Origin: SAR324 cluster bacterium
Lineage (GTDB): Bacteria > SAR324 > XYD2-FULL-50-16
NCBI GenBank assembly: GCA_028282885.1
Contig: JANQGX010000058.1
Coordinates: 68,078-132,077, forward strand
Direction of reading: 5' to 3'
Length of the DNA: 64,000 nucleotides
Shown: positions 1 through 64,000 of the stretch, in pieces
Position numbering within the stretch: the stretch's first letter is position 1
Layout: each line of letters starts with the position of its first letter
Notes under the pieces: model-generated
The model's input: only the letters and a program-made list of their open reading frames with translations
The model's database searches: none
Told to the model about the DNA's origin: nothing
Translations under genes and position numbers: made by a program

Positions 1-260
1 TTTTTAAGTCGGCTATGTAATTAAAATAATCTCTCTAAAAAATATTAAAATGTTTTTTAGTAAATCTATTTATATATAATATATTATAAATTATCTTACA
101 ATATATTATACTTAAAATAAAAAATATATTTACTTAATTATAAGTATAAAAATTTATATTACTAATATAATATTTTATATTTCTATTGAACATTAAACTA
201 ATATTTACAGTATATGCAATAGATCAACAACAAGAGGCATGATGAACGTTCTGAAATTAA
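1..260. other. Extremely AT-rich non-coding tract at the window edge (roughly 10-15% GC against ~45% background). Contains reiterated atatat/tataa motifs and no ORF.
   Basis: Direct reading of the sequence. No ORF of 60 aa or more. The composition is sharply different from the rest of the window. Confidence 0.5.
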
Positions 261-261
261 G

Positions 262-1185
262 ATGGTAAAAAACCGTATTATGGAAATTTCTCAAATAAAT
301 ACAGATACTTGCTGGGTAGATTTACACACCCATACTACCAAATCAGATGGTACTGTTCCCCCGCTTGATCTACTGGCAAATGCGATAAAAGATAGGATTA
401 AAATCTTTGCCATTACAGATCATGATAGTGTTGAAGGGATTAGGGAAATATACTCATCTCCTTTGGACAATCTGCCCCCGGGTGATCTTAAGTTTGTAAC
501 CGGTGTTGAGATCAGCGCAAAACATAAAGGTGGGGTCCTTCATATTCTGGGTTATGGCATTGATATCGAAAATGCCTTGTTAAGAGACCAATTGTTCAAA
601 ATGCAAAATATCAGGAAAACAAGGAATCAAAAAATATTAGACAAGCTGAATTCCCTGGGAATCGAAATCAGTGCTGAATACTTACCAGGTGACGAGCAGA
701 CGGGAAACAGCGTGGGAAGACCACATATCGCCAAAATGATGGTAGAAAAAGGGTTTGTTGGCAGTATTGATGAAGCATTTGACGATTACTTGAAAAAAGG
801 GGCCAAAGCTTTTGTGGAAAAGGAGCTGCTTTCCCCACAGCAGTCGATTGATTTGATACACCAGGCCGGGGGAAAAGCGATCCTGGCTCATCCGGTGACC
901 CTGAACCTCGGATCTGATGATTTCATCACCTTCATAAAGAGACTAATTAAATCGGGGCTTGATGGTCTTGAGGTTTTTGCTTCACTCCATACAGACGAGC
1001 AAACTGAGTTTTTCAAAAGCACTGCTTTGTCTCATGAACTCTTGATTTCAGCAGGATCAGATTTTCATGGAAGCATCAAACCGGAAATTACCCTTGGTGC
1101 TTGTCGTAGAGGAAACAGAATAAAAGCGGCAGACATTTCCGAAGAGCTAATTGATTTGGCGTACGATGTTAAATCCGGGGATTAG
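262..1185 (+). CDS. PHP-domain (polymerase/histidinol-phosphatase-like) metal-dependent phosphoesterase
   Basis: N-terminal WVDLHTHTTKSDG motif and the downstream His/Asp pattern typical of the PHP family (TrpH/YciV-like). Confidence 0.8.
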   Translation: MVKNRIMEISQINTDTCWVDLHTHTTKSDGTVPPLDLLANAIKDRIKIFAITDHDSVEGIREIYSSPLDNLPPGDLKFVTGVEISAKHKGGVLHILGYGIDIENALLRDQLFKMQNIRKTRNQKILDKLNSLGIEISAEYLPGDEQTGNSVGRPHIAKMMVEKGFVGSIDEAFDDYLKKGAKAFVEKELLSPQQSIDLIHQAGGKAILAHPVTLNLGSDDFITFIKRLIKSGLDGLEVFASLHTDEQTEFFKSTALSHELLISAGSDFHGSIKPEITLGACRRGNRIKAADISEELIDLAYDVKSGD

Positions 1186-1275
1186 GTCTTCTCCGGTATC
1201 CAAGGCAACTCTTGCCCGACCATATGAAGATCGAATAAACTTAAAAAAACGGATCAATACACCGGGATCAATCTA

Positions 1276-1506
1276 ATGTCATCAATCATACAAAAAGTCG
1301 CATATCGCAAAGAGGATGCAAAACAGCTTGCCGAAAAGCTGGGGGAGCTGTTGGGGGTTCACCAACTTGAGATTACCACCAAAGATGGTACCGTGTTGAA
1401 CGGGGTTATCTCTGAAGTCGGTGAAGATTACATCTGTTTGATCGAAGGAGAATTCGACACGGTTCTGCCTATCTCAAACATACTGTTTTTTCGGTTCCAG
1501 CATTAG
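1276..1506 (+). CDS. Small hypothetical protein, 76 aa
   Basis: Intact ORF with plausible spacing after the PHP gene. No recognisable motif. Confidence 0.35.
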   Translation: MSSIIQKVAYRKEDAKQLAEKLGELLGVHQLEITTKDGTVLNGVISEVGEDYICLIEGEFDTVLPISNILFFRFQH

Positions 1507-1554
1507 TCCGAACTTGATATTTCATAGCAAACAGTACAATCTCTCCCGATACGC

Positions 1555-2310
1555 TCACACGATGCTCTGTCCTCCATCCACAACGATCGTTTGTCCAGTG
1601 ATGAAGCTTGCGCCCTCTGATGCTAGAAACAACACCGGATGGACAACATCCGAGGGTTCCGCAATTCTGCCTGCGGGGATACCCTTACAGATCTCCTGAT
1701 GGAGTTGTTCATTTGACCAGAATGGTTCACTGAATTTCGTCTTCACCATGCCCGGAGCAACAGAATTAACCTGGATGTTGGAAGCTGCTAATTCTGAAGC
1801 CAGCACTTTTGTCATCATTTCTATTCCGGCTTTGGCAATGCCATAGACTCCCATTCCGGGTGATGATTTTCTGGCCGCCAGTGACGAAATACTAACAATC
1901 TTTCCATGTCCTTGTGTCTTCATTAATTGAGCTGCCTTTCTTGAGCAGAGGTAGGTGCCATTTAGATTTGAGTCAATGATCTTTTGCCAGAGCGCCGGTT
2001 CGGTATCTGCCAGGGAGGCTGTCAGGATGTTCATACCAACATTGTTGATTAAAATATCAAATCTCGAAAATTTTTCCTGAACCCTTTCAAACAGATGTTC
2101 AACCTCCTCCTGTCTTGCAATGTGTGCCTGGATAGCAAGCACTCGGTCTGATTGTCCCAGACTCTCCATAGCAGCGTCCAAACCTTCTTTTTTCCTGGCA
2201 CAGATGACTACCCTGGCATTTTCAACGAGCAGTTGTCGTGCGATTTCCAAACCGATACCTCTGCTGCCACCAGTTACAACAACCACTTTTTCACTCAGAT
2301 TGTATTTCAT
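1555..2310 (-). CDS. SDR-family NAD(P)-dependent oxidoreductase
   Basis: VVVVTGGSRGIG Rossmann motif near the N-terminus and an S...YxxxK catalytic region (YGIAK). The start was chosen at the internal Met, MKYNLSEK. Confidence 0.85.
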   Translation of the reverse strand: MKYNLSEKVVVVTGGSRGIGLEIARQLLVENARVVICARKKEGLDAAMESLGQSDRVLAIQAHIARQEEVEHLFERVQEKFSRFDILINNVGMNILTASLADTEPALWQKIIDSNLNGTYLCSRKAAQLMKTQGHGKIVSISSLAARKSSPGMGVYGIAKAGIEMMTKVLASELAASNIQVNSVAPGMVKTKFSEPFWSNEQLHQEICKGIPAGRIAEPSDVVHPVLFLASEGASFITGQTIVVDGGQSIV

Positions 2311-3010
2311 GCCTGTCATTTGTTTCTCCATCTTTGTGTTTTTGAAAAACCAGGAATACACCTCCGTGCCCTGATTCCATAAACCGATATGGTTTTGTGC
2401 AACATAATGTGAACTGTGACTTGAGTTCCTCCTTCACCTCATCATATTCAAGACTCCAATTTTGCCCTTTCCACAGGATGATATGTCCTCCCGGTCTAAG
2501 AAGAGGAGCACTATAAGTTAATACACCCTTTATTTGATCAAAAGCTCTTGATATAATGACGTCGTATCTCGACTTTTGTTTCTGATTTTTGACAACATTC
2601 TCCAGTCGGTCTTTTAATACAATTACATTTGATAGGCGAAGAGACCTGATAACCGTTTCCTGAAAGAGGATCTTTTTCCCGGATTTGTCCAGGGAGGTCA
2701 GGTGAATCCGGGGATCGCATATGGCGAGGATTATTCCAGGAATACCTGCACCCGATCCCAAATCCATAACACGACCAGTAAGATATGGTTGATTTGTGGC
2801 AGTGTTGTGCAGACTAAGTACTGCCAAAGCATCAAAGAGATGTTTGACAACCATTTCATTTTGAGAGCGAATTGCAGTCAGGTTTACTTTTTTGTTCCAT
2901 TTGGTTAGAAGCTGCAAAAAACCATCAAGCAGCTCAATTTTTTCCAAGGAAATATTCAATTGCGGAAACTCTTTTTCGATTTTCTCTCTAATTTGGACTG
3001 TTTTTCGCAT
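2291..3010 (-). CDS. rsmG: 16S rRNA (guanine527-N7)-methyltransferase RsmG (GidB)
   Basis: LLxxWNKKVNLTAIR N-terminal signature and the DLGSGAGIPGI SAM-binding motif. Start chosen at MRKTVQ. Confidence 0.85.
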   Translation of the reverse strand: MRKTVQIREKIEKEFPQLNISLEKIELLDGFLQLLTKWNKKVNLTAIRSQNEMVVKHLFDALAVLSLHNTATNQPYLTGRVMDLGSGAGIPGIILAICDPRIHLTSLDKSGKKILFQETVIRSLRLSNVIVLKDRLENVVKNQKQKSRYDVIISRAFDQIKGVLTYSAPLLRPGGHIILWKGQNWSLEYDEVKEELKSQFTLCCTKPYRFMESGHGGVFLVFQKHKDGETNDRHEIQSE

Positions 3011-3219
3011 ATCCCACGCATAATGACGACTAAGCGATAGAAATAACAATAAAATCGGACTTATTGTTATAAAATAACAAGCAAAAGGTCGGACGTTAAC
3101 TCTCGATACAGCAAACTACCTCTTCACAAAAACGAACTAAGAGGTAGCATAAGGAAAAAATGGGTTTGTCACAATACCATTTCTAGTAGAACACAATTGA
3201 AAGTAGACAGGAGCCGGTA

Positions 3220-5286
3220 ATGGCAAAAGAAGCTGCAGAAGATTTCGATCTGGACGGACTTGACGATTTGGATCTTGGAGATGATATCGATCTGGATTTG
3301 GATGATGATAGTTTAAATCTTGATGATGTTGATGTTGGATCATCCGATGATGACCAAGAGTCAGACGTCGATCTTGATGACAACCTTCTGGATGATCTGG
3401 ACCTGGGAGATACACTTTCGGAAGATGGTGCAATAGAGGCCGAAGCTGCCCTTTCTGTCGACGACGAATTGCAAATAGATGATATAGCCGACGTTGGAGA
3501 TGATCTCGAGGGGATGGACTTAAGCGATGACATAAACCTGGATGACTCTGCGGATCTTGGCGGCGATATGGACGATATTCCGGATATTGAGGGTGAAGTT
3601 GGCGATGCCGATCCGGATGCAGGGCTTGATGGCGATTTGGATCTGGATATGCCGGATGACGACGATATCGATCTTGACCTACCAGAAGGTGAAGATATTG
3701 ATATTGCCGGCGATGCAGATCTTGATTTAGCTGACGGGGAAATGACGGTCGATACGGACATGGACGGTGATTTGGATCTGGATCTTGGCACAGACGAGGA
3801 ACTTGCTGAAAGTGAGTTAGATTTGGGTGATACCGATATCGAGGGTGATTTGGATATGGACCTTGCTGACGATGGTGACCTGGAAACTGATCTTGATCTG
3901 GACATGCCTGAGGAGAGTGGTCTGGATGAGGAGACAGAGCTGGATCTTTCGGATGATCCCGGTCTGGAATCAGATCTGGATTTGGAAAGCAGTGATGATG
4001 AAGGAGGTGATCTCGATCTTGATGTCTCCCTGGATGGAGAATCAGATGACGATCTTGATCTGGATGTCTCCTTGGATGAAGAATCAGATGGCGATCTAGA
4101 TCTTGATGTCTCCCTGGATGAGGAAGACAGTGATGACCTTGCAGTACCTGATGACGAAATAGCTGAAGATGGGGCCGGAGATGAAATTCTGGAGTTATCT
4201 GATGACGATGAAGTTTTGGGCGAAGACGCTGTTGAAGCAGATGTTGGTTTGGATTTGGAGTTGTCTGAAGAGGAGGTAACCCTTGATGAAGATTTGGACA
4301 TGGATCTGTCGGACGAAGATGCTGTTTCCGAAGGCGATGATTTGATGATGGAAGAGGAAGAGGTGCCTGTCGAGCCTGAAGTTGAAAAGGAAGGTGAAGA
4401 TGCTCATCTGGATCTTTCATCATTAGAGGATGAGCTGGGGTTGGATGAATCAGAGATAGTAAAGGCGCCGGAAGTTGAAGAAATTAAAGATGTCGAATCA
4501 GATGATGAACTCGAAAGAGAACTGGCCAGCTTTTCCGAAAATGTAAATGGAGGTGCGGAAACAGAAGAAGACGAAGGCCTGGTGCTTGACGAGTCTATGG
4601 TTGTCCAGAAAATAGAACCGGAACTTGCCGGTGAAGAGCCAGAGGATGTCCCCAGTTTTATGAAAGACAGCGGAGAAGAGGAAAGCCTCATGGAAGAGGA
4701 AATCAGCGTAGAGGGCGATGATCTTGAATTTGATGCTGGCACAGATGAGGATCTGGATTTGACCGGGGAGGTGTTTGGCGACGATGACATCGACGAAAGC
4801 CAGATTCAAATTGAGGAAGTGGAAGATGACATGGGTGATGATGATGAAGACATGTTGAGTCTTCCGGAACTGGAAGATGACGAAGAGATTTTGGATCTTT
4901 CAGCCGAAGAAGACGATGAACCTGTTATGGTTGAAGTACATGACGATTTTGCAGATGACGCCCAGGAGGGGAGTTTCGAAGAAACAGATACATCTCAGAC
5001 CTTTGAAACAGTACCTGCCGCAACCATAGATAAACCTTCAGCCAAACCGCTGGTTGGACAGGAACTCTTATTAAATCTGAAACACACACTAACCGTAGAA
5101 ATCGGAAAATCGATCCTCAAAGGCCAGGAGATTACCGAGTTATCTTATGGCTCCGTTATTGAGTTGGATAAGAAAATCGGAGATCCGGTTGAAATCATCC
5201 TGGGTGACAAATCAATAGCCCGGGGAGAAGTGGTTCAGATCAATGAAGATCAGTTGGGTGTAAGAATCACAGGCATTAACTTCTAG
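3220..5286 (+). CDS. FliN/SpoA-domain protein with a very long polyacidic (D/E/L-rich), repeat-containing N-terminal region
   Basis: The last ~80 aa (LLLNLKHTLTVEIGKSILKGQEITELSYGSVIELDKKIGDPVEIILGDKSIARGEVVQINEDQLGVRITGI) match the FliN/SpoA C-ring domain. Residues 1 to ~600 are low-complexity DLDLD/EE repeats. There is a good RBS (AGGAG) upstream. Confidence 0.7.
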   Translation: MAKEAAEDFDLDGLDDLDLGDDIDLDLDDDSLNLDDVDVGSSDDDQESDVDLDDNLLDDLDLGDTLSEDGAIEAEAALSVDDELQIDDIADVGDDLEGMDLSDDINLDDSADLGGDMDDIPDIEGEVGDADPDAGLDGDLDLDMPDDDDIDLDLPEGEDIDIAGDADLDLADGEMTVDTDMDGDLDLDLGTDEELAESELDLGDTDIEGDLDMDLADDGDLETDLDLDMPEESGLDEETELDLSDDPGLESDLDLESSDDEGGDLDLDVSLDGESDDDLDLDVSLDEESDGDLDLDVSLDEEDSDDLAVPDDEIAEDGAGDEILELSDDDEVLGEDAVEADVGLDLELSEEEVTLDEDLDMDLSDEDAVSEGDDLMMEEEEVPVEPEVEKEGEDAHLDLSSLEDELGLDESEIVKAPEVEEIKDVESDDELERELASFSENVNGGAETEEDEGLVLDESMVVQKIEPELAGEEPEDVPSFMKDSGEEESLMEEEISVEGDDLEFDAGTDEDLDLTGEVFGDDDIDESQIQIEEVEDDMGDDDEDMLSLPELEDDEEILDLSAEEDDEPVMVEVHDDFADDAQEGSFEETDTSQTFETVPAATIDKPSAKPLVGQELLLNLKHTLTVEIGKSILKGQEITELSYGSVIELDKKIGDPVEIILGDKSIARGEVVQINEDQLGVRITGINF
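4006..4134 (+). repeat. Three tandem 42-bp in-frame repeats. Each unit encodes GDLDLDVSLD(G/E)ESD.
   Basis: Near-identical 42-nt units begin at 4006, 4048 and 4090. Confidence 0.8.
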
Positions 5287-5331
5287 AAGTAAATAAACAG
5301 GCCTTTAAGGCTCTCCATCAAGATAACAGAC

Positions 5332-6294
5332 ATGGCAGAAATCGTTGTCAAACCTTATGATATAACAAACGGTGAAAAGGTAACCTATGGCTATTACTCA
5401 GCACTGGAGGCCGTATTTCACCAGTTTACCGACAAACTTGAATCGTTTATGTATGACGAGTTCAAACTGGTTTTTGACTTCGAATTTGCCATTAAAACAG
5501 GAAATAAATTCCAGCAGGTGCTGGACGGTATTCATCAACCCTCATCGATCTTTATCTTGGGTATTTCGCCCCTGATGAGAGATTCCCTTCTCAAAGTCGA
5601 TAATCGCTATATCAATCTCATCTTAGCCAAGTCATCTCTGTTCAGAGAAGGTAAAGTGGTTGTTAACGACAGATATTCTTTAGCCGACACCAACAGCAAA
5701 GAGGTTAAAGAGCACATGGAGCAGATGTTAACATTGTTCCAGGGTAGTTGGAGCAAAATACAGGAGGTTGAATGTAGTTTGAAACGGTTGGTGTCCAATA
5801 AAATCAAAGCCAAAATCATGGATTCTACTGAATCCTGTGTTGAAGTCATTGTGACCATGAAGCAGAATAAATTTGCAGCAAACCTGGAGTTCTGCTTTTC
5901 AACGTATCAACTGGATCGGATTATTGAAAAAAGAGGATCCAGGGGACTGCTGGCCACTGGTGAAGAACAACCCTATGACAGTGGAATAAAGGAGTATCTC
6001 ACCAATCTGCTGTTAAATGAGTCCAGCTTTGAACTTAAGGGTGTACTTGGCACAATTGACCTCTCTTCAAAGGATCTGGTTGAGTCATTTGAACAGAAAA
6101 AGGTCATTCCCGTAAAAAACAGTGTGGGATCGCATGCGGTCGTGGAATTGGATAATACCCCAATTCTTGCTGCTGATATAGGCGAGACTTCCGGTTCGAT
6201 ATCCCTTCAGGTGAAGGATAGTTATTCTTCAATGGAAACAGAAAGTCAGAAGACTAAAAAACGGTTCTCACAGATCAGTTTTTCCAACAAATAG
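5332..6294 (+). CDS. FliM-like protein (CheC-like middle domain plus a C-terminal SpoA-like segment). It lacks the N-terminal CheY-P-binding peptide.
   Basis: Recalled similarity to E. coli FliM in three places. VKPYDITNGEK resembles IRPYDPNTQRR. MEQMLTLFQGSWSKIQEVE resembles INRMLKLALEGYSDAWKAINPLEVE. EVIVTMKQNKFAANLEFCFSTYQLDRII resembles the GEFNICLPFSMIEPL region. The C-terminal segment GTIDLSSKDLVESF...VVELDNTPIL resembles a SpoA domain. Confidence 0.5.
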   Translation: MAEIVVKPYDITNGEKVTYGYYSALEAVFHQFTDKLESFMYDEFKLVFDFEFAIKTGNKFQQVLDGIHQPSSIFILGISPLMRDSLLKVDNRYINLILAKSSLFREGKVVVNDRYSLADTNSKEVKEHMEQMLTLFQGSWSKIQEVECSLKRLVSNKIKAKIMDSTESCVEVIVTMKQNKFAANLEFCFSTYQLDRIIEKRGSRGLLATGEEQPYDSGIKEYLTNLLLNESSFELKGVLGTIDLSSKDLVESFEQKKVIPVKNSVGSHAVVELDNTPILAADIGETSGSISLQVKDSYSSMETESQKTKKRFSQISFSNK

Positions 6295-6472
6295 CCTTCT
6301 ACCCCCGGCTATTCTCCAATTATATACCAGATTTCTGATTGTCCTTCCTATCCGTACAGATCTTAATTGACACCTTTCCCGCCGCGCTGTAAAAATAGCT
6401 CAAGAAATTCAACACATCATCTGCCCGTTTCCCGCCATTTTTAATTGATATCCTTATACATTTAATTATTTT

Positions 6473-8059
6473 ATGCGCTTTTTGTTAATAAACCCGTTTT
6501 GCCCAATAACCGAGGGACCCACCCCTCCCCTGGGAATCTCTTTTCTTGCAGCAGCACTGGAGAGAGCCGGGGTTGAGGTACGAATTTTAGATTTTACAGT
6601 TTTCCCTTATAGCAAAGGCTTTTTGGAGACCGTTCTGAATGAGTTCCAGCCCTCAATGGTCGGATCTACTTCTGTTACCATGACTTTCGATTACGCTATT
6701 GAAACCATTAGAGATATCAAGCAAATCTCACCTGATATTCTAACCGTAATGGGCGGTCCCCATGTGTCCTTCTGCTATGAAGAGACCTTGAGAAAGTTTC
6801 CTGAACTGGATTTTATTGTCGCAGGAGAGGGAGAAGAGACGATTGTTGAGTTGGCTTCTGAAGCCGGGGGAATGAAAGCGTGGAAGCAAATCAATGGGCT
6901 GATATTCCGGGACGGGGACAAGATCCTGGTTAACGAACCCAGGGGATTTCTCGATGTGAATACGCTGCCGATGCCTGCACGCCATTTACTGCCTCTTGGC
7001 AGGTATCGCGCTTTACACACACCAATCAGCATGACCACAAGCCGGGGCTGTCCGTTTCATTGTATTTTCTGCGTGGGCCGGAAGATGGTGGGGGCCAGAG
7101 TTCGGTACCGTGATACCAAGCTGGTAGTGGACGAACTCGAATACCTGTCGACACTGAACTTCCCGCAAATTAATATCTCCGATGACCTGTTTACAGCCCG
7201 AAAATCTCATTGTATAGCGATCTGTGATGAGATCATGAAAAGAGACCTCTCCATCACCTGGTCCTCTTTTGCAAGGGTTGATACGGTTTCACCGGAGCTG
7301 CTGGCAAAGATGAAAGAAGCAGGGTGCAGAACCGTTAGCTTCGGTGTGGAGACAGCCAATGCGGAGATTTTGAAAACCATTAAAAAGGGAATCACGCTTG
7401 AAAAAGTGAAAAGGGCAATTAGGTTTTGTGTTGAAGCCGGGATAGAACCCCATGTCTCTTTTATTCTGGGCCTGCCTGGAGAATCACCCCAAACGCTTGA
7501 GGAGACCAAAGATTTTGGCAAGGAGATTGAAGAATTAGGCGCCTGTTACGGGTTTCATCTATTGGCTCCCTTTCCCGGTACCGCTGTCCGAGACAATAAT
7601 GAGGACTACGATTTGAGCATCCTTACCGAGGATTGGAAACAGTATCATGCTAATCGGGCTATTGTAGAAACTGAACAGGTTGGAAAAGAAGTGCTGAATG
7701 CAATCGCAGAAGAGTGGGATTATGAAACTCAAAACAAACTGGCTGAAATCAAACAGCGTATTGACCAGGGAACAGCTACAGATGATGAAGCCTGGCAGGT
7801 AATCAACCTTGATCGATTTCTGTTCATCTACCAGATGATGATGGAGAATACCCTGGAAAACCATGGAAGCTGGATAAACGGAACTCCGTTTGCTTCAGAC
7901 TCGGCCGCCTTGAAAGATCTTGCGAGACGAATTCATGGTCCCATGGGGAAAACTGAACCCGAAGCTTTGGCTATTCTGCAATATGCTTTTGAACGGGGGA
8001 GTATTGAGTATGCAGATGTCGACAACAGGGTTGTCTGGAATTGGCAGAAATTGGATTGA
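6473..8059 (+). CDS. B12-binding-domain radical SAM protein with an extra C-terminal region of ~150 aa
   Basis: N-terminal MRFLLINPF B12-like Rossmann domain and a canonical CPFHCIFC (Cx3Cx2C) radical SAM motif. Confidence 0.85.
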   Translation: MRFLLINPFCPITEGPTPPLGISFLAAALERAGVEVRILDFTVFPYSKGFLETVLNEFQPSMVGSTSVTMTFDYAIETIRDIKQISPDILTVMGGPHVSFCYEETLRKFPELDFIVAGEGEETIVELASEAGGMKAWKQINGLIFRDGDKILVNEPRGFLDVNTLPMPARHLLPLGRYRALHTPISMTTSRGCPFHCIFCVGRKMVGARVRYRDTKLVVDELEYLSTLNFPQINISDDLFTARKSHCIAICDEIMKRDLSITWSSFARVDTVSPELLAKMKEAGCRTVSFGVETANAEILKTIKKGITLEKVKRAIRFCVEAGIEPHVSFILGLPGESPQTLEETKDFGKEIEELGACYGFHLLAPFPGTAVRDNNEDYDLSILTEDWKQYHANRAIVETEQVGKEVLNAIAEEWDYETQNKLAEIKQRIDQGTATDDEAWQVINLDRFLFIYQMMMENTLENHGSWINGTPFASDSAALKDLARRIHGPMGKTEPEALAILQYAFERGSIEYADVDNRVVWNWQKLD

Positions 8060-8060
8060 A

Positions 8061-10220
8061 TCAGACAGTTCCTTCCAAAGCGCGATTTGCTTTTACTGAC
8101 TTGACAGTGTTGAGTTTGCTTAAAATTTTGTCCAGTTGTTCGGAACCATCGACTGTTATCGTGATGTCCTGAACACTTTTGTTGTCGACCAACTTCAGAT
8201 TATTCTCAAGCAGGGAGACTTTTGCTGAGGCCAGAACTTTCATGATCTGTAGATTGGTCTTTATCAGATTGTCGAATGTCAGTTTGATTCTGACAGGAAG
8301 TTTCTCCGCAGCCGATTTAATCCATTCAACCTCAACCAATCTTTCCGGATCGAAGCTCTTGGATCTGATGTTTTCACAATCAGCGAGATGCACCGAAACA
8401 CCTTGCCCTTGAGTGACAAGACCGACGATTTCGTCACCTTTAACCGGGTTACAGCAGTTCGCATATTTTACCATCATGTTCTCAATCCCCGCTATTCGGA
8501 CAGCTCTTTTTCTCTTGCTGTCATCCCTTGCAACAGCCGGCTTATGCGGTCGTTTCGAAATCTGCTGCCGTTCTGCCGGTGCAACGAACAACTGGTCAAG
8601 GTCTTCCGGATCAGCCTTACCGTAGCCAAGGTGGATAAAATAGCTGTTGATATCGGCATAACCGCCATCTGACAAGTAACGTTTTAATTCCGGAGATTTT
8701 AGAACATCGCGGGATCTTTTACCCAGTTTTGCTACTCTTTCATTGAACAGCTCCTTGCCCAGCACTTCAGCATGCTCCCTTTCTTCCTTTCTCAGAAAAG
8801 AGCGAATTTTGGCAAGAGCTCTTGAGGTCACTGCATAGTTAAGCCAATCCCTGGACGGATGCTGTTTTGATGAAGTTAACACCTCGACTTTGTCGCCATG
8901 TTTGAGCTGGGTTCTGATTGAAACGTTTCTCCCGTTTATTTTCGCACCGGTGCAGGTTTGTCCGATCTCTGTGTGTATTGCATAAGCAAAATCAATGACG
9001 CAAGCTCCTGATTGCAGCTTAACAATCTTGCCCTTTGGGGAGAAAACATAAACAAAATCAGAATAGAGCTCCCTGGTAAAGATATCCAGAGATTCCCTGG
9101 CATCGCTGGCAACATTAAGGCTGTTGATCAGATCCTGCAACCATGAGGTTCTCTCACCGGCTGTCGGAGCCTCGTTATTGTCTGCCTTGTAAGCCCAATG
9201 GGCGGCAACTCCCCTCTCTGCTATACTGTCCATTTCAAATGTCCTGATCTGGACGTCGAAACCGATACCGTCACTCGTATACACATCAATATGGAGTGAC
9301 TGATAATTATTCGGCTTGGGAAATGAGATATAGTCTTTGAAACTCTCGGTTACCGGGCGATAATGGCTGCTAATCAAGCCAAGCACCTTGTAGCATTCAT
9401 CTATATTGTTGACGATAATCCGAGTACCCAGCAGATCATGAAGGTTCTCGTAGTCGATATTGTTTCTGCGAGACTTCATGAAAATGGAATAATTATGTTT
9501 GATTCTGCCTTTGACCTTTCCTTTAATTCCGTTATGAAGAAGTAGGTTGGAAATCTCCTGGTAAAGCCGTTCCAGGGTCTTTGTATGCACATCCTTATTG
9601 TCAATGCAGAAGTCCTCTATCTCTTTATGTTCCTTCGGATGAGAATAGGAAAAACAGAGATCCTCCAGCTCTATTTTTATATGAGACAAGCCCAATCGAT
9701 CTGCGATGGGAGCGTATATCTGCAAGGTTTCCTTGGCGAGAGAGGTCATTCTCAGATTCTCCGGCCGGTTGCCTTGTCTCATTCTTACCAACCTGGCTGC
9801 AAGACAGACAAATATGATGCGGATGTCCTTTGATGAGGCAAATACCATCTGACGCATCTTTTCCGCAATCCGCTGCTTTTCATCCTGAATATCGGAAACC
9901 GCCCTGATATTGTGCATCCCGGCAATAATGCTGGAAGTCTCGCTCCCCAGCAAGTCCTCAATCTCATCTATGCTGATCTTACCTGCATCCAGAACTCCGT
10001 TCAGTAAACCCGAAACAATGCATTGAATGTCAAGTTTCAACTTGACGAGAATGCTGGCAATCTCAAGGGCGATCTGTAATTGATTTCGCGGGAAAAGCTT
10101 CAGATAAGACTGGGCTTTTGCAGCAAGAACATACGCTTTCTGGATCGGACTACAGTCGATTTTATTGTCCGTATACTCTTTAAACGTAGCAATAATCTCT
10201 TCGATTCGGATGACTTGCAT
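8061..10220 (-). CDS. relA: RelA/SpoT-homologue (p)ppGpp synthetase, RelA-type. The hydrolase HD motif is degenerate; the synthetase, TGS and ACT regions are intact.
   Basis: Synthetase motifs RIKHNYSIFMKS...YQSLH are present. The region where HD...ED is expected reads LNGVLDAG instead. Confidence 0.8.
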   Translation of the reverse strand: MQVIRIEEIIATFKEYTDNKIDCSPIQKAYVLAAKAQSYLKLFPRNQLQIALEIASILVKLKLDIQCIVSGLLNGVLDAGKISIDEIEDLLGSETSSIIAGMHNIRAVSDIQDEKQRIAEKMRQMVFASSKDIRIIFVCLAARLVRMRQGNRPENLRMTSLAKETLQIYAPIADRLGLSHIKIELEDLCFSYSHPKEHKEIEDFCIDNKDVHTKTLERLYQEISNLLLHNGIKGKVKGRIKHNYSIFMKSRRNNIDYENLHDLLGTRIIVNNIDECYKVLGLISSHYRPVTESFKDYISFPKPNNYQSLHIDVYTSDGIGFDVQIRTFEMDSIAERGVAAHWAYKADNNEAPTAGERTSWLQDLINSLNVASDARESLDIFTRELYSDFVYVFSPKGKIVKLQSGACVIDFAYAIHTEIGQTCTGAKINGRNVSIRTQLKHGDKVEVLTSSKQHPSRDWLNYAVTSRALAKIRSFLRKEEREHAEVLGKELFNERVAKLGKRSRDVLKSPELKRYLSDGGYADINSYFIHLGYGKADPEDLDQLFVAPAERQQISKRPHKPAVARDDSKRKRAVRIAGIENMMVKYANCCNPVKGDEIVGLVTQGQGVSVHLADCENIRSKSFDPERLVEVEWIKSAAEKLPVRIKLTFDNLIKTNLQIMKVLASAKVSLLENNLKLVDNKSVQDITITVDGSEQLDKILSKLNTVKSVKANRALEGTV

Positions 10221-10264
10221 GCGCCTCTTTATACACAGATTACTGTGACAAAATCAGGTTAGGC

Positions 10265-10921
10265 TTAACAATCTGCAGCGCTGTTGGATACGATTTTCTT
10301 AAATGCTTCTACCGCTTTTTCCAACACATCATTTACGATGACGTGGTCGTACTTGTCCTTGTGGCTCATTTCGCTCTTGGCATTATCAATGCGTTTTGCC
10401 AACGATTCAGGAGTCTCAGTATTGCGTTCCTCCAAACGCCGCTTCAGTTCTTCGAGTGAAGGGGGTTCTATAAAGATATACCGTGTTTGCAGTCCTTCAA
10501 TATTCCTGATCTGTAGCGCACCTTGAACATCGATGTCGAGAACAACAATCTTTCCCTGTTGCATCAACTTTTCGATCTCCTCTCTTGAAGTCCCATAGTA
10601 ATTCCCGTGAACTTCCGCCCATTCCAGGAAATCACCGTTTTTGATCTTGTTCCTGAACTCGTCGGCAGAGATAAAAAAGTAGTCTTTGGCGTGTTGTTCT
10701 CCCGGGCGCGGGGATCTGGAGGTATGTGAGACAGACAATACCAGTTTGGGAATGGATTTTTTTGCGCTTTTTATGATTGTCGTCTTTCCTGCTCCGCTTG
10801 GTGCAGAAACGACAAACAGCGTGGGCTGGTTGATCTCCATGGATCGATACAACTCTTTTCCAGTGGAAGGGTACAGTGTCAGGACAGTTTTCAACAGTTG
10901 CTGAAAACTGCCACCTGTCAT
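10265..10921 (-). CDS. gmk: Guanylate kinase
   Basis: P-loop VVSAPSGAGKTT and guanylate kinase signature. The true start may be the internal MEINQ. Confidence 0.9.
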   Translation of the reverse strand: MTGGSFQQLLKTVLTLYPSTGKELYRSMEINQPTLFVVSAPSGAGKTTIIKSAKKSIPKLVLSVSHTSRSPRPGEQHAKDYFFISADEFRNKIKNGDFLEWAEVHGNYYGTSREEIEKLMQQGKIVVLDIDVQGALQIRNIEGLQTRYIFIEPPSLEELKRRLEERNTETPESLAKRIDNAKSEMSHKDKYDHVIVNDVLEKAVEAFKKIVSNSAADC

Positions 10922-10922
10922 G

Positions 10923-11525
10923 TCATGCCATTACAACATCAATTTCATGATTTAAGGAAGTACTCAGCGTATTCCTGATAAAATTCAATGTTCCTGTTGC
11001 CGCGCTCGCGCAACCCTGACACGCTCCCTGATAGTGAATATACACCTTATCTTTTTCAATCTTGACAACCTGCAGGCCACCACCGTCAGAAGCAAGAACC
11101 GGTCTGACTTTTTCATCAAGAGTGTTTTCGATTTTATTCTGCCACTCTTCTTCCGGGTAATCACCCAAAATTATCTCATCATTTGAGTTTTTCAGCGCTG
11201 ACAGCAATTGCTCAATGCCACCTTCCACATATGAAACATCGGTGAATTTATTATCAACCAAAAGTTTTACGGATTCGGCCGTCTTTTGGTCATCACCATC
11301 CGCATACAGAATTACCTGGGCGTAGGGTGGGATTTGCGTTAGATTGGTCTTGAGATACTCTTCAGGAAACGAATAAGAACCAATCAAATGCTCGTTTGCA
11401 TAGTCCTCCTTCGATCGGATGTCCAGAATGATCGGAGGCATTTTCTTCTTTCTTTCCTTCAGGCACTGATCTGGCTTGATAGCATGCCGCGCTGCATCAA
11501 ACACGTTCTTGTTTGTAAATTTCAT
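10923..11525 (-). CDS. Rhodanese-like domain (active-site Cys replaced by Asp) fused to an Nfu/NifU C-terminal Fe-S scaffold domain
   Basis: Rhodanese fold with YADGDD at the catalytic-loop position. C-terminal GACQGCASAATGTLNFI is the NifU-type CxxC motif. Confidence 0.7.
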   Translation of the reverse strand: MKFTNKNVFDAARHAIKPDQCLKERKKKMPPIILDIRSKEDYANEHLIGSYSFPEEYLKTNLTQIPPYAQVILYADGDDQKTAESVKLLVDNKFTDVSYVEGGIEQLLSALKNSNDEIILGDYPEEEWQNKIENTLDEKVRPVLASDGGGLQVVKIEKDKVYIHYQGACQGCASAATGTLNFIRNTLSTSLNHEIDVVMA

Positions 11526-11553
11526 TTTGATATCTTCTCTTTGACGATTGCCA

Positions 11554-11748
11554 TTAGACCGCTACCGAAACCTTGCCTGAACGAATGCAACTCGTACAAA
11601 CCTTCATCGTGACGTGATTACCGTTGGGCTTCTTCACGTGAACCTTCTGCAGATTCGGTAGCCACCTCTTCTTGGTTTTATTGTGGGCATGACTGACATT
11701 GTTCCCTGTTATGGGCCCCTTGCCGCATACTTCGCATTTATTTGCCAT
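11554..11748 (-). CDS. rpmB: 50S ribosomal protein L28
   Basis: [34 protein letters not shown] is a classic L28 sequence. Confidence 0.9.
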
Positions 11749-11948
11749 TGTTATTATAACCTAGTGTTGCCTGCTATGTTAACTGACTAAATTAAAAATT
11801 ACTGCTGATCTTCCTTGGGCTCCCTCCCCTGCTTAATCCAGCTTACTTTCAGAGTGGAGAAGGTCGAACTTTCTATAAATTATCACTTTAACAGTAATAA
11901 GGTTATAGAGCAACGACTAAATTCAATAATTCAGAGCAATATCAATGG

Positions 11949-11978
11949 GAGGTAACAGGTGATAATAACCGTTACCTC
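11949..11978. terminator. 8-bp perfect inverted repeat (gaggtaac...gttacctc) just 3' of the stop of the minus-strand gene 11994..13121. Possible terminator or protein-binding palindrome.
   Basis: Seen in sequence. The T-tract is weak, hence the low confidence. Confidence 0.25.
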
Positions 11979-11993
11979 ATGTTGTAGGAATTT

Positions 11994-13121
11994 TTAAATA
12001 TGGAGACAGTTCAGGTAGGTATTGAGGAGTATTTCTCTAACCTCTTTGATAACGATATTTCTGTCAAAGTACTTTTTATCAATGTCGATCAGGTGCCAAT
12101 ATAGTCCATCCGCTATGTATTTTATCATTCCCTTGGGTTCAGTCTCTTTGAAATCCGGATCTATAATCTTTTCAATACAACCGTTGTAAAGACTGATCTC
12201 TTTTTTCATCAGGTTTGCTATCTCTTCTCTTTCGATTTTGGGGAGTTCCAGATTAAAATCGAGTTGAAAGGTTTTAAGACAGCTTTTCCAGACCACAAAT
12301 ACGAACTCTTTGTAGCTGTAATTCTGATTAAATCTCTTGATGAGATCGGCTTTCTCGTCCAGTTTTTTTAGTCTTGCTTCCTGTTCGCGTTTGAGTCTGG
12401 CACTGTTTCTGGTCGTCGCAAATCGGACGAGATCTGCAGCTTCTTTATGATTGTCTACCGCGACACCGTATTTCACATAAACTGGCTTGTTGATGTATCC
12501 TTGGTAGAGGGTTTCAAAGATTTCCTTTGAAGCACCCATTTCCATGATCAGATTCTGGAAGGAGGTGTTTAATGCGATGCCTAAGGAAGTCTGATTATGT
12601 CCTCTTTTTCGCATATCTTCCGCTTTCGATATTAACAGGTCCAGTTTATCGAAAAACCCTTCCGGGTCATGACTTCTCCGAACTGATATGCTTTGGAGAT
12701 AATCCGTGATTGTCTTTTTAATTTCATCATTCGAGAGGATGAGGAAAATACTGTGATTCTTGATGGTGCCCCTGGCCCTAACTCCTCCCTTCTCTGTCTC
12801 ATTTTCGTAGAAGCAGATGTATTTCAAAGATTTGCCATAGTTCGATACTGCAATCTGGTCGACCTTGAGTTTAACCTGCCTGAAACTGAGATTTTTCTTT
12901 ACCGGAACTTTTTCTGCATACGAGAATCCTGTTTCACTAATATCGCAGACGGCAAAGTTCTTACCCTTTACGGAGGCTTTTAACCCGGCCATTCTGTTCG
13001 TGATCAGGTCAAGCCTGTCGGCCCTACCGCTATACTTTGGATGTCCCATGGACAGCTTTTTAGCGGTTTTCTCCGGATAGAGTGTTTCAAATTTTCGATC
13101 TTGTCGTCCGTTGTTATTCAT
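11994..13121 (-). CDS. Hypothetical protein with a degenerate PilZ-like N-terminal motif (R..R ... DISETG)
   Basis: RADRLDL followed about 25 aa later by CDISETGFSY, reminiscent of the PilZ RxxxR / DxSxxG motifs but not canonical. The rest is unrecognised. Confidence 0.35.
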   Translation of the reverse strand: MNNNGRQDRKFETLYPEKTAKKLSMGHPKYSGRADRLDLITNRMAGLKASVKGKNFAVCDISETGFSYAEKVPVKKNLSFRQVKLKVDQIAVSNYGKSLKYICFYENETEKGGVRARGTIKNHSIFLILSNDEIKKTITDYLQSISVRRSHDPEGFFDKLDLLISKAEDMRKRGHNQTSLGIALNTSFQNLIMEMGASKEIFETLYQGYINKPVYVKYGVAVDNHKEAADLVRFATTRNSARLKREQEARLKKLDEKADLIKRFNQNYSYKEFVFVVWKSCLKTFQLDFNLELPKIEREEIANLMKKEISLYNGCIEKIIDPDFKETEPKGMIKYIADGLYWHLIDIDKKYFDRNIVIKEVREILLNTYLNCLHI

Positions 13122-13149
13122 TCTCTTCAGACAAAAAATTATAAGAGTA

Positions 13150-15726
13150 TTATGAAATATCAGATGGGGATAACAGTTGCAGTAGATTTCTTATGGATTC
13201 CTGCCTCATATCGGCATATTCGGCACTTCCCCCGGATCCTGAATCACTTTGAGCTCGTTGATCTGTAAGCAGTTTTAACGTTTCCCGGTGTTTTTTAATC
13301 TCCTGTACCAATTGCATGCTGTTGCTGGCAAATACATCCAGGATTTCCAGAAAAAGCTTATTGGCAACTTCGGTGCTCTCATGATTGTCCGGATGTAGAA
13401 TGGGGAGAAGGTTGAGATACGGTTTCCCGCTGGTAATGGGATTTTGTTTCTGCCAGCGCTCCTTGATGAATTCCGAAACAAGCGGGGTGAGCTGTTCAGC
13501 CAGGATATCAAGGACCGGACGTGGTTCATCTCCCGGTAGCTTGGACACTACTTTATTTAAAACAGGGATCTGATCGGTCAGTTCAAACAGTAGGTTTCTC
13601 CACCTGGTATAGGCCTGGTTTCCTCGCTGTTCGATTGACATTTCCGGGAAATCCTTGGTTGCCAAACGTAAGAAGAAGTTATAAATCCGCTTGGACAGTT
13701 TGTTGGAAACAAGAATTTCGTTCGGATCCAGTTTCAAACCGATGGTACTGCCAAGCCATCCCACGATTCTCTGGTAGTCCGTTTTTGCAAGCTTCAAGGC
13801 TTTCTGCTCGAAAATCGCTATTTTTTCCGAGCGAAGTATTCCGTTTTTTATCTCAGTCCATTCGTCCACTGCAGCATCTCTTTTTTCAAGCAAATCAAGA
13901 AGATAACTGATATGGTTGTCAATAAACCACTGCATCAACGGAAGGTGCTGTTCTACAAACACAGTATTGTCAGGGTTGGGAAATCTCTCCCAGGGAAGTT
14001 TGTTTCTTGAGACGACCATGACGAGAGAGTCTTCTTCAGTCAGCAATGAATATCTGTCTTCCTCTTCAATTCCCGGATCCTCGATTTTAGAATTCCAGTA
14101 TTCACCACCGATAGGCGAACAGGCTTTGATGGAAAGAAGCCTGTTATCCTGTTGTTTCAAGGCAATATCTCCGGTTAACGGAAACCAGATCTGGTCTCTC
14201 AATTCACTCTCCTGAATTGTATCACCTTTTTCAACGCCACAGAGATAAAAGAGATTGTTTAAGACCTGTTTGGAGAGATATTCCGTCTGAAAATTGCTTG
14301 CCTTGATTATACCAAAAAACGCCTGGGTCATTTTCTCACGCGTGAACTGGGTTCGATGCGCTTTAATCATGTTGTTATAATTTGGAAACGTGTTCTCCGA
14401 AAACTTGATGACACCAAGCGTCTGCCCGTCAATAGAAGGTGATGAATCTCGATAATGATGCACCCCACGAATAATCGTTGAGATATGACTCTTGAGTAGG
14501 CCGGGATCAATCTGTGACTTTTTATCGGTTTCGCCCAGGGATATGTTTCTGGATTTCACTTCATCCAAAAATTTCTGCATTTTAACAACTGACGAGTTAA
14601 AATTGTTTTCACAATCTGCGGCCACCAACGCACATTTCTGCCCGACTTGTGCCAGTAAACGGCGGGGATTACTGACTTTATACATCTTATAGAAGAATTC
14701 CAAATAGAGCGGCAGATTGAACTCATTTGATCTCTCCCCTTTCCCAAAAAAAGAAGATGGCGGGTTTTTTTTATTAATTCCTTTTTTTAAGAGCCTGGAT
14801 TCAAACTTTTTCTGCAATTGATTTTGCAACCCGATCAATCGCATTCGATAAATGTTGGGATTAAACAGTTCAAGATCAAGGGGAGGAATCGGTTTTTTAT
14901 CATCCGGAAGGCTTTTTGTGACTCTTGCCGATATCTCGGTCAGCGTGTTTCGCCATTCCAGTTTCATCCTGATAATATGCTTTTGATCCGTGGCGTTTTT
15001 ATATTTGTGCTCGAAATAACGTCTTAGATAGGAGTGCAACGATTTTGCGTTGATTTGGACCTGTCTTGGCCAGTCCATTCCAATTTTGGATACAACATAG
15101 CTTTGGGCTATCTTCCAGGCATCAGCATCCCAATTGGGGTCGATTCTGTTGTCGAGTTGTTTGGCGTAGATCTGTTGATTGATCGCCTGAATTGTGTTGC
15201 TGGCCTGCTCCCACAGTGATTTCTGGAGATAGATGAATTCGAACAGTCTCTCCTGTACTGTTTGAAACACATTTTCATAAACTCTTTTCTCCTGATTGAA
15301 GCTCTCATCGGAAATCGTGCTGTCCTTAAAGTCCCTGATGAAACTTCCCATAGGAATTTTGAAGACCAGAGCGGGCTGATCGCTTGAAATTCGGATTGTT
15401 GCAGCCCTTTCCGAGTTCTCGGCGATGATTCCTTTGTCACCTACCAGAGTGGGTGATTGCATTTGTACGACGACCTGATCTCCAACCAATACATCAATGG
15501 TACCGCTACAGAGAAGGAAAAAATCCCTTCCGGATTCTCCCTGAATTATGATATCCGAGCCTTTCTCAAAGAAACCGAACTCTAATTGGTCTTTGAGTTC
15601 CTGCCCCAAGGTTTCAATGCAACCACGGGTTAACGGATAGCTGTTGAGCAAGTCAATGGACGTCTGGACGGCTCTGGTATCCGTGCCTTTTAACAAGTGG
15701 TAAAGATTGGTTTCCCAATTCGACAT
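13150..15726 (-). CDS. Large (858 aa) cyclic-nucleotide-binding-domain protein. The C-terminal ~700 aa are unassigned.
   Basis: N-terminal cNMP-binding beta-barrel: FFEKGSDIIIQGESGRDFFLLCSG...GDKGIIAENSERAATIR (phosphate-binding cassette). Confidence 0.7.
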   Translation of the reverse strand: MSNWETNLYHLLKGTDTRAVQTSIDLLNSYPLTRGCIETLGQELKDQLEFGFFEKGSDIIIQGESGRDFFLLCSGTIDVLVGDQVVVQMQSPTLVGDKGIIAENSERAATIRISSDQPALVFKIPMGSFIRDFKDSTISDESFNQEKRVYENVFQTVQERLFEFIYLQKSLWEQASNTIQAINQQIYAKQLDNRIDPNWDADAWKIAQSYVVSKIGMDWPRQVQINAKSLHSYLRRYFEHKYKNATDQKHIIRMKLEWRNTLTEISARVTKSLPDDKKPIPPLDLELFNPNIYRMRLIGLQNQLQKKFESRLLKKGINKKNPPSSFFGKGERSNEFNLPLYLEFFYKMYKVSNPRRLLAQVGQKCALVAADCENNFNSSVVKMQKFLDEVKSRNISLGETDKKSQIDPGLLKSHISTIIRGVHHYRDSSPSIDGQTLGVIKFSENTFPNYNNMIKAHRTQFTREKMTQAFFGIIKASNFQTEYLSKQVLNNLFYLCGVEKGDTIQESELRDQIWFPLTGDIALKQQDNRLLSIKACSPIGGEYWNSKIEDPGIEEEDRYSLLTEEDSLVMVVSRNKLPWERFPNPDNTVFVEQHLPLMQWFIDNHISYLLDLLEKRDAAVDEWTEIKNGILRSEKIAIFEQKALKLAKTDYQRIVGWLGSTIGLKLDPNEILVSNKLSKRIYNFFLRLATKDFPEMSIEQRGNQAYTRWRNLLFELTDQIPVLNKVVSKLPGDEPRPVLDILAEQLTPLVSEFIKERWQKQNPITSGKPYLNLLPILHPDNHESTEVANKLFLEILDVFASNSMQLVQEIKKHRETLKLLTDQRAQSDSGSGGSAEYADMRQESIRNLLQLLSPSDIS

Positions 15727-15913
15727 AAGTCGGTTTCTCCTGAAGTAACAGAAATTCGACTGAAAGAGTTAGCATGCCCGAAGCGCAGGTCGGGTTGTCT
15801 TGGTTAAAATCGAATACTGATTAACTATTCCTTTTATATTCTGAATATCCCAAAGAAGGTGAATTATCAACAATGATGCTTGTAACAGTTTGAAGAGAAA
15901 AGATTTCAATGTT

Positions 15914-18535
15914 CTACGACGAAACAGCAAACTCGCGATAGGTGTTCCAGCCTTCTTCTTCTGAAGATTTAACAGCGATCAGCATTGAATTGGGTCTGAT
16001 TTTATAATCCATATCCGGTGCGACTATCACCCGATTGGGGACAAGATCCTTGACCTTGATTAGCTCTTCAACCTGACCTTTGATATTGGACTGTATTTGG
16101 GCCTGATGTATTCTTTCAGACTTTCTGGCATGTACATTTCCAGTCTCTTCCAACAGACCGACTACCATCTCTTCCGGTTTGTAGTAACCACGTAGCAGTT
16201 GTTTGAAACTGCCGTTTATGTAATCATTTGATATTTCTGAAATTCGAAGCGAGGTCTCATCGAAATTGATCAGTTTTTTAATAACCTGGGCAACACCAAG
16301 TCCATGTGAACCGTTTGATAACATTATACGAGTGAACTCGTCTTCAAGATAAATCTCTTCGACGTTTGCCTGTTCAAGTGACTCTTTGTATCTTTTGTCA
16401 AGAATTTCAGCAATCTTATAAGCTTTGCGATTAAGAGTTCCCACCATCATAGATGCCAGAACGGTCTGTGAATCTATCTCTTCGAAGGTTCTGCCCGATT
16501 CTGTCTCGGCCAGAATAATGACTTTGGTGGCTTGATAGATACCCGCCTTTTTTAATATATCACGATCGACAATATTTCCCGAGTGAAAGTCAATATCAAC
16601 ATTCTTGCCGAAACGATTCATAAAGTCGTCAATCCGTTGCTGGGGAAGGTCGGCGACAATTGAAATCTTGTTCCAATTGGTGTTGTGATTGGAATACTCC
16701 TTGATAATAAAATCTACCATTTCAGGAAGTTGGGGCTTCCAGCCACATATCATCAGCACCTGTTTCTTTTTTTCTGATCTTGGCTTGACAACGGTTTTAG
16801 CCCTGTCCAGGTCGCTGCGCAGTTTGGCCAGGCTTTTACAAGTTCTCTGGGAAGCATCGATATCTTCCTTCACACCTGAGCCTTCTCGGACGCCAGGGAT
16901 TTTGTTGAGTTCAGTGACAATCACATCGTCAATACCCAGGATTTTAAAGCTGAACTTCTTCCCTTCATATCCGACACCATTGATTCTTTTTCTATATGAA
17001 TAGAGATCCATTCCCTCTTTTCGAAGAAGGTCGAATAACGTATCCCAGTCTGGCGCTTTATCAAAGAACGTATTGACCTTTTCCTTAACCAGAGATTTGA
17101 GACTCTGTTTTTTTTCGAATAATTTCATCAGCTTGGCTAGCTGATTTGGTGGATACCCAAGTGTTTCAAAGGGATATTTTCTATTCCCGTAGATTGCCCC
17201 TTGAATCGTATTGGCATACGGATAGATTTCAACACCAACTGTTTCAAGTTTCTCGCAAACAGCTTTCCAACTATCTGTCGTCTCAACCACCGCATCCAGA
17301 TAATGTCTAAGCATCTGTTCCGGTGTTTTGGCTGAAATATCCTCCATCACGACTGTTTCCGAAAGGCTTTCACTGTCATTCAACTCTCCACCCGGCACAT
17401 TGAGAACGATCATGGAGCTACTTTCCTTGATAATATAATTAGGAGGCGGGTGAAAGACAGGGACATTGCTTCTGGTGTTCTTAAGGTCCATTAGTTCCTG
17501 AATCGCCTTTTTAATCGATACCGATTTCTGTGCCAGGTTCATTTTCTCTTGCTTTCGTTTTCTTAGATTACCAGTGTTTTCAAGCAAGCCGATGACAAGC
17601 GGTCTATCGGAACTGGATTTTAGCTCCTTGTATGTCCTCCCATTGTAATAACTATCAATGCTTTCGATACGAAGAAGCCCTTTATCCATTGAAAAAAAAG
17701 CGGAGAATACATTATTCAAGCCGGACATCAAGGCAATATTGCATAAAAGGGCCCGGGCGCTGTGTCTGTTAAGGATGATCTCTTCTACATCAACATGTTG
17801 AAGATACATGCTGAACTTGGGCTGAACAATCTCTGCAATGGTATGAATCTGAGAATTGACTCTTTTTACAGCTATGGCGGCCAGGATGGACCTGAAATCC
17901 ACTTCCTCCGCGGTTTTTCCGGATAGTTCGTCGGTAATAATGAGTACTTTGCCGGCGCTGTGGGCACAAGCGTTGAGGAGAACCTCCCGGTTGGTGTAGT
18001 CACCATGAAAATAGCATACTCCTTTTAAGAGAGGATCCTGTCTGAGATCATTGACCATTTCCGCCTTGGCGCTGTTTACCAATACCAATTGATTGGATAC
18101 CAGACGATGCAGCACCAGAATATCTTTCAACAACTCTTTCATCCCTTGCCGCCAGCCAAGCACCAGGAAATGATCTTCTTTTTTTCTGATGGGTACCAGG
18201 CCAAACACCCTCCTTCTGTTTCTTTCAACCAACCAACTGGTGATATTACCGGTTAACACGCCGGTGTAGACAATACCGATAAACATGATAATCACGGCAG
18301 CGGATTTACCGAAACTAGAGACTGGTGATAGATCTCCATAGCCAACTGTGGTAATGGTAACAATGGAAAACCAGAATGAGTTGAAGAGGTCTTTTATACC
18401 CGACCCGTCTTCAGTTGATTCCAAAAACAGCATCAAGACGGCGGCGATAATAAGGAAGCTGAAGAACCCAATTATTGTCTGGGCCGCCCCACTATTTCTC
18501 AGCCATGAAGACCATTTTTTAAGTTTTCTGATCAT
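15914..18535 (-). CDS. Potassium channel (2TM plus pore, TVGYGD filter) with two tandem RCK/TrkA-N domains in one polypeptide
   Basis: TITTVGYGD selectivity filter flanked by two TM helices. RCK1 begins HFLVLGWRQGM. RCK2 begins VLMICGWKPQ. A linker of ~300 aa lies between them. Confidence 0.85.
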   Translation of the reverse strand: MIRKLKKWSSWLRNSGAAQTIIGFFSFLIIAAVLMLFLESTEDGSGIKDLFNSFWFSIVTITTVGYGDLSPVSSFGKSAAVIIMFIGIVYTGVLTGNITSWLVERNRRRVFGLVPIRKKEDHFLVLGWRQGMKELLKDILVLHRLVSNQLVLVNSAKAEMVNDLRQDPLLKGVCYFHGDYTNREVLLNACAHSAGKVLIITDELSGKTAEEVDFRSILAAIAVKRVNSQIHTIAEIVQPKFSMYLQHVDVEEIILNRHSARALLCNIALMSGLNNVFSAFFSMDKGLLRIESIDSYYNGRTYKELKSSSDRPLVIGLLENTGNLRKRKQEKMNLAQKSVSIKKAIQELMDLKNTRSNVPVFHPPPNYIIKESSSMIVLNVPGGELNDSESLSETVVMEDISAKTPEQMLRHYLDAVVETTDSWKAVCEKLETVGVEIYPYANTIQGAIYGNRKYPFETLGYPPNQLAKLMKLFEKKQSLKSLVKEKVNTFFDKAPDWDTLFDLLRKEGMDLYSYRKRINGVGYEGKKFSFKILGIDDVIVTELNKIPGVREGSGVKEDIDASQRTCKSLAKLRSDLDRAKTVVKPRSEKKKQVLMICGWKPQLPEMVDFIIKEYSNHNTNWNKISIVADLPQQRIDDFMNRFGKNVDIDFHSGNIVDRDILKKAGIYQATKVIILAETESGRTFEEIDSQTVLASMMVGTLNRKAYKIAEILDKRYKESLEQANVEEIYLEDEFTRIMLSNGSHGLGVAQVIKKLINFDETSLRISEISNDYINGSFKQLLRGYYKPEEMVVGLLEETGNVHARKSERIHQAQIQSNIKGQVEELIKVKDLVPNRVIVAPDMDYKIRPNSMLIAVKSSEEEGWNTYREFAVSS

Positions 18536-18644
18536 GTCTGATTTGTTTTGTTAACTGATATCTGGAAGTCTCATGCTACTATACAGTTTTTGTTCAAGTG
18601 TTTTCAACCAGTCATAGTTATTTTATGCTTCGAGAATGAATAGC

Positions 18645-19298
18645 TCAGAATCCAAACCCTAATGATATGAGAAGCATAATATTATCATGCTCGTATCTGT
18701 CGTCTAAACTCTCGGAGGTATCCGTTTTTCCTTTTACATACAACAATCTGGTATCAATCACCAGGAAACGTTCCCCCCCATATATACCAAAAACAACCGC
18801 ACTGACAGATGATTTCACCAACTCCTGAACGGTGGTTTTTTCAAGGCTGCTTTCACGTGCGGTGTACTGGTTCAAGGTCAGCTCCAAATCCAGGTTATTG
18901 TAACCGAATCCAACATAGGCAGTGAGAAAATCAAATATCTTCGAAGAAGAAGGAGCAAATGATTTGTAATCTATTGTTTTTATGACCATGGGCAGCATCA
19001 AATCACCCTGAAATGTGTAACTATTTACCGATTCATTTGAACCTTCCACTGCATCGAGAAAGGTCAAATCTTCAATCAGCGTGTATCTAACACCCCAAAT
19101 TCCCTTGTACAATAAGGTTAAGTCGTATCCCGGCCCTTTCTGCTCAAGCAGGTCATAATTTAACATGACAGAAGTATGTAAGGGACTTTGAGCGAATGCA
19201 GTCTTGGCTAACAAAATTAAAGCCAGGCATAGCATTGAGAAGTAAAAAGTTTGATATGTATTCTTTACAAACGGCTTACCAATCGATTTTGTCTTCAT
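18645..19298 (-). CDS. Small outer-membrane beta-barrel protein (signal peptide; C-terminal ...GFGF)
   Basis: Signal peptide MKTKSIGKPF...AKTAFAQ. Alternating amphipathic strands. Aromatic C-terminus ending in F. Confidence 0.55.
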   Translation of the reverse strand: MKTKSIGKPFVKNTYQTFYFSMLCLALILLAKTAFAQSPLHTSVMLNYDLLEQKGPGYDLTLLYKGIWGVRYTLIEDLTFLDAVEGSNESVNSYTFQGDLMLPMVIKTIDYKSFAPSSSKIFDFLTAYVGFGYNNLDLELTLNQYTARESSLEKTTVQELVKSSVSAVVFGIYGGERFLVIDTRLLYVKGKTDTSESLDDRYEHDNIMLLISLGFGF

Positions 19299-19392
19299 GT
19301 TGTTATCAGTCATAAAAGTAACTTGCCTGAAAACAGTTTCAAATTGTCCTGAATTATCTTTTTGGGGATGATACACGGAGTGTCGTTGAAGA

Positions 19393-20526
19393 CTATCCTT
19401 GTGGCACAATTTCAAATTGAGCACCTGGTTTAGATATGATGATTCCTTTTATCTCCAGATTGACAAGAGCTGAAAGCAATTCCGGCACCGGTAGATCAGC
19501 TTTTCTGATAAGCTGATCTTTTTGACAACAACCCTGTCCAAGCAACTCAAGTACCTTTTCTTCGGTTTTGCTCAAATAAATTTCTGTTTTTTGATTTTCA
19601 ACATCCTCGCCACGAAAGCTCAATTGTTCGTTGTCCAGATTAAATTCTTCAAGAACATCATCGATATCCATCACAAGTTTTGCCTGACCTTTTTGAATAA
19701 GCCGATTGGTACCCTTGTGGAATTGCGAATCCGCCGGGCCCGGGAGAGCAAATAGTTCGCGGTTTTGTTCCAGGGCGTAGCCTGCCGTGATGGAGGCGCC
19801 GCTTCTGATACCAGCTTCAACTATCACTACACCCTTGGACAGACCACTGATGATTCGATTTCTCAAAGGAAAGTTTTTGGCAATCGGTTTTGACGTCATT
19901 GGAAACTCTGTTACCAGAGCACCATTTTGAATCACTTTTGAGGCTAGCTTTTTGTTTCTCAGCGGATATATTTCCGAAAGTCCATTTGCCAAAACACCGA
20001 TGGTTTGCAGATTGTTTTCAAGCGCGGCTTCATGAGCCGATGTGTCAATACCTAATGCCAAACCACTGATAACAATCGTATTTGGCAGCTTTCGAGCCAA
20101 ATCTTTGATTAAACGCTTACAGATGCTCTTTCCCGAATAAGACGCTTTTCTGGAACCAACAAAGGCCAAGCAGAATTTTCTTTCTAATTGCAGTTCTCCT
20201 TGCACATATAGAACCGGTGGAGGATTGTAGATTTCCCTGAGTAAATCCGGATATTCAGTTTGGGTAAAGTCCAGAACCTTCACTCCGTTTCTCTCAATTT
20301 GATCTAATTCCAGTTTGAAATCGGATGACTCAAGAGCGCCGGGAATCTGTTCGGCAAGCTTATGTTCACCTCCCAGGATCTCGGTTAAGCTCTTCAACGA
20401 AGAATTGAATATGTCGTTGACATTAGAAAACGAGTCTACCAACCTTTGAATTCTTACCGGCCCCAATCCGGGGATCAGCCATAAAGCTAAAATTGCCAAG
20501 GTTGTGTCAGTCGATTTCATCATCAA
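19393..20526 (-). CDS. dprA: DNA-processing protein DprA (Smf)
   Basis: DprA Rossmann-like core (ISGLALGIDTSAHEAAL...). Full length is 377 aa. Confidence 0.9.
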   Translation of the reverse strand: MMMKSTDTTLAILALWLIPGLGPVRIQRLVDSFSNVNDIFNSSLKSLTEILGGEHKLAEQIPGALESSDFKLELDQIERNGVKVLDFTQTEYPDLLREIYNPPPVLYVQGELQLERKFCLAFVGSRKASYSGKSICKRLIKDLARKLPNTIVISGLALGIDTSAHEAALENNLQTIGVLANGLSEIYPLRNKKLASKVIQNGALVTEFPMTSKPIAKNFPLRNRIISGLSKGVVIVEAGIRSGASITAGYALEQNRELFALPGPADSQFHKGTNRLIQKGQAKLVMDIDDVLEEFNLDNEQLSFRGEDVENQKTEIYLSKTEEKVLELLGQGCCQKDQLIRKADLPVPELLSALVNLEIKGIIISKPGAQFEIVPQG

Positions 20527-21599
20527 AAAACACTCATGGATTGGATTTCCCTTTTTGCTTTGGCAGCAGAACGGGAGGTGGGAAAACGATTGATAACCTC
20601 CTGATAATAATACCGACCCTTAATCGGCTTGTCGCGCAGGGAGTATATTCTGCCTAGCATTAAAATGGCATCAGGGGTTTTATAACCGTGTTTGGTTTCT
20701 TTGTGCTCATAGTTCTTTAGAATCTTTCTAAACGCGCTTTCTGCCTTAATGTAGTCCTGTAACTGAAAATAGGTTTGTCCGATCCAATACTGGGAATTGT
20801 CGGCGTCTGAGTCGCTTGGAAATCGGCCTATGAATTCACTGAACAGCTTGATCGCGTTCTCAAAATCCCTGGCAGAGTATGCTTTGAACGCTTTTTGATA
20901 AGCCTTCTTCGCACCGGGAATCACCTTTAGCAGAATTGGCGATGTCGGAGGTTTCAAATCAGGATCCTGCCACTGATCTTTGCTTCCGGAAACCAGGAAA
21001 ACGGAATCAGGGGTCTCCACAGCCTTGGAATCTTCAACGGTTGCGGGAGACTTGGCTGACTTTCCTGGCAAGTCCGGTGAAACTGCTTCTGCTCCTGTAA
21101 TAATGGGAACCGTTTTGATAGCTTTGGAACCGGCAGGCGTTTGGAATTCTCCTTCAACACCGGTGACAGGTAACTTCTCCTGGGAAAAGACAGAAGGTCC
21201 GGGATCTTCCGGTATTTCACCCATGCCAGGGATAGTTTCACCGGTTTTACTTAATTGACTGATCTTTGCAGCATTCGCTTTCAGTCTGCTGTTCATCTGC
21301 TTAATATTTATCTCCAACAGTTTAATGGTGTTCAGCAGATGACTAATTTCCGTTTTAAAAGCTTCGTTGTCAGCAGCTCTTTGCTCTTCGGCTTTTAACA
21401 ACATGTTCCGAAGCTCCAGATTCTGCCTAAAAAGCTGTTTGTACTTGATTGCCATATCCTTGTATAAAGCTTCACTAGCTTGATTCCGGACCGGATCAAC
21501 CTCTGGTTCCGCCTGATTTGATGAACAGCCAGTCAACATGAAGATTGAAAGCCCAACCAGAATTCCGATTGTACTGATTTTATTAAAATGCTTTGTCAA
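20523..21599 (-). CDS. YbgF/CpoB-like lipoprotein (N-terminal coiled coil, C-terminal TPR)
   Basis: Lipobox LTGCSS. Coiled-coil segment. C-terminal FENAIKLFSEFIGRFPSDSDADNSQYWIGQTYFQL TPR region typical of Tol-Pal YbgF. Confidence 0.6.
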   Translation of the reverse strand: MTKHFNKISTIGILVGLSIFMLTGCSSNQAEPEVDPVRNQASEALYKDMAIKYKQLFRQNLELRNMLLKAEEQRAADNEAFKTEISHLLNTIKLLEINIKQMNSRLKANAAKISQLSKTGETIPGMGEIPEDPGPSVFSQEKLPVTGVEGEFQTPAGSKAIKTVPIITGAEAVSPDLPGKSAKSPATVEDSKAVETPDSVFLVSGSKDQWQDPDLKPPTSPILLKVIPGAKKAYQKAFKAYSARDFENAIKLFSEFIGRFPSDSDADNSQYWIGQTYFQLQDYIKAESAFRKILKNYEHKETKHGYKTPDAILMLGRIYSLRDKPIKGRYYYQEVINRFPTSRSAAKAKREIQSMSVF

Positions 21600-21648
21600 A
21601 ATGATTTTACCTCTTATGAATCGGGATACCTCTCCTGGATGCCGACTT

Positions 21649-22410
21649 CTATGATGGATTTTGCGGATCTGCTTCGGCTTTCAGCTTTGAGTCATACACC
21701 CTTTGGAACTCGCCGGCAAGGTGTGGTTGCTGGTTTTTCTCATACGCAAGAATCAGTTTTTCCACAACCTTTTGCCAACCTTCAAAGTTCGGATAGTTCT
21801 CCATGATGTATCGATATCGATAAATCGCTTGCTCATAAAAGTAATGGTTAAAATACCAGTCACCGACAATGAACTCATGTTCTGCAAGGGCTTCCATGGA
21901 TTCCTTCAAATACAGCTCTGCATCGTCCAGATAAAGACTGTTCGGATACAGGAAAAAGAATCGTTGGTACTCAACTATGATCTTTTTGAAGTGTTCCGGA
22001 TCCCGGGAATAGGTGTACTCCTTTCCGAAGAAAAAGCTCGTATTCCTTTTGTAGTTCAACTCTATCAGCCTGCTGATAACATACGGAACCAGATGGCTGT
22101 ATGAGTTATAATTTAAAAAGATCCGATAATTGGTTTCCGCTTCGTCCCACTTACCATCATCAGACAGAATATGGGCATCGGCAAGTTTCAAATATGAATA
22201 TACCGCATATCGGGTACCCGGATTCTGATCGATGATGCTCTGAAATAAGGGGGTGGCAGCGCTGTAGTTTCCTTTGTCCATTTGCTGAATGGCCAAATCA
22301 TACTTGGCTTCCATTGTTAGGGATTCGGTTTCGGCGCTACAACCACCGAGGAGTACGAAAATGGAAAAAACTGTTAACAATAAAATAATACTTGATTTAA
22401 CCGGGTTCAT
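21649..22410 (-). CDS. bamD: Outer membrane protein assembly factor BamD (TPR lipoprotein)
   Basis: Lipobox LGGCS. DLAIQQMDKGNYSAATPLFQSIIDQNPGTRYAVYSYLKLADAH is BamD-like. Confidence 0.75.
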   Translation of the reverse strand: MNPVKSSIILLLTVFSIFVLLGGCSAETESLTMEAKYDLAIQQMDKGNYSAATPLFQSIIDQNPGTRYAVYSYLKLADAHILSDDGKWDEAETNYRIFLNYNSYSHLVPYVISRLIELNYKRNTSFFFGKEYTYSRDPEHFKKIIVEYQRFFFLYPNSLYLDDAELYLKESMEALAEHEFIVGDWYFNHYFYEQAIYRYRYIMENYPNFEGWQKVVEKLILAYEKNQQPHLAGEFQRVYDSKLKAEADPQNPS

Positions 22411-22768
22411 AGTTCCTTATTCTTGAAAGAGACGATGTCGATATAATCAGAATTTAATTCTGCTTTTGTAATTCTTGTTTGGTTTATAAATTATACATCC
22501 GATCCGATGGATGTAAGTAATTAATTGCCATAGCTGATCTCCTTTGTGAAGTACGAATTACTCTGTCTTTCCATTTCCGCAAATAGTTGTTAAAGATAGT
22601 GAGACAAGTAAACGTTAAACCGTAATGTTAGCCATTATTGTAAATCCTGATTACCCAAAATCCCCGGAACCATATACGCTGGTCAATCAGCGCAAAGAGT
22701 CGCTGCTGGGACTTACCGTGGATATCATTTCTCCATCGGCAACCCATGATTAGTGCCAAGGATAAGCC

Positions 22769-24196
22769 ATGCATATATTCGACCTTATTCCACCTATTAT
22801 CTACAAATCAGTAATTCCCATTACTTTGATGTTATTACTGGAGCGTTATTTGCTCTTTCGTTTGTCTCGCAAACCTGGTTCTACGGAGTGGGTACAGTCT
22901 AAATTCTGGCTGCATCCGAATTTCATCAGCCGTTGCAGATTTCCCATGGGCGTTGTATCTGTTCTTATTTTCCATTTGGGATCGATACTCTATCCGGCTG
23001 ATCCCCAAAACTTCTTACATCACACAGGGATTCTTTTCTTTGCGTTCTGGATGATTACCGACATTACCGATGGAACCATAGCCAGATATTTTGATTTGCA
23101 TTCGGAAGAAGGAGAAAGTATCGATCCTCTTTCGGATAAATTGTTGATTTTTCCGCCATTATTCTATTTTGCGATTCTGGACATTGTTTCGATGGCCGCC
23201 GTGTTGGTTTTCCTCATTTTCGACGTCGTAGGCACCGTATCCAGGTACTACATCAAAAACAAAGCAGCAAATCTCTTCGGAAAATCGAAAACATTCCTGG
23301 CTGCATTGACATTGGTCGTCATCACAATGCAACAGATTTATTATCCGGAACAGAGTTGGATCATAGCAGATATTACCCTTCAGGCTGCAGTTTTTCTATC
23401 CTTTTGTAGCATGTTTTTCAAAGTCATTCCCAACTATTGGTATGCGAACATACTCAGTCTGATGAATCTGATCTGCGGAGTTTGCGGGATTTGCCTGGTT
23501 ATGGCCTTCAGTTTTTTCAATCCGGATCTTTCTTTTCTTGAAAACTACAGTTGGTTTCAGAGACTCCTACAGGCACGGTATCTGGAAATTGCCTTCTCCC
23601 TTGTTTTTCTTGGCCAATTCCTGGATATGTTTGATGGCAGGGCGGCAGACAAATGGGGTAGCACCCCGAAAGGTGAGATGTTCGATGATCTGGCAGACGG
23701 AACCAATTTTGGCGGTACTATCGCTTTCATTATCTGGACTGCGTTCGGTAAATCCCTGCTGGGATTTACTATTGCGCTATTGCATTTGGTTTGTACAATA
23801 TTTAGGTTATATCGATTCATACGCAACAAAAGGAAATCCGGCATAGACGGCGGTGTTGAAATCTTCACCGGGCTGCCATCACCTGCGGCGGCTTTGGTTA
23901 GTGGATCCATAGTGCTACTGGATATCGATCTTCGTATCAAAGTCGTTTTCATCGTTCTCATCTCAATCCTGATGGTCTCCAAGGTAAAATTCATTCACTT
24001 TGGCAGGGTGATTTTGCCGGCAATCCCCAAGCTGATTAAAGTGGCTATCCTGACCTTTATCATCATGGCCGTGCTCGTTGGTCTGATGCCAGGAAATTCC
24101 CAGATTCTGTTTTGGACTGTGTTTGTGTTTTCGTTTGCATATCTTGTTTTGGGATACAATTGGAAGATGTATCGGGAGTTGGTATCCAATAATTAA
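22769..24196 (+). CDS. Polytopic membrane protein with two tandem CDP-alcohol phosphatidyltransferase domains
   Basis: First motif is canonical: DGTIARYFDLHSEEGESIDPLSD. Second motif is divergent: DGRAADKWGSTPKGEMFDDLAD. Many TM segments. Confidence 0.75.
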   Translation: MHIFDLIPPIIYKSVIPITLMLLLERYLLFRLSRKPGSTEWVQSKFWLHPNFISRCRFPMGVVSVLIFHLGSILYPADPQNFLHHTGILFFAFWMITDITDGTIARYFDLHSEEGESIDPLSDKLLIFPPLFYFAILDIVSMAAVLVFLIFDVVGTVSRYYIKNKAANLFGKSKTFLAALTLVVITMQQIYYPEQSWIIADITLQAAVFLSFCSMFFKVIPNYWYANILSLMNLICGVCGICLVMAFSFFNPDLSFLENYSWFQRLLQARYLEIAFSLVFLGQFLDMFDGRAADKWGSTPKGEMFDDLADGTNFGGTIAFIIWTAFGKSLLGFTIALLHLVCTIFRLYRFIRNKRKSGIDGGVEIFTGLPSPAAALVSGSIVLLDIDLRIKVVFIVLISILMVSKVKFIHFGRVILPAIPKLIKVAILTFIIMAVLVGLMPGNSQILFWTVFVFSFAYLVLGYNWKMYRELVSNN

Positions 24197-24211
24197 TTCA
24201 AGGAGTAAGAG

Positions 24212-24856
24212 ATGGATATTTATGTTGATTCTGCAAATCTGACCGAAATTCGCCAAGCAAAAGAGCTGGGCCTTGCTGACGGTGTTACCACAAATCCAAC
24301 ACTGATCGCAAAGGAGCGGGGAGAATTCACCGAGATCCTGAAAGACATCTGCAAAGAGATATCAGGCCCGGTTCATGCTGAGGTATTATCTCTCGATTCA
24401 GATGGTATCGTCAGAGAGGGCAGGGAACTGGCAAAAATCAGTGACAATATTGTCATTAAGATTCCCATGATCAAAGACGGCCTCAAGGCGGTTCGTGTTT
24501 TGAAATCGGAGGGAATCGATACCAACGTAACCCTTATCTTTTCTGCCGGCCAGGCGATATTGGCGGCAAAAGCCGGAGCAACCTATGTCTGTCCCTTTCT
24601 GGGACGACTTGATGATATCTCTCACGATGGTTTGGATTTGCTGGGTGTTATCAGGAGTATTCTGGTAAATAATCCCGATCTGGAAACCAGAATTATTGCT
24701 GCATCAATCAGAACGCCAAACCATGTTGTGGAGCTTTCAACCATGGGGGTTGATATTCTTACTGTCCCATCCAAGGTACTGTCCCAATTGGAGAAGCATC
24801 CCTTGACGGATATCGGAATTGAAGCTTTTGCCAAGGACGCGGAAAAGTTTAAATAA
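24212..24856 (+). CDS. Fructose-6-phosphate aldolase / short transaldolase (TalC/Fsa family)
   Basis: MDIYVDSANLTEI...GVTTNPTLI and IKIPMIKDGLKA (Schiff-base lysine region). Confidence 0.85.
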   Translation: MDIYVDSANLTEIRQAKELGLADGVTTNPTLIAKERGEFTEILKDICKEISGPVHAEVLSLDSDGIVREGRELAKISDNIVIKIPMIKDGLKAVRVLKSEGIDTNVTLIFSAGQAILAAKAGATYVCPFLGRLDDISHDGLDLLGVIRSILVNNPDLETRIIAASIRTPNHVVELSTMGVDILTVPSKVLSQLEKHPLTDIGIEAFAKDAEKFK

Positions 24857-24865
24857 TGGAAATGA

Positions 24866-25831
24866 ATGGATTCTCTCAAGATTATTAAGGACGTCATCTC
24901 TCTGGAGATGAAGACCCTGCAGGATCTCCATCAATCAATCGATCAATCTTTCGAAGACGCAATCAAGCTGATACAGTCTTCGAAAGGCAAAATAATCATC
25001 AGCGGTGTCGGGAAATCCGGTATTATTGCCAGGAAAATTGCGGCAACGTTTTCTTCAACCGGAACCACGGCAGTCTTTCTTCACCCATCCGAGGCACTGC
25101 ATGGTGATCTGGGAATGGTTGAAGACGGAGATACCATCATCCTGCTTGGCAAGTCCGGCGAAAGCGATGAGATGGTCGGTATGTTGCCAATTCTTAAAAA
25201 ATTGCATTGCAGGGTTATCTCGATTACCGCAAACAGGGAGTCTACGTTGGCAAAACACTCGGACGTGGTTTTGTTCACCCCCATAGAAAAAGAAGCCTGT
25301 GCTCTTAACCTCGCCCCTACCACATCAACCACCGCAGCATTGGCTGTGGGAGATGCGTTGGCGGTGTGTCTTATGAAAAAGAACCATTTCTCAAAAACGG
25401 ATTATGCCCTTTATCATCCGGGTGGCAGGCTTGGTAAAAGGCTTCTTTACCTGGTTGATGATATCATGAAGTCGGGAGATGAAAACCCGGTTGTGCTGCT
25501 TGAGGACTCGTTTGACACGGTTGTGTCCGCCATCTCCAAAGGTGGCGTAAATGCTGTTGCGGTAGTCGATGAAGTAGGGTTTTTCCGGGGATTGATAACG
25601 GGATATGATCTAAGAAAGGCTCTGCAAACCGCTGATGACATCAGGGCGTTAAAAGCCAAAGAGATTATGTTCGAAAAGCCGGTTACCATAAAGGCTGGCG
25701 TATACGCGATGGAAGCATTTGATAAAATAAAAAACAATCCTAAACCTCTGCTATTGTTACCTGTTCTTGATGAAGATAACCGCTCCGTCGGTATTATCAC
25801 GATGCAGGCTATGATCCGGGCCGGCCTCTAA
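24866..25831 (+). CDS. kdsD: Arabinose-5-phosphate isomerase KdsD/KpsF (SIS plus CBS pair)
   Basis: KIIISGVGKSGIIARKIAATFSSTGT SIS motif and C-terminal tandem CBS. Confidence 0.85.
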   Translation: MDSLKIIKDVISLEMKTLQDLHQSIDQSFEDAIKLIQSSKGKIIISGVGKSGIIARKIAATFSSTGTTAVFLHPSEALHGDLGMVEDGDTIILLGKSGESDEMVGMLPILKKLHCRVISITANRESTLAKHSDVVLFTPIEKEACALNLAPTTSTTAALAVGDALAVCLMKKNHFSKTDYALYHPGGRLGKRLLYLVDDIMKSGDENPVVLLEDSFDTVVSAISKGGVNAVAVVDEVGFFRGLITGYDLRKALQTADDIRALKAKEIMFEKPVTIKAGVYAMEAFDKIKNNPKPLLLLPVLDEDNRSVGIITMQAMIRAGL

Positions 25832-25847
25832 TCCCCTGAATTAGCAA

Positions 25848-26762
25848 GTGATCAAATCAAAACACCTTCAGTATCGAATTGAGTATTGGGCATATCAGAT
25901 AATGTCGTTGATTGTCCGAAGTCTTCCGGAAAGCCTATTAAATGTACTGGTCAAAGCAATCGGTTTATTCGTTTATCGGACCGGTGTTCGACAAAGGGTA
26001 TTGGATATCAATCTCAAAATTGCTTTTGGGGACTCCACCAACAAACAGGAACTAAATACATTGAGAAGAAAGACCTGTCTCAATGCTGCTTATATTCTGA
26101 TTGAATTTCTTTTAATGAGATTTATTACTCCTGAAAACCTTGGCAAGTATATTACTATTGAAGGGTCGGAACATATGACTACCGCACTTGAGGAAGGAAA
26201 AGGAGCCGTAGTAGCCGGAAACCATTTCGGTAATTGGGAGCTGTTCACTGCAGCATTATCTCACCAGGTAACCCCTTTATACATATTTGCGGGGATGCAA
26301 AAGAATCAAAAAATCGATTTTGCCATTAACCGAATCAGGCGGAAGTTCGGTACCGTTACCATTTCAAAGGCCAAGACTGCACCTTTCGAAATGATGAAAG
26401 CGTTAAAAAACAATCATCCCCTGGGAATGGCGGGTGATTTGAACGTCCCTCACAACAATATTTTTGTGAACTTTTTCGGTAAGAAAGCAGTGGTAGGTCA
26501 GGGATTGGCAACCTACACCACGAAACGCAAGGTTCCGTTACTGTTTGTGTGGAATGTCAGGTTGGCCCCTTTCAGATACAAAGGGTATATCAAGCGGTTG
26601 TATTACCAGGAAACAGGCGATAGCAAGACCGACCTGACGGCAATAGCGCAGATGATTTCGGATGAGTTGGAAGAAAAAATACGTCTTCATCCCGAACAGT
26701 ATTTCTGGTTTAACCGTCGTTGGAAAACAAGACCGGATGATGATCCGGAAGATGTTTACTGA
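25848..26762 (+). CDS. Lipid A biosynthesis lauroyl/myristoyl acyltransferase family (LpxL/HtrB-like)
   Basis: LPLAT fold with HFGNWE (HX4E-like) motif. Size ~300 aa. Confidence 0.8.
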   Translation: MIKSKHLQYRIEYWAYQIMSLIVRSLPESLLNVLVKAIGLFVYRTGVRQRVLDINLKIAFGDSTNKQELNTLRRKTCLNAAYILIEFLLMRFITPENLGKYITIEGSEHMTTALEEGKGAVVAGNHFGNWELFTAALSHQVTPLYIFAGMQKNQKIDFAINRIRRKFGTVTISKAKTAPFEMMKALKNNHPLGMAGDLNVPHNNIFVNFFGKKAVVGQGLATYTTKRKVPLLFVWNVRLAPFRYKGYIKRLYYQETGDSKTDLTAIAQMISDELEEKIRLHPEQYFWFNRRWKTRPDDDPEDVY

Positions 26763-26803
26763 TCGGTTTTCCCCATCGGAATTCTTCCAACCCGGTGTAA
26801 AAC

Positions 26804-27118
26804 CTATTTAAAGCTATTAACCATATCCCTGAGTTCTCTACCTGGCCTGAAAACGGGTAGTTTTTTCGGCTTTACCTTCACCTTCTCACCTGTCTTCGGA
26901 TTCCTGCCGATGTATTCTTCGTACTTTTTGGTGCTGAAAGAGCCGAATCCCCTTATTTCAACTCTGTCGCCATCTTTCAGAGCATCTTTGATGGAATTAA
27001 AGAAAAGATTGACCGTTTCCCTTGCTATTTCGGTTTTCTGTTTTGCACTTGTTTCATCAATGTATTCTTCCATTTCCAGTACCAGCTTTTCTATAAGCTG
27101 AGATTTTTTCATCTTCAT
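26804..27118 (-). CDS. HU/IHF-family DNA-binding protein
   Basis: GFGSFSTKKYEEYIGRNPKTGEKVKV...RPGRELR arm region. GGAGG RBS lies before MKMKKSQ. Confidence 0.85.
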   Translation of the reverse strand: MKMKKSQLIEKLVLEMEEYIDETSAKQKTEIARETVNLFFNSIKDALKDGDRVEIRGFGSFSTKKYEEYIGRNPKTGEKVKVKPKKLPVFRPGRELRDMVNSFK

Positions 27119-27274
27119 CTTTCGTTCATCCTCCAGGTTAGTAGATTGGTTAGGTGTCTTGATGAGTTTAACAAGAAAAAGAAACAATATCAAATAATTT
27201 AAAGCTTACACACTGTATTTTTTAACAGAGAAACAAGAGAAACTCATCAAGTTTGCCGACTGTCACCTCCGGGA

Positions 27275-27988
27275 TTATTGAATTCCCATTTTTTCCTTTA
27301 AAGCGGCAAGTTCGTTGGATGAAGAACTTGTGGAAGTTTCATCCGTCAGCAAAGCGTCGTTTATTTCATCGTCAACGCTCTTTGGCTGTTCTGCCATGTC
27401 ATTATAAGCCAATGCAATTGTCTCCTCTTCCTCTACTTTCTGCTTCATTCGTTCCAACATGGCGACTGTACCAGTGGAGTCAACAGAGGCCAACTGTTTG
27501 TTGATTTTCTTGGTTGCGGAAGCGGTTTTTGCCCTTGCTTTCAGAGTCACCAACTCATTTTCATATTGTTGAATCTTGGATTTGAGCGTATCAATGTTCT
27601 TCTGCAAGGTTTGAACAGTTGCGTTTTGACTATCACTTGCCTGTTTGGCCAAGGCAAATTGCTTGCCGCACTCTTCCTTTCTGCTTAAGGCTTCCGTGGC
27701 AAGCTGGTCTGCCTTGCTTGACTCAAGCTTTCCGGATTGACCCTGTTGCAGCAGCGCCATTGCTTTGCGTTCCCAGTCCACTGCTCCGTTCTTGGCTTTC
27801 TCCATATCGCGCTCTGCCTTGATAGCAATTGCTTTTACTTCAGCAAAGTTCTGCATGGCTTTTTCCAGATCTTGTTTGAGTTCCCGAATTCCCTGTTCTG
27901 TCATCTTAACGGGATCCTCAAGCTTATCAATGATGGAGTGCGCTTCGGCGCTTCCCAGGCTGAAAATACGTTTAAAAAAACCGGCCAT
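27275..27988 (-). CDS. pspA: PspA/IM30 (phage-shock protein A / Vipp1 family)
   Basis: MAGFFKRIFSLGSAEAHSIIDKLEDPVKMTEQGIRELKQDLEKA and long coiled coil. Confidence 0.85.
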   Translation of the reverse strand: MAGFFKRIFSLGSAEAHSIIDKLEDPVKMTEQGIRELKQDLEKAMQNFAEVKAIAIKAERDMEKAKNGAVDWERKAMALLQQGQSGKLESSKADQLATEALSRKEECGKQFALAKQASDSQNATVQTLQKNIDTLKSKIQQYENELVTLKARAKTASATKKINKQLASVDSTGTVAMLERMKQKVEEEETIALAYNDMAEQPKSVDDEINDALLTDETSTSSSSNELAALKEKMGIQ

Positions 27989-28009
27989 ACCTTCTCCTTA
28001 CACAAAAAA

Positions 28010-28402
28010 TTACTTATTTAAGGATAATAATTCGTTGGAATATTCAGCCAAGCCAAGACTTAGGGCATTGATGGTTCCTTCGAATTCATTAAAATCTATG
28101 TTTTCGATTTGTAAAGTATCACGGAAAATCACCTGTTTGCCATCTTCATCAATGACAAAAGCCCCGTGAATCAGATTTCTGTTCATCTGCAGGAGCCTGA
28201 GAAAATGATTCTCAGATGGTTTTTCTATGTTATAAATCAGTTGTTCGAAGATCAGGATGGGTTGTTCACAATCGATGATCAGGTTATAGATCCCCTTATC
28301 CTCGTTGGAAACCACCAACAGCTCCTCGTTATCATCTCGCTGAATGATGTCCAGGCCGAGTTGCTCTGTAAATTCAATTATTTTTTTAAAGTATTCGCTC
28401 AT
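28010..28402 (-). CDS. Hypothetical 130-aa protein, possibly of the YbjN-like sensory-regulator fold
   Basis: Size and position only (between rpoN and pspA). Weak recollection of the YbjN domain pattern. Confidence 0.35.
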   Translation of the reverse strand: MSEYFKKIIEFTEQLGLDIIQRDDNEELLVVSNEDKGIYNLIIDCEQPILIFEQLIYNIEKPSENHFLRLLQMNRNLIHGAFVIDEDGKQVIFRDTLQIENIDFNEFEGTINALSLGLAEYSNELLSLNK

Positions 28403-28522
28403 ATAGTCTACTCACGAAAGATTGATTTCGAAATCTGAACTGCTGTTTTGGTTGATTAATCGGATTCGGTAAAAGAACCATTCATCCGTTGTATGAACGG
28501 ATAGTCTAGCCAAATTATCGGA

Positions 28523-30187
28523 TCAGTACAATTTCTTCCGCTTGTTTGACGGAAGAATATTCATTGCTTCCCGATATTTTGCTACCGTTCGGCGTGCAAC
28601 CTTGATCCCGGCGTTCTCCAGGAGCTCGGTTTTGATCTGAAGATCTGTGTATGGCTTCTTCTTATCTTCAGATTCAATCAGCTTCTTGATATAGTCCTTG
28701 ATTTTTTTTGATGAAATGACATCACCGTCCCCCTGGTCGATGCCACTGGTGAAGAAATATTTGAGCTCAAAAATCCCTTGCGGAGTATAGACATACTTGT
28801 TGGTCGTAATCCTGCTGACCGTAGATTCATGAACATCAATATCCTCCGCAACGTCCTTTAGAACCAACGGCTTAAGATAATCGATTCCTTTTTCAAAGAA
28901 CTCATGTTGAAATTTTAAAATGCTCTTGGTTACCCGATAAATGGTCTTTTGCCTCTGTTCAATACTCTTCATCAACCAGTCACCGGCTTTGATCTTTTCC
29001 AGAATATATTGGTAAGTCATATCCTGATCATTACCATTCTCTTTTTTTGCGGCTGCTCCTTCGTCTTTATTTTCTTTTAGGAGATTCTGATAGTATGGAT
29101 TGATCCTGAGCCGTGGAATACTGTCCTGATTCATACTAACGACATATTCGCTGCCGCGCTTGTAGATGAAAACGTCAGGGACGACATACTGGGTAACTTC
29201 ACCTCCAAAAGGCCTGCCGGGCTTAGGTTCGAGTTCGGTGATGACCTGATAGGCTTTAACCACCTCCTGGATATCAGCTTTCTGCAAACGGGCGATTTTC
29301 TTGAGATCCTTCTGCTCAAGAAAGCTCATATTTTCCGAGATAATCCGCATGGCCAGCGAATTTTCCAGATGCAATGTCCTCAGTTGGTTGGTTAGGCATT
29401 CCTGAAGCGTCCGAGTTGCAACTCCGGGGGGATCAAAACGCTGGATCTTCTTCAAAACCAGCTCCAAAACACCGCAGTGCTCATTACTTACCTGGGAAAG
29501 ATCGATCTCTTCTTTATCCTCATCTTCGTCATCCGGCACAGGGTTCTTCTTTTTCCTTCCTTTCTGCTTTTTCTCGACTCTTTCCCGTGTCTCATGAAAG
29601 AGATCAAACATCGGAATCGACTCTTCATCAACAAGGGTTTCAATCTCGTTTTTAAGAAGAAGTTCCTTAATCAATTTATGAAGTTGGGGCGTTGAAGCCA
29701 GAAGCTCCCGAATGGATATGGATAAGTAGCCTTCGCTGTCAATATTACCGATGATATGTTCGGCAAATTCTTTTTCTACAGGGGAGAAACTCGACAGATC
29801 CAACTGCCAGAACAGGTGGTCCATCAGGGTGGATTCTCTGGAAATGGTTGCTTCCAAAGGATTGGATTGATCGTCCGAATCAGCAGTGCGGGTTTTTACA
29901 TCTTGCATTACTCCTGCACCGGATTCAATATAGTTTTGCCACTCTTCGTCATATGAAAGCTGAACTTGCTCCTCGACTAGGTTTTTAGCATCTTCTGTGT
30001 CTTCGCTCTTCTTGTCGCTTCCTTCCTCCTCATCTTCTACAGGGGATAATTCAAGCGTTGGGTTTTCAATCAAGCTTTGATCAATCAGCTCTTCCAGCTC
30101 AATCCGTGATAGCTGGAGCAGCTTTATAGCTTGTTGTAATTGCGGGGTCATGATGAGCTGTTGACTCATCCGCATTTCCAACCCCAT
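28523..30187 (-). CDS. rpoN: RNA polymerase sigma-54 factor
   Basis: N-terminal LSQQLIMTPQLQQAIKLLQL. C-terminal HTH and RpoN box ARRTVAKYRE. Confidence 0.9.
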   Translation of the reverse strand: MGLEMRMSQQLIMTPQLQQAIKLLQLSRIELEELIDQSLIENPTLELSPVEDEEEGSDKKSEDTEDAKNLVEEQVQLSYDEEWQNYIESGAGVMQDVKTRTADSDDQSNPLEATISRESTLMDHLFWQLDLSSFSPVEKEFAEHIIGNIDSEGYLSISIRELLASTPQLHKLIKELLLKNEIETLVDEESIPMFDLFHETRERVEKKQKGRKKKNPVPDDEDEDKEEIDLSQVSNEHCGVLELVLKKIQRFDPPGVATRTLQECLTNQLRTLHLENSLAMRIISENMSFLEQKDLKKIARLQKADIQEVVKAYQVITELEPKPGRPFGGEVTQYVVPDVFIYKRGSEYVVSMNQDSIPRLRINPYYQNLLKENKDEGAAAKKENGNDQDMTYQYILEKIKAGDWLMKSIEQRQKTIYRVTKSILKFQHEFFEKGIDYLKPLVLKDVAEDIDVHESTVSRITTNKYVYTPQGIFELKYFFTSGIDQGDGDVISSKKIKDYIKKLIESEDKKKPYTDLQIKTELLENAGIKVARRTVAKYREAMNILPSNKRKKLY

Positions 30188-30413
30188 TCGCATGGAAACC
30201 ATGGTGTTTTTTTATGGTAATAATGTAAAGAATGTGCGGGCCTTTTTTGTCGTTTTTTAACCCAAAAGCTCTGTATACAACTTTAAATTACCGCTACTTA
30301 TTGTCTATTAATAACATGATCTATATCTGTAAAACAACAGTTTGTCAAAATCGAGAGAACTATTTTTTGGCTGTATAGGTCTCGTTTTTAGTCTTTTTTT
30401 TACGACCGACCAC

Positions 30414-31754
30414 TCATCTTGAAGAATCAGCTTCCCGATCTTGACTTAATGTAACCGGTAGTCTGTTTTGTATCTCTAACTCCTTTTTCTCGGGTGGTAG
30501 ATCAATAATAGCACGGAAAATCCTGGCAACTTCCTTATTCAACTCCCTGGACAGGGCTTCGAACTTTGTATTGTTATCCCACATGGACTTGAAGAGTTTG
30601 CCGATTTTCTCCTTTCGGGTCTCGGGCCTGTCTTCATCCTCGATACGTTTTTTGATTTCCTTAAGAATCCCCTGTTCCTTGATGGATGTGTATATGAGCT
30701 TGAAATCTTCTATTATCCGAGAGTATCTCTCCCCATATTCACTATCGATAACCTGTTTGGCTAAAAAATAATCCCGGACAAGATTCAGGACAAGGGCATC
30801 GAGTTTATAATTGTCCAGGTTGATTTTTCCCAGACTTAACATTCCCACTCCCGGGATAGCTATATACAGCTCTTTGCTACCGGCTGCTTCCAGGAGTTTT
30901 ATCAGATCGTGTTCAAATTCTTCGTCTGATTCACTATAGAGTTTCTCCAGTATATCGGGTGACAAGGGTATGTGGTCAGCGTTGTTGTCCCAATCATCCA
31001 GAGTTTGAATGAGAGCAGCGCTCACTTTGAACAGATGAGGGAAATTAATTACCTTGTAGCCGTGAATGGCGGAAATAGAGTTAATTGCATTGGAGATTCT
31101 GATGATGGTTCTTGCGATATTAATCAGGCTGACCAATATGCCGGTACCGGGTATATTCGAGGCCACAATCAAACCGAGGACGATATTGAAGGTTTTATCG
31201 AACGAATCAATCAGCCTTTTATAGCGATTGCTTTTATGGGGATAGAGTGTCTCAATCAGGAGGCTTCTCTCTCCTGGGGACAACTTTCGAATATCATGCA
31301 GATTATGGATTTCCTTGTTCAGTGTCAAAGCGGCTTTATCCACCACCCATTTTTCATAGTCAATGCTTTTGGAGAGCTCAATGCCGCTTTTAATAAACTC
31401 AAATACTCTTTCCCGGACCCACTCTTCCATCTCTTTCAGCTTGCTTTTGGTCAGTTTTGAGAAATCCTGAGTGATCCTGCCAAACCTGTCCAAAACCTGG
31501 GATGATTTCAGAATTTGCCTGATTTTGCCGGAGGGTATTCCGGGGATTTTCGTGTTACCGGCTTTTTGACCAAACTGTTTCACCTTTTCCAGACTTTTGC
31601 TGAGTGTCCTGTCAGCTTTTTGGATGGTTTCTATAGCCGAATGACCTTCAAACGGCTCGATAACTCGATTTTTAGCAAAGCGCTGCAGACTCTCCAACTC
31701 ATCCCCGGAAAGCTGTTCAACGAATTCCTTATAACTTAAATTCTTTTTTGACAT
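30414..31754 (-). CDS. Hypothetical 446-aa protein (one central hydrophobic segment), encoded immediately upstream of rpoN
   Basis: Intact ORF with coding-like composition. No recognisable motif. Confidence 0.5.
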   Translation of the reverse strand: MSKKNLSYKEFVEQLSGDELESLQRFAKNRVIEPFEGHSAIETIQKADRTLSKSLEKVKQFGQKAGNTKIPGIPSGKIRQILKSSQVLDRFGRITQDFSKLTKSKLKEMEEWVRERVFEFIKSGIELSKSIDYEKWVVDKAALTLNKEIHNLHDIRKLSPGERSLLIETLYPHKSNRYKRLIDSFDKTFNIVLGLIVASNIPGTGILVSLINIARTIIRISNAINSISAIHGYKVINFPHLFKVSAALIQTLDDWDNNADHIPLSPDILEKLYSESDEEFEHDLIKLLEAAGSKELYIAIPGVGMLSLGKINLDNYKLDALVLNLVRDYFLAKQVIDSEYGERYSRIIEDFKLIYTSIKEQGILKEIKKRIEDEDRPETRKEKIGKLFKSMWDNNTKFEALSRELNKEVARIFRAIIDLPPEKKELEIQNRLPVTLSQDREADSSR

Positions 31755-31933
31755 AATAGTTCAATAAACTCTCAGACATTATTTCGAAATGTGAACTTCC
31801 TTATCAAACCACTCCGCTCTCGTTGCGCATTGCAATTGATATTGTTGATTGCTAGCCTATTAGAAAATCCGGAAAACATAAAGTTGGGAAGTCATCGCAC
31901 GTTAATAGAAAGCAATCTTAGGTCAATTTAACA

Positions 31934-33241
31934 ATGCCACTACTTGAAATCATTAAACCGGAATCCCTAAGGATCGGTTCGAATCGAATCGGTACCATTG
32001 ACAGGGAGCTCACAGATTCGGTGAGTAACATTATTTCAAAAGTTATCCGAGAAGGCGATCAAGCCCTGATTAAACTGACAAGGCAATTTGATGGTATTTC
32101 GCTCAATTCCGTTAAGGTTTCACCCGAAAAAATAGCTGATGCTGAATCTCTATTGGATGTGAAAACAAGAACTATTCTTGAGAATGCTATTATCAGAATC
32201 ACGGCATTCCACAAAAGGCAGCAACAAAACACCTGGAAGGAAACCTATGAAGACGGAACAACTCTTGGCGAAAAAGTAACAGCGTTGGACAGGGTCGGCA
32301 TCTATGTGCCGGGAGGAAAGGCTTTCTATCCCTCAACCCTGATCATGAACGCGATTCCGGCGCAAATCGCTGGCGTTGCCTCTATTGTAGTTGCCTCTCC
32401 TCCTTCACAAAACGGACTTCCGCATCACCTGGTTCTTGGAATATGCTCTATGCTGGACTTGAAAGAGATTACTTCAGTTGGCGGTGCCCAGGCCGTTGCC
32501 GCAATGGCTTATGGCACGGAATCCATCACACCCGTGTGTAAGGTCACAGGTCCCGGCAACAAGTTTGTAGCAGAGGCAAAAAGACAGGTTTTTGGTCAGG
32601 TCGGCATCGACTCGATTGCAGGTCCCAGCGAAATAGTGGTGTTACACGACAATCCCGACATACCGGTTGAATTTTTGGTCAGGGATTTGCTTACCCAAGC
32701 TGAGCATGATGAAGATGCTTCATCAATTTTGATCACGACAGAGGCAGAAACAGCAAAAAAAGTCCAGGAAAGAATCGATAAAATTGTCCCGGACCTGCCT
32801 CGACGTGAAATTATAGAGAAATCGTTATCTGACAACGGAGCTATCATCATCGTCAAAGAGCTTTCTGAAGGGATCGATCTGGTAAACAGACTTGCGCCGG
32901 AACACTTGGAACTGATGGTCAGGGACAATTCGGTGCTCGACCGAATTCAAAATGCCGGCGCTATTTTTGTCGGAAAATGGTCATCGGAAACAATAGGGGA
33001 CTATTATGCAGGTCCAAATCACACTATTCCGACCTCTGGCGCAGCTAAATACGGATCTCCCTTGGCAGTAAGGGATTTTCAAAAACATTCGTCAATAATT
33101 AAATATTCTGAAGATCGACTCAAATCGGAAGCGAACGACATCATTGAATTCGCGGAACTGGAAGGATTAAGCGCACATGCTGACGCAGTCAGGGTCAGAA
33201 TAAAAAAGGAAGTTGCCAATGAAACGCAGTCAATCATTTAG
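31934..33241 (+). CDS. hisD: Histidinol dehydrogenase
   Basis: HisD signature (GPGNKFVAEAKRQVFG..., HLELMV, SPLAVRDFQK). Confidence 0.9.
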   Translation: MPLLEIIKPESLRIGSNRIGTIDRELTDSVSNIISKVIREGDQALIKLTRQFDGISLNSVKVSPEKIADAESLLDVKTRTILENAIIRITAFHKRQQQNTWKETYEDGTTLGEKVTALDRVGIYVPGGKAFYPSTLIMNAIPAQIAGVASIVVASPPSQNGLPHHLVLGICSMLDLKEITSVGGAQAVAAMAYGTESITPVCKVTGPGNKFVAEAKRQVFGQVGIDSIAGPSEIVVLHDNPDIPVEFLVRDLLTQAEHDEDASSILITTEAETAKKVQERIDKIVPDLPRREIIEKSLSDNGAIIIVKELSEGIDLVNRLAPEHLELMVRDNSVLDRIQNAGAIFVGKWSSETIGDYYAGPNHTIPTSGAAKYGSPLAVRDFQKHSSIIKYSEDRLKSEANDIIEFAELEGLSAHADAVRVRIKKEVANETQSII

Positions 33242-33800
33242 CCGAATAACCAAAGAAACCAACATTAACGGAAACCTTACTCTTAACGGCAATGGCCAAA
33301 CCCAAATTCAAACAGGGATCGGCTTTTTGGATCACATGCTGGATCTGTTTACGTTTCATTCGGGATTTGATCTGAAATTGGATTGTCAAGGTGATTTGGA
33401 GGTGTGCCCACATCATTCGGTTGAAGACATCGCCATTGTTCTGGGGGAAGCTTTTGATCAGGCTTTGGCAGACAAAAAAGGGATAAAACGCTACTCGTCA
33501 ATATATCTACCCATGGATGAAACACTGAGCAGGACTGTGCTTGATATATCCGGTCGTCCCTTTCATTATTTCAGGGGGGAATTCAGAACAGAAAAGATAG
33601 GTGCCCTGCCCACAGAGATGATTGGTCACTTCTTTTATTCCTTCGCCACGAGTGCCAAGTTGACACTTCACCAGGAGATTTTTTACGGCGAAAACGATCA
33701 CCACAAATCTGAATCTCTGTTTAAAGGATTCGGCAGAGCCTTGTCTGAATCTGCATCCATTGTTTCAGATGAGATTCCCTCTTCCAAAGGCGTTCTGTAA
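33219..33800 (+). CDS. hisB: Imidazoleglycerol-phosphate dehydratase
   Basis: IGPD motifs (GIGFLDHML, DLEVCPHHSVEDIAIVLGEA, HHKSESLFKGFGRAL). Confidence 0.9.
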   Translation: MKRSQSFSRITKETNINGNLTLNGNGQTQIQTGIGFLDHMLDLFTFHSGFDLKLDCQGDLEVCPHHSVEDIAIVLGEAFDQALADKKGIKRYSSIYLPMDETLSRTVLDISGRPFHYFRGEFRTEKIGALPTEMIGHFFYSFATSAKLTLHQEIFYGENDHHKSESLFKGFGRALSESASIVSDEIPSSKGVL

Positions 33801-33965
33801 TCTGCTACTGGTGATAGTAGAGAATATTTAACTTATAACGTCAAGATATTGGGAATATGCGAACCGGACTGTTCTCTTTATTTTTGCTGTTTGCCGGACA
33901 CTCTATGATGGCTAATCCGGCATAACGAACTCAGCGATATAATCGATAAACTAATCTAACGGACC

Positions 33966-33994
33966 CTGATGGGAAGTTAAGTAGCTCCCATCAG
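33966..33994. terminator. 9-bp-stem hairpin (ctgatggga ... tcccatcag) in the convergent hisB/alaS intergenic region. Possible bidirectional terminator.
   Basis: Perfect inverted repeat, followed by TTTCAT on the plus strand. Confidence 0.3.
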
Positions 33995-34013
33995 TTTCAT
34001 GCCGGCAAACACG

Positions 34014-36671
34014 CTAGACACTGGTAATCTTTTCGGATAATCGGCTTTTTAACTTGTCCCATCCAGCCGGATTACCTCCTCCGCATTGAGCAACATTAGG
34101 ACTACCTCCCCCCTTGGCATCAATGATGGGTGCCAACTCCTTAACCAAGTTTCCAGCATGAATCTTATCCGTCAAATCTCTTGAAACGGAGAGGATTACC
34201 GAGATTCGCTGTTGGTCCGGCGTCTTGGATAGCATTACAACTCCTGTTTTCATCTTTTTCAGCAGGGTTGCAGCCATCGCTTTCAAATCTGAAGCGGGAT
34301 CCGTTCTCATCATCAAGACATCTATATTCCCGATTTTGGTAACTTCTTGAAGCGCTTTTTCTGCGGTGAACTGTTGCAGCTCGTTTCTGAGCTGCTCAAT
34401 TTGCTTCTCTTTGTCCTTGATCTGAAGCTGCATCTGCTCCAGTCTTTCTGGAACCTCATTCATGGGAACTTTCAGGCTTTGTGAAATACTCTCCATGTTG
34501 CTGATATTCTCCTGAACATAAGCAATCGCCGCTGCACCAGTGAGGGCTTCTATTCTGCGGATACCCGCAGCTATACTCTCTTCGGAAATGATTTTGAACA
34601 ATCCGATGTTTCCGGTTTTTGAGGTGTGGCAACCTCCACAGAGTTCTTTACTGGATGATCCCGCAGTAACCACCCTAACCATATCTCCATATTTCTCCCC
34701 GAAGATAGCCATGGCACCGGCATTTACGGCAGAATCGAAATCAAGGGACTCATCGAGAACCTCTTCATTTTCCCTGATATTCTGGTTGATAATCGTCTCA
34801 ACATCTCCGATCTGTTCCTTTGTCAGCGAAGCGTAGTGGCTGAAATCAAATCTAAGTTTTTCGGGATTCACCAGGGAACCGGATTGCTTGACATGGTCTC
34901 CCAAAACTGTTCGTAATGCGGATTGCATTAAATGTGTTGCCGTATGATTGGCCTGGGTGGCGATCCGTTTCTTCCCGTCAACACGGGCAATCACCTGTGG
35001 AGTAGAAGCAATCGTCACAACATCACTTGTGGTTGAACTAACGATGCCGTGGCAAAGAATTAGTCCCGCTACTGGACTTTGGGTATCGTTAACCACGATC
35101 CTGAATTCATCATGGACGATTTCACCCGTATCTCCGACCTGTCCACCGGACTCTGCATAAAAGGGTGTCTCTTCCAAAAGCACTTCAACCCTGTCTCCCT
35201 CATGGATTTCACTTGTCCGGCTTCCATCTTTCACAACAGCCTGCATTTTCGTTTGCGTTTCAAATATGTCATATCCCACAAACCTGCTTTGAAGCCCTTC
35301 ATCTGTGAGTGCCAGATAAACCTCACTCACCTTCAAATCAACCTTTTTGGTGTCCTGATCCGCTTTTGCTCTCTGGCGCTGCTCCTCCATACAGGAATCA
35401 AATTCTTCTCTGTTGTAGTCCAGTCCATTGTCCTGGAGAACATCCTCTGCCAGATCGGCAGGAAATCCGAAAGTATCATATAATCGGAAAATTTCCTCAC
35501 CATTTACCAATCTGTTATCGGCCTTCCTGTACTTTTCCAGGATTTCATCCAGGATCTTCATACCATGATTCAGAGTTGTGCTAAAGCGCTTCTCTTCCTG
35601 CTTGATAAGTATACGTATGTAGTCCTGGTTTTCTTCAATTTCCGGGTAAGCTTCACTCATCATCGGTACAAAATTGTCCACAAGTTCAGAGAAAAATCCG
35701 GCATGATATCCCAGTTCCTTTCCATGTCTGGCCGCACGTCTGATAATTCTGCGCATAACATATCCCCGACCTTCGTTTGAAGGAATAACACCGTCTGAAA
35801 TGAGGAATACCACTGCCCTGATGTGATCGGCTATCACCCTTGCCGAAACTGTCACATCCGCGTCATTGTCCTTTGGATCAGGAGCGTTCTCTTTCAAATA
35901 ATCGACCAACCCGCTTAAAAGATCTGTTTCATAATTGGAGGTAAATCCCTGAACAACCGAGGCAATGCGTTCAATCCCCATTCCCGTATCAATACTGGGA
36001 TTTGGAAGAGGTACCCTCGTACCGTCCGCTTCCTGGTTATACTGCATGAAAACCAGATTCCAGATTTCCAGAAATGTGCCGTCATCATCTTCCAGAGACT
36101 GTTGGACGCTTTTTCCATCCTGGAGAGGGTACAACTGGTAGTGGATTTCTGAGCAGGGACCACAGGGCCCGACATCACCCATTGACCAGAAATTATCCTT
36201 CTCACCCAGCCGGCCAATCTTGTCAGCCGGTAATCCGATCTCTTTATTCCACAAATCGAAAGCTTCCTGATCATCTTCAAACACGGATGCCACCAATTTA
36301 TCTTCCGGAATCCCCAGTACTTTTGTCAGGTATTCCCATGCATAAGAGATGGCATCTTTCTTAAAGTAGTCACCAAAGGAAAAGTTTCCCAGCATTTCGA
36401 AAAAGGTGTGGTGTCGATCGGTTCTGCCGACATTCTCAAGATCGTTATGTTTGCCTCCTGCCCTCATGACCTTTTGGGACGTAACGGCTCTCTTGAACTC
36501 AGGATTCTGATTGCCGAGAAAGTAATCCTTGAACTGATTCATTCCTGCGTTGGTAAACAGAATAGTCGGATCGTTATGAGGAACCAGGGATGAACTCCGC
36601 ACATGTTTGTGCCCTCTCTCTTCGAAAAATGCAATAAACGACTTCCGAATATCATTGCCTGTCATGGCCAT
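34014..36671 (-). CDS. alaS: Alanine--tRNA ligase
   Basis: 885 aa. Class II core, editing domain HxxxH/CxxxH and C-terminal DHHA1. Confidence 0.95.
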   Translation of the reverse strand: MAMTGNDIRKSFIAFFEERGHKHVRSSSLVPHNDPTILFTNAGMNQFKDYFLGNQNPEFKRAVTSQKVMRAGGKHNDLENVGRTDRHHTFFEMLGNFSFGDYFKKDAISYAWEYLTKVLGIPEDKLVASVFEDDQEAFDLWNKEIGLPADKIGRLGEKDNFWSMGDVGPCGPCSEIHYQLYPLQDGKSVQQSLEDDDGTFLEIWNLVFMQYNQEADGTRVPLPNPSIDTGMGIERIASVVQGFTSNYETDLLSGLVDYLKENAPDPKDNDADVTVSARVIADHIRAVVFLISDGVIPSNEGRGYVMRRIIRRAARHGKELGYHAGFFSELVDNFVPMMSEAYPEIEENQDYIRILIKQEEKRFSTTLNHGMKILDEILEKYRKADNRLVNGEEIFRLYDTFGFPADLAEDVLQDNGLDYNREEFDSCMEEQRQRAKADQDTKKVDLKVSEVYLALTDEGLQSRFVGYDIFETQTKMQAVVKDGSRTSEIHEGDRVEVLLEETPFYAESGGQVGDTGEIVHDEFRIVVNDTQSPVAGLILCHGIVSSTTSDVVTIASTPQVIARVDGKKRIATQANHTATHLMQSALRTVLGDHVKQSGSLVNPEKLRFDFSHYASLTKEQIGDVETIINQNIRENEEVLDESLDFDSAVNAGAMAIFGEKYGDMVRVVTAGSSSKELCGGCHTSKTGNIGLFKIISEESIAAGIRRIEALTGAAAIAYVQENISNMESISQSLKVPMNEVPERLEQMQLQIKDKEKQIEQLRNELQQFTAEKALQEVTKIGNIDVLMMRTDPASDLKAMAATLLKKMKTGVVMLSKTPDQQRISVILSVSRDLTDKIHAGNLVKELAPIIDAKGGGSPNVAQCGGGNPAGWDKLKSRLSEKITSV

Positions 36672-36867
36672 GGTGATGACTCCAATAAAAGTGAAAACTT
36701 CAAACGGATTGAGATATGATTACGATAATCGAAGGCAATATAGTGCTTGGGCAGGTATTGCCGGTTTGACCTGATTGATTCAGTTGTGAAACAGTCAATC
36801 TTAATTGATAGCAAAAAGACCACAATTATTCTACTACAATTACACCGCTGACCCTAAATCGATCAGG

Positions 36868-37443
36868 ATGAATTCAGATAACAGAGCAGTTTTCCTGGAT
36901 AGAGATGGTGTGTTGATTAAAGATGTTAATTACCTGTCCAGGCTTGAAGATATTTCAATTTATGATGATGTACCTGAAGGATTAATCTCTCTGAAGAAGA
37001 ACGGATTCAAGCTGATCATGATCACAAATCAATCCGGTGTTGCCCGCGGTTTTTTTGATGAATCCTTTGTCTACGAAACCTACAATTTTTTGAACAATAT
37101 TTTCAGCAAATCCGGAGTTTCATTGGATGATTTGTACTTTTGTCCTCACCATCAGCAAGGTAAGCCCCCCTACAATATAAAATGCGATTGCCGTAAACCT
37201 GCCCCGGGAATGATCGAAAAAGCATCGAAAAAACACGGGATCGATTGCCAACGCTCATTTATGCTTGGTGATAAAAAAAGTGATGTTGAACTGGCCTATA
37301 ATTCAGGCACCCGTGGGATTCTTTTAAGAACCGGAAAAGGCGACTCCGAGGCAGCATCTGTCGCAGAGCTTTACCCGGAAGTTCCAATCCTTGATACCTT
37401 TTCCGATGCGATTGATTTTATTCTGAAAAACAGCTTCGACTAA
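36868..37443 (+). CDS. gmhB: D-glycero-beta-D-manno-heptose-1,7-bisphosphate 7-phosphatase (HAD-IIIA)
   Basis: AVFLDRDGVLI DxD motif and CxH...C zinc site (CPHHQQ...CDCRKP). Confidence 0.8.
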   Translation: MNSDNRAVFLDRDGVLIKDVNYLSRLEDISIYDDVPEGLISLKKNGFKLIMITNQSGVARGFFDESFVYETYNFLNNIFSKSGVSLDDLYFCPHHQQGKPPYNIKCDCRKPAPGMIEKASKKHGIDCQRSFMLGDKKSDVELAYNSGTRGILLRTGKGDSEAASVAELYPEVPILDTFSDAIDFILKNSFD

Positions 37444-37615
37444 TCCTCCTTATGTCCGCCAGGACCTGGGATTAACATCGGAACCGAGATCTGTCTTTGA
37501 TATCTTTTGACTTTGGTGGGGAGGTCTGTTATCCGGTACTCTGCCTGTATTTAAACAAATAACTAACACGGAAAACAGTTAAGCTACAATTGTAGATTGT
37601 TGGATTTGATGTGAG

Positions 37616-37849
37616 CTAAATACTGTTCTGATACTTTTCAATGCACTCTTCGCTGCAGAAATCCATCTTCCTGTATTTTTTTATCAGCTCTCTGCTGGTG
37701 AAGTTTTGGCATTGTGTACACTGTACCAGATCTGTTGGCTCATCCAACTGTTTGTTTTTAAACAAATTTTCAATCGCAAGATAAGCCCCGTTTTTGATGA
37801 TTTTGAATAATAGATAGCCCAATACGGCAATAACTATATATTTGAACAT
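37616..37849 (-). CDS. Small membrane protein (1 TM) with a C-terminal Cys4 zinc-ribbon-like motif
   Basis: N-terminal TM helix. CTQCQNF ... CSEEC. Confidence 0.45.
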   Translation of the reverse strand: MFKYIVIAVLGYLLFKIIKNGAYLAIENLFKNKQLDEPTDLVQCTQCQNFTSRELIKKYRKMDFCSEECIEKYQNSI

Positions 37850-37948
37850 GATAGCTTAGGGGATGTGAAATCTCTTGGCGTCAATAAACTGGGGACAGGT
37901 GTCAATCATGAGTCTTTATCTGCTCCATATTAATACACTGAAGGATCT

Positions 37949-39370
37949 ATGACTATCTCCAAAAAAGAGAATCAGAAAAGTACTTCTTCTCTCTGGTACC
38001 TGGAAAAACAATACGGTATACCAATCTGGCACAACTCACTGGCAATTCCGCATTTAAGAAGAGAGCATTCTCCGGCCGAAATTGAGCTGCAGAGGAAATT
38101 GGGATTCATAATAGAAAAAAGCAGCAAGGACAAAGATTTATCTTTGATATTCATTTCGGAAAAAACTGATTTCCTGTCACTTTCACAATACCTGCCTTTT
38201 CTTTTTTCAAAGGTCAAATGTTACCTGTGCAGCAGCCAGTTGATACATGAGAGACTCTCTTACCTGGATCAACCACAATCATTTTCATCAGATAACAAAG
38301 CCACACGACAACTATCCTATCTCTTGGAGCATGCCATAAATAAAGGGGCATCGGACATCCACATCGAAAGCCGGTCCTTCAACAAAAGTGCCCGTATGAG
38401 GATCGACGGCACTCTTGTGTCCATCAAACTAAACGAACAAATTGAGGATGCGCTTTTCCTGAAAACAAAGCTGATCTCTAAAATGGATATAGCCAAAAAG
38501 CATTCTCCCCAGGACGGACATTTTCCTTACACTTCTCAAACCGGCAAACGATTTGATCTGAGAACCTCCACAATACCATCCGTAACAGGCGAAAAACTTG
38601 TCATTCGCTTACTTCCAGCTTCGACTGTGCGTTACTCACTGGGAGATCTTGGCTTCACGGGTAAGCATACGGAATTATTGGGAAAATACATTAGCAAGAA
38701 GTCGGGGCTTATTCTATTCACTGGTCCGACCGGATCCGGCAAAACAACCTCTTTATATGCAATATTAAATGAACTGAGGTCGGATGCGCTGAATATTGTA
38801 ACCATTGAAGATCCTGTGGAATACAGGTTGGATTCAGTAACCCAGGTACAGGTCAATGAACAAGCCGGTGTTAGCTTTTCCAGCGCCCTCAGGTCAATTC
38901 TCAGACAGGATCCAGATGTCATCCTGATTGGAGAAATTCGAGACCAGGAAACAGCACAGATTGCAGCAAGAGCAGCACAAACAGGTCATCTTGTTTTATC
39001 GACTCTGCATAGTAATGATGTGTTTGAAACACTGAGAAGGTTGGGTAACCTCGGTGTTGAGAAGGATGATATTTCATCTTCTCTAAACCTGGTCGTTTCA
39101 CAAAGATTGGTTCAACACCGATGTCGCTGCGGCGGCTCGGATGATTGCAACCTATGTCAAGGTACTGACGTTTCGGGAAGAATACCAATTATGGAGATTC
39201 TGGAGGTGTCGCCTGAGTTCAGGCGTTTGTTCTCTTCGGAAATGTCAATGGCCGATATCAGATCGAAAATGATGGCTGAAGGATTTAATACATTGGTTTC
39301 ACAAGCAAAACTACTATTTAATGAGGGAAAGATAAAAGAATCAGAGCTTAATTCAATTCGTTTTGAATAA
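37949..39370 (+). CDS. GspE/PilB-family secretion/pilus-assembly ATPase
   Basis: Walker A FTGPTGSGKTTSLYA. Asp box, Walker B and His box. C-terminal tetracysteine (CRCGG...CNLC). Confidence 0.85.
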   Translation: MTISKKENQKSTSSLWYLEKQYGIPIWHNSLAIPHLRREHSPAEIELQRKLGFIIEKSSKDKDLSLIFISEKTDFLSLSQYLPFLFSKVKCYLCSSQLIHERLSYLDQPQSFSSDNKATRQLSYLLEHAINKGASDIHIESRSFNKSARMRIDGTLVSIKLNEQIEDALFLKTKLISKMDIAKKHSPQDGHFPYTSQTGKRFDLRTSTIPSVTGEKLVIRLLPASTVRYSLGDLGFTGKHTELLGKYISKKSGLILFTGPTGSGKTTSLYAILNELRSDALNIVTIEDPVEYRLDSVTQVQVNEQAGVSFSSALRSILRQDPDVILIGEIRDQETAQIAARAAQTGHLVLSTLHSNDVFETLRRLGNLGVEKDDISSSLNLVVSQRLVQHRCRCGGSDDCNLCQGTDVSGRIPIMEILEVSPEFRRLFSSEMSMADIRSKMMAEGFNTLVSQAKLLFNEGKIKESELNSIRFE

Positions 39371-39417
39371 TATCGTCAATCTTATACTGAACCACAACCC
39401 TGAGAAGCGAGCTTTTA

Positions 39418-40602
39418 ATGAAGTTCAAATCCGCTTTTATCTACGAAGTGTCACTACTTGATGGTCGGAAAAAGGTCGGTATTGTCTACAATTCCAGCCG
39501 TTATCGATTAAAAACAAAGCTTGGCCTGAGAGGTTATTTCAAGATAAAAATCAGCACTGTTCCTTCGAGTTTGCTGAGTAAACCACTGACAAACAAAGCG
39601 TTATTGCAGATCATCAACCCTCTCGCCATGATGCTGCGGTCGGGTCTTACACTAACGGATGCACTGGAAATGCAGATAAATGAAAATCCATCGGTGATAC
39701 AGAAGTTTATCTTCATTCATCTGTCTGAATCTTTAAATTCGGGCAAAGATATTAAATCATCGCTTGCAATACTGAATCCCCTGTTTCCGGATTTCTTCAA
39801 AACCATCATCGGTATATGCGAATCTTCCGGAAGGCTGTTGGCGGGATTGGACTCATTAAAGGACTTTTATGGGAAAAAGGAGGAAAGAACACAGGAACTT
39901 AAGAAGATTACCCGATATCCAAAGGTAGTCGCGATGGCTTCGCTTGTGCTTTCAGCAGGAGTTATTATATTTATCATTCCAATGTTTAACGGTATCTACG
40001 AGATGTTTGGCGATAATCTTCCATTTGTTACAAAAATCATGCTGAATATCTCCCGATTTGTTCACGAGTACTCCCTGGAACTATCATTAGCATTGATTCT
40101 GTTTGCGGTCTGGTTATTTTTACCAGGATTGAACAAGCTGAATCCATTCGTAAACCTTGCACGTACTGCCGGCAGACGCCTGGCAACACGAGACGATCCC
40201 TATTTATACTCCCAGGCCTTGAGAATGCTTCTGGAAAATGGTCAACCCTTATCCGATGCATCAAAGCAGGCTGCCTATTGCCTGTCAGAAAACAACATCC
40301 GCTTTGGCATCAAAGTAACAGAGCTGTTGAACTCCGGGCTGGATTTGGCAACCTCATTTCAAAAAATCGGCTGGTTTCCATCCCTCTACTACCGAATCCT
40401 GGTTTCAGCGGAAAAATCCGGGCAGTTGGCAACCGGCTTTGCTCAAATTTGCAGACTGCTGGAACAAAAAAAGGAGGAGTCGTTTAACCGTTGGAACAAA
40501 TATATCGAACCGGCAATGATGCTGTTACTTGGCGGACTTATCCTGGTCATCCTGCTGGCAGTCTATCTTCCGGTATTTGACCTCGGGAACCAGATAAAAT
40601 GA
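39418..40602 (+). CDS. GspF/PilC-family inner-membrane platform protein
   Basis: Two T2SSF repeats and 3 TM segments. Typical length of 394 aa. Confidence 0.8.
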   Translation: MKFKSAFIYEVSLLDGRKKVGIVYNSSRYRLKTKLGLRGYFKIKISTVPSSLLSKPLTNKALLQIINPLAMMLRSGLTLTDALEMQINENPSVIQKFIFIHLSESLNSGKDIKSSLAILNPLFPDFFKTIIGICESSGRLLAGLDSLKDFYGKKEERTQELKKITRYPKVVAMASLVLSAGVIIFIIPMFNGIYEMFGDNLPFVTKIMLNISRFVHEYSLELSLALILFAVWLFLPGLNKLNPFVNLARTAGRRLATRDDPYLYSQALRMLLENGQPLSDASKQAAYCLSENNIRFGIKVTELLNSGLDLATSFQKIGWFPSLYYRILVSAEKSGQLATGFAQICRLLEQKKEESFNRWNKYIEPAMMLLLGGLILVILLAVYLPVFDLGNQIK

Positions 40603-40629
40603 TGAACACATATAAAACAAATCTCCTGT

Positions 40630-41262
40630 TTAACCACCTGCATCCGAAACAACTCGAATAAGCTGTTTGACTTTATCGATGTTCTTAACACCGGGTCTCA
40701 CCTCAACTCCGGACGAAACATCAACTGCATAGGGGCGAACAAGACTGACTGCAGCTCCGGCATTATCCGGGGTGATTCCGCCCGCCAAAATAATCCCGGA
40801 AAGATCATCAAGCTTTTGTAGGAGCTTCCAGTCAAAACTTTTCCCTGTTCCGCCATATTCATCTTCAGACCAGGCATCGAGCAGCACGTAGCTGGCACCA
40901 AAGGAGGGGACTATATCCAGGCTGTTTTGGTTACGAATCCGAATGGCTTTCATCCAGGGGATGTTGCTTTCCGTCAGGGAGCGGCAGTATTCAGGGGATT
41001 CGTCCCCTGAGAGCTGTGCGAGACTTAATCCTGTTGAGTTGATGATTGAAGATATTTCTGAAATCGATTCATTAACGAAAACTCCCACGGTCTTGAGGAA
41101 TGGAGGGAGATCGACCAGCATATCACGGATTTTATCCGGACTGACATACCGGGAAGATTTTTGATAGAGAATGAATCCCATGGCATCCACAGGTAATTCT
41201 GCTATCTCTTCAGCCTGTTCCTTTTGAGTAATTCCACAGATTTTAATTCGGGTTTTTCTCAT
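40630..41262 (-). CDS. trpF: Phosphoribosylanthranilate isomerase
   Basis: IKICGIT ... size 210 aa. Overlaps trpC by 4 nt. Confidence 0.85.
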   Translation of the reverse strand: MRKTRIKICGITQKEQAEEIAELPVDAMGFILYQKSSRYVSPDKIRDMLVDLPPFLKTVGVFVNESISEISSIINSTGLSLAQLSGDESPEYCRSLTESNIPWMKAIRIRNQNSLDIVPSFGASYVLLDAWSEDEYGGTGKSFDWKLLQKLDDLSGIILAGGITPDNAGAAVSLVRPYAVDVSSGVEVRPGVKNIDKVKQLIRVVSDAGG

Positions 41263-42041
41263 CTTGCCAATCTCATCAAGTCTTTTAGTGCGAATCCCGG
41301 ATCCGGTTTTCTCATTAAGCTTTCCCCAACCAAAATTCCATGAAATCCGTTGTCATGAAGGGCTCTGCAGTCTTCGGCAGTTTTTATTCCGGATTCGCTT
41401 ACCGCAACCACGGTGTCCGGAATCATCGGTTTTAGTTGGAGGGAATGTTCAATACTTGTCTGAAAAGTACTGAGATTTCTATTGTTTATACCGATCAGGT
41501 CGAATTCCAGATCCAAAGCCAGTTCCAATTCCTCCCGTGAATGCACTTCAACCAGCACAGACAGACCGAAGCTCTCGGCAATTGTTTTAAGCTGTCGCAA
41601 ATCCTCTTTTCCGAGGGCGGAGACAATCAATAAAATAGCATCGGCTCCCAGGTTGTAAGACTCCCTGATCTGTCTTTTGTCGACAATAAAATCCTTTCTT
41701 AACACCGGTATGTGAACTTCCTTTTTGATTTCAACCAAAAACTGAGGTGCGCCCTGGAAGTATTTCTGTTCTGTTAACACACTGATGCAGTCAGCCCCGG
41801 AACTTTCATAAGAGTTAGCAATAGCAACAGGTTGAAAATCCTCCCGGATTAATCCTTTGGAGGGAGATGCTTTCTTAACTTCCGCAATGATAGAGAGGCT
41901 TTCTCCTGCCAATGCATCTCTGAAATCCAATGGAATTCTGTTGTCCTTGTTGTTCTTCTCCAGATTAGCTTCGTTAATCCAGCCAAGATCACGGTCTATT
42001 TCTACTTTTTTGTCTTTAATTATTTTGTCTAAAATACTCAC
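41259..42041 (-). CDS. trpC: Indole-3-glycerol-phosphate synthase (probable GTG start with GGGAG RBS)
   Basis: ILDKIIKDKKVEI N-terminus. IIAEVKKASPSKG and NNRNLSTFQ motifs. Confidence 0.85.
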   Translation of the reverse strand: MSILDKIIKDKKVEIDRDLGWINEANLEKNNKDNRIPLDFRDALAGESLSIIAEVKKASPSKGLIREDFQPVAIANSYESSGADCISVLTEQKYFQGAPQFLVEIKKEVHIPVLRKDFIVDKRQIRESYNLGADAILLIVSALGKEDLRQLKTIAESFGLSVLVEVHSREELELALDLEFDLIGINNRNLSTFQTSIEHSLQLKPMIPDTVVAVSESGIKTAEDCRALHDNGFHGILVGESLMRKPDPGFALKDLMRLAR

Positions 42042-42064
42042 TTTGCTCCCGGATCTTTCATGGA

Positions 42065-43090
42065 TTAATGATTTATAGCGTTGGTAAAAGAGACCATACG
42101 CTCTACCGCTTTCATACCGACGCCCTGTTTGATTAATTCTCTTGCTTGTGCAAAGGCATCCTTCAACGGGCAATCCTCCGCTGCTGAAATGGCAAAACCG
42201 GCGTTGAGGATCACAATATCTCTCTTAGGCCCTCCAATCTCCCCTTTCAAAACACCCATGGTAATTTCGGCATTTTCTGCGGGCTCTCCTCCTTTAATAT
42301 CCTCCAGTGAACCTTTTTTGAATCCGTATTCCTCGGGATCAAAGATAAACTCGGTAATTTCCCCGCTGCTTTTCAGATAGGCAGCCTTGGTGTTTCCCTG
42401 GATACAGACTTCATCCAATCCGCTTAATCCTGAAAAGACATATGCGGATCTGGACCCCAGTTCTTTTAAAACCTGTATAATAGTAGGGACATAATTGTCA
42501 TCAAACAGACCGATAACCTGAACCTGGGCGTTGGCAGGATTTGTTAGAGGTCCGAGAATGTTGAAAATGGTTCTGACAGCCAACTCTTTTCGCACCGGGA
42601 CGACATGCTTCATGGCACTGTGCAAGGCAGGAGCGAATAGAAACCCGATCCCGACAGTTCGGATGCTTTCGGCAACCTGTACCGGGGTCAACTGCAGATT
42701 AATTCCCAATGCTTCAAGAAGATCCGCACTACCACTTTTTGATGTCATCGAACGGTTACCGTGTTTTGCTATCCTGTATCCTCCCCCAGCCAGAAGTAAG
42801 GCAACAGTGGTGGATATATTGAAAGATCCGGATGCATCTCCTCCGGTGCCACAGGTATCAATAATCAGATCATCAGCAATAGGGATCTTGGTTGATTTTT
42901 CCCGCATAACAGAAGCACAAGCTGCGATTTCTGTGATGGTTTCTTTTTTAATTCGTAAGGCTATCAACATGGCGGACATCTGACTCGGGGCCAGATCTCC
43001 GTCCATAAATCGATTCATCATCCATTCCGCTTCCCGGTAACTGAGATCCACACCATTGATCAGACGTTCAAGAATCAATTTTGTTTCCAC
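42065..43090 (-). CDS. trpD: Anthranilate phosphoribosyltransferase
   Basis: DTCGTGGDASGSFNISTTVALLLAGGG and KHGNRSMTSKSGSADLLEALG. Confidence 0.9.
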   Translation of the reverse strand: METKLILERLINGVDLSYREAEWMMNRFMDGDLAPSQMSAMLIALRIKKETITEIAACASVMREKSTKIPIADDLIIDTCGTGGDASGSFNISTTVALLLAGGGYRIAKHGNRSMTSKSGSADLLEALGINLQLTPVQVAESIRTVGIGFLFAPALHSAMKHVVPVRKELAVRTIFNILGPLTNPANAQVQVIGLFDDNYVPTIIQVLKELGSRSAYVFSGLSGLDEVCIQGNTKAAYLKSSGEITEFIFDPEEYGFKKGSLEDIKGGEPAENAEITMGVLKGEIGGPKRDIVILNAGFAISAAEDCPLKDAFAQARELIKQGVGMKAVERMVSFTNAINH

Positions 43091-43424
43091 GGATTATATC
43101 TCCAATTGGTTTTGAGTACATAAATACCGGCACTCAGCGAACCGGGATCGGTGCCAAATGCCTTGATATCCCCTTCATTTGTTGTTTGTACCCAGATGCA
43201 TTTTCCCGGTTTAAATACAATGTGTCCACCCATTCACTTTTTAAAATCCGGCAGCATTGTTGAGAACTTACAATAATCCTGCTAAAAGCGTGTTCACAAA
43301 ATGATCAGAACAGATCTATGATAAAGCTCGTTCGGATCAGTTTGGTAAGGCAGTTAAAACAGATTCATGCTCATCTCGATCAATCAGTCATCTCTTTCGT
43401 TAAACATGCTTAAAGCTTCTGTCT

Positions 43425-45956
43425 ATGTCGAATCACATTACTACATACGATCATCTTAACGGTTTCTATCGACCGGGGTTGTCGTTTCCCGATCAACTGG
43501 TAAACACCACTGTGGGAAGAGACACGCTTCTTGAGGAGGTGATTGAAAAGCTGAATGACAACAAGGCAGAGAGTGAAAGAACCAGTTTCATGATCATGGG
43601 TCCACCCGGGGTGGGTAAAACCCATTTCATTAGGGTTTTGGGAAGGACCATTCAAAATCGTGATAGTTTGAAAGACCGCTTTATCCTTATCCAGTTTCCG
43701 GAAGAAAACCATAGAATCCTGACCTTCGCTGACCTGCTGACGGGCATAGTGGAGATTTTGGAGAACATGACTGCCGAGAAACAATGGTCTGAGCTATACC
43801 GGAATCTTGTCGAACTGGAAGATGATACTGTTCTGATTGAAACTGCGATCCCGGAGTTCGAATCATATTGCAAGACAAATGAGAAAACCATGTTGATCCT
43901 GTTGGAGAATATCGATGTCTTTTTCCGGGGACAACTGAGAGACAATAAAAATGTCAAACAATTTCGGAAATTTATCACCAAATCCTCGTTTGCGAATTTC
44001 ATAGGAACCTCGCAGTTCAACCTGATTAAATCAGAAGAGCTTCGAAAATCTCCCTTCACACTGTTCGATATCCATATTCTCGATGTTCTGGATGAGAAAG
44101 AGACACTACAACTGATAAAAAAGAAACTGGAATGGGAAAAGCAAAATGAACTTCTGGATTCGTTTGAAGAGCTAACCCCCCGAATCAGGGCTCTATATGA
44201 AATGTCCGGTGGTAATCCCCGATTGAGTCTCATTTTGTATGAACTGCTTGTAAAAGAAAGCAAATGGGATATTAAACGTCAATTGGAGAAGCTCCTGGAT
44301 CAAACCACTCCGTTCTTTCGTGACCGAATGAGGTCCCTTGCACCGCAGGAACGCGCCTTGCTGGAGATCATCTCACTAATGAAGCTTGATTACAAAACAA
44401 CTGCGAAAATCGCAAAAGCTTCACGACAATCCCATCAGCAGACGGCAAATCACCTGAACAAGCTATTAAAGGCAGGATACCTGGTGGTTGTGGACCACCC
44501 GACAGACAAACGCTCCCGGATTTACAGAATCAAGGAGGGATTTTTTGGTCTTTGGCTTGCGATCGGCCACTCCCGTAAACAGAATATTATCTTACCACGC
44601 CTCGTCGAGTTTTTTGAGCAGTGGTATGCGGAAAAAACCGTCAGGGAGAAGAAACGGCAACAGATCTGGAACTCGCTTCGTTCCCTTGAAGTCAATCCGG
44701 ATCTGATAGAGATCGATAATCAGGAATTATTGCTTCAATATCTTTCGGATATTGGTGATGACAAAGAAAAAGCCAGAAGTAAACTGGAACTTGTGTTTTA
44801 TTTCCTGTCACTAGCCAAGATAAGGGAAGCAAAAAGATTGATTCTGGAGATTTACGAGCTTGACTATGCTAAACCTTACTATTTTGAGTGGTTGCTCCAG
44901 CAATGCAAGAGCTGGATTTCAGGCAATATCGAACCGGTTATTTTGCAGGAGATGGAAGATATCCAGAAATGCTGGAACCTGCAGAACCTAAACCTCCCGG
45001 AAGCCTTGGGAGAGCAGGCTTTGAACCTGGCCATCAACTTTTTTAATAACGGGTTTTATGACCTGGTACAGTCATTTGTTGAAGATATGCTGTCGACAGG
45101 CACCGATCCGAGGATCAGAATATTATTGCTGGAAAGAGTGGCTGTCAGCCAGGAAAAACTTAAAAACTGGGATTCGGCCATAAGCTCATGGAAAGAGGTT
45201 TTGGAAAATGCTGAAAAGCATCGTGACTACAAATCGCAGGGCACTATTTTAAACAATATTTCTCAGATCTACCAGGATCAGGGAAATTATGATCTTGCCT
45301 TGGAAAACCTAACCAAATCGCTTCAAATCTTAAAAAAAATCAAAGATTACGATGGGCAAGGGACTACCCTGAACAACATCTCCACCATTCATTTTGACCA
45401 GGGGTATTTTGAGAAGGCGCTGGAAAGGCTTGAGGAAGCTTTGGGAATATCAAAGATCAGTGGAAATCTCTTTATTGAAGGCATCACCCTCAGCAATCTC
45501 TCCATGATTTATCAAGCCCGGGGAGATTTTGAGCCTGCCCTGGATTGTCTCTATCGGGCCTTGGATTACATGCGCAAAATTGGTGATTCCTCTTCGGAGT
45601 GTATTACCCTCAATAATATTTCACAGGTTCAACTGGAGCTCGGACTGATAGACGATGCGTTTCGTTCCCTGCAACATGCGCTTTACATCGCCCAGGATGA
45701 GAACAACAAACAGGCAACATGCCTTACCCTTTACAACAGGGGAAAACTTCACAAGGCTTCGGGAAAGAACGAAGAAGCGATGATTAACTGGACTTACGCA
45801 TATAAAATAGCTCGAGAGGAAAATGTCGTTGAGGTGCTGGAAAAGCTGGACAAGGTAGCTGAATCTAAAATTGATAATAGCAAGGAGTTCTGGCAAAACA
45901 GGCTGAAGGATTTGATCATTCAGGAGCAAGATGTCGAAACCCCCGGTATCAATTAA
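43425..45956 (+). CDS. STAND-like P-loop NTPase (AAA_16-type) with a winged helix and a long C-terminal TPR array
   Basis: Walker A MGPPGVGKTHF. Walker B MLILLENID. At least 6 TPR-like repeats (NNISQIYQDQGNYDLALENL...). Confidence 0.75.
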   Translation: MSNHITTYDHLNGFYRPGLSFPDQLVNTTVGRDTLLEEVIEKLNDNKAESERTSFMIMGPPGVGKTHFIRVLGRTIQNRDSLKDRFILIQFPEENHRILTFADLLTGIVEILENMTAEKQWSELYRNLVELEDDTVLIETAIPEFESYCKTNEKTMLILLENIDVFFRGQLRDNKNVKQFRKFITKSSFANFIGTSQFNLIKSEELRKSPFTLFDIHILDVLDEKETLQLIKKKLEWEKQNELLDSFEELTPRIRALYEMSGGNPRLSLILYELLVKESKWDIKRQLEKLLDQTTPFFRDRMRSLAPQERALLEIISLMKLDYKTTAKIAKASRQSHQQTANHLNKLLKAGYLVVVDHPTDKRSRIYRIKEGFFGLWLAIGHSRKQNIILPRLVEFFEQWYAEKTVREKKRQQIWNSLRSLEVNPDLIEIDNQELLLQYLSDIGDDKEKARSKLELVFYFLSLAKIREAKRLILEIYELDYAKPYYFEWLLQQCKSWISGNIEPVILQEMEDIQKCWNLQNLNLPEALGEQALNLAINFFNNGFYDLVQSFVEDMLSTGTDPRIRILLLERVAVSQEKLKNWDSAISSWKEVLENAEKHRDYKSQGTILNNISQIYQDQGNYDLALENLTKSLQILKKIKDYDGQGTTLNNISTIHFDQGYFEKALERLEEALGISKISGNLFIEGITLSNLSMIYQARGDFEPALDCLYRALDYMRKIGDSSSECITLNNISQVQLELGLIDDAFRSLQHALYIAQDENNKQATCLTLYNRGKLHKASGKNEEAMINWTYAYKIAREENVVEVLEKLDKVAESKIDNSKEFWQNRLKDLIIQEQDVETPGIN

Positions 45957-46716
45957 AAATAAAAACAGGATCAAAGGGTTTGTCATCTGCCTTGCACTCT
46001 TATCTATCCAAATCGGATTGCCCGGCGTTTCTCGATCTGAAGCATCTGATCTCACCATAAGACAAAAAGCGCTCTCATATCCCGAAATTCTTTACAAATC
46101 CGGAGAGTATTACCGCTCAATGTCTGAAATAATGAGATTAAAGTTTGAGCTCGGATATGAAAAGGATGAGCTTCAATTGGACATTCTTTATCTCAAAAAT
46201 GCATACAAATTAAAGGAGTACAGAAAAATTCTGGATTCGGCCCCCGGATTAATGGAAAATCCCGGGGTGAAAAACAGCCCTGAAAAAAGGCATCAAGTCG
46301 GCAAGATTTTAACCGCAACCCTGGTAAATCTGAAAGACTATTCAAAAGCGGCCGATACCTGGGACGCTTGTTGCAGTTCCTCGGGCAGGGAGTTCGTCAA
46401 ACCTGACGAAATTCCGGGAATGGTTGATCCGGACCGGGCCCGATGGTATTCGACTTTCTTACCAGGCTCCGGTCTTTTACTTTCCGGGGAATATGGTAAA
46501 GCGCTGGTTTCTTTCTTGTTGAATAGCATAACCCTCTATGGAATTTACCACTATGGAACCCACCAACAGATGGGCACAGCCGGTCTGTTGCTGTTTTTTG
46601 AAATAGGTTGGTATGCAGGCGGTCGAAACGCCTCGGCAGAAGCTGCCGAGGACCATAATCGCGCCCTGGTATCGGAATATTATCAATCCAACTATTACCC
46701 GGAATTGGGTAACTAA
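45931..46716 (+). CDS. Hypothetical secreted/membrane protein (signal peptide; C-terminal hydrophobic segments). Overlaps the preceding gene by 26 nt.
   Basis: Signal-peptide-like N-terminus and 2-3 C-terminal hydrophobic stretches. Confidence 0.45.
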   Translation: MSKPPVSIKNKNRIKGFVICLALLSIQIGLPGVSRSEASDLTIRQKALSYPEILYKSGEYYRSMSEIMRLKFELGYEKDELQLDILYLKNAYKLKEYRKILDSAPGLMENPGVKNSPEKRHQVGKILTATLVNLKDYSKAADTWDACCSSSGREFVKPDEIPGMVDPDRARWYSTFLPGSGLLLSGEYGKALVSFLLNSITLYGIYHYGTHQQMGTAGLLLFFEIGWYAGGRNASAEAAEDHNRALVSEYYQSNYYPELGN

Positions 46717-46728
46717 TTAAACTGGCAT

Positions 46729-47943
46729 ATGGAAAAGATCATTAAATCTCATAAATTGGACAATGTCTGTTATGAGATCCGCGGTCCTGTGTTGCGGGAA
46801 GCAAAAAAACTTGAGGAGGAAGGTCAGAAAATACTTAAACTGCATATCGGAAATCCTGCCCCGTTTGGGTTTGAAGCGCCTGATGAAATCATCCAGGATA
46901 TGATTCTGAATCTTCCAACCGCACAGGGCTACTGCGACTCCAAAGGTCTTTTCTCCGCTAGAAAGGCAGTAATGCATTATTGCCAGCAGGTACAAATAGA
47001 AAACGTCAAAATCGAAGACATCTACATGGGAAATGGTGTCAGTGAATTGATTGTGATGGCTATGCAGGGATTGTTAAATGATGACGATGAAATGCTGATT
47101 CCGGCCCCTGATTATCCATTGTGGACGGCGGCAGTCAGCCTTTCAGGAGGGAAAGCCGTACATTACACCTGTGATGAACAAGCCGATTGGTATCCGGATA
47201 TCGAAGATATAAAAAGCAAGATAACTCGTAAAACAAAGGGAATCGTCGTTATTAACCCTAATAATCCAACGGGAGCGGTATATCCGAAAGATATTTTAAT
47301 GGAGATTATCCGGCTGGCAAGGGAAAACCAACTGATTGTTTTCTCTGACGAAATATATGACAAGATCATCTTTGATGGTGCCCGACACGTTCCTATTGCA
47401 TCTCTCGCTGATGATATTGTTTTCATCACCTTAAATGGATTGTCCAAGACATACAGGGTAGCCGGTTTTCGTTCCGGCTGGATGATAGTCAGTGGTGCCC
47501 TCCACAAAGCAGCCGACTATATAGAAGGGTTGGATATTCTGGCTTCCATGAGATTATGTGCGAATGTACCTTCCCAGCACGCTGTGCAAACTGCTCTTGG
47601 AGGTTACCAGACCATTGAGGAATTGATAAAACCCGGGGGCAGACTTCACAGGCAGAGGGAGACAGCATACCGTTTGATTATTGATATTCCCGGTCTTAGC
47701 TGTGTGAAGCCAAGGGGCGCCTTGTATATGTTCCCGAGAATAGATCCCGGGAAGATCAGGATTCTCAACGATGAACAGTTCGTACTGGATCTCCTTTTGC
47801 AGAAAAAACTGCTGGTGGTTCAAGGATCGGCATTCAATATCCCCACTCATGACCATTTCAGATTGGTCTTTCTACCCCATGAGGAGATACTTGAGAAGGC
47901 CATAAACCGAATAGGTCGTTTCTTTTCCAGCTATCAGCAATAA
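46729..47943 (+). CDS. alaA: Glutamate-pyruvate (alanine) aminotransferase AlaA (class I)
   Basis: Near-collinear with E. coli AlaA/YfbQ as recalled: NVCYEIRGPVL, LHIGNPAPFGFEAPDEI, NGLSKTYRVAGFRSGWM, CANVPSQHAVQTALGGYQ. Confidence 0.85.
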   Translation: MEKIIKSHKLDNVCYEIRGPVLREAKKLEEEGQKILKLHIGNPAPFGFEAPDEIIQDMILNLPTAQGYCDSKGLFSARKAVMHYCQQVQIENVKIEDIYMGNGVSELIVMAMQGLLNDDDEMLIPAPDYPLWTAAVSLSGGKAVHYTCDEQADWYPDIEDIKSKITRKTKGIVVINPNNPTGAVYPKDILMEIIRLARENQLIVFSDEIYDKIIFDGARHVPIASLADDIVFITLNGLSKTYRVAGFRSGWMIVSGALHKAADYIEGLDILASMRLCANVPSQHAVQTALGGYQTIEELIKPGGRLHRQRETAYRLIIDIPGLSCVKPRGALYMFPRIDPGKIRILNDEQFVLDLLLQKKLLVVQGSAFNIPTHDHFRLVFLPHEEILEKAINRIGRFFSSYQQ

Positions 47944-47969
47944 TTGCAGAGCGGTACAACGGTCCCATA

Positions 47970-50168
47970 ATGAAGATTCTTTTGATCACGCCACCTTTCA
48001 CGCAGTTGAACTCACCATATCCTGCGACCGCTTTTCTAAAGCAGTTTCTGGCAGGAAAAGGCGAAAAGGTGAATCAAAAGGATTTGGGTCTCGATCTTTT
48101 TCTCTCAATTTTTTCTAAAAACGGCCTGGAGCGGGTTTTCGTTCATTCGAGGGATAATAAAGAGAAGCTGGACAGGCAATGCCGAAAAATAGAGTCAGCC
48201 TCACGGCGATATATCAATTGCATCGAGTCCGTCGTCTCTTTTCTCAAAACCCGGGAATCCGGCCTTGCGTACCTGATCTGCCGAGATGGCTTTTTGCCTG
48301 TTGGAAAAAGACTTTCACAGGCAGTTGACCTTGAATGGGCGTTCGGTACAACCGGAGTAATCGACAAAGCTTGCTATCTCTCAACCCTGTTTCTCGAAGA
48401 GATTAGCGATTTTATCAGAAAACGGATTATTCCGGATTTCGGATTCAGCCGCTATGCAGAACGCCTGGCCCTTTCAGCCACCTTTTTTGAGCCTATTCAT
48501 CAAGCTCTGCAGCAAAACAACTCTTTTTTGGATGAAATCATCTCAGAAAGCATCCATCGATATCTGGATCAAGAGCAGCCCAATCTCGTCGGATTCACGA
48601 TTCCTTTCCCCGGATGTCTGTTTGGTGCCTTGAAAAGCTGCATGGTTATCAAACAAAGGGATACTTCCATTAAAACTGTTCTGGGTGGAGGATATGTCAA
48701 CACTGAACTCAGGGAACTTGAAAGCACTTTAATCTTTCAATACTGCGATTATATCACCCTGGACCAGGGAGAACTGCCTCTGCTTCGCATTATTGAACAT
48801 TTGAAAGACGAAAAAAACCTGGATTCTCTTGTCCGAACGTACACCTGTATTGAAAACGAAGTTCAATATTGGCCCGGTACAGAAAAAGATGTTGTACCAT
48901 TCGCAGATTCCGGTTTTCCCGACTATGAGGACCTGGATCTGCACGAGTATCTGTCCATCATGGAATTGACCAATCCCATGCATCGATTATGGAATGACGG
49001 CAAATGGAACAAAATGATGGTCGCGCAGGGATGCTACTGGCAAAAATGCTCTTTCTGCGATACAAGTCTCAGCTACATTAAGGATTATGATACAGTTGGC
49101 GCCGAGACACTGGTCAATCGAATAGAACAGTTAATCGCTCAAACCGGTCTGACCGGTTTTCACTTTGTCGATGAAGCAGCCCCGCCTTCCGTGTTGAAAA
49201 ATCTGGCTATCGAACTGCTTAATCGCAATATTAACATCAGTTGGTGGACCAATATTCGATTTGAAAAAAACTACACCCCGGATTTGTGCAGGCTTTTGGC
49301 TAAATCGGGATGTATCGCTGTTTCAGGAGGGTTGGAAACAGTTTCTGACAGGCTTCTTGATTTAATGAACAAGGGGGTAAACCTGGACAAGGCCGTTTCT
49401 GTCCTGAGCAGCTTCAATCGGGCAGGAATAATGGTGCATGCTTACCTCATGTATGGATTTCCGACTCAAACAGAACAGGAAACCATCGACGCTCTGGAAA
49501 TCGTGCGCCAGCTTTTTGAAAACAGCCTGATTCAATCCTGTTTCTGGCATCGATTTTCACTGACTGCTCACAGTGCGATTGCCCGGAATCCAAAAGCCTA
49601 TCAGGTCAAGATTACCGGATCCGAAAAAGGGACGTTCGCGTGGAATGATCTTTATCACCAGGATCCAAAAGGTTGCGAGCACGGTGATTATGCAAATGGC
49701 CTGGAAAAAGCGGTTTATAACTTTATGCATGGAATCGGAATCGAGTACAATGTCGCGTCCTGGTTTGATTTCAGAACTGTGCCATCGACTATTTCTCCCG
49801 AATTTGTCAGCCTGTTAACCAAAAGCACACCAAAAACCTCCAAGGCGAAAGAACACCATCAGGTTCTTTGGTTGGGCGATAAACCGCAATTACTGATCCC
49901 TCACCCGGGAAGAAGTAAAAAGAACAGGACCGCGTCTTGTAAGCTGATCATCAATGGAGACCATTCAGATATCAGCATCAAGTCGGATGAACAGCAGTGT
50001 AGATGGATATTGGAGATTCTGGATTCGGCGACCCCTGCCAGTGGTGTCTTATTGACGGTTAAACAGGTAGCCGCAGCATATGAGCAGAAGTTTGATCAAT
50101 CATTTGAGCTGCTTAAAAACAGCTCACAATGGCAAAAACTGGAGAGAAACGGCCTGATTTATATTTGA
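47970..50168 (+). CDS. Large (732 aa) B12-binding-domain radical SAM protein with a non-canonical Cx4Cx2C cluster motif and ~200 aa of unassigned C-terminal sequence
   Basis: MKILLITPPF B12-like N-terminus. VAQGCYWQKCSFCDT followed by HFVDEAAP (the FxDD-type motif of B12-rSAMs). Confidence 0.7.
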   Translation: MKILLITPPFTQLNSPYPATAFLKQFLAGKGEKVNQKDLGLDLFLSIFSKNGLERVFVHSRDNKEKLDRQCRKIESASRRYINCIESVVSFLKTRESGLAYLICRDGFLPVGKRLSQAVDLEWAFGTTGVIDKACYLSTLFLEEISDFIRKRIIPDFGFSRYAERLALSATFFEPIHQALQQNNSFLDEIISESIHRYLDQEQPNLVGFTIPFPGCLFGALKSCMVIKQRDTSIKTVLGGGYVNTELRELESTLIFQYCDYITLDQGELPLLRIIEHLKDEKNLDSLVRTYTCIENEVQYWPGTEKDVVPFADSGFPDYEDLDLHEYLSIMELTNPMHRLWNDGKWNKMMVAQGCYWQKCSFCDTSLSYIKDYDTVGAETLVNRIEQLIAQTGLTGFHFVDEAAPPSVLKNLAIELLNRNINISWWTNIRFEKNYTPDLCRLLAKSGCIAVSGGLETVSDRLLDLMNKGVNLDKAVSVLSSFNRAGIMVHAYLMYGFPTQTEQETIDALEIVRQLFENSLIQSCFWHRFSLTAHSAIARNPKAYQVKITGSEKGTFAWNDLYHQDPKGCEHGDYANGLEKAVYNFMHGIGIEYNVASWFDFRTVPSTISPEFVSLLTKSTPKTSKAKEHHQVLWLGDKPQLLIPHPGRSKKNRTASCKLIINGDHSDISIKSDEQQCRWILEILDSATPASGVLLTVKQVAAAYEQKFDQSFELLKNSSQWQKLERNGLIYI

Positions 50169-50228
50169 CAGCCCGGTCTTTCCTGTTTCAGTAGTCAATA
50201 CATAAACATAGTTTTTAAAGGAGTATTA

Positions 50229-51347
50229 ATGAAACGCGTATCCCTAACTCCGGCAGTATTTCATTTGTCAGATCGTGTAAATGCCGTTGCCCCCGAATAT
50301 GCCAGACAACCGATTGTTCCCCGGGGACCGGCACTTAAACCGATTCTGGACAGGCTGAGAGGTAAAGTCACAGATCAACTGGAGGTTTCCGACACCCATG
50401 AAGCGGTCATCATCTCTTCGTCCGGTTCGGGAGCCATTGCTGCCACTATAGGTTCATGCGTGGATGATAATGGATTCCTGGTAATTGCAAATGATGTTTA
50501 CGGTCAAAGACAAGCCGATTTTAGCGAGCAACTGGGTATTAAAACCGTTACATATAGCCTGGATTTTGGAGTCAAGCCGGATTTGGCGGAGATCGAACGA
50601 CTTGTGGACGAGCATGGGATCAAAACGATCGGAATGGTACACGGCTGCACAAGCGTTGGACTCCTAAATCCAATTGCCGAAATCGGGGCCTTTTGTAAAA
50701 AGAAGAACCTGAAGCTGATAGTCGATGCTATCGCCTCTATCTATGTTGAGGAGATTGATATCGACAAATGTGGTATCGATGCCTTGATCTGTTCAACCAA
50801 CAAAGCGCTGCATTCAAATCCGGATATCGCTTTCTCGGTGATTGCAAGAGACTACCTTGATGAAATGGCGCAAAGACCGGGACGAATACCCTATCTGGAT
50901 CTCCATAAAACCTGGCAATTACAATCCAAAGGAAGCCATCCCTATACTATTAACATTCGGGCCCTACTAGAGTTTGAAGCGGCTTTGGACGATTTTAACG
51001 AAAGAGGCGGACTCACCGCCAGAATCAATATGTACAGAGATCGTCTGGCAATCCTCAGGGCGGGTTATGAGAATTTGGGTTTAAAAACGTTCCTGAGAGA
51101 GGGAATGGAACAGCAAAATATTGGAACAGCTCTTTATCTGCCGGAGGGTCTTACCTATGACAGTCTTGCAGATGAACTGGCTAATTGGAACAATGGTGAT
51201 GGTGAATGCTATGAAATCTATTCCGCACAGGGGGAACTCTCGGGAGAGGTCTTCAGGATATTCAATATGGGTGAATATCCCCTGGATACCTATCGACGAT
51301 TCATCAACGCATTGGAGACATGTATCAATAAACTGCTGAAAGGATAG
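50229..51347 (+). CDS. Class V (AGXT/PhnW-fold) PLP-dependent aminotransferase
   Basis: PLP-lysine context ICSTNKALHS. Overall class V fold pattern. Confidence 0.65.
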   Translation: MKRVSLTPAVFHLSDRVNAVAPEYARQPIVPRGPALKPILDRLRGKVTDQLEVSDTHEAVIISSSGSGAIAATIGSCVDDNGFLVIANDVYGQRQADFSEQLGIKTVTYSLDFGVKPDLAEIERLVDEHGIKTIGMVHGCTSVGLLNPIAEIGAFCKKKNLKLIVDAIASIYVEEIDIDKCGIDALICSTNKALHSNPDIAFSVIARDYLDEMAQRPGRIPYLDLHKTWQLQSKGSHPYTINIRALLEFEAALDDFNERGGLTARINMYRDRLAILRAGYENLGLKTFLREGMEQQNIGTALYLPEGLTYDSLADELANWNNGDGECYEIYSAQGELSGEVFRIFNMGEYPLDTYRRFINALETCINKLLKG

Positions 51348-51377
51348 ACCTTCATTGAGTAACAGTTGGAATCGCTT

Positions 51378-51980
51378 TTAATCGTTGAAATCTGTTCGTC
51401 CCTCAAATGCGCGAGCCAGTGTATTTGAATCGGCAAATTCAAGATCAGCTCCGGCGGGCATTCCCCTCGCAATCCTGCTGATCTTGTCCACACGCCCCTT
51501 AAACACATTTACCAGGTAGTGTGCTGTCGCTTCACCTTCCAAAGTGGAATTCGTGGAAAGAATCAGCTCCTTGACTCCCCCATTGGCCACCCGCTGCTCC
51601 AGCTCACTGATTCTTAATTTATCCGGTGAGATCCCCTGCAGAGGGGATATGGCCCCTTGGAGAACATGGTAGACACCGGTGAAGATACTTGTACTTTCAA
51701 TGGTAAACACGTTTCTGGGATCTTCCACAACGCAGATGATTTCCTGATTTCGTTTGGGATCCGAACAGATTTGACATATCTCATCATCGGAAAAGGAGAA
51801 ACAGTTCCGGCAGGTCTTGATGTGCTCTTTGGCATTTTTGATGGCTTTGGAAAGAGCTTCGGCCTCTTCGTCCGCTTTGAACAAAATAGCGAAGGCAAGT
51901 CGTTTTGCGGTTTTTTTACCAATTCCGGGAAGTTTAGCCAGCTCTTCTGTCAGTTGAATAATGGGTTGCGGTAGATTCAT
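51378..51980 (-). CDS. recR: Recombination protein RecR
   Basis: HhH, C4 zinc finger CRNCFSFSDDEICQIC and Toprim domain. Confidence 0.9.
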   Translation of the reverse strand: MNLPQPIIQLTEELAKLPGIGKKTAKRLAFAILFKADEEAEALSKAIKNAKEHIKTCRNCFSFSDDEICQICSDPKRNQEIICVVEDPRNVFTIESTSIFTGVYHVLQGAISPLQGISPDKLRISELEQRVANGGVKELILSTNSTLEGEATAHYLVNVFKGRVDKISRIARGMPAGADLEFADSNTLARAFEGRTDFND

Positions 51981-52312
51981 TTATTGGCAAGATTTGTGAG
52001 GTCCGAGAGATTCATGCCCCCCATGATATCGGATAGTTCGGAAGTTGTGATCTCCTTGGCTTGCCTGATAGCTTCATTACACGCCGCGCGAATCAGGTCT
52101 TCCAGAATCTCTATTTCATTCTTATCCACTATCTCGGGATCAATGCTGACGGATAGGGTTTCGAAGTTTCCGTTCATTTTCATGCGAACCATGCCGCCCC
52201 CGACACTGACTTCCACCGTTTTTTGTGCTGCCTCTTTTTTCTTTTCGCTTAGTGTATTCTGCAGCTCCTTGGCTTTTTTCATCAGTTCATTCATATCCAG
52301 ACCCTTAAACAT
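51977..52312 (-). CDS. ybaB: Nucleoid-associated protein YbaB/EbfC
   Basis: 111 aa. Conserved position between dnaX and recR. Confidence 0.9.
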   Translation of the reverse strand: MFKGLDMNELMKKAKELQNTLSEKKKEAAQKTVEVSVGGGMVRMKMNGNFETLSVSIDPEIVDKNEIEILEDLIRAACNEAIRQAKEITTSELSDIMGGMNLSDLTNLANK

Positions 52313-52954
52313 CTTCTACCTCCTTGATAATTTCAATATTTCTGATTTTACTACCTGGAAAAGAGGAGAGGATCTGCTGAACCTTTTTATCCTTCTTTGC
52401 CATTTTTTTCTGTTCCTTTTCACGTTCCAATTCTTCCTGTTCCTGTTTTACTCGAATGGTATCGTCAATGCCTTTACCTTCTTCTTCATAAAGAACCTTT
52501 ATCGGATGACCGAAATAAGTTGCGGCCGCCTCTTCAATCTGTTTGCGTCTGGGTTCCGAGAACAGGTCGGTGTTTTTGAAACAGATAGACAGGGTGTCTT
52601 CCGTTATCTTTAATAATACCGAATTACGTAATATCGAAACAAGTGATTTATTCTTTGTTGTCTCCATAAAGCGGACAAAACCTTCCCAACGCTCCGTCGA
52701 GCTTGAAGTTTGTCCCTCCGTCGATGTTTTCGCTTTGTCCGGTAAATGAACATCCGATCCTTCTTCATCCTTGTATCCAAAAGTAGATTCGTTCTGTGAA
52801 TCTTGTGCGGCATTCAGCGGTTGATTTGCCTGTTGGAAAGATTCCGGAGGATTATGTTCCGGCGGTAATGACGGAGTTGGGGGATAATCCCTTTGGGGTT
52901 GGGCTGGCTCAGCGTCTAACTTTTCGGTTCTGTCATTGATGACGGATTGAGGAG
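52305..52954 (-). CDS. dnaX: dnaX C-terminal (tau-specific) coding region. It is in the -1 frame relative to the upstream part and is contiguous only after slippage at the A9 run (52955-52963).
   Basis: The -1 frame from the A-run is open (KKKTPQSVINDRTEKLDAEPAQPQRDYPP...RWEGFVRFMETTKNKS...) and runs directly into ORF 52305..52667. That ORF is followed by ybaB-recR, as in canonical dnaX operons. Confidence 0.7.
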
Positions 52955-54106
52955 TTTTTTTTTAGGCTTCGAAGTTCCCCTAAGCAGAGAGATGACTTCA
53001 CCTACCCCCACCAGTGATTCGAGTGAGCACATTTTGACCAGGCTCATTTCGACACAGATCTTTGCCTGGTTGCTCTTTTTTACCTGGGCTTCAGTTTCCA
53101 ATACAATATCAAATAACTGCTGCAATTGCGTCCCGGTTGTTTTATCTGCAAGAGTCTTGTACAGCTCTAGCTGATCCGGCAAAAACCCCAACCACTGGAT
53201 TCTCTCCTGCGGCAGGTTTTTAACCAGATTCAGATCCTTGATGGACTTCATCAGGTCGGTGATCAACCTTGTGATCGAGTGCCCTTTCTCAACAACCTGT
53301 TGAAATAGTACCAGTGCCTGATCCAGGTCTCTTTCAATAATATGCTTCAGGATCTGGTCGATCTGTCGCGCATCATTGATCCCCAGAATTTCGACAACCT
53401 TGTCATCATCAACACGATCACCGCTGAAGCTGATCAGCTTATCGATGATGGTTAGCGCATCCCGCAATCCACCGGTTGAATTACGTGCTACCAACATCAA
53501 AGCCGTGTCTGAAACCTCCACCTTTTCCATTTGTACGACTTTTTTCAGATAATCGGCCATCAGTGGAGTCGAAATATTTGAAAAATCGAAGCGCTGGCAG
53601 CGGGATATAACTGTTGCCGGAACTTTATGGTGGTCAGTTGTTGCCAGGATGAATTTGACGTGAGCAGGAGGTTCTTCCAGAGTCTTAAGCAAGGCATTGA
53701 AAGACTCGGTGGTTAACATGTGCACCTCATCAATGATGTAGGTCTTTACCTGGCACTTTGCCGGTGAGAATTTAACACTGTCGCGCAGATTCCTGATGTG
53801 TTCGATCCCCCTGTTGGAAGCGGCATCTATCTCAATAACATCGGTCGAGATCCCCTGTCCGATCTCCACGCAATTCTCACACTCACCGCAAGGTTCGGCT
53901 TCAACCGGCGAGGTACAGTTCAATGCCTTGGTCAGAATCCTGGCGCAGCTCGTTTTCCCCGTACCGCGAGGTCCTGTAAACAAAAACGCGTGGGCGACCC
54001 GGTTGGTCTTGATGGCATTAACCAGGGTCTTGCCAATGGCATCTTGTCCTATTAAATCTTTGAATTTATTTGGTCTTAATTTTCTTGCTAAGACAAGGTA
54101 GGACAT
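52916..54106 (-). CDS. dnaX: DNA polymerase III subunit gamma/tau, N-terminal 396 aa (zero-frame product; gamma-like)
   Basis: FLFTGPRGTGKTSCARI Walker A and CGECENC zinc module. The frame ends 13 codons after an A9 run. Confidence 0.9.
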   Translation of the reverse strand: MSYLVLARKLRPNKFKDLIGQDAIGKTLVNAIKTNRVAHAFLFTGPRGTGKTSCARILTKALNCTSPVEAEPCGECENCVEIGQGISTDVIEIDAASNRGIEHIRNLRDSVKFSPAKCQVKTYIIDEVHMLTTESFNALLKTLEEPPAHVKFILATTDHHKVPATVISRCQRFDFSNISTPLMADYLKKVVQMEKVEVSDTALMLVARNSTGGLRDALTIIDKLISFSGDRVDDDKVVEILGINDARQIDQILKHIIERDLDQALVLFQQVVEKGHSITRLITDLMKSIKDLNLVKNLPQERIQWLGFLPDQLELYKTLADKTTGTQLQQLFDIVLETEAQVKKSNQAKICVEMSLVKMCSLESLVGVGEVISLLRGTSKPKKKLLNPSSMTEPKS

Positions 54107-54137
54107 TGCAGTGAAAGGTTGTCATATGAGAAAAGAA

Positions 54138-54223
54138 AGTGATCCGTAACGCATCTTCCAATACTTAGTGCTGCTTCCTTTCGGACCTGACACGATTCGC
54201 ACCTTCCAATCGTACGGATCACC
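54138..54223 (-). ncRNA. ffs: Signal recognition particle RNA (4.5S, small type)
   Basis: Contains GTCAGGTCCGAAAGGAAGCAGC, matching the SRP RNA domain IV consensus. It is closed by the long helix GGTGATCCGTACG / CGTTACGGATCAC. It lies immediately upstream of dnaX, as in many bacteria. Confidence 0.75.
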
Positions 54224-54229
54224 GCATTG

Positions 54230-54319
54230 TGGCGGAGAGACGGGGATTCGAACCCCGGAAACAGTTTCCCATTTACACGCTTTCCAGGCGTGCTCCTTCA
54301 TCCACTCGGACACCTCTCC
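54230..54319 (-). tRNA. tRNA-Ser (anticodon GGA)
   Basis: Hand-folded cloverleaf with long variable arm. Anticodon loop CUGGAAA. GGTTCGAATCC T-loop. Encoded CCA. Confidence 0.85.
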
Positions 54320-54378
54320 GCGTTTTCTTTGCTCCCTGGCACAGGATCTATCGATGATCCCCTCCTTCCAGGAACATG

Positions 54379-54455
54379 TGGTACACCCGAAGGGACTTGA
54401 ACCCCTGACCCCCTGTTCCGCAAACAGATGCTCTATCCAGCTGAGCTACGGGTGC
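54379..54455 (-). tRNA. tRNA-Arg (anticodon GCG as folded)
   Basis: 77 nt. D-loop AGCTGGATA. Anticodon stem TCTGT/ACAGG with loop TTGCGGA. GGTTCAAGTCC T-loop. Encoded CCA. Confidence 0.7.
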
Positions 54456-54489
54456 ATCATTCCGTTGGTGTCATCTTCCTGCAGCCTTA

Positions 54490-54579
54490 TGGCGGAGAGA
54501 CGGGGATTCGAACCCCGGGTACCCTTGCGAGTACAACAGATTAGCAATCTGCCCCATTCGGCCTCTCTGGCATCTCTCC
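54490..54579 (-). tRNA. tRNA-Ser (anticodon GCT)
   Basis: Anticodon stem-loop CAGATTGCTAATCTG. Long variable arm. GGTTCGAATCC. Encoded CCA. Confidence 0.85.
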
Positions 54580-54689
54580 GTTTTCCGCACTTCCGCTAAT
54601 ATCGCATATCGGAAGTGTGCAGTGGTTTGCTTTGAGCTTGTGGAACTATTTCAGCAGGAAGTACGACAGCATTTGATGCAATGCTATTC

Positions 54690-54775
54690 TGGAAGAGGGA
54701 GGGGGATTCGAACCCCCGATGCCGAAGCATAACGGTTTTCAAGACCGCCGGATTCAACCACTCTCCCATCCCTCC
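54690..54775 (-). tRNA. tRNA-Ser (anticodon TGA)
   Basis: Anticodon stem-loop GCGGTCTTGAAAACCGT. Long variable arm (GTTATGCTTCGGCATC). GGTTCGAATCC. Confidence 0.8.
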
Positions 54776-54790
54776 AAATCATCCTGTATT

Positions 54791-56068
54791 TTATGTTTCT
54801 ACTGAGATTTTTGTCAACCCCCCCATGTAGGGAACCAGTTCCTTGGGAATGGTTACACTTCCGTCCTCATTCTGGTAATTCTCCAGAATTGCCACCACTG
54901 TTCTGCCGATAGCCATGCCGGAACCATTCAAGGTGTGGACAAATCTTGTTTTTCCTCCTTCAGCCGGTTTAAAGCGGATGTTGGAACGTCTTGCCTGAAA
55001 ATCGGTACAGTTGGAGCAGCTCGAAATTTCGCGGTACTTGTGTTCAGAGGGAATCCAGACTTCAATGTCGTAACATTTGGCCGCGCTGAATCCGATATCT
55101 CCGGAACAGAGTGACACCACCCTATAGGGCAACTCCAGTCGTTTTAGCACCTCTTCCGCCTGTTTTAGCAGCGACTCCAATTCTTCAAACGATTTCTCCG
55201 GATGGACAATTTTTACCAGTTCAACCTTATTGAACTGATGCTGTCTGATATACCCCTTGGTATCTTTTCCATACGATCCGGCTTCGCTTCTGAAGCAGGG
55301 GGTAAATGCCGTAAAATAGTGGGGCAGAGACTCCTCTTTGACGATTTCATTGCCAAAAACACCGGTTAAGGGCACTTCCGAGGTTGGGATAAGATACAGA
55401 CCCTCGGTTGTTCTAAACAGATCTTCTTCAAACTTCGGCAGTTGCCCGGTACCTGTGATTGTCTGGGTATTAACCAGCACCGGTGGTATCATTTCCGTAT
55501 AACCAAATTCACCGGTATGAATGTCCAGCATGAAATTCGCCAGGGCTCGTTCAAGTCTGGCACCGATTCCCTTAACCAATGTAAAACGGGAATGGGCCAG
55601 TTTCACTCCGCGTACAAAATCCAGAACATCGAGTTTTTCTGCCAGGTCTGCGTGATGTTTGTGTTCAAAGTCAAATACCGGGATATCTCCCCAGGTATGG
55701 ACTTCCTTATTATCGTCCTCTGATTTACCTATAGGGGTGGAATCATGTAGGAGATTTGGAATACCCATGGCGATGGCATCGATTTCATCTTCCAGTTCCT
55801 TTGTTTTGGCATTCTTTTCCTTGATCACCTCGCCCAGGTTTCGGGTCTCCTCAATCAATGCCTTTTTCGCTTCCGCTTCCAGGTTCCCCTTTCCAATCAA
55901 TGATGAGTTTTCATTCCTTTTCTGCTTGATCTGATCTAATTCAAAGATGATTTCTCTTCGCTGTTTATCCAGATCCAGCAGTTGGTCCAGATCGATATCT
56001 CCACCACGGTTTTTGATGGATGTTTTGATTAATTCGGGTTCACTTCTTAACAGTTTTATATCAATCAT
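54791..56068 (-). CDS. serS: Serine--tRNA ligase
   Basis: N-terminal coiled-coil arm. Class II motifs (FRSEAGSYGKDTKG, GSGMAIGRT). Confidence 0.95.
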   Translation of the reverse strand: MIDIKLLRSEPELIKTSIKNRGGDIDLDQLLDLDKQRREIIFELDQIKQKRNENSSLIGKGNLEAEAKKALIEETRNLGEVIKEKNAKTKELEDEIDAIAMGIPNLLHDSTPIGKSEDDNKEVHTWGDIPVFDFEHKHHADLAEKLDVLDFVRGVKLAHSRFTLVKGIGARLERALANFMLDIHTGEFGYTEMIPPVLVNTQTITGTGQLPKFEEDLFRTTEGLYLIPTSEVPLTGVFGNEIVKEESLPHYFTAFTPCFRSEAGSYGKDTKGYIRQHQFNKVELVKIVHPEKSFEELESLLKQAEEVLKRLELPYRVVSLCSGDIGFSAAKCYDIEVWIPSEHKYREISSCSNCTDFQARRSNIRFKPAEGGKTRFVHTLNGSGMAIGRTVVAILENYQNEDGSVTIPKELVPYMGGLTKISVET

Positions 56069-56069
56069 C

Positions 56070-57332
56070 TTATCTCACCTTGAAGTAGATCATCATGGCA
56101 ATCACGAGCAACGCAACCGATCTGATATGATTTTTCCAGATAACCTTATTGTTGATATGCTCTTGTTTCACATACTTGTCTTCGTCCGGGATATTCCCTA
56201 TTCCCAGTCTCTTCAAGAACTCGTGCCAGACCGAGACAATCTCCATCGAGCCTTCGCGGTACTTCAACATAGCCTGCTGATGGTGATGAAACGGCGCCTT
56301 ATAGAAAAAACGGTACTTTTCTGCCCATTCCCTGCCGTTTCTGCGCAGCATAATTTTAAACCACAATCTCTGAATCATGGAGCTGATAGCAGCCAGAACG
56401 AATGTCCCTCCCACTATTGGCAGGTAAAGCTCCGCCTTGATAAAAATGAACATGGAACAAACGGCGGCTCCCATTCCCAAGGAACCCACATCTCCCATAT
56501 AAATCTGTGCGGGCGGCGAATTGAATTTCAGAAAAGCGGCGCAGGCGGCAATAATGGATACGGCAAAAATGGCAACCTCTTTAATCTCTTCCGAAAGGTA
56601 GAGCAGCTTTAGCCTATCGCTCCAATCAGCGTCTCCGGCTATAACGGCGGCTGATGCCACAAACACGGCACATGTCGCAATAGGTACGGTTGCCAGAGAG
56701 TCCAAACCGTCCGTCAAATTGACCGCATTGGCACCCCCCACGAAAATCAAGGCTGTAAATGGGATGAAAAGATAGGGATGCATTTCCGGGAACCAGTTCT
56801 TCATAGGAATTCCGGGAATATGAATCCTGCCGTCAATCCCTTCAAAAAACAGGTAAAAGATAGCAATGACCAGTAAGGCTATCACAAACTCCAGGACAAG
56901 CCGGAAATCACCACGGATCCCGTCTGCTTTGTCGGCGTAGGAGTTTCTTTTGGTCAGCCCGGCTTCTATTCTCCTTTTATGAATGACCTTGACGACGTCA
57001 TCAATGGCACCAATGGTGGCAAAAGAGGCTATGGTGATGAACAGAGCGATAGTATATTCATTCATCCAGGACCACAACAGAGCCGAAAACATAATGACCG
57101 GTATCAGGATAAGCCCACCCATAATGGGCGTTGCACCGTTATACGGACCGGTTTTGTCTACCGAACCACTTTTAAAATCGGACGTGATGTTCTTGTGTCT
57201 GAAAGTTCTGATAGCGGCAGGCATCATGAAACTGATCAAGAAATAGGTTGTCAGAAAGGTAAGACCGCCCCGGAAAAACACCGATTTAAATATTTGATAT
57301 GGGAGAATGTAGTAAAGAAGGTCCGCCAGCAT
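56070..57332 (-). CDS. mraY: MraY-family phospho-N-acetylmuramoyl-pentapeptide transferase (420 aa, with an internal insertion and a C-terminal extension)
   Basis: ANAVNLTDGLDSLA, YMGDVGSLGMGAAV and PFHHHQQ motifs match MraY. Confidence 0.65.
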   Translation of the reverse strand: MLADLLYYILPYQIFKSVFFRGGLTFLTTYFLISFMMPAAIRTFRHKNITSDFKSGSVDKTGPYNGATPIMGGLILIPVIMFSALLWSWMNEYTIALFITIASFATIGAIDDVVKVIHKRRIEAGLTKRNSYADKADGIRGDFRLVLEFVIALLVIAIFYLFFEGIDGRIHIPGIPMKNWFPEMHPYLFIPFTALIFVGGANAVNLTDGLDSLATVPIATCAVFVASAAVIAGDADWSDRLKLLYLSEEIKEVAIFAVSIIAACAAFLKFNSPPAQIYMGDVGSLGMGAAVCSMFIFIKAELYLPIVGGTFVLAAISSMIQRLWFKIMLRRNGREWAEKYRFFYKAPFHHHQQAMLKYREGSMEIVSVWHEFLKRLGIGNIPDEDKYVKQEHINNKVIWKNHIRSVALLVIAMMIYFKVR

Positions 57333-57341
57333 CGCCTTTTC

Positions 57342-57977
57342 TCAGTTCCAATATTGATTGAATGGATTGAATTGTCGCTCTCTTCCGATCTTTGTGGCAC
57401 CCATATGTCCACAGTACACATTGATTTCGTCATCCAACGGCATCAGTTTGTTCTTGATGGATTGCATCAGTATCTCCATGGAACCGCCCGGGAGATCTGT
57501 TCTACCAATACTGCCGGCAAACAGGGTATCGCCCACAAAGACATCGTTTTTAAAGAGAAAACAGACGCCGCCGGGCGAATGCCCAGGTGTTTCAAGGACC
57601 GTGAAGCTTTCCGATCCGAAGGTGTAGGTTTTGGCGGGATCAATATACTCGGAAATCTGAGGAGGTGTCATCTCCGGCATCCCAAACATCAACAAACTTT
57701 GAGCGAAAGCTTCCGGCTGAATGAAGGGTTCCTCGTCCTTGTGAAGTAAAAAAGGCACGTTTTTAGTTTTTTGAATTTCATGAACCGCTCCCACATGATC
57801 GAAATGCGCGTGCGTGTTGATGATATATTTGAGATCAAGTTCCTCGTTGTCGATTTCATTCATGATTCTTCCGGGCTCTCCACCTGGATCGATCAAAATA
57901 GCTTCCTTGCTTGATTCACATACCAGCAGGTAACAATTGGTGCCGATAGGGGCTACGGTTAAGGTTTTGATAATCAT
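57342..57977 (-). CDS. MBL-fold metallo-hydrolase (glyoxalase II-like)
   Basis: HAHFDHVG motif and downstream His/Asp ligands. Confidence 0.8.
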   Translation of the reverse strand: MIIKTLTVAPIGTNCYLLVCESSKEAILIDPGGEPGRIMNEIDNEELDLKYIINTHAHFDHVGAVHEIQKTKNVPFLLHKDEEPFIQPEAFAQSLLMFGMPEMTPPQISEYIDPAKTYTFGSESFTVLETPGHSPGGVCFLFKNDVFVGDTLFAGSIGRTDLPGGSMEILMQSIKNKLMPLDDEINVYCGHMGATKIGRERQFNPFNQYWN

Positions 57978-57998
57978 ATTTAAATCTCCCTGGTTGGG

Positions 57999-59492
57999 TT
58001 AGCTTTCCCGCATGAGTGGAAAAAGGATAACGTCCCTGATACTGGCTTGATCCGTCAGTAACATCACCATCCTGTCGATTCCAAGCCCTGTTCCCCCAGT
58101 CGGTGGCATACCGTATTCCAGCGCCTGGATGAAGTCCTCATCCATGGGATGTGTCTCCTCCTCACCTCCCCGGCCCCTGTCCACCTGATCCTGAAAAAAC
58201 TTCCGTTGTAGAATTGGATCGTTCAATTCACTGTAAGCGTTGCCCAATTCCCATCCGTTCATATAGGGTTCAAACCGTTCCACCAGTCCCTGTTCGCTCC
58301 TGTGCATCTTGCATAGTGGAGTGGTTTCCATTGGATGGTCGGTAATAAAAACGGGTTGAACCAGGTGATCTTCGCAATAGAGTTCAAAAATTTCCGCGGT
58401 GGCAAGGCCTCTGTTGTATTGGCCTTCAAGCTCAACTCCCCTGGACTTGAGAATCGCAGCGATCTCGTCATCTGATTTTTCATCAATCTCAAATCCACCA
58501 TATTTTTTGATGGCATCCTTCATCGTCAACCTTTCCCAGGGAGGAGTAAGATCCAGTTCAACACCCTGGTAGGTAATTTTGGTGGTACCGTTCACGGCAA
58601 GACAAGCTTCTTTATAGATGGTTTCGAAGTGAACCATCATATCGTTATAATCGGCATAGGCCTGGTAATATTCCACCTGGGTGAATTCGGGATTATGTGT
58701 TCGGTCAATGCCTTCGTTCCTGAAATCCTTGACTATTTCGTATACCCTATTGATACCACCAACAATACATCGCTTCAGATATAACTCGTTGGAAATCCGC
58801 AGGTACAGCTTCATATCCAGGGCGTTATGATGGGTCTCAAACGGATGGGCATTGGCCCCCCCATAGATACTTTGCAGAGTCGGCGTTTCAACTTCCAGAA
58901 AACCGTTTCGCTCCAGATAGTTGCGAATTGTCTGGACAATCAAGGCTCTTTTTTTAAAGATGTCTGCCACCCGGTCATTTAGCACCAGGTCTACATGTCT
59001 CTGCCTGTACCGTTGTTCAATATTCTTGAATTGGTCGAAGACAACCTTCTCACCATCCACCATTTTCTCTTTCGGAACAGGTAAGGGCCTGATTGCTTTG
59101 CACAAGACCTCAAACCGTTTCACATTGATGGTCAGTTCTCCGGTTTTGGTCGTAAACAGTGCACCTTCAACACCGATAAAATCTCCCAGGTCCAGGCACT
59201 TGAAAACTTCATATGCTTCATCACCGACAGCTTTTTTGGAGACATAAAGCTGAATTCTCTCCCTTTCATTTTTCAGATTACAAAAGGCAGTTTTGCCCTG
59301 CCTCCTGAAAGCCAGCAATCTTCCGCATACCTTAACCTCTTCTTGGCTTTCGATCAGGGCGTCCCTCTGTTCCTTCAGTTGTTTAATCGATTGATTCTCC
59401 TGAAACTTATAGGGAAAGGGATCTACACCCTGGGACCTCAGCCGTTCGAGTTTTTCGAGGCGTACGTTCATCTGATTACTGATTTCACTCAT
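57999..59492 (-). CDS. lysS: Lysine--tRNA ligase (class II)
   Basis: Anticodon-binding OB domain. Class II motifs (FRNEGIDRTHNPEFT, GGTGLGIDRMVML). Confidence 0.95.
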   Translation of the reverse strand: MSEISNQMNVRLEKLERLRSQGVDPFPYKFQENQSIKQLKEQRDALIESQEEVKVCGRLLAFRRQGKTAFCNLKNERERIQLYVSKKAVGDEAYEVFKCLDLGDFIGVEGALFTTKTGELTINVKRFEVLCKAIRPLPVPKEKMVDGEKVVFDQFKNIEQRYRQRHVDLVLNDRVADIFKKRALIVQTIRNYLERNGFLEVETPTLQSIYGGANAHPFETHHNALDMKLYLRISNELYLKRCIVGGINRVYEIVKDFRNEGIDRTHNPEFTQVEYYQAYADYNDMMVHFETIYKEACLAVNGTTKITYQGVELDLTPPWERLTMKDAIKKYGGFEIDEKSDDEIAAILKSRGVELEGQYNRGLATAEIFELYCEDHLVQPVFITDHPMETTPLCKMHRSEQGLVERFEPYMNGWELGNAYSELNDPILQRKFFQDQVDRGRGGEEETHPMDEDFIQALEYGMPPTGGTGLGIDRMVMLLTDQASIRDVILFPLMRES

Positions 59493-59667
59493 TGCTTGTG
59501 ACCTTTTGTCTTTGGAGGTTTCCTGCTCCCTGGCAGAATGTTAAGCGTTTTTTGCCTAAACTTTTACGTTGCCTTTTTCCGGTAAGGTCCGTCAAATCCT
59601 TTTTACGGCAGATATTGCTGATGATTAAAAACAAAATCTGCTCTTTTACATCCTCGGATTCCGTTTG

Positions 59668-60690
59668 TTAAATCGAAGAGGGTTCCAACAGGAGATGTCT
59701 GATTCTTTCCAATACGGATGGTTCCATATCAGCAGCCTTTAACAGATATTGAAAGGCATCCCCGTAATCAGAGGTCAGCCGAAACAGAAACTGCTGAATG
59801 GCATTCAGAGGTGCTGTCAGAAAAGGTTCCAGTTTTTTCGTGTCCAGATTCTGTGAATCGAGTCTGGCTCTGATGTTATCGATAACCGGCGCTATACACT
59901 CGTTGGAAAGCTGGTGATCTTCAATTATCTGCCCCTCGGTAATCCCCAACAATGAGAGTAAAAGAGCCGCACAAGCACCTGATCTGTCCTTTCCGCCGGT
60001 ACAATGAAAAACCAACGGAAGGTTGTTTTCGTCACTTATCAAAGAAAAGACCTCTCTCCATGTCGTCTGACAGCGGTCCAGGTAGGATTCATAGTTTTTC
60101 ACCATGAAATCGGACGCCGGCCAGTCTCCTTCACCCTTTAGCAACAGGTCCATGGCGGTGGCAAAGTCAAACTCTCCGCTTTTAACAGGCAGGTGTATTC
60201 TTCTGATTTTAGATCCTTTTGACCGCAAATCCGGTGACTTTTCTATCTCCTTCTCAGTTCGGAAATCGATGATGGTTTGGATCGAAAGATTTTGCAATAA
60301 CCTGTTGTCATTTTCAGTCATCCGGAACAGACCGTCTGCCCGATAGACAAGTCCCCATCTGGTTACCTTCCCTTCTTTATTATGATAACCTCCCAAATCA
60401 CGAAAATTGGCAGCACCTTCGAAATGAATTTTTCTTTCGCCAAACGTATATATTCTGTTGCCGCTATCCCTGACTTGGAAAAGAACTCTTCTAAAAGGAG
60501 GCAGTTCAGTCAGTTCATACTCACCATCCCAGGTTTCCGCGACAAATACCCAGTCTGACTCGGTAATACCGGTTTCCGACTTGTATATCCTGAAAGGGGG
60601 TTTTATACACTTTGATAGCTGTTTCAGGATAAGCGTGTTTTTATCTGTACGAATCGCATATGGATAGAGATTCTTTAATCTGTCAGCCAT
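59668..60690 (-). CDS. Protein-tyrosine / dual-specificity phosphatase (CX5R) with an unassigned N-terminal domain
   Basis: VFHCTGGKDRSG P-loop. Confidence 0.75.
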   Translation of the reverse strand: MADRLKNLYPYAIRTDKNTLILKQLSKCIKPPFRIYKSETGITESDWVFVAETWDGEYELTELPPFRRVLFQVRDSGNRIYTFGERKIHFEGAANFRDLGGYHNKEGKVTRWGLVYRADGLFRMTENDNRLLQNLSIQTIIDFRTEKEIEKSPDLRSKGSKIRRIHLPVKSGEFDFATAMDLLLKGEGDWPASDFMVKNYESYLDRCQTTWREVFSLISDENNLPLVFHCTGGKDRSGACAALLLSLLGITEGQIIEDHQLSNECIAPVIDNIRARLDSQNLDTKKLEPFLTAPLNAIQQFLFRLTSDYGDAFQYLLKAADMEPSVLERIRHLLLEPSSI

Positions 60691-60865
60691 ATCAATTGTT
60701 CAGTTTGTCATAAGTTGTTTATTAAACATCCCGGCCGTCTGGTATCCATCAGATATCGAACCCTCGCTGGGTCTTGGTCCTCACTATGGACTGATTCCCA
60801 AAAGACTGGTAAAAATGATAGAGAGTCTATTGAAACTGATCTAACAACCGCCTTGACCAATCAAC

Positions 60866-61579
60866 ATGAGATATCTCACTTTTCTCGGCACTTTGCCGGT
60901 TATAATCATCCTACTGTCTGCCTGTTCACCATCGTCTCAGACAACCCTTTCGGAAGTCATTCCCGGGCATAACAAGGAAGCTGTTTCCGAAAGAAAAAAA
61001 ATCGGAGAAACAAAGACACATCCGGAAACGGCCGATATAATGGGAAAATCCGTGGCTGTGTTTACAGTAGTTGTTACCCCCGACGCACCCCAAGCCCTGG
61101 TAGAGTCCCTTCACCACAAGCTTCTGAAAAGGTTGAGTGATAACGGTCTTTATGAGCTTGTTCTTAGTGATCAGGTTCTCAACGAGAGATTGAGTGCAAA
61201 TCCCAAACTGGTTCAGGCAAAGGAGATTTATCTGGATAGTTTAACTGCCGTATCGGTCTCGGACAAGGACATCTCCAATCCTTTGGGAAAAACGTTGAAA
61301 GTAGAGAATTTGCTCATTTTTCAGCTCGATCAATGGCCATGCACGGGTTGTAGACAAAGTAGCACCCTCAGAATGAAACTCCGGCTGGTGGACAGTGAAA
61401 GCAGCTTCGTTCTTTGGACAGGGATTGCGGAAATCCAAAAGGTAACCCAAAAAGAATTGGAAGATCCGGACGCCCTGGGATTGAATCTCGCAGACCAGCT
61501 AATAGATGAGTTTTATCTCTGTTTCATGAAAAAGTGGCATCGTAAACGATTTGATAATCTGGCAAAACTTGCCAGTTGA
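60866..61579 (+). CDS. Lipoprotein of unknown function
   Basis: Lipobox LLSACS after a hydrophobic signal. Confidence 0.5.
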   Translation: MRYLTFLGTLPVIIILLSACSPSSQTTLSEVIPGHNKEAVSERKKIGETKTHPETADIMGKSVAVFTVVVTPDAPQALVESLHHKLLKRLSDNGLYELVLSDQVLNERLSANPKLVQAKEIYLDSLTAVSVSDKDISNPLGKTLKVENLLIFQLDQWPCTGCRQSSTLRMKLRLVDSESSFVLWTGIAEIQKVTQKELEDPDALGLNLADQLIDEFYLCFMKKWHRKRFDNLAKLAS

Positions 61580-61594
61580 TACAATGAGCAAGTC

Positions 61595-62152
61595 ATGAGC
61601 AAATCGTCTGATAAAGAGAGGAATCCCGAGCTAAAAGACAATCCTTTGGTAAATTACCTTGTTCTGTTCCAAAATCAGCACAAGGTGGTCTCGACTTTAT
61701 ACAGAGGGCTGATCATCTCTCTTTTTGGATTCTTTATTCTTTTGAGTTTTCTGGTTTTTTCTATCTTTGATAGTGCAGTGTTCCCCTTTTGGGGAAAGGT
61801 TGTCATTATCACTATCGATGTTCTTCTATTGGTGGGAATTGGCAAAGCCTTCTACGAGCTGGGAAAGTACAAAAAAAAGAGTCTCTCCGTGCTCAACCAG
61901 GTTTATGAGTACCTTAAAAACGATCTGGCAAAGCTTGAAGAGATAAAACGGGAAAACAGGGTTATTGAGCAGGCAAATAAGAAGCTACAAAATAAGGTAC
62001 TTTCTCTCTATCCTGAATCAAAGAAACACGTCATCGAGAACTACCAGGGTTGGGACAGTCAGATCTGTCCTAATTGTCACACTGCTTTGGAAATGTTGAC
62101 CGAGGTTTGCCCCCAATGCCAACATCATTTGGGTAAGACATATACGAATTGA
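61595..62152 (+). CDS. Membrane protein (2 TM) with a C-terminal CxxC...CxxC zinc ribbon
   Basis: Two TM helices. ICPNCH...CPQCQ. Confidence 0.45.
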   Translation: MSKSSDKERNPELKDNPLVNYLVLFQNQHKVVSTLYRGLIISLFGFFILLSFLVFSIFDSAVFPFWGKVVIITIDVLLLVGIGKAFYELGKYKKKSLSVLNQVYEYLKNDLAKLEEIKRENRVIEQANKKLQNKVLSLYPESKKHVIENYQGWDSQICPNCHTALEMLTEVCPQCQHHLGKTYTN

Positions 62153-62174
62153 ACGATACTTGCCGGTTAAGCTG

Positions 62175-63887
62175 TTAATTTCTCGCCACCATTGAATTCA
62201 CAATCATCTGCCGCTTTTTCTCCCCCCTGAAGTTATTCTCACCAAGGGTTACTGCAAGGTCATAGTAGTTCCCATGTTTATGAGTGTCAGCCCCATTCCA
62301 ATGAATCAGTTCCAAATCCGGCTCCAGCACCCATTTCAAATGTTTACCTGTCATTGTTGTGGGAACCGGCAGTTTCACCCTGGAGACGTAGAAAACCGGT
62401 TTCCTGTTTTTATGTCCATACGGTTCCAGGATTTTTAGCTTATCGATCAGGGAAAACGTCATCATGTCCAGTTTAACTTCGATGCCTGCCTGTACCGCCT
62501 GGGGCGAATTCTTTGGAATCAACTCTGCGCAAACATCGGTATACTTCTGATGAAACTCTTCCAGGTTTTCCTTCTTCAGACTACAACCCGCAGCATTAGC
62601 ATGTCCGCCATACTGCAGTAGAAGATCATCACACCGGCTCAGAATCTTTATAATATTTTGATTCTTGGACCGGCAGGAGGCTTTAAGAATACCGTTTTCT
62701 CCATCGGTCACAACAATGCTGGGAAAATAGAACTGGTCAACCAGTCTGCTGGCGACAACTCCGATTAACCCCTCGTGAAATGATTCGTTATAAATGACAA
62801 TGCCCATATCGTCATTCAACAGGTCTTCCGCCTGCTGTTGGGCCTTTTTTGTCATAATCTGCTGTTTTTTTCTTCTCTTCTGGTTCAGTCGCTCCAGATA
62901 TTGGTAACGGCTATCAGCAACCTGGTCATTATCGGACAAGAGGAAGTTTAATCCTTCCTCGGCATCTTTCATGCGACCGGTGGCATTCAGCAGAGGAGCC
63001 AGATTAAAAGCTATGGATTCACTGTTAAATGATTTGGTTGAGGTTTTTTCAGCAAATACACGCAAGTAACTGTAAAAGCTGTTGGATTTGCCTTCATGCA
63101 GACTCTTGGTCATGCGGTTTAATCCGAACTTGGCAAAAATCCGATTCAGTCCCAATAGAGGTACCTGATCGGCAATTGTCCCCAAGGCAACCAGATCCAG
63201 ATGTTCTGCCAGGTTTGGTTCTTTTCCGTTATTAAGCCAAAATCCCATCTCCCTGAGTCGGGTCCTGACAGCAACCAGGAACATAAAAACCACACCAACA
63301 CCCGACAACTCTTCAAAAGGATATTGACAGGACTCCTGTTTGGGATTCAAAATGGCGCACTCCGGAGTCATCGAATCCTGTGGCAGGTGATGATCTGTCA
63401 CGATGACGTCAGTTCCGCTCTGTTTGATCTGCTCGATTTCGTTTCTGGCAGTTATTCCATTATCCACCGTAATAACGAGTTCCGGATTGGCGGACTGAAT
63501 CACCTTTACAGTCTTTTCAGTTAATCCATAACCATGTAAAAACCGATTGGGAATAAAGCTCTCAAACCTGTCAAAACCCAGTTGCCTGAACATCCGTATC
63601 AGCAATGCTGTGGATGTAATTCCATCCACATCATAGTCGCCAACAACCAAGACTTTCTTCTTCTGCAGAATGGCTTGGATAAAAAGCTCCACCGCAATCT
63701 CTATATCCTTCATTGAAGAGGGATTGGGAATATCGGCCAGAGATGCTTGCAGAAAGGATTTTTGGTAGTTGGAGTCCAGGTTATTGAGTATGGCATTGAT
63801 GATCTGGTCTTCGATAATCAGGTTGGATTGATTATTATACCAGTCATCTATTGGGATTTCTGGGGTTATTGTAACCGGAAAACTCAT
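62175..63887 (-). CDS. recJ: Single-stranded-DNA-specific exonuclease RecJ
   Basis: DHH motifs (VVGDYDVDGITS, VIVTDHH) and DHHA1 (GGHANAAG). Confidence 0.9.
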   Translation of the reverse strand: MSFPVTITPEIPIDDWYNNQSNLIIEDQIINAILNNLDSNYQKSFLQASLADIPNPSSMKDIEIAVELFIQAILQKKKVLVVGDYDVDGITSTALLIRMFRQLGFDRFESFIPNRFLHGYGLTEKTVKVIQSANPELVITVDNGITARNEIEQIKQSGTDVIVTDHHLPQDSMTPECAILNPKQESCQYPFEELSGVGVVFMFLVAVRTRLREMGFWLNNGKEPNLAEHLDLVALGTIADQVPLLGLNRIFAKFGLNRMTKSLHEGKSNSFYSYLRVFAEKTSTKSFNSESIAFNLAPLLNATGRMKDAEEGLNFLLSDNDQVADSRYQYLERLNQKRRKKQQIMTKKAQQQAEDLLNDDMGIVIYNESFHEGLIGVVASRLVDQFYFPSIVVTDGENGILKASCRSKNQNIIKILSRCDDLLLQYGGHANAAGCSLKKENLEEFHQKYTDVCAELIPKNSPQAVQAGIEVKLDMMTFSLIDKLKILEPYGHKNRKPVFYVSRVKLPVPTTMTGKHLKWVLEPDLELIHWNGADTHKHGNYYDLAVTLGENNFRGEKKRQMIVNSMVARN

Positions 63888-64000
63888 TTTTTTCCTGTGA
63901 TGACTTTGAAGCGGGCTTTCTTGGAGTCTTTGGAATCGAGTTGTTTGAGATAATATCTGGATTTCTCGACGTATGGAGTAAAAGCAGCGTGGTTAGAGGT
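63888..64000 (-). CDS. 3' end of an upstream gene (partial; C-terminus ...YVEKSRYYLKQLDSKDSKKARFKVITGKK). Its stop overlaps the recJ start.
   Basis: Open frame running off the window edge. ATGA overlap with recJ. Confidence 0.3.

Follow-up and report, generated by a model that had tools for sequence, protein, structure and literature searches.

FliN forms the base of the flagellar C-ring and binds FliH via a hydrophobic patch. Usually it is small (about 100-170 aa), its N-terminal region being short. FliM2 of Shewanella putrefaciens, from a secondary or lateral flagellar system, is a FliM without the N-terminal CheY-docking peptide, like the SAR324 protein described here, so that CheY does not address a motor with such a FliM by the standard route. 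FliM2-type genes sit in complete secondary flagellar clusters, show ordinary similarity to FliM and are accompanied by an ordinary FliN. Long, extremely acidic and repeat-like cytoplasmic regions are known from the HubP/FimV proteins. Few uncultured bacterial lineages of the dark ocean are as abundant as SAR324, whose motility is scored in surveys from matches to ‘fliM’.

The N-terminal extension of FliY holds an extra function in the form of an EIDAL peptide, while HubP at the flagellated pole recruits partners such as FlhF and FlhG (PMC6946799, PMC12826062). For SAR324, one genome was reported with 23 out of 32 KEGG flagellar-assembly genes (PMC4749706), and the flagellar genes were described as ‘scattered throughout the entire genome’, with FleN being present (PMC4782131). 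Peptides of SAR324 flagellin were detected, with its spectra being ‘frequently detected’ (bioRxiv 10.1101/310524). A ‘fliM’ was scored in 24 out of 24 SAR324 genomes, including genomes scored without cheA, cheW, and cheY (PMC9031357 supplement), and all six SAR324 MAGs in an ODZ table are positive for fliG, fliM, and fliNY (PMC10359470 supplement). We should note that the fliG column of the latter table is also positive in several lineages without fliM and fliN; MgtE cross-hits may contribute to it, and we treat it as soft evidence.

Organization of the Gene Pair

The window (the whole 64-kb stretch of SAR324 DNA analyzed in this study) contains two adjacent open reading frames that encode a FliN-like and a FliM-like protein, with the boundaries that had been given in a preliminary description of this DNA (Table 1). 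Both proteins score above the gathering cut-offs in the Pfam searches proposed there, with PF01052 and PF02154, respectively. Judging from the sequence, the two genes probably share one transcript. The upstream region contains a predicted weak sigma-70-like site (3123-3150) and a partly conserved CTAAAG..AGCATAG element at about -85, 5′ of the FliN-like gene. No sigma-28 or sigma-54 promoter was clearly recognized in this region, which counts against a flagellar role.

The pair is flanked by rsmG and a B12 radical-SAM gene, and the whole 64-kb window is devoid of fliG, fliL, fliOPQR, flh, and che genes, in agreement with the preliminary description. The adjacency to rsmG is common to the clade of the window and two other loci (L018 and L022) and is missing from the marine loci. 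In one close relative, a che cluster is located 4-10 kb upstream of the pair. PilB/PilC-like genes are present within the window, and locus L024 has a pilin gene close to the pair.

Table 1. Features of the FliN-like/FliM-like gene pair and its surroundings, with positions counted from the first nucleotide of the window.
Feature	Position	Strand	Evidence and remarks
rsmG/gidB, divergently adjacent, context only	2291..3049	-	PF02527 E 2e-44
Divergent intergenic region between rsmG and FliN-like gene	3050..3219	.	Presumed promoter region
Polyacidic FliN-like gene	3220..5286	+	688 aa; PF01052; orthologue directly 5′ of FliM-like gene at every locus examined
Conserved N-terminal acidic-hydrophobic segment MAKEAAEDFDLDGLDDLDLGDDIDLDL	3220..3300	+	Identity among window-clade orthologues
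Polyacidic tract, aa 1-600, predicted intrinsically disordered	3220..5019	+	Composition; AlphaFold; variable length in orthologues
42-bp tandem repeat, 2.8 copies, encoding (G)DLDLDVSLDEESD units	4009..4125	+	Tandem Repeats Finder, 88% matches, score 185
Conserved non-repetitive island HLDLSSLEDELGLDESEIVKAPEVEEIKDVESDDELERELASF, aa ~395-440	4402..4539	+	~45 residues; candidate short linear binding motif
FliN-type SpoA domain, aa 616-686	5065..5277	+	PF01052 58.3 bits; PDB matches; 57% identity to marine SAR324 orthologue
Intergenic spacer, 45 nt	5287..5331	+	Terminator-like site between genes not found; orthologous gaps 11-124 nt
Short FliM-like gene	5332..6294	+	320 aa; PF02154; in-frame stops immediately 5′; Foldseek best match Salmonella FliM 8umd_C
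FliM middle domain (CheC-like, non-catalytic), aa 9-200	5356..5931	+	PF02154; AlphaFold; Foldseek
GGXG-equivalent loop, here AKSSLFREGKVVVND	5620..5664	+	HMM alignments to Vibrio and Salmonella FliM
C-terminal SpoA-like domain, aa 228-296	6013..6219	+	Weak PF01052; beta-rich model; Foldseek SpoA chains
Conserved basic C-terminal tail YSSMETESQKTKKRFSQISFSNK	6223..6291	+	Family-wide residue conservation; net charge +3

Distribution Across SAR324

The pair was found phylum-wide in SAR324, specifically in about 15 organisms and at least eight different neighborhoods, and is retained in streamlined marine genomes. Throughout the phylum, a FliN-type SpoA protein and a FliM-fold protein are strictly inherited together as neighbors. 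The FliN-like gene comes first at all loci, as had been described for the window, and the pair always forms a stand-alone two-gene unit; no other flagellar gene adjoins it in the eight contexts. An exhaustive profile search yielded 25 representatives of the short FliM-like type, with one cluster comprising 411 members annotated as marine ‘SAR324 cluster bacterium’. The proteins are colinear over their full length between clades, with an identity of 24% for the FliM-like protein and 57% for the SpoA domain of its partner, the FliM-like protein evolving much faster.

No short canonical FliN of SAR324 was present among 80 SpoA homologues, in which all SAR324-labelled proteins are long and acidic, and no canonical FliM of SAR324 was found among the ten best canonical matches checked; these searches were not exhaustive by taxon.

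The Polyacidic FliN-Like Protein

The FliN/SpoA identity previously assigned to the C-terminus of the first protein was confirmed by PF01052 (FliMN_C; E 7.4e-16, gathering cut-off 23.8 bits). The closest PDB match of this domain is FliN of Thermotoga maritima (1o6a; ~55% identity over 74 residues, E 3e-14), followed by Salmonella FliN (8umd_D, E 9e-10), and the match to YscQ-C is far weaker (E 6e-4). The domain shares 68-87% identity among the orthologues of the window clade. In the alignment, the Salmonella FliN hydrophobic patch, which we take to be formed by L68, A93, V111, and V113, corresponds to I, I, V, and Q, which is suggestive only. The score of 61.8 bits against the NCBIfam equivalog TIGR02480 (fliN) is below the cut-off of 84.05. 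The Pfam profile search revealed no CheC, CheX, or FliM domain elsewhere in the 688-aa protein, and the FliY profiles NF005995 and NF006272 align solely to its SpoA end. The protein is adjacent to a fliM-like gene at every locus, as is usual for FliN, though the order is reversed and no flagellar operon surrounds the two genes. With 688 aa in the window and 289-758 aa in the orthologues, it falls outside the usual size of FliN (108-176 aa for the canonical proteins in the same search).

The difference in size resides in a polyacidic tail of 200-680 residues, predicted to be disordered, that this FliN homologue has gained. In the window, residues 1-600 contain 44.7% D+E and 1.2% K+R, with a net charge of -261. 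A simple pKa model gives a pI of 2.9 for the whole protein and of about 2.5-2.9 for the acidic tract. The previously noted acidic region of ~600 residues with a pI below 4 is thus borne out, yet it does not consist of D/E/L-rich repeats as had been proposed: the tract is mostly of low complexity, and the only tandem repeats are 42 bp (2.8 copies) and 24 bp (two copies) long. AlphaFold predicts neither secondary structure nor a folded domain for residues 8-613 (pLDDT <50). The length of the tail varies among orthologues from about 200 to about 680 aa.

Two parts of the tail are conserved. The N-terminal segment shows 60-78% identity in window-clade orthologues versus about 40% for the remaining tract, and the marine forms have related N-termini. 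A position weight matrix scan gave no significant match to the EIDAL motif at this N-terminus. The second part is an island of ~45 residues found in the tails of the window clade and some relatives. It is close to invariant across 10 orthologues, and its core motif occurs in eight out of 21 FliN-type proteins (0.02 expected from shuffles). A Pfam search with the island gave no match. This conservation suggests a predicted docking motif. Neither this island nor the absence of a GGXG loop from the FliM-like protein had been mentioned in the preliminary description.

The FliM-Like Protein

The second protein is a FliM homologue from which the N-terminal CheY/FlhG-docking peptide has disappeared, together with the linker and the GGXG loop. 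Its previously proposed FliM-like identity is supported by PF02154, which matches residues 9-200 with an E-value of 7e-10 (39.5 bits versus a gathering cut-off of 27) over positions 1-191 of the 192 positions of the profile. The C-terminal residues 228-296 match PF01052 below the cut-off (E 9e-4, 19.6 bits). Against TIGR01397 (fliM_switch), the protein scores 77.9 bits versus a cut-off of 219.6, with the alignment starting at position 33 of 320. Sequence similarity to FliM proteins of solved structure reaches only E-values of about 1e-8. The AlphaFold model has a pLDDT of 77.8 (80-93 in the middle domain, 75-83 in the beta-rich SpoA-like segment), and Foldseek matches it best to the full-length FliM chain of the Salmonella C-ring (8umd_C, E 1.7e-18). 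The middle domain superimposes on crystal structures of FliM middle domains with a TM-score of 0.84-0.88 and an rmsd of 2.5-3.1 Å, and the C-terminal part matches SpoA chains of FliN and HrcQb (E about 1e-3). A CheC phosphatase motif was found in none of 50 family members, which conforms to genuine FliM, whereas FliY controls carry two each.

The start of the protein had been placed exactly where the CheY-P-binding peptide would end. The peptide is indeed missing; the start is equivalent, however, to residue ~29-31 of Salmonella FliM, which means that the linker is missing too. In-frame stops directly upstream of the ATG at 5332 make a longer N-terminus impossible, so that a normal CheY-binding N-terminus produced from an upstream start, considered in the preliminary description, can be discarded. 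The EIDAL motif (LSQxEIDxLL, docking CheY-P/FlhG) was found in none of the 25 representatives of the short family versus 79 out of 125 canonical FliM proteins, and the median number of residues preceding the PYD column is 7 versus 36. The GGXG loop is reportedly a contact with FliG, known from FliM-FliG co-crystals. This position is aligned to AKSSLFREGKVVVND, and the motif is thus absent from the protein of the window. GGxG is carried by only one of the 25 representatives versus 98 out of 125 canonical FliM proteins, and the loop replacing it is not conserved even within SAR324. Elsewhere the family (317-323 aa) retains invariant residues across 24-69% identity. In its basic C-terminal tail, also kept in the marine orthologue, F312 never varies, and K310 and F317 rarely do.

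Interpretation of the Pair

We consider the pair to be, with fair probability, SAR324’s own strongly derived FliM/FliN of the lower C-ring (switch complex), encoded by a stand-alone fliN-fliM bicistron. Most likely, we are dealing with a modified component of the flagellum and not with a new machine. The preliminary description preferred an orphan module that had been put to a use outside the flagellum and gave a highly derived C-ring with scattered flagellar genes as the alternative. The latter is better supported, because the pair occurs phylum-wide and both flagellar genes and flagellin have been reported for SAR324. The pair then appears as an ‘orphan’ because the flagellar genes are dispersed, and not because a flagellum is absent. 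The FliM-like protein counts against this reading as an extreme outlier without two hallmark features of FliM, the peptide and the GGXG loop.

In such a C-ring, we infer that the two SpoA domains would assemble at the base as they do in the canonical FliM:FliN3 unit. Each motor would then display about 100 polyanionic tails, a charged brush bearing short docking motifs for partners, with CheY-P, the FlhG/FleN ATPase, and FliH as candidates. Signals for chemotaxis or assembly, for which the FliM N-terminus is the usual docking site, would enter at another place, possibly at the FliN tail. The function in cation binding or as an electrostatic tether that the preliminary description suggested for the acidic region is neither favored nor contradicted by these results.

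As the main alternative, it is possible, if rather doubtful, that canonical fliM and fliN genes are located elsewhere and that this fast-evolving pair is an accessory or repurposed paralogue, a second SpoA/FliM-like scaffold with another role. Such a scaffold might act as a hub at the pole, regulate the assembly of motors or their number, or provide the platform of a different machine (for instance, type IV pili), with the polyacidic tail as an interaction surface. The extreme divergence of the FliM-like protein, in which neither the CheY peptide nor GGXG is left, the differences between SAR324 clades in the loop replacing the latter, and its 24% identity versus 57% for the SpoA domain of the partner all fit a paralogue. 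So do the constant separation of the pair from flagellar genes, often beside housekeeping genes (rsmG, relA), the pilus-related genes in the window and in L024, and the scoring of ‘fliM’ even in genomes scored without cheA, cheW, and cheY. However, no search (none of them exhaustive by taxon) revealed a second FliN or FliM of SAR324, FliN is matched very well by the SpoA domain, and streamlined marine genomes retain the pair. Moreover, no conserved linkage to an alternative machine was found across the eight contexts, and scattered flagellar genes were already reported for SAR324 (PMC4782131).

A bolder proposal, which we regard as unlikely, is that the FliN tail is a new signal-input or organizing device on the flagellar motor, or else that the pair is a non-flagellar, phylum-specific SpoA/FliM-like scaffold beside a canonical switch. 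In the signal-input version, conserved motifs on the tails, in particular the island at aa 395-440, would replace the lost FliM peptide for the docking of CheY-P and/or FlhG.

Loss of the flagellum in the non-marine clade of the window, leaving the pair as a decaying or functionless remnant, is very improbable. The absence of flagellar genes over 64 kb and the PGAP label ‘hypothetical’ of the window-clade proteins would be in line with a relic, but intact reading frames of constant length (317-323 aa), residues invariant at 24-69% identity, SpoA domains 68-87% identical among window-clade orthologues, and motifs conserved in the tail point to purifying selection instead of decay, and a che cluster is near the pair in a close relative. 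An SctQ-like sorting platform of a non-flagellar type III secretion system, also raised in the preliminary description, is effectively refuted: SpoA domains are common to SctQ and TIGR02551 (SctQ) gives a weak match of 54.9 bits, but this is far below the cut-off of 100.8, YscQ-C is matched in the PDB at 6e-4 versus 3e-14 for FliN, the partner has a FliM (CheC-like) middle domain with FliM structures ranking first, and T3SS genes are found neither in the window nor in any related locus.

If the pair is a real switch complex, SAR324 motors operate without the two best-known interfaces of FliM and with a very large polyanionic FliN brush, a natural experiment on the rewiring of switching, assembly checkpoints, and CheY input. 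If it is an extra paralogue, ‘fliM-positive’ calls overstate the flagellar motility of SAR324 and a use of C-ring parts exists that has not been described. Should the signal-input or scaffold proposal be true, one of the most abundant uncultured phyla in the ocean controls or re-uses its C-ring in a manner so far undescribed in model organisms. The pair is a compact, testable target, consisting of two genes and one conserved motif.

Comparison With Known Systems

The canonical FliM-FliN of Escherichia coli and Salmonella (cryo-EM structures 8UMD, 8WIW, and 9N49) resembles the SAR324 pair in its FliN-type SpoA domain, adjacent genes, and a FliM composed of a non-catalytic CheC-like middle domain followed by SpoA, and it provides the best sequence and structure matches. 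In contrast, the SAR324 genes are in reversed order and detached from fliL and fliOPQR, and the pair scores far under the NCBIfam equivalog cut-offs. The SAR324 FliM-like protein has no equivalent of residues 1 to ~30 (EIDAL peptide and linker) and no GGXG loop and carries a conserved basic C-terminal tail, while an N-terminus of ~50 aa in canonical FliN is replaced by a polyacidic disordered tail of 200-680 aa.

FliY of Bacillus, Thermotoga, Leptospira, and Epsilonproteobacteria is likewise a SpoA C-ring protein much longer than FliN. In FliY, the extension folds into a CheC-like domain that often has phosphatase motifs and a true EIDAL peptide, whereas that of SAR324 is disordered and polyacidic. 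Unlike FliM2-type systems, the SAR324 pair is isolated and far more divergent, and the partner is a polyacidic FliN. The injectisome proteins SctQ, SpaO, and YscQ also build a cytoplasmic platform with SpoA domains, but the SAR324 pair has no SctQ-type architecture, includes a FliM-fold partner, and is much less similar to these proteins than to FliN. HubP/FimV resemble the FliN-like protein by analogy only, through a long acidic cytoplasmic region; there is no homology. LysM and FimV domains and a membrane anchor characterize HubP/FimV, while the acidic region of SAR324 is fused directly to a C-ring SpoA domain.

Architecture of the gene pair

Both proteins of the pair are homologous to flagellar switch proteins and share their folds, and their genes are adjacent and strictly co-inherited. 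The two open reading frames named in the preliminary description are present as proposed and are listed with the other features of the region in the table below. In every readable locus, a polyacidic SpoA protein is encoded directly upstream of the FliM-like gene. The 45-nt spacer is free of terminator-like sites, which points to a bicistron. FliN-like orthologues have a size of 574–758 aa among close relatives of the window organism (the window clade), 289 aa in one marine clade (with a gap of 11 nt to the FliM-like gene) and ~400–450 aa in another marine clade. The orthologue on a 2.46-Mb contig with dsrC and qmo-type genes is 362 aa long, and further lineages encode proteins of 418 and 546 aa as well as partial ones.

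Features of the gene pair and its surroundings (window positions unless a related locus is named)
Feature	Position	Strand	Remarks
76-aa ORF	1276..1506	+	no Pfam match; conserved directly after PHP-domain gene in the window clade (L003 5759-5989, L005 6800-7030)
rsmG/gidB	2291..3049	-	divergently adjoins the pair, also in L018 (8954-9673) and L022 (6026-6730), SAR324 contexts that are otherwise unlike
Element CTAAAG..(G/T)AGCATAG	within 3050..3219, ~85 nt 5' of acidic gene		partly conserved; also in L003, L008, L009
FliN-like gene	3220..5286	+	688 aa; C-terminal SpoA domain
Tandem repeat, 24 bp x2	3264-3310		in acidic gene
Tandem repeat, 42 bp x2.8	4009-4125		in acidic gene
Conserved island	4402..4539		aa ~395-440 of FliN-like protein; non-repetitive; HLDLSSLEDELGLDESEIVKAPEVEEIKDVESDDELERELASF
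Antisense ORFs (rejected)	3137..4423; 3183..4301	-	428 and 372 aa; overlap acidic gene
FliM-like gene	5332..6294	+	320 aa; PF02154
Downstream block	8061..18535	-	RelA/SpoT, guanylate kinase, rhodanese-NifU fusion, 375-aa protein without Pfam match, 858-aa protein with cNMP-binding domain, 873-aa K+ channel with RCK domains; synteny holds at every window-clade locus
PilB-like T2SSE ATPase, PilC-like T2SSF platform protein	37949..40602	+	type IV pilus or type II secretion-type machine; no further module for motility or secretion in the window apart from the pair
Small SRP RNA (bacterial)	54132-54226	-	within 54132..54775; adjoins tRNA cluster Ser-GGA, Arg-GCG, Ser-GCT, Ser-TGA
che cluster	L003 1..4453		CheA-CheW fusion, CheY, CheB, CheR, STAS protein, CheX; 4-10 kb upstream of the pair in a close relative

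The polyacidic FliN-like protein

A FliMN_C/SpoA domain at residues 616–686 closes the FliN-like protein (PF01052, E 7.4e-16; 58.3 bits, gathering score 23.8), as had been read from the sequence. This domain shares ~55% identity over 74 residues with the crystallized FliN of Thermotoga maritima (1o6a, E 3e-14), while the injectisome protein YscQ-C is clearly farther (E 6e-4), and it is 57–87% identical among orthologues. The protein nevertheless scores below the equivalog level of the curated family and exceeds the size of a FliN. Residues 1–600 form the acidic tract, which contains 27% Asp, 17% Glu, 14% Leu and only 1.2% Lys+Arg, with a net charge of -261. The whole protein has a pI of 2.9 (simple pKa model), in line with the earlier estimate of well below 4 for the tract. 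The tract was also described as ~600 residues of D/E/L-rich repeats; the composition stands, but the repeats do not, since only two short DNA tandem repeats were found and the bias is thus mostly compositional. AlphaFold2 (shallow alignment of 16 sequences) predicts residues 8–613 without secondary structure (pLDDT <50), followed by a beta-rich C-terminal domain. Across orthologues the tract spans ~200 to ~680 residues, with 30–48% D+E and at most 6% K+R throughout.

The nucleotide composition of the acidic gene leaves its mark on the region. Two antisense ORFs overlapping it arise because the coding strand is rich in GAT/GAA; their products are low-complexity artefacts (46% Ser, or rich in Pro/His/Arg/Leu) and were rejected as genes. 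The strong positive GC skew at 2001..6000 (0.08–0.22) is likewise explained by the GAT/GAA/GAC/GAG-rich gene and should not be taken for a replication signal.

Within the tract, the island is nearly invariant in 10 orthologues, some of which have FliM-like partners that are just 41–43% identical. Of 21 FliN-type proteins, 8 contain its core motif, where shuffled sequences predict 0.02; the island has neither a Pfam match nor a predicted structure. Further, smaller islets of conservation lie at about aa 454–525, and the extreme N-terminus is conserved as well; the N-termini of the marine ~400-aa proteins are too alike (median identity 81%) to judge conservation within that clade. Docking motifs typically take this form, as conserved islands in otherwise disordered sequence.

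Canonical FliM starts with an LSQxEIDxLL peptide (here EIDAL), the docking site of CheY-P and, in polar flagellates, of FlhG (PMC6946799, PMC12826062). A position weight matrix was built from 80 canonical FliM peptides and gave 30.5 bits for a FliY control. Scores at the N-terminus of the FliN-like proteins were negative (shuffle p 0.05 to 0.9), and a degenerate EIDAL at this position was rejected as tested. The internal match in the island is marginal (p = 0.29 for the window protein, 0.008–0.04 for three relatives).

The FliM-like protein

The assignment of the second gene to FliM held in both profile and structure searches. Pfam FliM (PF02154) matches residues 9–200 over profile positions 1–191 of 192 and exceeds its cut-off (E 7e-10); a weak FliMN_C match at residues 228–296 corresponds to the SpoA-like C-terminus. 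The AlphaFold2 model has a pLDDT of 77.8 overall and 80–93 over the middle domain. Among PDB entries it best matches the full-length Salmonella FliM of the cryo-EM C-ring structures (E 1.7e-18, ~300 aligned columns). FliM middle-domain crystal structures match with TM 0.84–0.88 and an rmsd of 2.5–3.1 A, and FliY, CheC and CheX rank below FliM; entries 4FHR and 4QRM are among the matches. The CheC-like middle domain is FliM-type, as the CheC/FliY phosphatase motif is present in 0 out of 50 family members and twice in each of two FliY controls; a phosphatase activity of this type was therefore rejected.

The protein lacks the CheY-binding peptide, as the preliminary description noted. The alignment to NCBIfam TIGR01397 begins at position 33 of the 320 in that profile. 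A profile built from 24 relatives joins Salmonella FliM at residue ~31, and all 24 share the same start point. In-frame stop codons directly upstream of ATG 5332 make a longer N-terminus impossible, and an upstream start restoring the peptide was thus rejected. The GGXG loop, through which FliM contacts FliG in the FliM-FliG co-crystal literature, is also missing: in the 24-relative profile, ‘LkKekkv’ stands opposite the canonical FGGDGRF. The replacing loop is basic in the window clade and acidic in the marine clade and does not resemble a conserved interface. With a TIGR01397 score of 77.9 of 219.6 bits and E ~1e-8 to solved FliMs, the protein lies outside the curated FliM family in score, peptide and loop alike.

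The profile of the 24 relatives was searched exhaustively against 1.84 billion representative proteins, and the best 150 matches were analyzed. A short FliM-like group of 25 representatives (~294–333 aa) comprises a core family (E <= 1e-77) and a second tier (E 1e-45 to 1e-20). The GGxG loop occurs in one of these 25 and the LSQxEIDxLL-type peptide in none, with a median of 7 residues before the PYD column; the 125 canonical FliMs ranking below them have the loop in 98 cases, the peptide in 79 and a median of 36 residues. Judged from these alignments, the loss of both features is a family trait and not a peculiarity of the window protein.

One of the second-tier representatives stands for 411 sequences clustered at 90% identity, which are named ‘FliM/FliN family flagellar motor switch protein [SAR324 cluster bacterium]’ by NCBI and ‘flagellar motor switch protein FliM’ by JGI. 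The related loci lie in species-representative genomes titled ‘SAR324 cluster bacterium’, ‘Deltaproteobacteria bacterium’ or ‘bacterium’. Titles and cluster together identify the short FliM-like protein as a SAR324-wide family. The window protein aligns colinearly with a marine orthologue from end to end (24% identity), and the conserved basic tail at the C-terminus is part of this alignment. Public annotations of the pair read ‘FliM/FliN family’, ‘FliM’, ‘FliN/FliY’ or ‘hypothetical’, with ‘hypothetical protein’ prevailing in the window clade, and we found no paper describing this architecture in the literature.

Genomic context

The neighbors of the pair differ by clade: rsmG/B12-rSAM/relA, MAPEG/mgtE, relA/TPR, GAPDH/MCP or a pilin gene. 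The divergent rsmG/gidB is not next to the pair in marine loci. As claimed for the vicinity of the pair, no fliG, fliL, fliOPQR or flhA was found in the 64-kb window or beside the pair in any related locus, and the same holds for T3SS genes. The window starts too near the pair to show the presence or absence of a che cluster such as that of L003. Upstream of the pair we found no conserved or convincing sigma-28 or sigma-54 flagellar promoter; in the partly conserved element, a sigma-54-like GG-N10-GC spacing is seen only in L008 and L009, and there is no clear sigma-28 site.

Flagellar genes elsewhere in SAR324

FliG is related to the N-domain of MgtE. In an HMM screen of oxygen-deficient-zone MAGs, fliG, fliM and fliNY were positive in 6/6 of the distinct SAR324 MAGs covered here, and the same table also has fliG positive in lineages without fliM and fliN (PMC10359470 supplement). 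These latter calls, together with the kinship to MgtE, make the fliG column soft evidence and suggest cross-hits, possibly to MgtE. Of the 32 KEGG genes for flagellar assembly, 23 are encoded in a SAR324 hybrid assembly of single-cell and metagenome data (PMC4749706), and SAR324 flagellar genes are described as dispersed over the whole genome (PMC4782131). For a deep-sea metaproteome, flagellin spectra of SAR324 are described as ‘frequently detected’ (bioRxiv 10.1101/310524). The marker ‘fliM’ was scored present in 24/24 SAR324 genomes, including ones scored without cheA, cheW and cheY (PMC9031357 supplement); it is probably the short FliM-like gene, since annotation pipelines so name that family. 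More generally, surveys base their SAR324 ‘motility’ calls on HMM or RAST matches to fliM, fliN and fliG, of which the fliM and fliN matches probably represent the atypical pair.

A genome scan with single proteins for a second SAR324 FliM/FliN or FliG gave nothing, and an alignment scan gave only orthologues.

Origin and role of the pair

The pair probably represents the switch proteins FliM and FliN of the SAR324 flagellum, in a lineage with dispersed flagellar genes. This is the simplest account and matches the alternative offered in the preliminary description, a derived C-ring with scattered flagellar genes; the conserved SAR324 pair and the published flagellar genes and flagellin favor it over the headline of a repurposed orphan module.

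A serious rival, which we nonetheless regard as unlikely, is that SAR324 also encodes canonical fliM/fliN elsewhere and that the pair is an accessory or repurposed paralogue. The extreme divergence of the FliM-like protein, the loss, without a conserved substitute, of the loop that contacts FliG, and the constant separation from flagellar genes would all fit such a paralogue. However, no second SAR324 FliN or FliM surfaced: SpoA homologue searches returned only long acidic SAR324-labelled forms, and the ten best canonical FliMs come, where hosts are named, from Thermotogota, Bacillota and KSB1, although neither search was taxon-restricted and both therefore prove little. A decaying relic is far less credible, as the constant length, the invariant residues and the highly conserved SpoA domain are signs of purifying selection on the pair. 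An injectisome sorting platform, earlier suggested by analogy to SctQ, was rejected because the partner folds like FliM, the SpoA domain matches FliN better than YscQ-C, and T3SS genes are absent from the window and the related loci.

As derived switch proteins, the pair would contribute its SpoA domains to a FliM:FliN3 unit of the lower C-ring, and ~34 such units would place ~100 polyanionic tails around the motor base. Docking of CheY-P or FlhG may plausibly have moved from the lost FliM peptide to the FliN tail, by analogy with FliY-type proteins; the EIDAL matrix, as a direct test of this idea, was negative at the N-terminus and only marginal in the island.

Comparison with known systems

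On present evidence, the pair is not a new kind of system but a textbook machine that has been rewired in a real and unusual way, in an uncultured phylum of very high abundance. It is homologous to canonical FliM/FliN and presumably works like them, but differs in its sub-equivalog scores, the missing EIDAL peptide and GGXG loop, and the oversized FliN. With FliY it shares a long FliN homologue, although the SAR324 extension is disordered and has no CheC domain. A CheY-blind FliM exists in secondary flagellar systems and resembles the FliM-like protein in this respect, yet the pair is isolated and far more divergent. Finally, the polyacidic FliN tail recalls the HubP/FimV hub proteins, by analogy only.

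Follow-up and report, generated by a model that had tools for sequence, protein, structure and literature searches.

The locus lies in a window of 64,000 nt, by which we mean the whole stretch of DNA analyzed, from a SAR324 cluster bacterium; coordinates are positions within this window. SAR324 is an uncultured, abundant marine and deep-ocean lineage. The original prediction described three consecutive minus-strand genes, and their coordinates were confirmed: the open reading frames, each starting with ATG, encode proteins of 873, 858 and 375 amino acids in that order, with gaps of 187 bp between the channel and 858-aa genes and 28 bp between the 858-aa and 375-aa genes.

15914..18535, minus strand: tandem-RCK K+ channel gene, 873 aa (open reading frame, domain searches, alignments)
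13150..15726, minus strand: 858-aa gene, cNMP-binding (CNB) domain plus orphan module (open reading frame, Pfam, AF2, Foldseek, profile search)
11994..13121, minus strand: 375-aa gene, PilZ-like N-terminal barrel plus uncharacterized C-terminal domain (open reading frame, alignment, AF2, Foldseek)
18578..18607, minus strand: promoter-like site TTGAAA-18-TATAGT, 10/12 match, in the 109-bp gap upstream of the channel gene (consensus match only)
15842..15870, minus strand: TTGATA-N17-TATTCA block in the 187-bp gap, candidate separate promoter of the cNMP gene (intergenic alignment)

The operon-like appearance of the three genes was borne out only in part. They are co-oriented, and a consensus scan showed the coding strand between them to be free of terminator-like sites, but the block in the 187-bp gap is conserved in an intergenic alignment of the window with L008, L014 and L013, and is retained in L013 despite the deletion of the channel from that locus. 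Because this conserved block is promoter-like, a single three-gene operon is not assured, and the cNMP gene probably has a promoter of its own besides that of the channel, with the block as the candidate. The consensus promoter scan did not flag the block, and the promoter-like and terminator-like sites returned by consensus scans of the region were not more numerous than in shuffled sequence.

The first gene had been read as a KcsA/MthK-type pore with two RCK domains in one chain, an architecture that is upheld here by Pfam, the PDB search and alignment to a single-RCK relative.

18227..18463, minus strand: 2-TM pore with TVGYGD filter, residues 25-103 (Pfam Ion_trans_2, PDB sequence search)
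17366..18181, minus strand: RCK1, residues ~119-390 (Slo-like_RCK and TrkA_N; alignment to the L045 RCK)
16901..17326, minus strand: linker between the RCK domains, two copies of a ~70-aa domain (weak Pfam TraI_middle match, alignment)
15956..16768, minus strand: RCK2, residues ~590-860 (second Slo-like_RCK stretch; alignment to the L045 RCK)

The pore matches Pfam Ion_trans_2 (E 1.4e-16), its selectivity filter, TITTVGYGD, contains the T-V-G-Y-G of K+ filters, and a search of PDB sequences identified KcsA (E 4e-13) and MthK (E 7e-12) as relatives. The cytoplasmic part contains two Slo-like_RCK stretches (Pfam, E 6.5e-20) together with TrkA_N. The tandem RCK arrangement is real, because both cytoplasmic halves align to one and the same domain of a single-RCK relative: channel residues 11-378 and 562-856 each align to the lone RCK of the L045 channel, with 34% identity for RCK1 and 30% for RCK2. 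Together, these searches establish a predicted chain with a K+ pore of the KcsA/MthK type and two full RCK domains. Pfam found no CNB domain in this chain, and such a domain is encoded instead by the separate gene that follows.

Both RCK domains have 'GW' at the position of the GxGxxG of nucleotide-binding RCKs. RCK1 carries LGWRQG in place of that motif and a C-terminal GLLENTGNxxxRK, and the corresponding motifs of RCK2 are ICGWKPQ and GLLEETGNxxARK. The linker consists of two copies of a ~70-aa domain with the pattern W...L...G...Y.Y....G....K..F..LG, compared with a single copy in aligned relatives of ~790-800 aa. Its match to Pfam TraI_middle is weak and below the cut-off (E 5.6e-5, 23.7 bits), and a PDB sequence search with the linker domain returned no relatives. 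Across the channel family, TraI_middle matches 4 of 15 members and Castor_Poll_mid matches 11 of 15.

Several known channels share parts of this architecture. MthK and BK (Slo1) are Ca2+-gated RCK channels; the pore and RCK1 of the window channel match MthK at E about 7e-12, although each MthK chain has a single RCK, with a further copy in soluble form, and the tandem RCK arrangement resembles that of BK, as does the Pfam family (Slo-like_RCK), although BK has a voltage sensor. CASTOR, POLLUX and DMI1 (PDB 6o6j, 7vm8), plant nuclear-envelope channels with tandem-RCK rings, gave the top sequence matches of the window RCK region, which were very weak, at E 7e-4 at best (RCK2 against CASTOR 6o6j). 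They have in common with the window channel an 'LGW' start and acidic 'ADE...D.RS' and 'I(S/A)EI' segments, but they are eukaryotic, have another transmembrane part and lack a CNB partner encoded by a gene of its own. GsuK of Geobacter sulfurreducens, a dual-RCK, multi-ligand-gated K+ channel (eLife 2012, PMC3510474), likewise places two RCK domains after a bacterial 2-TM K+ pore in one polypeptide, a likeness by which the tetramer would have an eight-RCK gating ring. However, GsuK was not among the three PDB matches to the window RCK region, which were CASTOR (two sequences) and the RCK of E. coli Kch, and the window channel differs from it in having no GxGxxG and in carrying a ~150-aa insert between the RCK domains, made of two small TraI_middle-like domains.

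For the second gene, an N-terminal cNMP-binding cassette had been proposed, followed by a remainder that could not be recognized. Both statements hold, and structure prediction has added a further domain-like region.

15322..15669, minus strand: N-terminal CNB domain, residues ~20-135 (Pfam, Foldseek, cassette conservation)
15394-15441, minus strand: phosphate-binding cassette G96-D-K-G...R107-A-A-T110 (alignment)
14008..14247, minus strand: second β-rich region, residues 494-573 (AF2 secondary structure, hhalign, alignment)

Pfam cNMP_binding (PF00027) matches residues 53-130 at E 3.7e-6, its score of 27.3 bits falling narrowly short of the 27.5-bit cut-off. In the AF2 model, the N-terminus forms an eight-stranded β roll with flanking helices (pLDDT over residues 20-135 mostly 82-92, with one block at 73), which Foldseek matched to the CNB domains of PKG, PKA and SthK with target-normalized TM-scores of 0.6-0.73 and an rmsd of 2.8-3.9 Å. 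The cassette is conserved in family members down to 28% identity: G96, D/E97, K98, R107 and A109 are each found in 29 of 29 sequences, and position 110 is T in 28 and T or S in all 29. Judged by the fold match of the model and by its PKA-like cassette, the N-terminal CNB domain is real, and the 858-aa protein is predicted, probably correctly, to bind cAMP or cGMP. For the remaining ~720 aa, an exhaustive profile search of 1.84 billion proteins returned the protein's own family alone, in about 50 clusters. In the AF2 model, residues 494-573 form a second β-rich region, which resembles a degenerate CNB domain, has no phosphate-binding cassette and precedes another long helix; an hhalign comparison of the N-terminal and C-terminal halves gave E 0.0046 over 244 columns at a probability of only 7.6%. 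Genomes carry 2-3 paralogues of this 860-aa family, at other loci that have no channels.

Across SAR324 relatives, the synteny of the channel and cNMP genes is partly conserved, holding in one clade: at every locus of the clade of at least 47% identity that has both genes, they are adjacent and co-oriented (L004-L008, L012, L014, L015, L017, L019 and L022), but the third slot is variable, and two losses of the channel have left the cNMP gene in place. At the loci with 50-67% identity, the pair sits in a collinear housekeeping backbone of ~20 kb (BamD-TPR-DprA-OMP-channel-860aa-[variable]-NifU-gmk-RelA-rSAM-FliM), so that shared ancestry alone could suffice to account for the adjacency within SAR324. 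It is quite possible, if somewhat doubtful, that the genes are neighbors by descent only, the channel being of the ordinary RCK-gated kind, the 860-aa protein a cNMP receptor that serves a different target and the 375-aa protein an unrelated orphan; the locus would then be an ordinary K+ channel beside two hypothetical proteins. Such a reading fits the backbone, the two channel losses (L013, where a 106-aa remnant is left, and L020, where the channel is absent, the 860-aa gene being intact in both), the deeper tandem-RCK channels of L043 and L044, which no CNB gene adjoins, the 860-aa paralogues elsewhere and the candidate separate promoter in the 187-bp gap. Against it, the 860-aa gene stands beside the channel in two backbones, since in L018 and L046 it lies at most about 2 kb from the channel in another setting (MgtE-PGDH-OMP-channel-RecO). 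The two genes are convergent there, and thus their co-transcription is not required.

A further argument against descent alone comes from single-RCK channels with 26-34% identity at four further loci (L045, L047, L050 and L053), each followed by a gene for a protein of 163-168 aa; the two genes overlap by 11 and 4 bp at two of the loci and are 25 and 8 bp apart at the other two. Three of these small proteins (L047, L050, L053) match cNMP_binding at E 4e-13 to 4e-20, and the L045 protein, to which the small proteins are 32-48% identical, has the domain by precomputed annotation. At least one of the four loci was typed to Desulfobacteria/Thermodesulfobacteriota MAGs, and in several MAGs (Desulfobacteria, Deltaproteobacteria and unclassified bacteria) the GenBank accessions of channel and CNB protein are consecutive. 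None of the 76 other K+ channel loci from the same scan had such a CNB neighbor. With this operon present at four further loci, CNB genes are unlikely to be paired with the channel subfamily by chance, and the presence of a CNB gene downstream of related channels in another phylum suggests that channel and CNB protein may cooperate. The link between the channel subfamily and CNB proteins thereby gains independent support. In its CNB domain, the 860-aa protein does not specifically resemble the small CNB proteins linked to channels. The tie between channel and cNMP gene is not obligate, as loci L013, L020, L043, L044, L018 and L046 illustrate.

On this genomic context, we tentatively favor, at a little short of an even chance, a two-part module as the core of the locus, in which an RCK-gated K+ channel has a CNB partner encoded by a gene of its own. 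In the channel tetramer, eight RCK domains would assemble into a ring like those of BK, GsuK and CASTOR, and this ring would gate the pore by its own ligand, a cation being likelier than a dinucleotide. The CNB protein would bind cAMP or cGMP, and in the 858-aa form the long helix and the orphan helical modules would carry the signal to the channel, at its cytoplasmic ring or its linker domains; K+ flux would thus become cyclic-nucleotide-sensitive in trans. A more specific proposal, which we consider credible but rather unlikely, is that the CNB proteins adjoining this RCK-channel subfamily, in a ~165-aa form in Desulfobacteria and an 860-aa form with an orphan, duplicated helical module in SAR324, act in trans as auxiliary subunits docked on the RCK ring and so yield a cAMP/cGMP-responsive K+ channel with no fused CNB domain.

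To our knowledge, the known cyclic-nucleotide-regulated channels have their sensor fused to the pore, and RCK channels sense ions or adenine or pyridine nucleotides. MloK1, SthK, CNG and HCN channels combine a K+-type pore with a CNB domain, as does the window locus, and the CNB domains of SthK and EAG/ELK can be superposed on the fold modeled for that of the 858-aa protein. In those channels, however, a C-linker joins the CNB domain to the pore in one chain, whereas here it lies on a separate protein of 858 (or ~165) aa and the pore carries RCK domains in its stead. If the two-part module is correct, a separate CNB protein controlling an RCK channel would be a third design that joins two well-studied gating systems, and CNB proteins acting as docked auxiliary subunits would amount to a previously undescribed construction of a cyclic-nucleotide-regulated K+ channel. 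The Desulfobacteria pair, a ~400-aa channel with a ~165-aa CNB protein, would be tractable for structural work and electrophysiology.

The third gene had been assigned a degenerate PilZ-like motif.

12687..13025, minus strand: PilZ-like region, residues 33-145 (alignment, AF2, Foldseek)

The motif exists and is invariant in the 375-aa family as RxxR...DxSxxG (R33, R36, D60, S62, G65). D60-I-S62-E-T-G65, present in 12 of 12 sequences and 24 residues after R36, conforms to [DN]xSxxG, but R33-x-x-R36 is one residue shorter than the RxxxR of PilZ. AF2 (pLDDT 82) predicts a disordered N-terminus (residues 1-34), a β barrel and then a helix, and the C-terminal ~230 aa form an uncharacterized domain. 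Foldseek matched the PilZ structure 4xrn with a probability of 0.91 but at E 0.15 and TM 0.45-0.48; the PilZ structures 5vx6 and 2rde were also among the fold matches, those to MotI and PlzD being weaker, with E-values of 0.15 to 1.5 overall. Profile searches did not bear the assignment out: the 375-aa protein had no PilZ match in Pfam or NCBIfam at E ≤ 1, PilZ HMMs matched 0 of 12 family members at E ≤ 10, and the family profile had 0 matches among PDB sequences at E ≤ 10. In common with the PilZ receptors PA4608, YcgR, MotI/DgrA and PlzD, the protein has DxSxxG, an upstream Arg motif, a predicted disordered N-terminus and a small predicted barrel followed by a helix; it differs from c-di-GMP receptors of this type in its RxxR, a helix inserted within the barrel, the absence of an HMM match and the ~230-aa C-terminal domain. 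The predicted fold resemblance to PilZ is thus weak, and the barrel would be a divergent PilZ-like one, possibly nucleotide-binding. The analysis defines two orphan families, the 860-aa CNB proteins and the 375-aa PilZ-like proteins, which, as far as the sources are named, come from SAR324, Lambdaproteobacteria and unclassified delta/proteobacterial MAGs alone, and both may take part in second-messenger signaling of the SAR324 lineage.

The original prediction envisaged a pathway of several second messengers, but a conserved three-gene operon in which cAMP/cGMP, acting through the 858-aa protein, and c-di-GMP, acting through the 375-aa protein as a PilZ receptor, would jointly control K+ flux is improbable. 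The co-orientation and short gaps, the lack of coding-strand terminator-like sites between the genes, the invariant signature and the PilZ structures among the weak fold matches would all be in keeping with it, as would the position of the 375-aa gene after the 860-aa gene in the window, L008/L015, L012/L014 and L013. The failed PilZ HMMs and the RxxR motif speak against it, however, and the third slot is inconstant, holding the 375-aa gene, a CDF transporter (five loci: L006, L007, L017, L019 and L022), a ~630-aa uncharacterized protein (L018, L046) or a TANGO2 gene that separates the 860-aa and 375-aa genes (L008, L012, L014 and L015); distant 375-aa homologues follow topA, with neither channel nor cNMP gene nearby. 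The three-gene order is not conserved beyond close relatives: the third gene varies, and in deeper relatives the channel and cNMP genes are convergent or occur singly. The 375-aa gene would instead be a clade-specific passenger, co-transcribed with the cNMP gene across the 28-bp gap and lying outside the conserved module.

Finally, it is very doubtful that the 858-aa protein is no ligand sensor and its CNB-like domain structural or degenerate: the sub-threshold Pfam score, the precomputed listing of PF00027 for only 6 of 45 homologues, the 'weak' or 'faint' marking of that family where it appears for contigs and the clearly degenerate second β domain would fit this, but the cassette residues G96, D/E97, R107, A109 and T110 persist in 28-29 of 29 sequences, and ligand-bound CNB domains match the predicted fold with an rmsd of about 3 Å.

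Three co-oriented open reading frames on the minus strand, separated by gaps of 187 bp (channel gene to 858-aa gene) and 28 bp (858-aa gene to 375-aa gene), had been proposed to form an operon coupling cAMP or cGMP, and possibly c-di-GMP, to K+ flux. Their coordinates, ATG starts and both gaps were all reproduced, and the features of the region are as follows.

11994-13121, minus strand: ORF with ATG start, 375-aa PilZ-like protein
13150-15726, minus strand: ORF with ATG start, 858-aa protein with a cyclic-nucleotide-binding (CNB) domain
15914-18535, minus strand: ORF with ATG start, 873-aa tandem-RCK K+ channel
16901-17326, minus strand: inter-RCK linker of the channel (residues ~404-545), in which a ~70-aa domain is present twice; its likeness to TraI_middle is weak and sub-threshold
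18607-18578, minus strand: the one decent promoter-like site of a consensus scan, in the intergenic space preceding the channel gene, of a kind no commoner here than in shuffled sequence
18645-19424, minus strand: ORF of 259 aa next to the channel gene on its upstream side; its N-terminus resembles a signal peptide, its body is rich in beta structure, and GFGF stands at the C-terminus

The strongest support for a link between the channel and the CNB protein comes, we consider, from the recurrence of this pairing outside the SAR324 clade, where the partner would be a much smaller protein. The most distant channel homologue, at locus L045, is a single-RCK protein (34% identity), and a metagenome scan added three further single-RCK channels of the subfamily (26-33% identity). 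In these three the channel is followed by a protein of 163-168 aa that matches Pfam cNMP_binding (E 4e-13 to 4e-20) and is 32-48% identical to the L045 protein. Each of the four loci carries a compact module of two tightly coupled genes, for a single-RCK channel and, after it, a stand-alone CNB protein of ~165 aa.

L045, 7001-10289: channel and 167-aa cNMP_binding protein, genes overlapping by 11 bp
L047, 444-2140: channel and CNB protein, 4-bp overlap
L050, 2151-3906: channel and CNB protein, 25-bp gap
L053, 30-1687: channel and CNB protein, 8-bp gap

The ~165-aa proteins share a conserved C-terminal helix, RLRKA(N/D)EDxxxL, and showed no specific BLAST similarity to the CNB domain of the 858-aa protein. 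Together with the SAR324 loci, these four loci indicate that channels of this subfamily are paired with a CNB gene downstream in two phyla, and with two very different CNB proteins. The scan returned 80 loci, mostly generic K+ channels caught by the filter motif, of which only nine (L046-L054), with matches reaching into the RCK region, were informative; five of these carry sequence downstream of the channel, and a CNB-type gene lies there in four (L046, L047, L050 and L053, with L054 the exception). No CNB gene was found beside the remaining generic channels of the scan. Source genomes of the L050 type are MAGs assigned to Desulfobacteria, Thermodesulfobacteriota, Deltaproteobacteria and unclassified bacteria, and several of the assemblies give channel and CNB protein consecutive accessions. 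A limited literature search found no paper describing the pairing. The likeliest reading, though a tentative one and drawn from genomic context in all but its domain assignments, is that the locus would encode a K+ channel gated through its RCKs and, as its partner, a cNMP sensor from a separate gene; the 375-aa gene would be a passenger peculiar to the clade.

Inherited synteny with no functional coupling is the main rival, a serious possibility if a somewhat doubtful one. Comparison loci (45 fetched via the three proteins and the 80 of the metagenome scan) were mapped by tblastn and ORF clustering. Orthologues of the 858-aa gene (at least 39% identity) invariably occur at this locus, and in the clade of ~50-67% identity the 259-aa ORF, the channel and the ~860-aa gene are co-oriented and adjacent, with the whole 20-kb backbone equally collinear. 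The channel and the ~860-aa gene also occur apart. In L013 (MAG PL23b_bin.72) the channel is reduced to a 106-aa RCK2 remnant (9342-9662) between the 259-aa ORF homologue and an intact ~860-aa gene, an apparent natural deletion; in L020 it is absent and the ~860-aa gene intact; and in L043 and L044 the channel stands between the 259-aa ORF homologue and RecO, with the CNB gene absent. Two loci with a different backbone (L018 and L046; MgtE-PGDH-259-aa ORF homologue-channel ... RecO) have the ~860-aa gene converging on the channel and followed by a gene for a ~630-aa protein (L018 12585-14486; L046 9420-11306). The latter has no Pfam domain and is unrelated to the 375-aa protein; a relationship of the L018 copy to the 653-aa gene of another locus, L002, was ruled out. 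Against this variation, it is the pairing in a second phylum that argues for the channel with a cNMP-sensing partner.

The gene in the third slot is not constant. It is the 375-aa gene in the window and L013, TANGO2 plus the 375-aa gene in L008/L015 and L012/L014, and a CDF transporter in L006, L007, L017, L019 and L022, while distant 375-aa homologues sit after topA with neither partner gene nearby. With this slot so variable and the PilZ profile searches negative, a three-messenger operon of the kind first envisaged is improbable despite the tight gene spacing, and the original proposal is supported in part, for its channel-CNB component.

The c-di-GMP component depended on a PilZ-like motif in the 375-aa protein. 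Neither Pfam nor NCBIfam detected PilZ in it, none of 12 relatives matched PilZ in Pfam at E<=10, and a profile of the family had zero matches among PDB sequences; a regex search of all fetched loci for canonical PilZ proteins, sought for a comparison profile, found none. The first motif reads RxxR rather than RxxxR. On the other hand, R33, R36, D60, S62 and G65 are invariant in the family down to 29% identity, and the 24-residue motif spacing is within the PilZ range. The AF2 model (pLDDT 82) is disordered to residue 34 and continues as a small barrel with an inserted helix and then a helix. It had no significant Foldseek match; its matches other than RNA polymerase include the PilZ structure 4xrn (probability 0.91, E 0.15, TM 0.45-0.48), MotI and PlzD. 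We therefore describe the protein as PilZ-like, short of membership in PilZ.

The cNMP_binding match of the 858-aa protein lies 0.2 bits under the Pfam cut-off. In its AF2 model (pLDDT 82), residues 49-124 form a beta roll that superposes on the CNB domains of PKG, PKA, SthK and EAG (TM 0.6-0.73, rmsd ~3 Å), and the phosphate-binding cassette (G96, D/E97, K98, R107, A109, T110) is conserved in 29 relatives down to 28% identity; its 'RAAT' resembles the PKA cassette. Because of this predicted fold and cassette conservation, the protein likely binds a cyclic-nucleotide ligand through its CNB domain. The remainder of the model runs from a 53-residue helix through a helical bundle into a second beta-rich region (residues 494-573), which is devoid of a phosphate-binding cassette, and on to a 55-residue helix and further helices. 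The two halves aligned in hhalign with E 0.0046 and a probability of only 7.6%, so that a duplicated CNB-plus-helical unit with a decayed second sensor is treated as a hint only. Among the 50 PDB matches listed, all to CNB-containing proteins, none matched the fold of the other ~720 residues. When 1.84 billion representative proteins were searched with a profile built on residues 137-858, 50 matches came up, nearly all to proteins of the same ~860-aa architecture, where the match begins near residue 136, or to fragments thereof, and no remote homologue outside the family; as far as sequence can tell, this is a module without detectable relatives or independent existence.

Paralogues of the ~860-aa family number two or three per genome, are 28-36% identical to each other and have neither partner gene nearby. 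One group (~36% identity) occupies a different conserved neighbourhood (L002/L030 6800-13776; also L003, L021, L023, L024 and L031), with a 215-aa unknown protein and a 133-aa CesT/YbjN-like chaperone upstream, the chaperone being a neighbour in 7 loci, and 345-aa and ~653-aa unknown proteins downstream. The 345-aa gene was considered as a homologue of the 375-aa gene and is not homologous.

In the channel, which has the selectivity filter TVGYGD, Pfam recognized Ion_trans_2, Slo-like_RCK in two stretches and TrkA_N. Among solved structures, KcsA and MthK matched the pore and RCK1 best; the RCK region by itself matched CASTOR (E 7e-4), the Kch RCK of E. coli and nothing else, RCK1 alone weakly matched DMI1 and CASTOR, and Castor_Poll_mid (Pfam) was matched in 11 of 15 family members. 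GxGxxG is absent at both RCK starts, which have 'GW' instead (LGWRQG, ICGWKPQ). To judge by MthK and CASTOR, this pattern accompanies cation binding rather than dinucleotide binding in RCKs, and by analogy we infer that the channel RCKs would more likely bind cations than dinucleotides. Since the single RCK of the L045 channel aligns with each cytoplasmic half over ~300 residues, a complete RCK is truly duplicated. Dual-RCK bacterial channels are already known from GsuK (PMC3510474), so the architecture is uncommon but not new; the unusual part is the linker domains. Their likeness to relaxase TraI_middle (Pfam E 5.6e-5) is below cut-off, and no PDB relative was found by sequence. Channel relatives of ~790-800 aa contain a single copy, and possession of two copies coincides with the clade in which the ~860-aa gene is co-oriented and adjacent.

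Consensus scanning found no terminator-like hairpin between the three genes on the coding strand, and counts of promoter-like and terminator-like sites in the region did not exceed those in shuffled sequence. The 187-bp gap holds a block, TTGA(T/A)A-N17-TAT(T/G)(C/A)A, that is common to L008, L014 and, in part, L013 and is a candidate for a promoter of the ~860-aa gene's own. The same gap, as 5' leader of the 858-aa gene, contains a short coding-strand hairpin, CCCGA-N8-TCGGG (15776-15795), whose CCTGCGCTTC core recurs in part in L014 and L013; no T run follows the hairpin, and it has no Rfam match. Scanned in full against Rfam, the window yielded only tRNAs and SRP RNA, near 54 kb, with no riboswitch or RNA element between 11 and 19 kb. 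The 259-aa ORF has no Pfam match and looks like a small outer-membrane barrel. It lies upstream of the channel in every one of the 15 loci where a tandem-RCK channel gene or its remnant occurs, precedes the channel also where the ~860-aa gene is absent, and is present in the channel-less L020.

The three-gene region is chromosomal and not a mobile element. Its housekeeping neighbours are CDP-alcohol phosphatidyltransferase, BamD/YfiO, a TPR protein and DprA on one side, and NifU-rhodanese, guanylate kinase, RelA/SpoT, a B12 radical-SAM enzyme and FliM on the other. G+C of the window is ~43-46%, and homologue source names include SAR324 cluster bacterium, Deltaproteobacteria bacterium and Candidatus Lambdaproteobacteria. 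Elsewhere in the window, ORFs of 446 aa (30414-31754, minus strand) and 261 aa (45931-46716, plus strand) have no Pfam match at E<=1e-4, and four clustered tRNA genes (three Ser, one Arg; 54132-54775, minus strand) adjoin the small SRP RNA. Just before the FliM homologue (5332-6294, plus strand) lies a 688-aa protein (3220-5286, plus strand) in which nothing but a C-terminal FliN domain is recognisable; its long unrecognised N-terminal region is unusual for FliN.

Follow-up and report, generated by a model that had tools for sequence, protein, structure and literature searches.

Large groups of B12-type radical SAM enzymes remain uncharacterised, according to a 2026 review (PMC12931638). Among the described systems, OxsB, the enzyme of oxetanocin A ring contraction (PDB 5UL2-5UL4), uses a Cx4Cx2C cysteine motif in place of Cx3Cx2C, and GG and GE motifs have been recognized as cobalamin (Cbl)-binding hot spots in OxsB and TsrM (PMC9204698). 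GenD1 also carries Cx4Cx2C (PMC4340712). Some proteins with the same Rossmann domain, AprD4 and ArsL, bind no cobalamin, and proteins of this type sit within the B12-type radical SAM network (PMC12931638).

The locus considered here lies in a stretch of 64,000 nucleotides (64 kb, the window) from a SAR324 cluster bacterium, and comprises a radical SAM open reading frame (ORF) of 732 aa followed by a class V PLP aminotransferase (Table 1). 'Proteobacteria bacterium' and SAR324 cluster MAGs supply the nearest homologues that carry a name. The 732-aa protein probably belongs, as an unexceptional member, to a very large family of cobalamin-type (class B-like) radical SAM enzymes that spans several phyla and always has Cx4Cx2C, and probably works by the mechanism proposed below. 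An odd motif and a paired aminotransferase had drawn attention in the initial annotation. Both turn out to be ordinary: the motif characterises the whole family and is known from solved enzymes, and the pairing is local synteny. The remaining value lies in the family, one of the large unexplored B12-type radical SAM groups.

Table 1. Features of the locus, in window coordinates
Feature	Coordinates	Strand	Basis or remark
STAND-type NTPase, MarR-like winged helix and TPR repeats, 843 aa	43425..45956	+	first gene of the co-directional block
Hypothetical protein, 261 aa	45931..46716	+	conserved upstream in the lineage
AlaA-like class I/II aminotransferase, 404 aa	46729..47943	+	26 bp upstream of the radical SAM gene
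Radical SAM ORF, 732 aa	47970..50168	+	belongs to a large orphan B12-type radical SAM family
N-terminal region, residues 1-345	47970..49004	+	Rossmann-type, cobalamin-binding-like; AF2 secondary structure, weak PF02310 match at 193-271
All-helical insertion of ~160 residues (39-200), between Rossmann strands 2 and 3	48084..48569	+	AF2, alignment
Radical SAM core, residues 346-535	49005..49574	+	PF04055 at residues 353-510; alignment, AF2
Cx4Cx2C cluster loop, C355-YWQK-C360-SF-C363	49032..49058	+	predicted ligands of the SAM-binding [4Fe-4S] cluster
C-terminal extension, residues 536-619	49575..49826	+	invariant columns, no family match
Family-specific C-terminal domain, residues 620-732	49827..50165	+	four strands, then four helices
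Class V PLP aminotransferase, 372 aa	50229..51347	+	PF00266, TIGR03301, alignment to PhnW 1m32
recR	51378..51980	-	convergent with the aminotransferase gene; ends the co-directional block

Domain layout and cluster loop

The first assignment of the ORF to the B12-type radical SAM proteins was borne out by a Pfam Radical_SAM (PF04055) score of 54.4 bits against a cut-off of 29.5 and by a predicted TsrM/OxsB-like fold. Cysteines occur at positions 71, 84, 104, 135, 216, 224, 259, 293, 355, 360, 363, 440, 448, 524, 569, 657, and 677, and the loop at 355-363 contains the sole triad, as had been reported. Neither Cx3Cx2C nor an additional Cys just upstream restoring the canonical spacing is present in the 732-aa protein. 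Judged from the sequence, the loop is of the three-Cys CxnCx2C type of the radical SAM superfamily. Its spacing had been taken as unusual, which does not hold: Cx4Cx2C is found in all 201 relatives (81/81 locus ORFs and 120/120 database homologues) and Cx3Cx2C in none, the pattern C-Y-W-x-[KRQ]-C-[STA]-F-C is shared by the same two sets, and OxsB and GenD1 provide precedents. Across 47 sequences, C355, C360, C363, and C448 never vary. The commonest loop of the family, C-Y-W-G-K-C-T-F-C, is nearly identical to C-I-W-G-K-C-S-F-C of queuine lyase (PDB 6P78), although that enzyme is a single domain of 251 aa and the similarity is borderline (E 0.025). The likeness may be inherited from a shared ancestor of the core or be convergent.

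In the AF2 model (pLDDT 87.6, pTM 0.88), strands of the N-terminal region lie at residues 2-7, 33-38, 206-210, 235-239, and 261-263, and strands alternate with helices over residues 347-528, as in a partial (beta/alpha)6 barrel. Family alignments reveal the invariant N-terminal loops TPPxTQxN-PYPA (7-19), PFPG (212-215), GGG (239-241), and DxGE (265-268). The last three stand at the C-terminal ends of Rossmann strands and are invariant across phyla. G239-G240-G241 and G267-E268 are equated with the GG and GE motifs by position in the predicted fold, not by structural superposition. The helical insertion has no assigned function and contains the conserved FGFSRYAE and LEWAFG. It probably accounts for the sub-threshold score of Pfam B12-binding (PF02310; 17.8-19.2 bits against a cut-off of 32.1), since it splits the Rossmann domain. 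The B12-like N-terminal domain announced by the initial annotation is supported by the predicted fold and the GG/GE motifs and misses the Pfam threshold. In the core, the conserved motifs are GFHFVDEAAPP (396-406), on the GGE-equivalent strand, and SGGLE(T/V)xSDR (452-461). The 'FxDD-type motif' noted earlier is present as F399-V-D-E of the invariant GFHFVDEAAPP, not as DD.

The C-terminal ~200 aa had been described as unassigned, in agreement with the absence of any Pfam match even at E<=10. Invariant residues listed for the C-terminal extension are H534, N559, D565, H571, and N584, with D560 nearly invariant. When residues 600-732 were modelled alone (pLDDT 87.9), no solved structure was matched by the C-terminal domain in a Foldseek search of the PDB (best E 0.22). 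Copy number of this domain (~113 residues) varies across the family between 0, 1, 2, and 3; it is absent in loci L012, L052, and L063 and present in two or three copies in P0323, P0298, and P0249. Searched with a profile, 1.84 billion representative proteins yielded 371 matches, and the 10 inspected were fragments or members of the radical SAM family, with the exception of one chimera. Many ~145-aa proteins resembling stand-alone C-terminal domains are taken as gene-calling artefacts on truncated contigs; the four inspected all start at a conserved internal methionine, Met586 (N-F/Y-M-H-G). The median pI is 5.8 for the whole protein and mildly basic (8.2) for the last domain alone. These values are uninformative, and a hint from charge at an RNA enzyme was dropped.

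The modular nature of the domain, with its variable copy number, would fit a substrate-recognition module, like a RiPP recognition element, in an enzyme modifying peptides or proteins. The RiPP C-methyltransferase model TIGR03975 is the second-best NCBIfam match, the protein methylase MgmA is among the fold matches, and the order of strands followed by helices presumably recalls PqqD-like elements, which is counted here as a lead only. Nevertheless, peptide or protein modification appears very improbable. No PqqD/RRE or other Foldseek match is seen at E<0.2, TIGR03975 scores 87.1 bits against a cut-off of 281.85, and neither a conserved small ORF nor any other recurrent neighbour stands beside the gene.

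Likeness to cobalamin-dependent enzymes

The top Foldseek matches of the model are TsrM (6wte, E 9e-14) and OxsB (5ul2-4, E 2e-12), with alignments that span 470-520 columns and cover the two-domain fold of Rossmann domain and barrel. MgmA (9ccb) is likewise among the top matches, and MiaB, HydE, LipA, and HemN were also found. OxsB resembles the window protein in its size of ~730 aa and in its multi-domain build, with extra N-terminal helices, a Cbl-type Rossmann domain, a radical SAM barrel, and a C-terminal cap. However, identity is only 14%, and the family profile misses OxsB among PDB sequences at E<=1. The extra helices lie inside the Rossmann domain in the window protein and in front of it in OxsB, and the C-terminal domain is a mixture of strands and helices instead of a helix bundle. 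No partner resembling OxsA, the HD-domain phosphohydrolase working with OxsB, was seen among the neighbours inspected. By these marks the protein does not group with OxsB-like ring-contraction enzymes; only Cx4Cx2C and the overall fold are in common.

The nearest NCBIfam models all describe B12-type radical SAM families and align over residues ~180-545. The best are those of class B methyltransferases (PhpK TIGR04479, RiPP TIGR03975, GenK/GenD1), which share the GG and GE cobalamin-loop motifs. All scores are far under the cut-offs, though, with 91.5 bits against 600 for the PhpK family P-methyltransferases, and members of the family pass no curated NCBIfam model. The window protein also differs in being ~200 aa longer, with its helical insertion and family-specific C-terminal domain, and its gene lies outside any biosynthetic gene cluster. 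A second B12-type radical SAM ORF in the window reaches 148 bits on the PhpK model.

Fold alone is not proof of cobalamin binding, since AprD4 and ArsL exist. The Rossmann domain could be a cobalamin-free relic as in these proteins, and the enzyme could perform non-methylating radical chemistry with SAM and one cluster only, such as dehydration, C-C bond formation, or 3-amino-3-carboxypropyl transfer. The fold of AprD4 (6fd2) matches well (E 1e-8, target-normalised TM-score 0.61), ArsL is among the NCBIfam matches (E 4e-7), the B12-binding score is sub-threshold, and the B12-type network includes proteins of this kind. Yet the best fold matches are true cobalamin enzymes, and the PFPG, GGG, and DxGE loops, which correspond to the GG/GE motifs, display across phyla the invariance expected of a cofactor site. 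A cobalamin-free enzyme is therefore considered unlikely.

Family spread and proposed function

The family exceeds 8000 clusters at 90% identity, and its members measure ~725-765 aa among the matches listed. At least 594 confirmed stretches occur in GTDB species genomes, mostly of Bacteroidota, with others in Nitrospirota and SAR324/delta lineages. Mean column identity of the family alignments is 63-65%, and identity across phyla amounts to 45-50%. No characterised member was found in literature searches; a mention of B12/radical SAM in an EF-P preprint proved unrelated.

The genomic context was studied by calling ORFs in 82 loci and clustering them by all-against-all BLASTP. Six of 81 loci is the most that any neighbour family reaches, and the families that recur belong to close relatives. 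Of 74 loci, 48 lack a same-strand neighbour within 100 bp. The radical SAM gene is thus solitary in most genomes. Rfam scans detected neither a cobalamin nor another riboswitch at seven loci with long upstream gaps, and only four tRNAs and the SRP RNA in the window. A hybrid histidine kinase lies upstream in Nitrospirota L008 and SAR324 L099, and an alanine metabolism gene in Smithella (alanine dehydrogenase) and the window (alaA); two cases of each are too few to interpret.

Given a lone gene in most genomes and strong sequence conservation, a substrate common to cells, for instance a lipid, cofactor, RNA, or protein, is more likely than the product of a dedicated cluster. Gene order is poorly conserved in Bacteroidota in general, so that missing conserved neighbours are weak evidence on the kind of substrate. 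Every catalytic step is inferred, because the family has no studied member. C355, C360, and C363 would hold the [4Fe-4S] cluster at which SAM is bound and reductively cleaved to the 5'-deoxyadenosyl radical, as suggested by the superfamily and the invariant motifs. The split Rossmann domain (residues 1-38 and 201-300), with its invariant GG/GE loops, would hold cobalamin over the barrel, in analogy to the TsrM and OxsB folds. Methylcobalamin might then methylate the substrate radical, or the radical might rearrange as in OxsB; this step is the weakest part of the explanation. Residues 536-619, together with the domain at 620-732 where present, may close over the active site and bring in the substrate. 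As to function, the best guess is that a common cellular substrate undergoes cobalamin-assisted radical methylation.

A tentative and somewhat doubtful extension would make the protein a cobalamin-dependent housekeeping enzyme of Bacteroidota, Nitrospirota, and SAR324-type bacteria, modifying a universal lipid, cofactor, RNA, or protein recruited by the C-terminal domain. If so, finding its substrate would bring to light a novel B12-dependent trait shared widely among environmentally dominant bacteria. As the gene is almost always solitary, genome context will not reveal its function. The family is present in many culturable Bacteroidota, including Pontibacter, Hymenobacter, Dyadobacter, Chitinophaga, and Flavobacterium, which makes knockout and biochemical study practical. 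Such work could add a new cobalamin-dependent process shaping B12 demand in soils, freshwater, and oceans.

The downstream aminotransferase and gene order

The second gene had been described as a class V aminotransferase whose STNKAL motif resembles the AEP-transaminase/AGXT subfamily, and this is confirmed. PF00266 scores 53.1 bits against a cut-off of 21.5. The best curated family is TIGR03301 at 199.7 bits, with the next unrelated family at 83.5, and the best solved relative is PhnW/AepZ (PDB 1M32; E 1.6e-33 over residues 39-363). The predicted PLP lysine K192 (codon 50802-50804) within STNKAL (residues 189-194) aligns with the lysine of PhnW SANKCIQ, and D166 and R343 align with the corresponding aspartate and the arginine of the C-terminal FRIxNxGE. 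However, the scores stay under every AEP-transaminase cut-off (TIGR03301, 360.8 bits; NF010006, 168.8 against 296; TIGR02326, 157.1 against 400.8), and the window lacks a phosphonate gene. The statement that no PEP mutase is visible holds for the 64-kb window, where tblastn with Leptospira Ppm and Ppd detected neither ppm nor ppd. By its alignments, the protein falls in the AEP-transaminase/AGXT branch as an enzyme in its own right.

The position of the aminotransferase gene 60 bp downstream, with the pair after alaA and before recR, was read correctly, and the question is whether the two enzymes form a two-step pathway, at least in this lineage, for example methylation and transamination of a phosphonate, a lipid head-group, or another small molecule. 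The genes share a strand, and their gap shows a ribosome-binding site, AAAGGAG, and nothing like a terminator hairpin. From the STAND NTPase to the aminotransferase, all genes run in the same direction, no gap exceeds 60 bp, and no terminator intervenes, so co-transcription in the window may occur. The best curated matches of both proteins are phosphonate enzymes (PhpK family; PhnW/AepZ), and a 52% identical aminotransferase of Leptospira weilii lies ~5 kb from a PEP mutase and a phosphonopyruvate decarboxylase. The genes also adjoin in relatives L002-4 (45-bp gap) and L094/95 (158-bp gap); linkage is not conserved beyond the lineage, though. Of 80 other genomes with the radical SAM gene, none has the aminotransferase gene at a distance of 10 kb or less. 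In L086-L089, a branch of the lineage, the two are parted by four genes, of which three lie on the opposite strand, and one SAR324 metagenome assembly carries the two genes on separate scaffolds. Relatives of the aminotransferase, 47-57% identical, stand alone elsewhere apart from the Leptospira one, and those in SAR324 and other MAGs have unrelated neighbours with no ppm/ppd nearby. Bacteroidota, where the radical SAM gene is commonest, are missing from the aminotransferase matches listed (all at least 45% identical). The PhpK score, far under its cut-off, is exceeded by that of the other B12-type radical SAM ORF of the window. Together with the lack of ppm and ppd, this makes a two-step pathway quite improbable, and the suggested functional pair is not supported: the adjacency probably reflects conserved gene order in the lineage, not an obligate two-gene pathway. 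A metagenome scan with the aminotransferase returned two loci only, both of the same lineage.

The proposal of a small accessory insert also fails. GC is flat across the region (0.44-0.46), and the order trpD...STAND-hyp-rSAM-AT-recR-ybaB-dnaX-serS is kept in relatives. The region is syntenic housekeeping DNA, and the variable gene is alaA, not the pair: it is present in L086-89 and L094-95 and absent in L002-4. The AlaA-like ORF of the window scores 352 bits on NF006230, under the cut-off of 534. In L002, the stop of the hypothetical gene overlaps the start of the radical SAM gene.

Cysteine motif and family of the radical SAM protein

The 732-aa B12-type radical SAM protein of the window (rSAM) contains 17 cysteines, and its sole triad is C355-YWQK-C360-SF-C363 (nt 49032-49058), so that the single Cx4Cx2C triad reported in the initial annotation is borne out. 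The canonical Cx3Cx2C occurs nowhere in the protein, and a search for an additional upstream cysteine restoring that spacing was negative. The unusual spacing is real, but it is not peculiar to this gene. The motif C-Y-W-x-[K/R/Q]-C-[S/T/A]-F-C was found in all 81 family ORFs of the loci fetched for comparison and in all 120 listed database homologues, Cx3Cx2C in none of them, and C355, C360, C363 and C448 are invariant in an alignment of 47 sequences. Precedents exist as well: the crystal structure of the B12-dependent OxsB has a Cx4Cx2C cluster motif (PMC9204698), GenD1 likewise (PMC4340712), and a Cx4Cx2C megacluster is catalogued at RadicalSAM.org (PMC9477430). Queuine lyase 6p78, which the family profile matches best among PDB sequences, carries the loop C-IWGK-C-SF-C, nearly the same as that of the rSAM family. 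C355, C360 and C363 would hold a [4Fe-4S] cluster, and SAM would be cleaved by the enzyme.

At least 8000 candidates scored E≤0.001 in a word-indexed search; the best 120 of them are 725-765 aa long and 46-63% identical to the rSAM query over 93-100% of its length. Scanning one genome per GTDB species confirmed at least 594 stretches. Of these, 80 loci were retained; most come from Bacteroidota (Cytophagales, Chitinophagales, Flavobacteriales, Saprospiraceae, Bacteroidales), with a small number from Nitrospirota, delta-proteobacteria or Smithella. Alignment columns average 63-65% identity across phyla. Databases name these proteins only "radical SAM protein" or "B12-binding domain-containing radical SAM protein", and no characterized member was found in the literature. 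The cysteine spacing had been correctly observed, and the protein that carries it is unremarkable within a large orphan family.

Predicted fold, cobalamin and the C-terminal domain

rSAM scores well above the Pfam cut-off for Radical_SAM (54.4 bits, cut-off 29.5) and below that for B12-binding (17.8 bits, cut-off 32.1). Its better NCBIfam matches are all B12-type radical SAM families, every one far under cut-off, led by the PhpK family (91.5 bits) and RiPP C-methyltransferases (87.1), then ApyD, BzaD, BchE and HpnJ. The AlphaFold2 model, built on an alignment of 47 homologues, is confident (pLDDT 87.6, pTM 0.88) and predicts a two-domain fold resembling TsrM (E 9e-14) and OxsB (E 2e-12), its top Foldseek matches in the PDB, followed by the MCR glutamine methylase MgmA (E 2e-10) and AprD4 (E 1e-8).

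In the model, the Rossmann domain comprises strands 2-7 and 33-38, a helical insertion of ~160 residues, and strands 206-210, 235-239 and 261-263; the sub-threshold B12-binding score is probably due to this insertion, which splits the domain. Within the N-terminal half, conservation is highest in the loops after the Rossmann strands (TPPxTQxN-PYPA, PFPG, GGG at 239-241 and DxGE at 265-268). GG and GE motifs at positions corresponding to GGG and DxGE contact cobalamin in OxsB and TsrM (PMC9204698), which makes it likely, if unproven, that cobalamin would be bound on the split Rossmann domain of rSAM. Related domains in AprD4 and ArsL do not bind B12 (PMC12931638). Within the B12-type radical SAM network, each functionally characterized group has C-methyltransferases among its members (PMC12931638), and for this reason methylation is the default guess for rSAM, which might transfer a methyl group to a common cellular substrate. 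OxsB-like or AprD4-like chemistry is a possible alternative to methylation.

Residues 536-732 gave no Pfam match even at E≤10. Modelled alone, residues 600-732 adopt a confident fold (pLDDT 87.9), structured from about residue 631 as four strands and then four helices; its best Foldseek match in the PDB has E 0.22. Among 1.84 billion representative proteins, 371 matched a profile of residues 620-732 at E≤0.001, and nine of the ten inspected were fragments or members of the rSAM family. The C-terminal domain is modular across the family, being missing, single or in tandem copies. It is missing from complete short forms (624-644 aa; Table), which share 53-54% identity with the window protein across residues 1 to ~610; the family members P0323 (855 aa), P0298 and P0249 carry two or three copies in tandem. 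Substrate is bound by C-terminal domains in solved B12-dependent radical SAM enzymes (PMC9204698); by analogy, the domain of rSAM may bind substrate, and its C-terminal parts would cap it.

Dozens of ~145-aa matches, considered as a stand-alone family of small proteins, appear artefactual. All four inspected begin at the internal Met586, conserved within the N-F/Y-M-H-G motif of the rSAM family, and they thus resemble systematic errors of gene calling at the cut ends of metagenomic contigs. Another match, P0315 (349 aa), joins a ParB-like N-terminus to the C-terminal domain and could be either a genuine fusion or an assembly chimera.

The window also encodes a second B12-type radical SAM protein, 528 aa long, whose N-terminus is canonical for class B. 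In NCBIfam it matches HpnJ (180 bits) and BchE (177 bits) best, with all scores under cut-off, and its gene lies just after FliN/FliY-like and FliM-like genes and before relA/spoT.

Gene context and the class V aminotransferase

rSAM and the class V aminotransferase (AT) are the final two genes of a co-directional block that begins with a STAND NTPase, a 261-aa hypothetical protein and an alaA-like gene (Table). Genes of the block are spaced by no more than 60 bp, rSAM and AT have no terminator-like hairpin between them, and an AAAGGAG site lies 5' of the AT start codon; co-transcription of the two is possible in this genome. Beyond the convergent recR follow ybaB, a dnaX-like gene, SRP RNA, four tRNAs and serS, and the remaining window genes are housekeeping (alaS, trpD/F, hisD/B, rpoN, relA/spoT, lysS). 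The suggestion that the pair is an accessory insert finds no support, GC being flat at 0.44-0.46 over the block and its flanks.

Table. Features of the window and of compared loci (MAG, metagenome-assembled genome)
Feature	Location	Strand	Remark
FliN/FliY-like	window 3220-5286
FliM-like	window 5332-6294
Second radical SAM ORF, 528 aa	window 6473-8059	+
relA/spoT	window 8061-10220	-
STAND-type NTPase, 843 aa	window 43425-45956	co-directional with rSAM	AAA_16, MarR-like winged helix, TPR repeats
Hypothetical protein, 261 aa	window 45931-46716	co-directional with rSAM	no family match
AlaA-like class I/II aminotransferase	window 46729-47943	co-directional with rSAM
rSAM ORF, 732 aa	window 47970-50168	+	ORF listing
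AT ORF, 372 aa	window 50229-51347	+	ORF listing
recR	window 51378-51980	-	convergent toward AT
SRP RNA, then four tRNA genes	window 54132-54775	-	between dnaX-like gene and serS
Short rSAM form	L012 518-2398		Nitrospirota MAG; no C-terminal domain
Short rSAM form	L052 1088-2962		delta-proteobacterial MAG; no C-terminal domain
Short rSAM form	L063 1258-3192		Smithella MAG; no C-terminal domain
Alanine dehydrogenase	L063 134-1246		ends 11 bp before short rSAM gene
Class I SAM methyltransferase	L063 3226-4095		begins 33 bp past short rSAM gene
Hybrid PAS-histidine kinase-receiver	L008 8295-9929	same as rSAM	Nitrospirota MAG; ~60 bp upstream of rSAM
Hybrid PAS-histidine kinase-receiver	L099 1-2771	same as rSAM	SAR324 MAG; ~60 bp upstream of rSAM

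In the family, rSAM is mostly a solitary gene. When ORFs were called and clustered in 82 loci, no family besides rSAM itself recurred in more than six, and the neighbors that do recur come from closely related genomes, e.g., Hymenobacteraceae. Among the 74 loci with calls for both neighbors, 48 have no gene on the rSAM strand within 100 bp to either side of rSAM.

The proposal that rSAM and AT form a pathway pair is likewise unsupported. With the window AT as tblastn query, an AT was detected within 10 kb of rSAM only in L001 (the window's own contig) and L002-L004, which represent one close relative, and in none of the other 80 genomes. Every AT relative of 69-75% identity comes from the window's own syntenic lineage. 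The two genes are directly adjacent in the window, L002-L004 and L094/L095; in L086-L089 four small genes intervene, encoding a 72-aa ORF and, on the opposite strand, YggT, a CxxCxxCC protein and a cold-shock protein. The alaA gene upstream of rSAM is present or absent within the lineage. AT relatives of 47-57% identity, from SAR324 and other MAGs, have unrelated neighbors, and one SAR324 metagenome assembly has rSAM and AT on different scaffolds. Bacteroidota are absent from the 120 listed AT homologues (all at least 45% identical), and the two proteins therefore differ in phyletic distribution. Conservation of local gene order is the best reading of the adjacency, which is restricted to the window's lineage.

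AT belongs to the class V aminotransferases (PF00266, 53.1 bits). Among curated families it comes nearest to the 2-aminoethylphosphonate (AEP) transaminases (TIGR03301, 199.7 bits vs 83.5 for the next unrelated family), but it scores below the cut-off of every AEP model. Of the solved structures, PhnW 1m32 is the nearest (E 1.6e-33), and K192, D166 and R343 of AT align with their PhnW counterparts. An AEP-type or AGXT-type substrate is plausible. A relative from Leptospira weilii (52% identity) has genes for PEP mutase and phosphonopyruvate decarboxylase at a distance of ~5 kb; neither is found in the 64-kb window.

Several minor features of the surroundings were also observed. The STAND NTPase and the 261-aa hypothetical are kept upstream of rSAM throughout the window's lineage, and in L002 the stop of the latter gene overlaps the rSAM start. 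Alanine/pyruvate enzymes adjoin rSAM in two unrelated lineages, as alanine dehydrogenase in Smithella, where a class I SAM methyltransferase follows, and as alaA in the window's lineage. A regulator-like STAND/TPR protein heads the rSAM block in the latter lineage, and hybrid PAS-histidine kinase-receiver proteins precede rSAM in L008 and L099.
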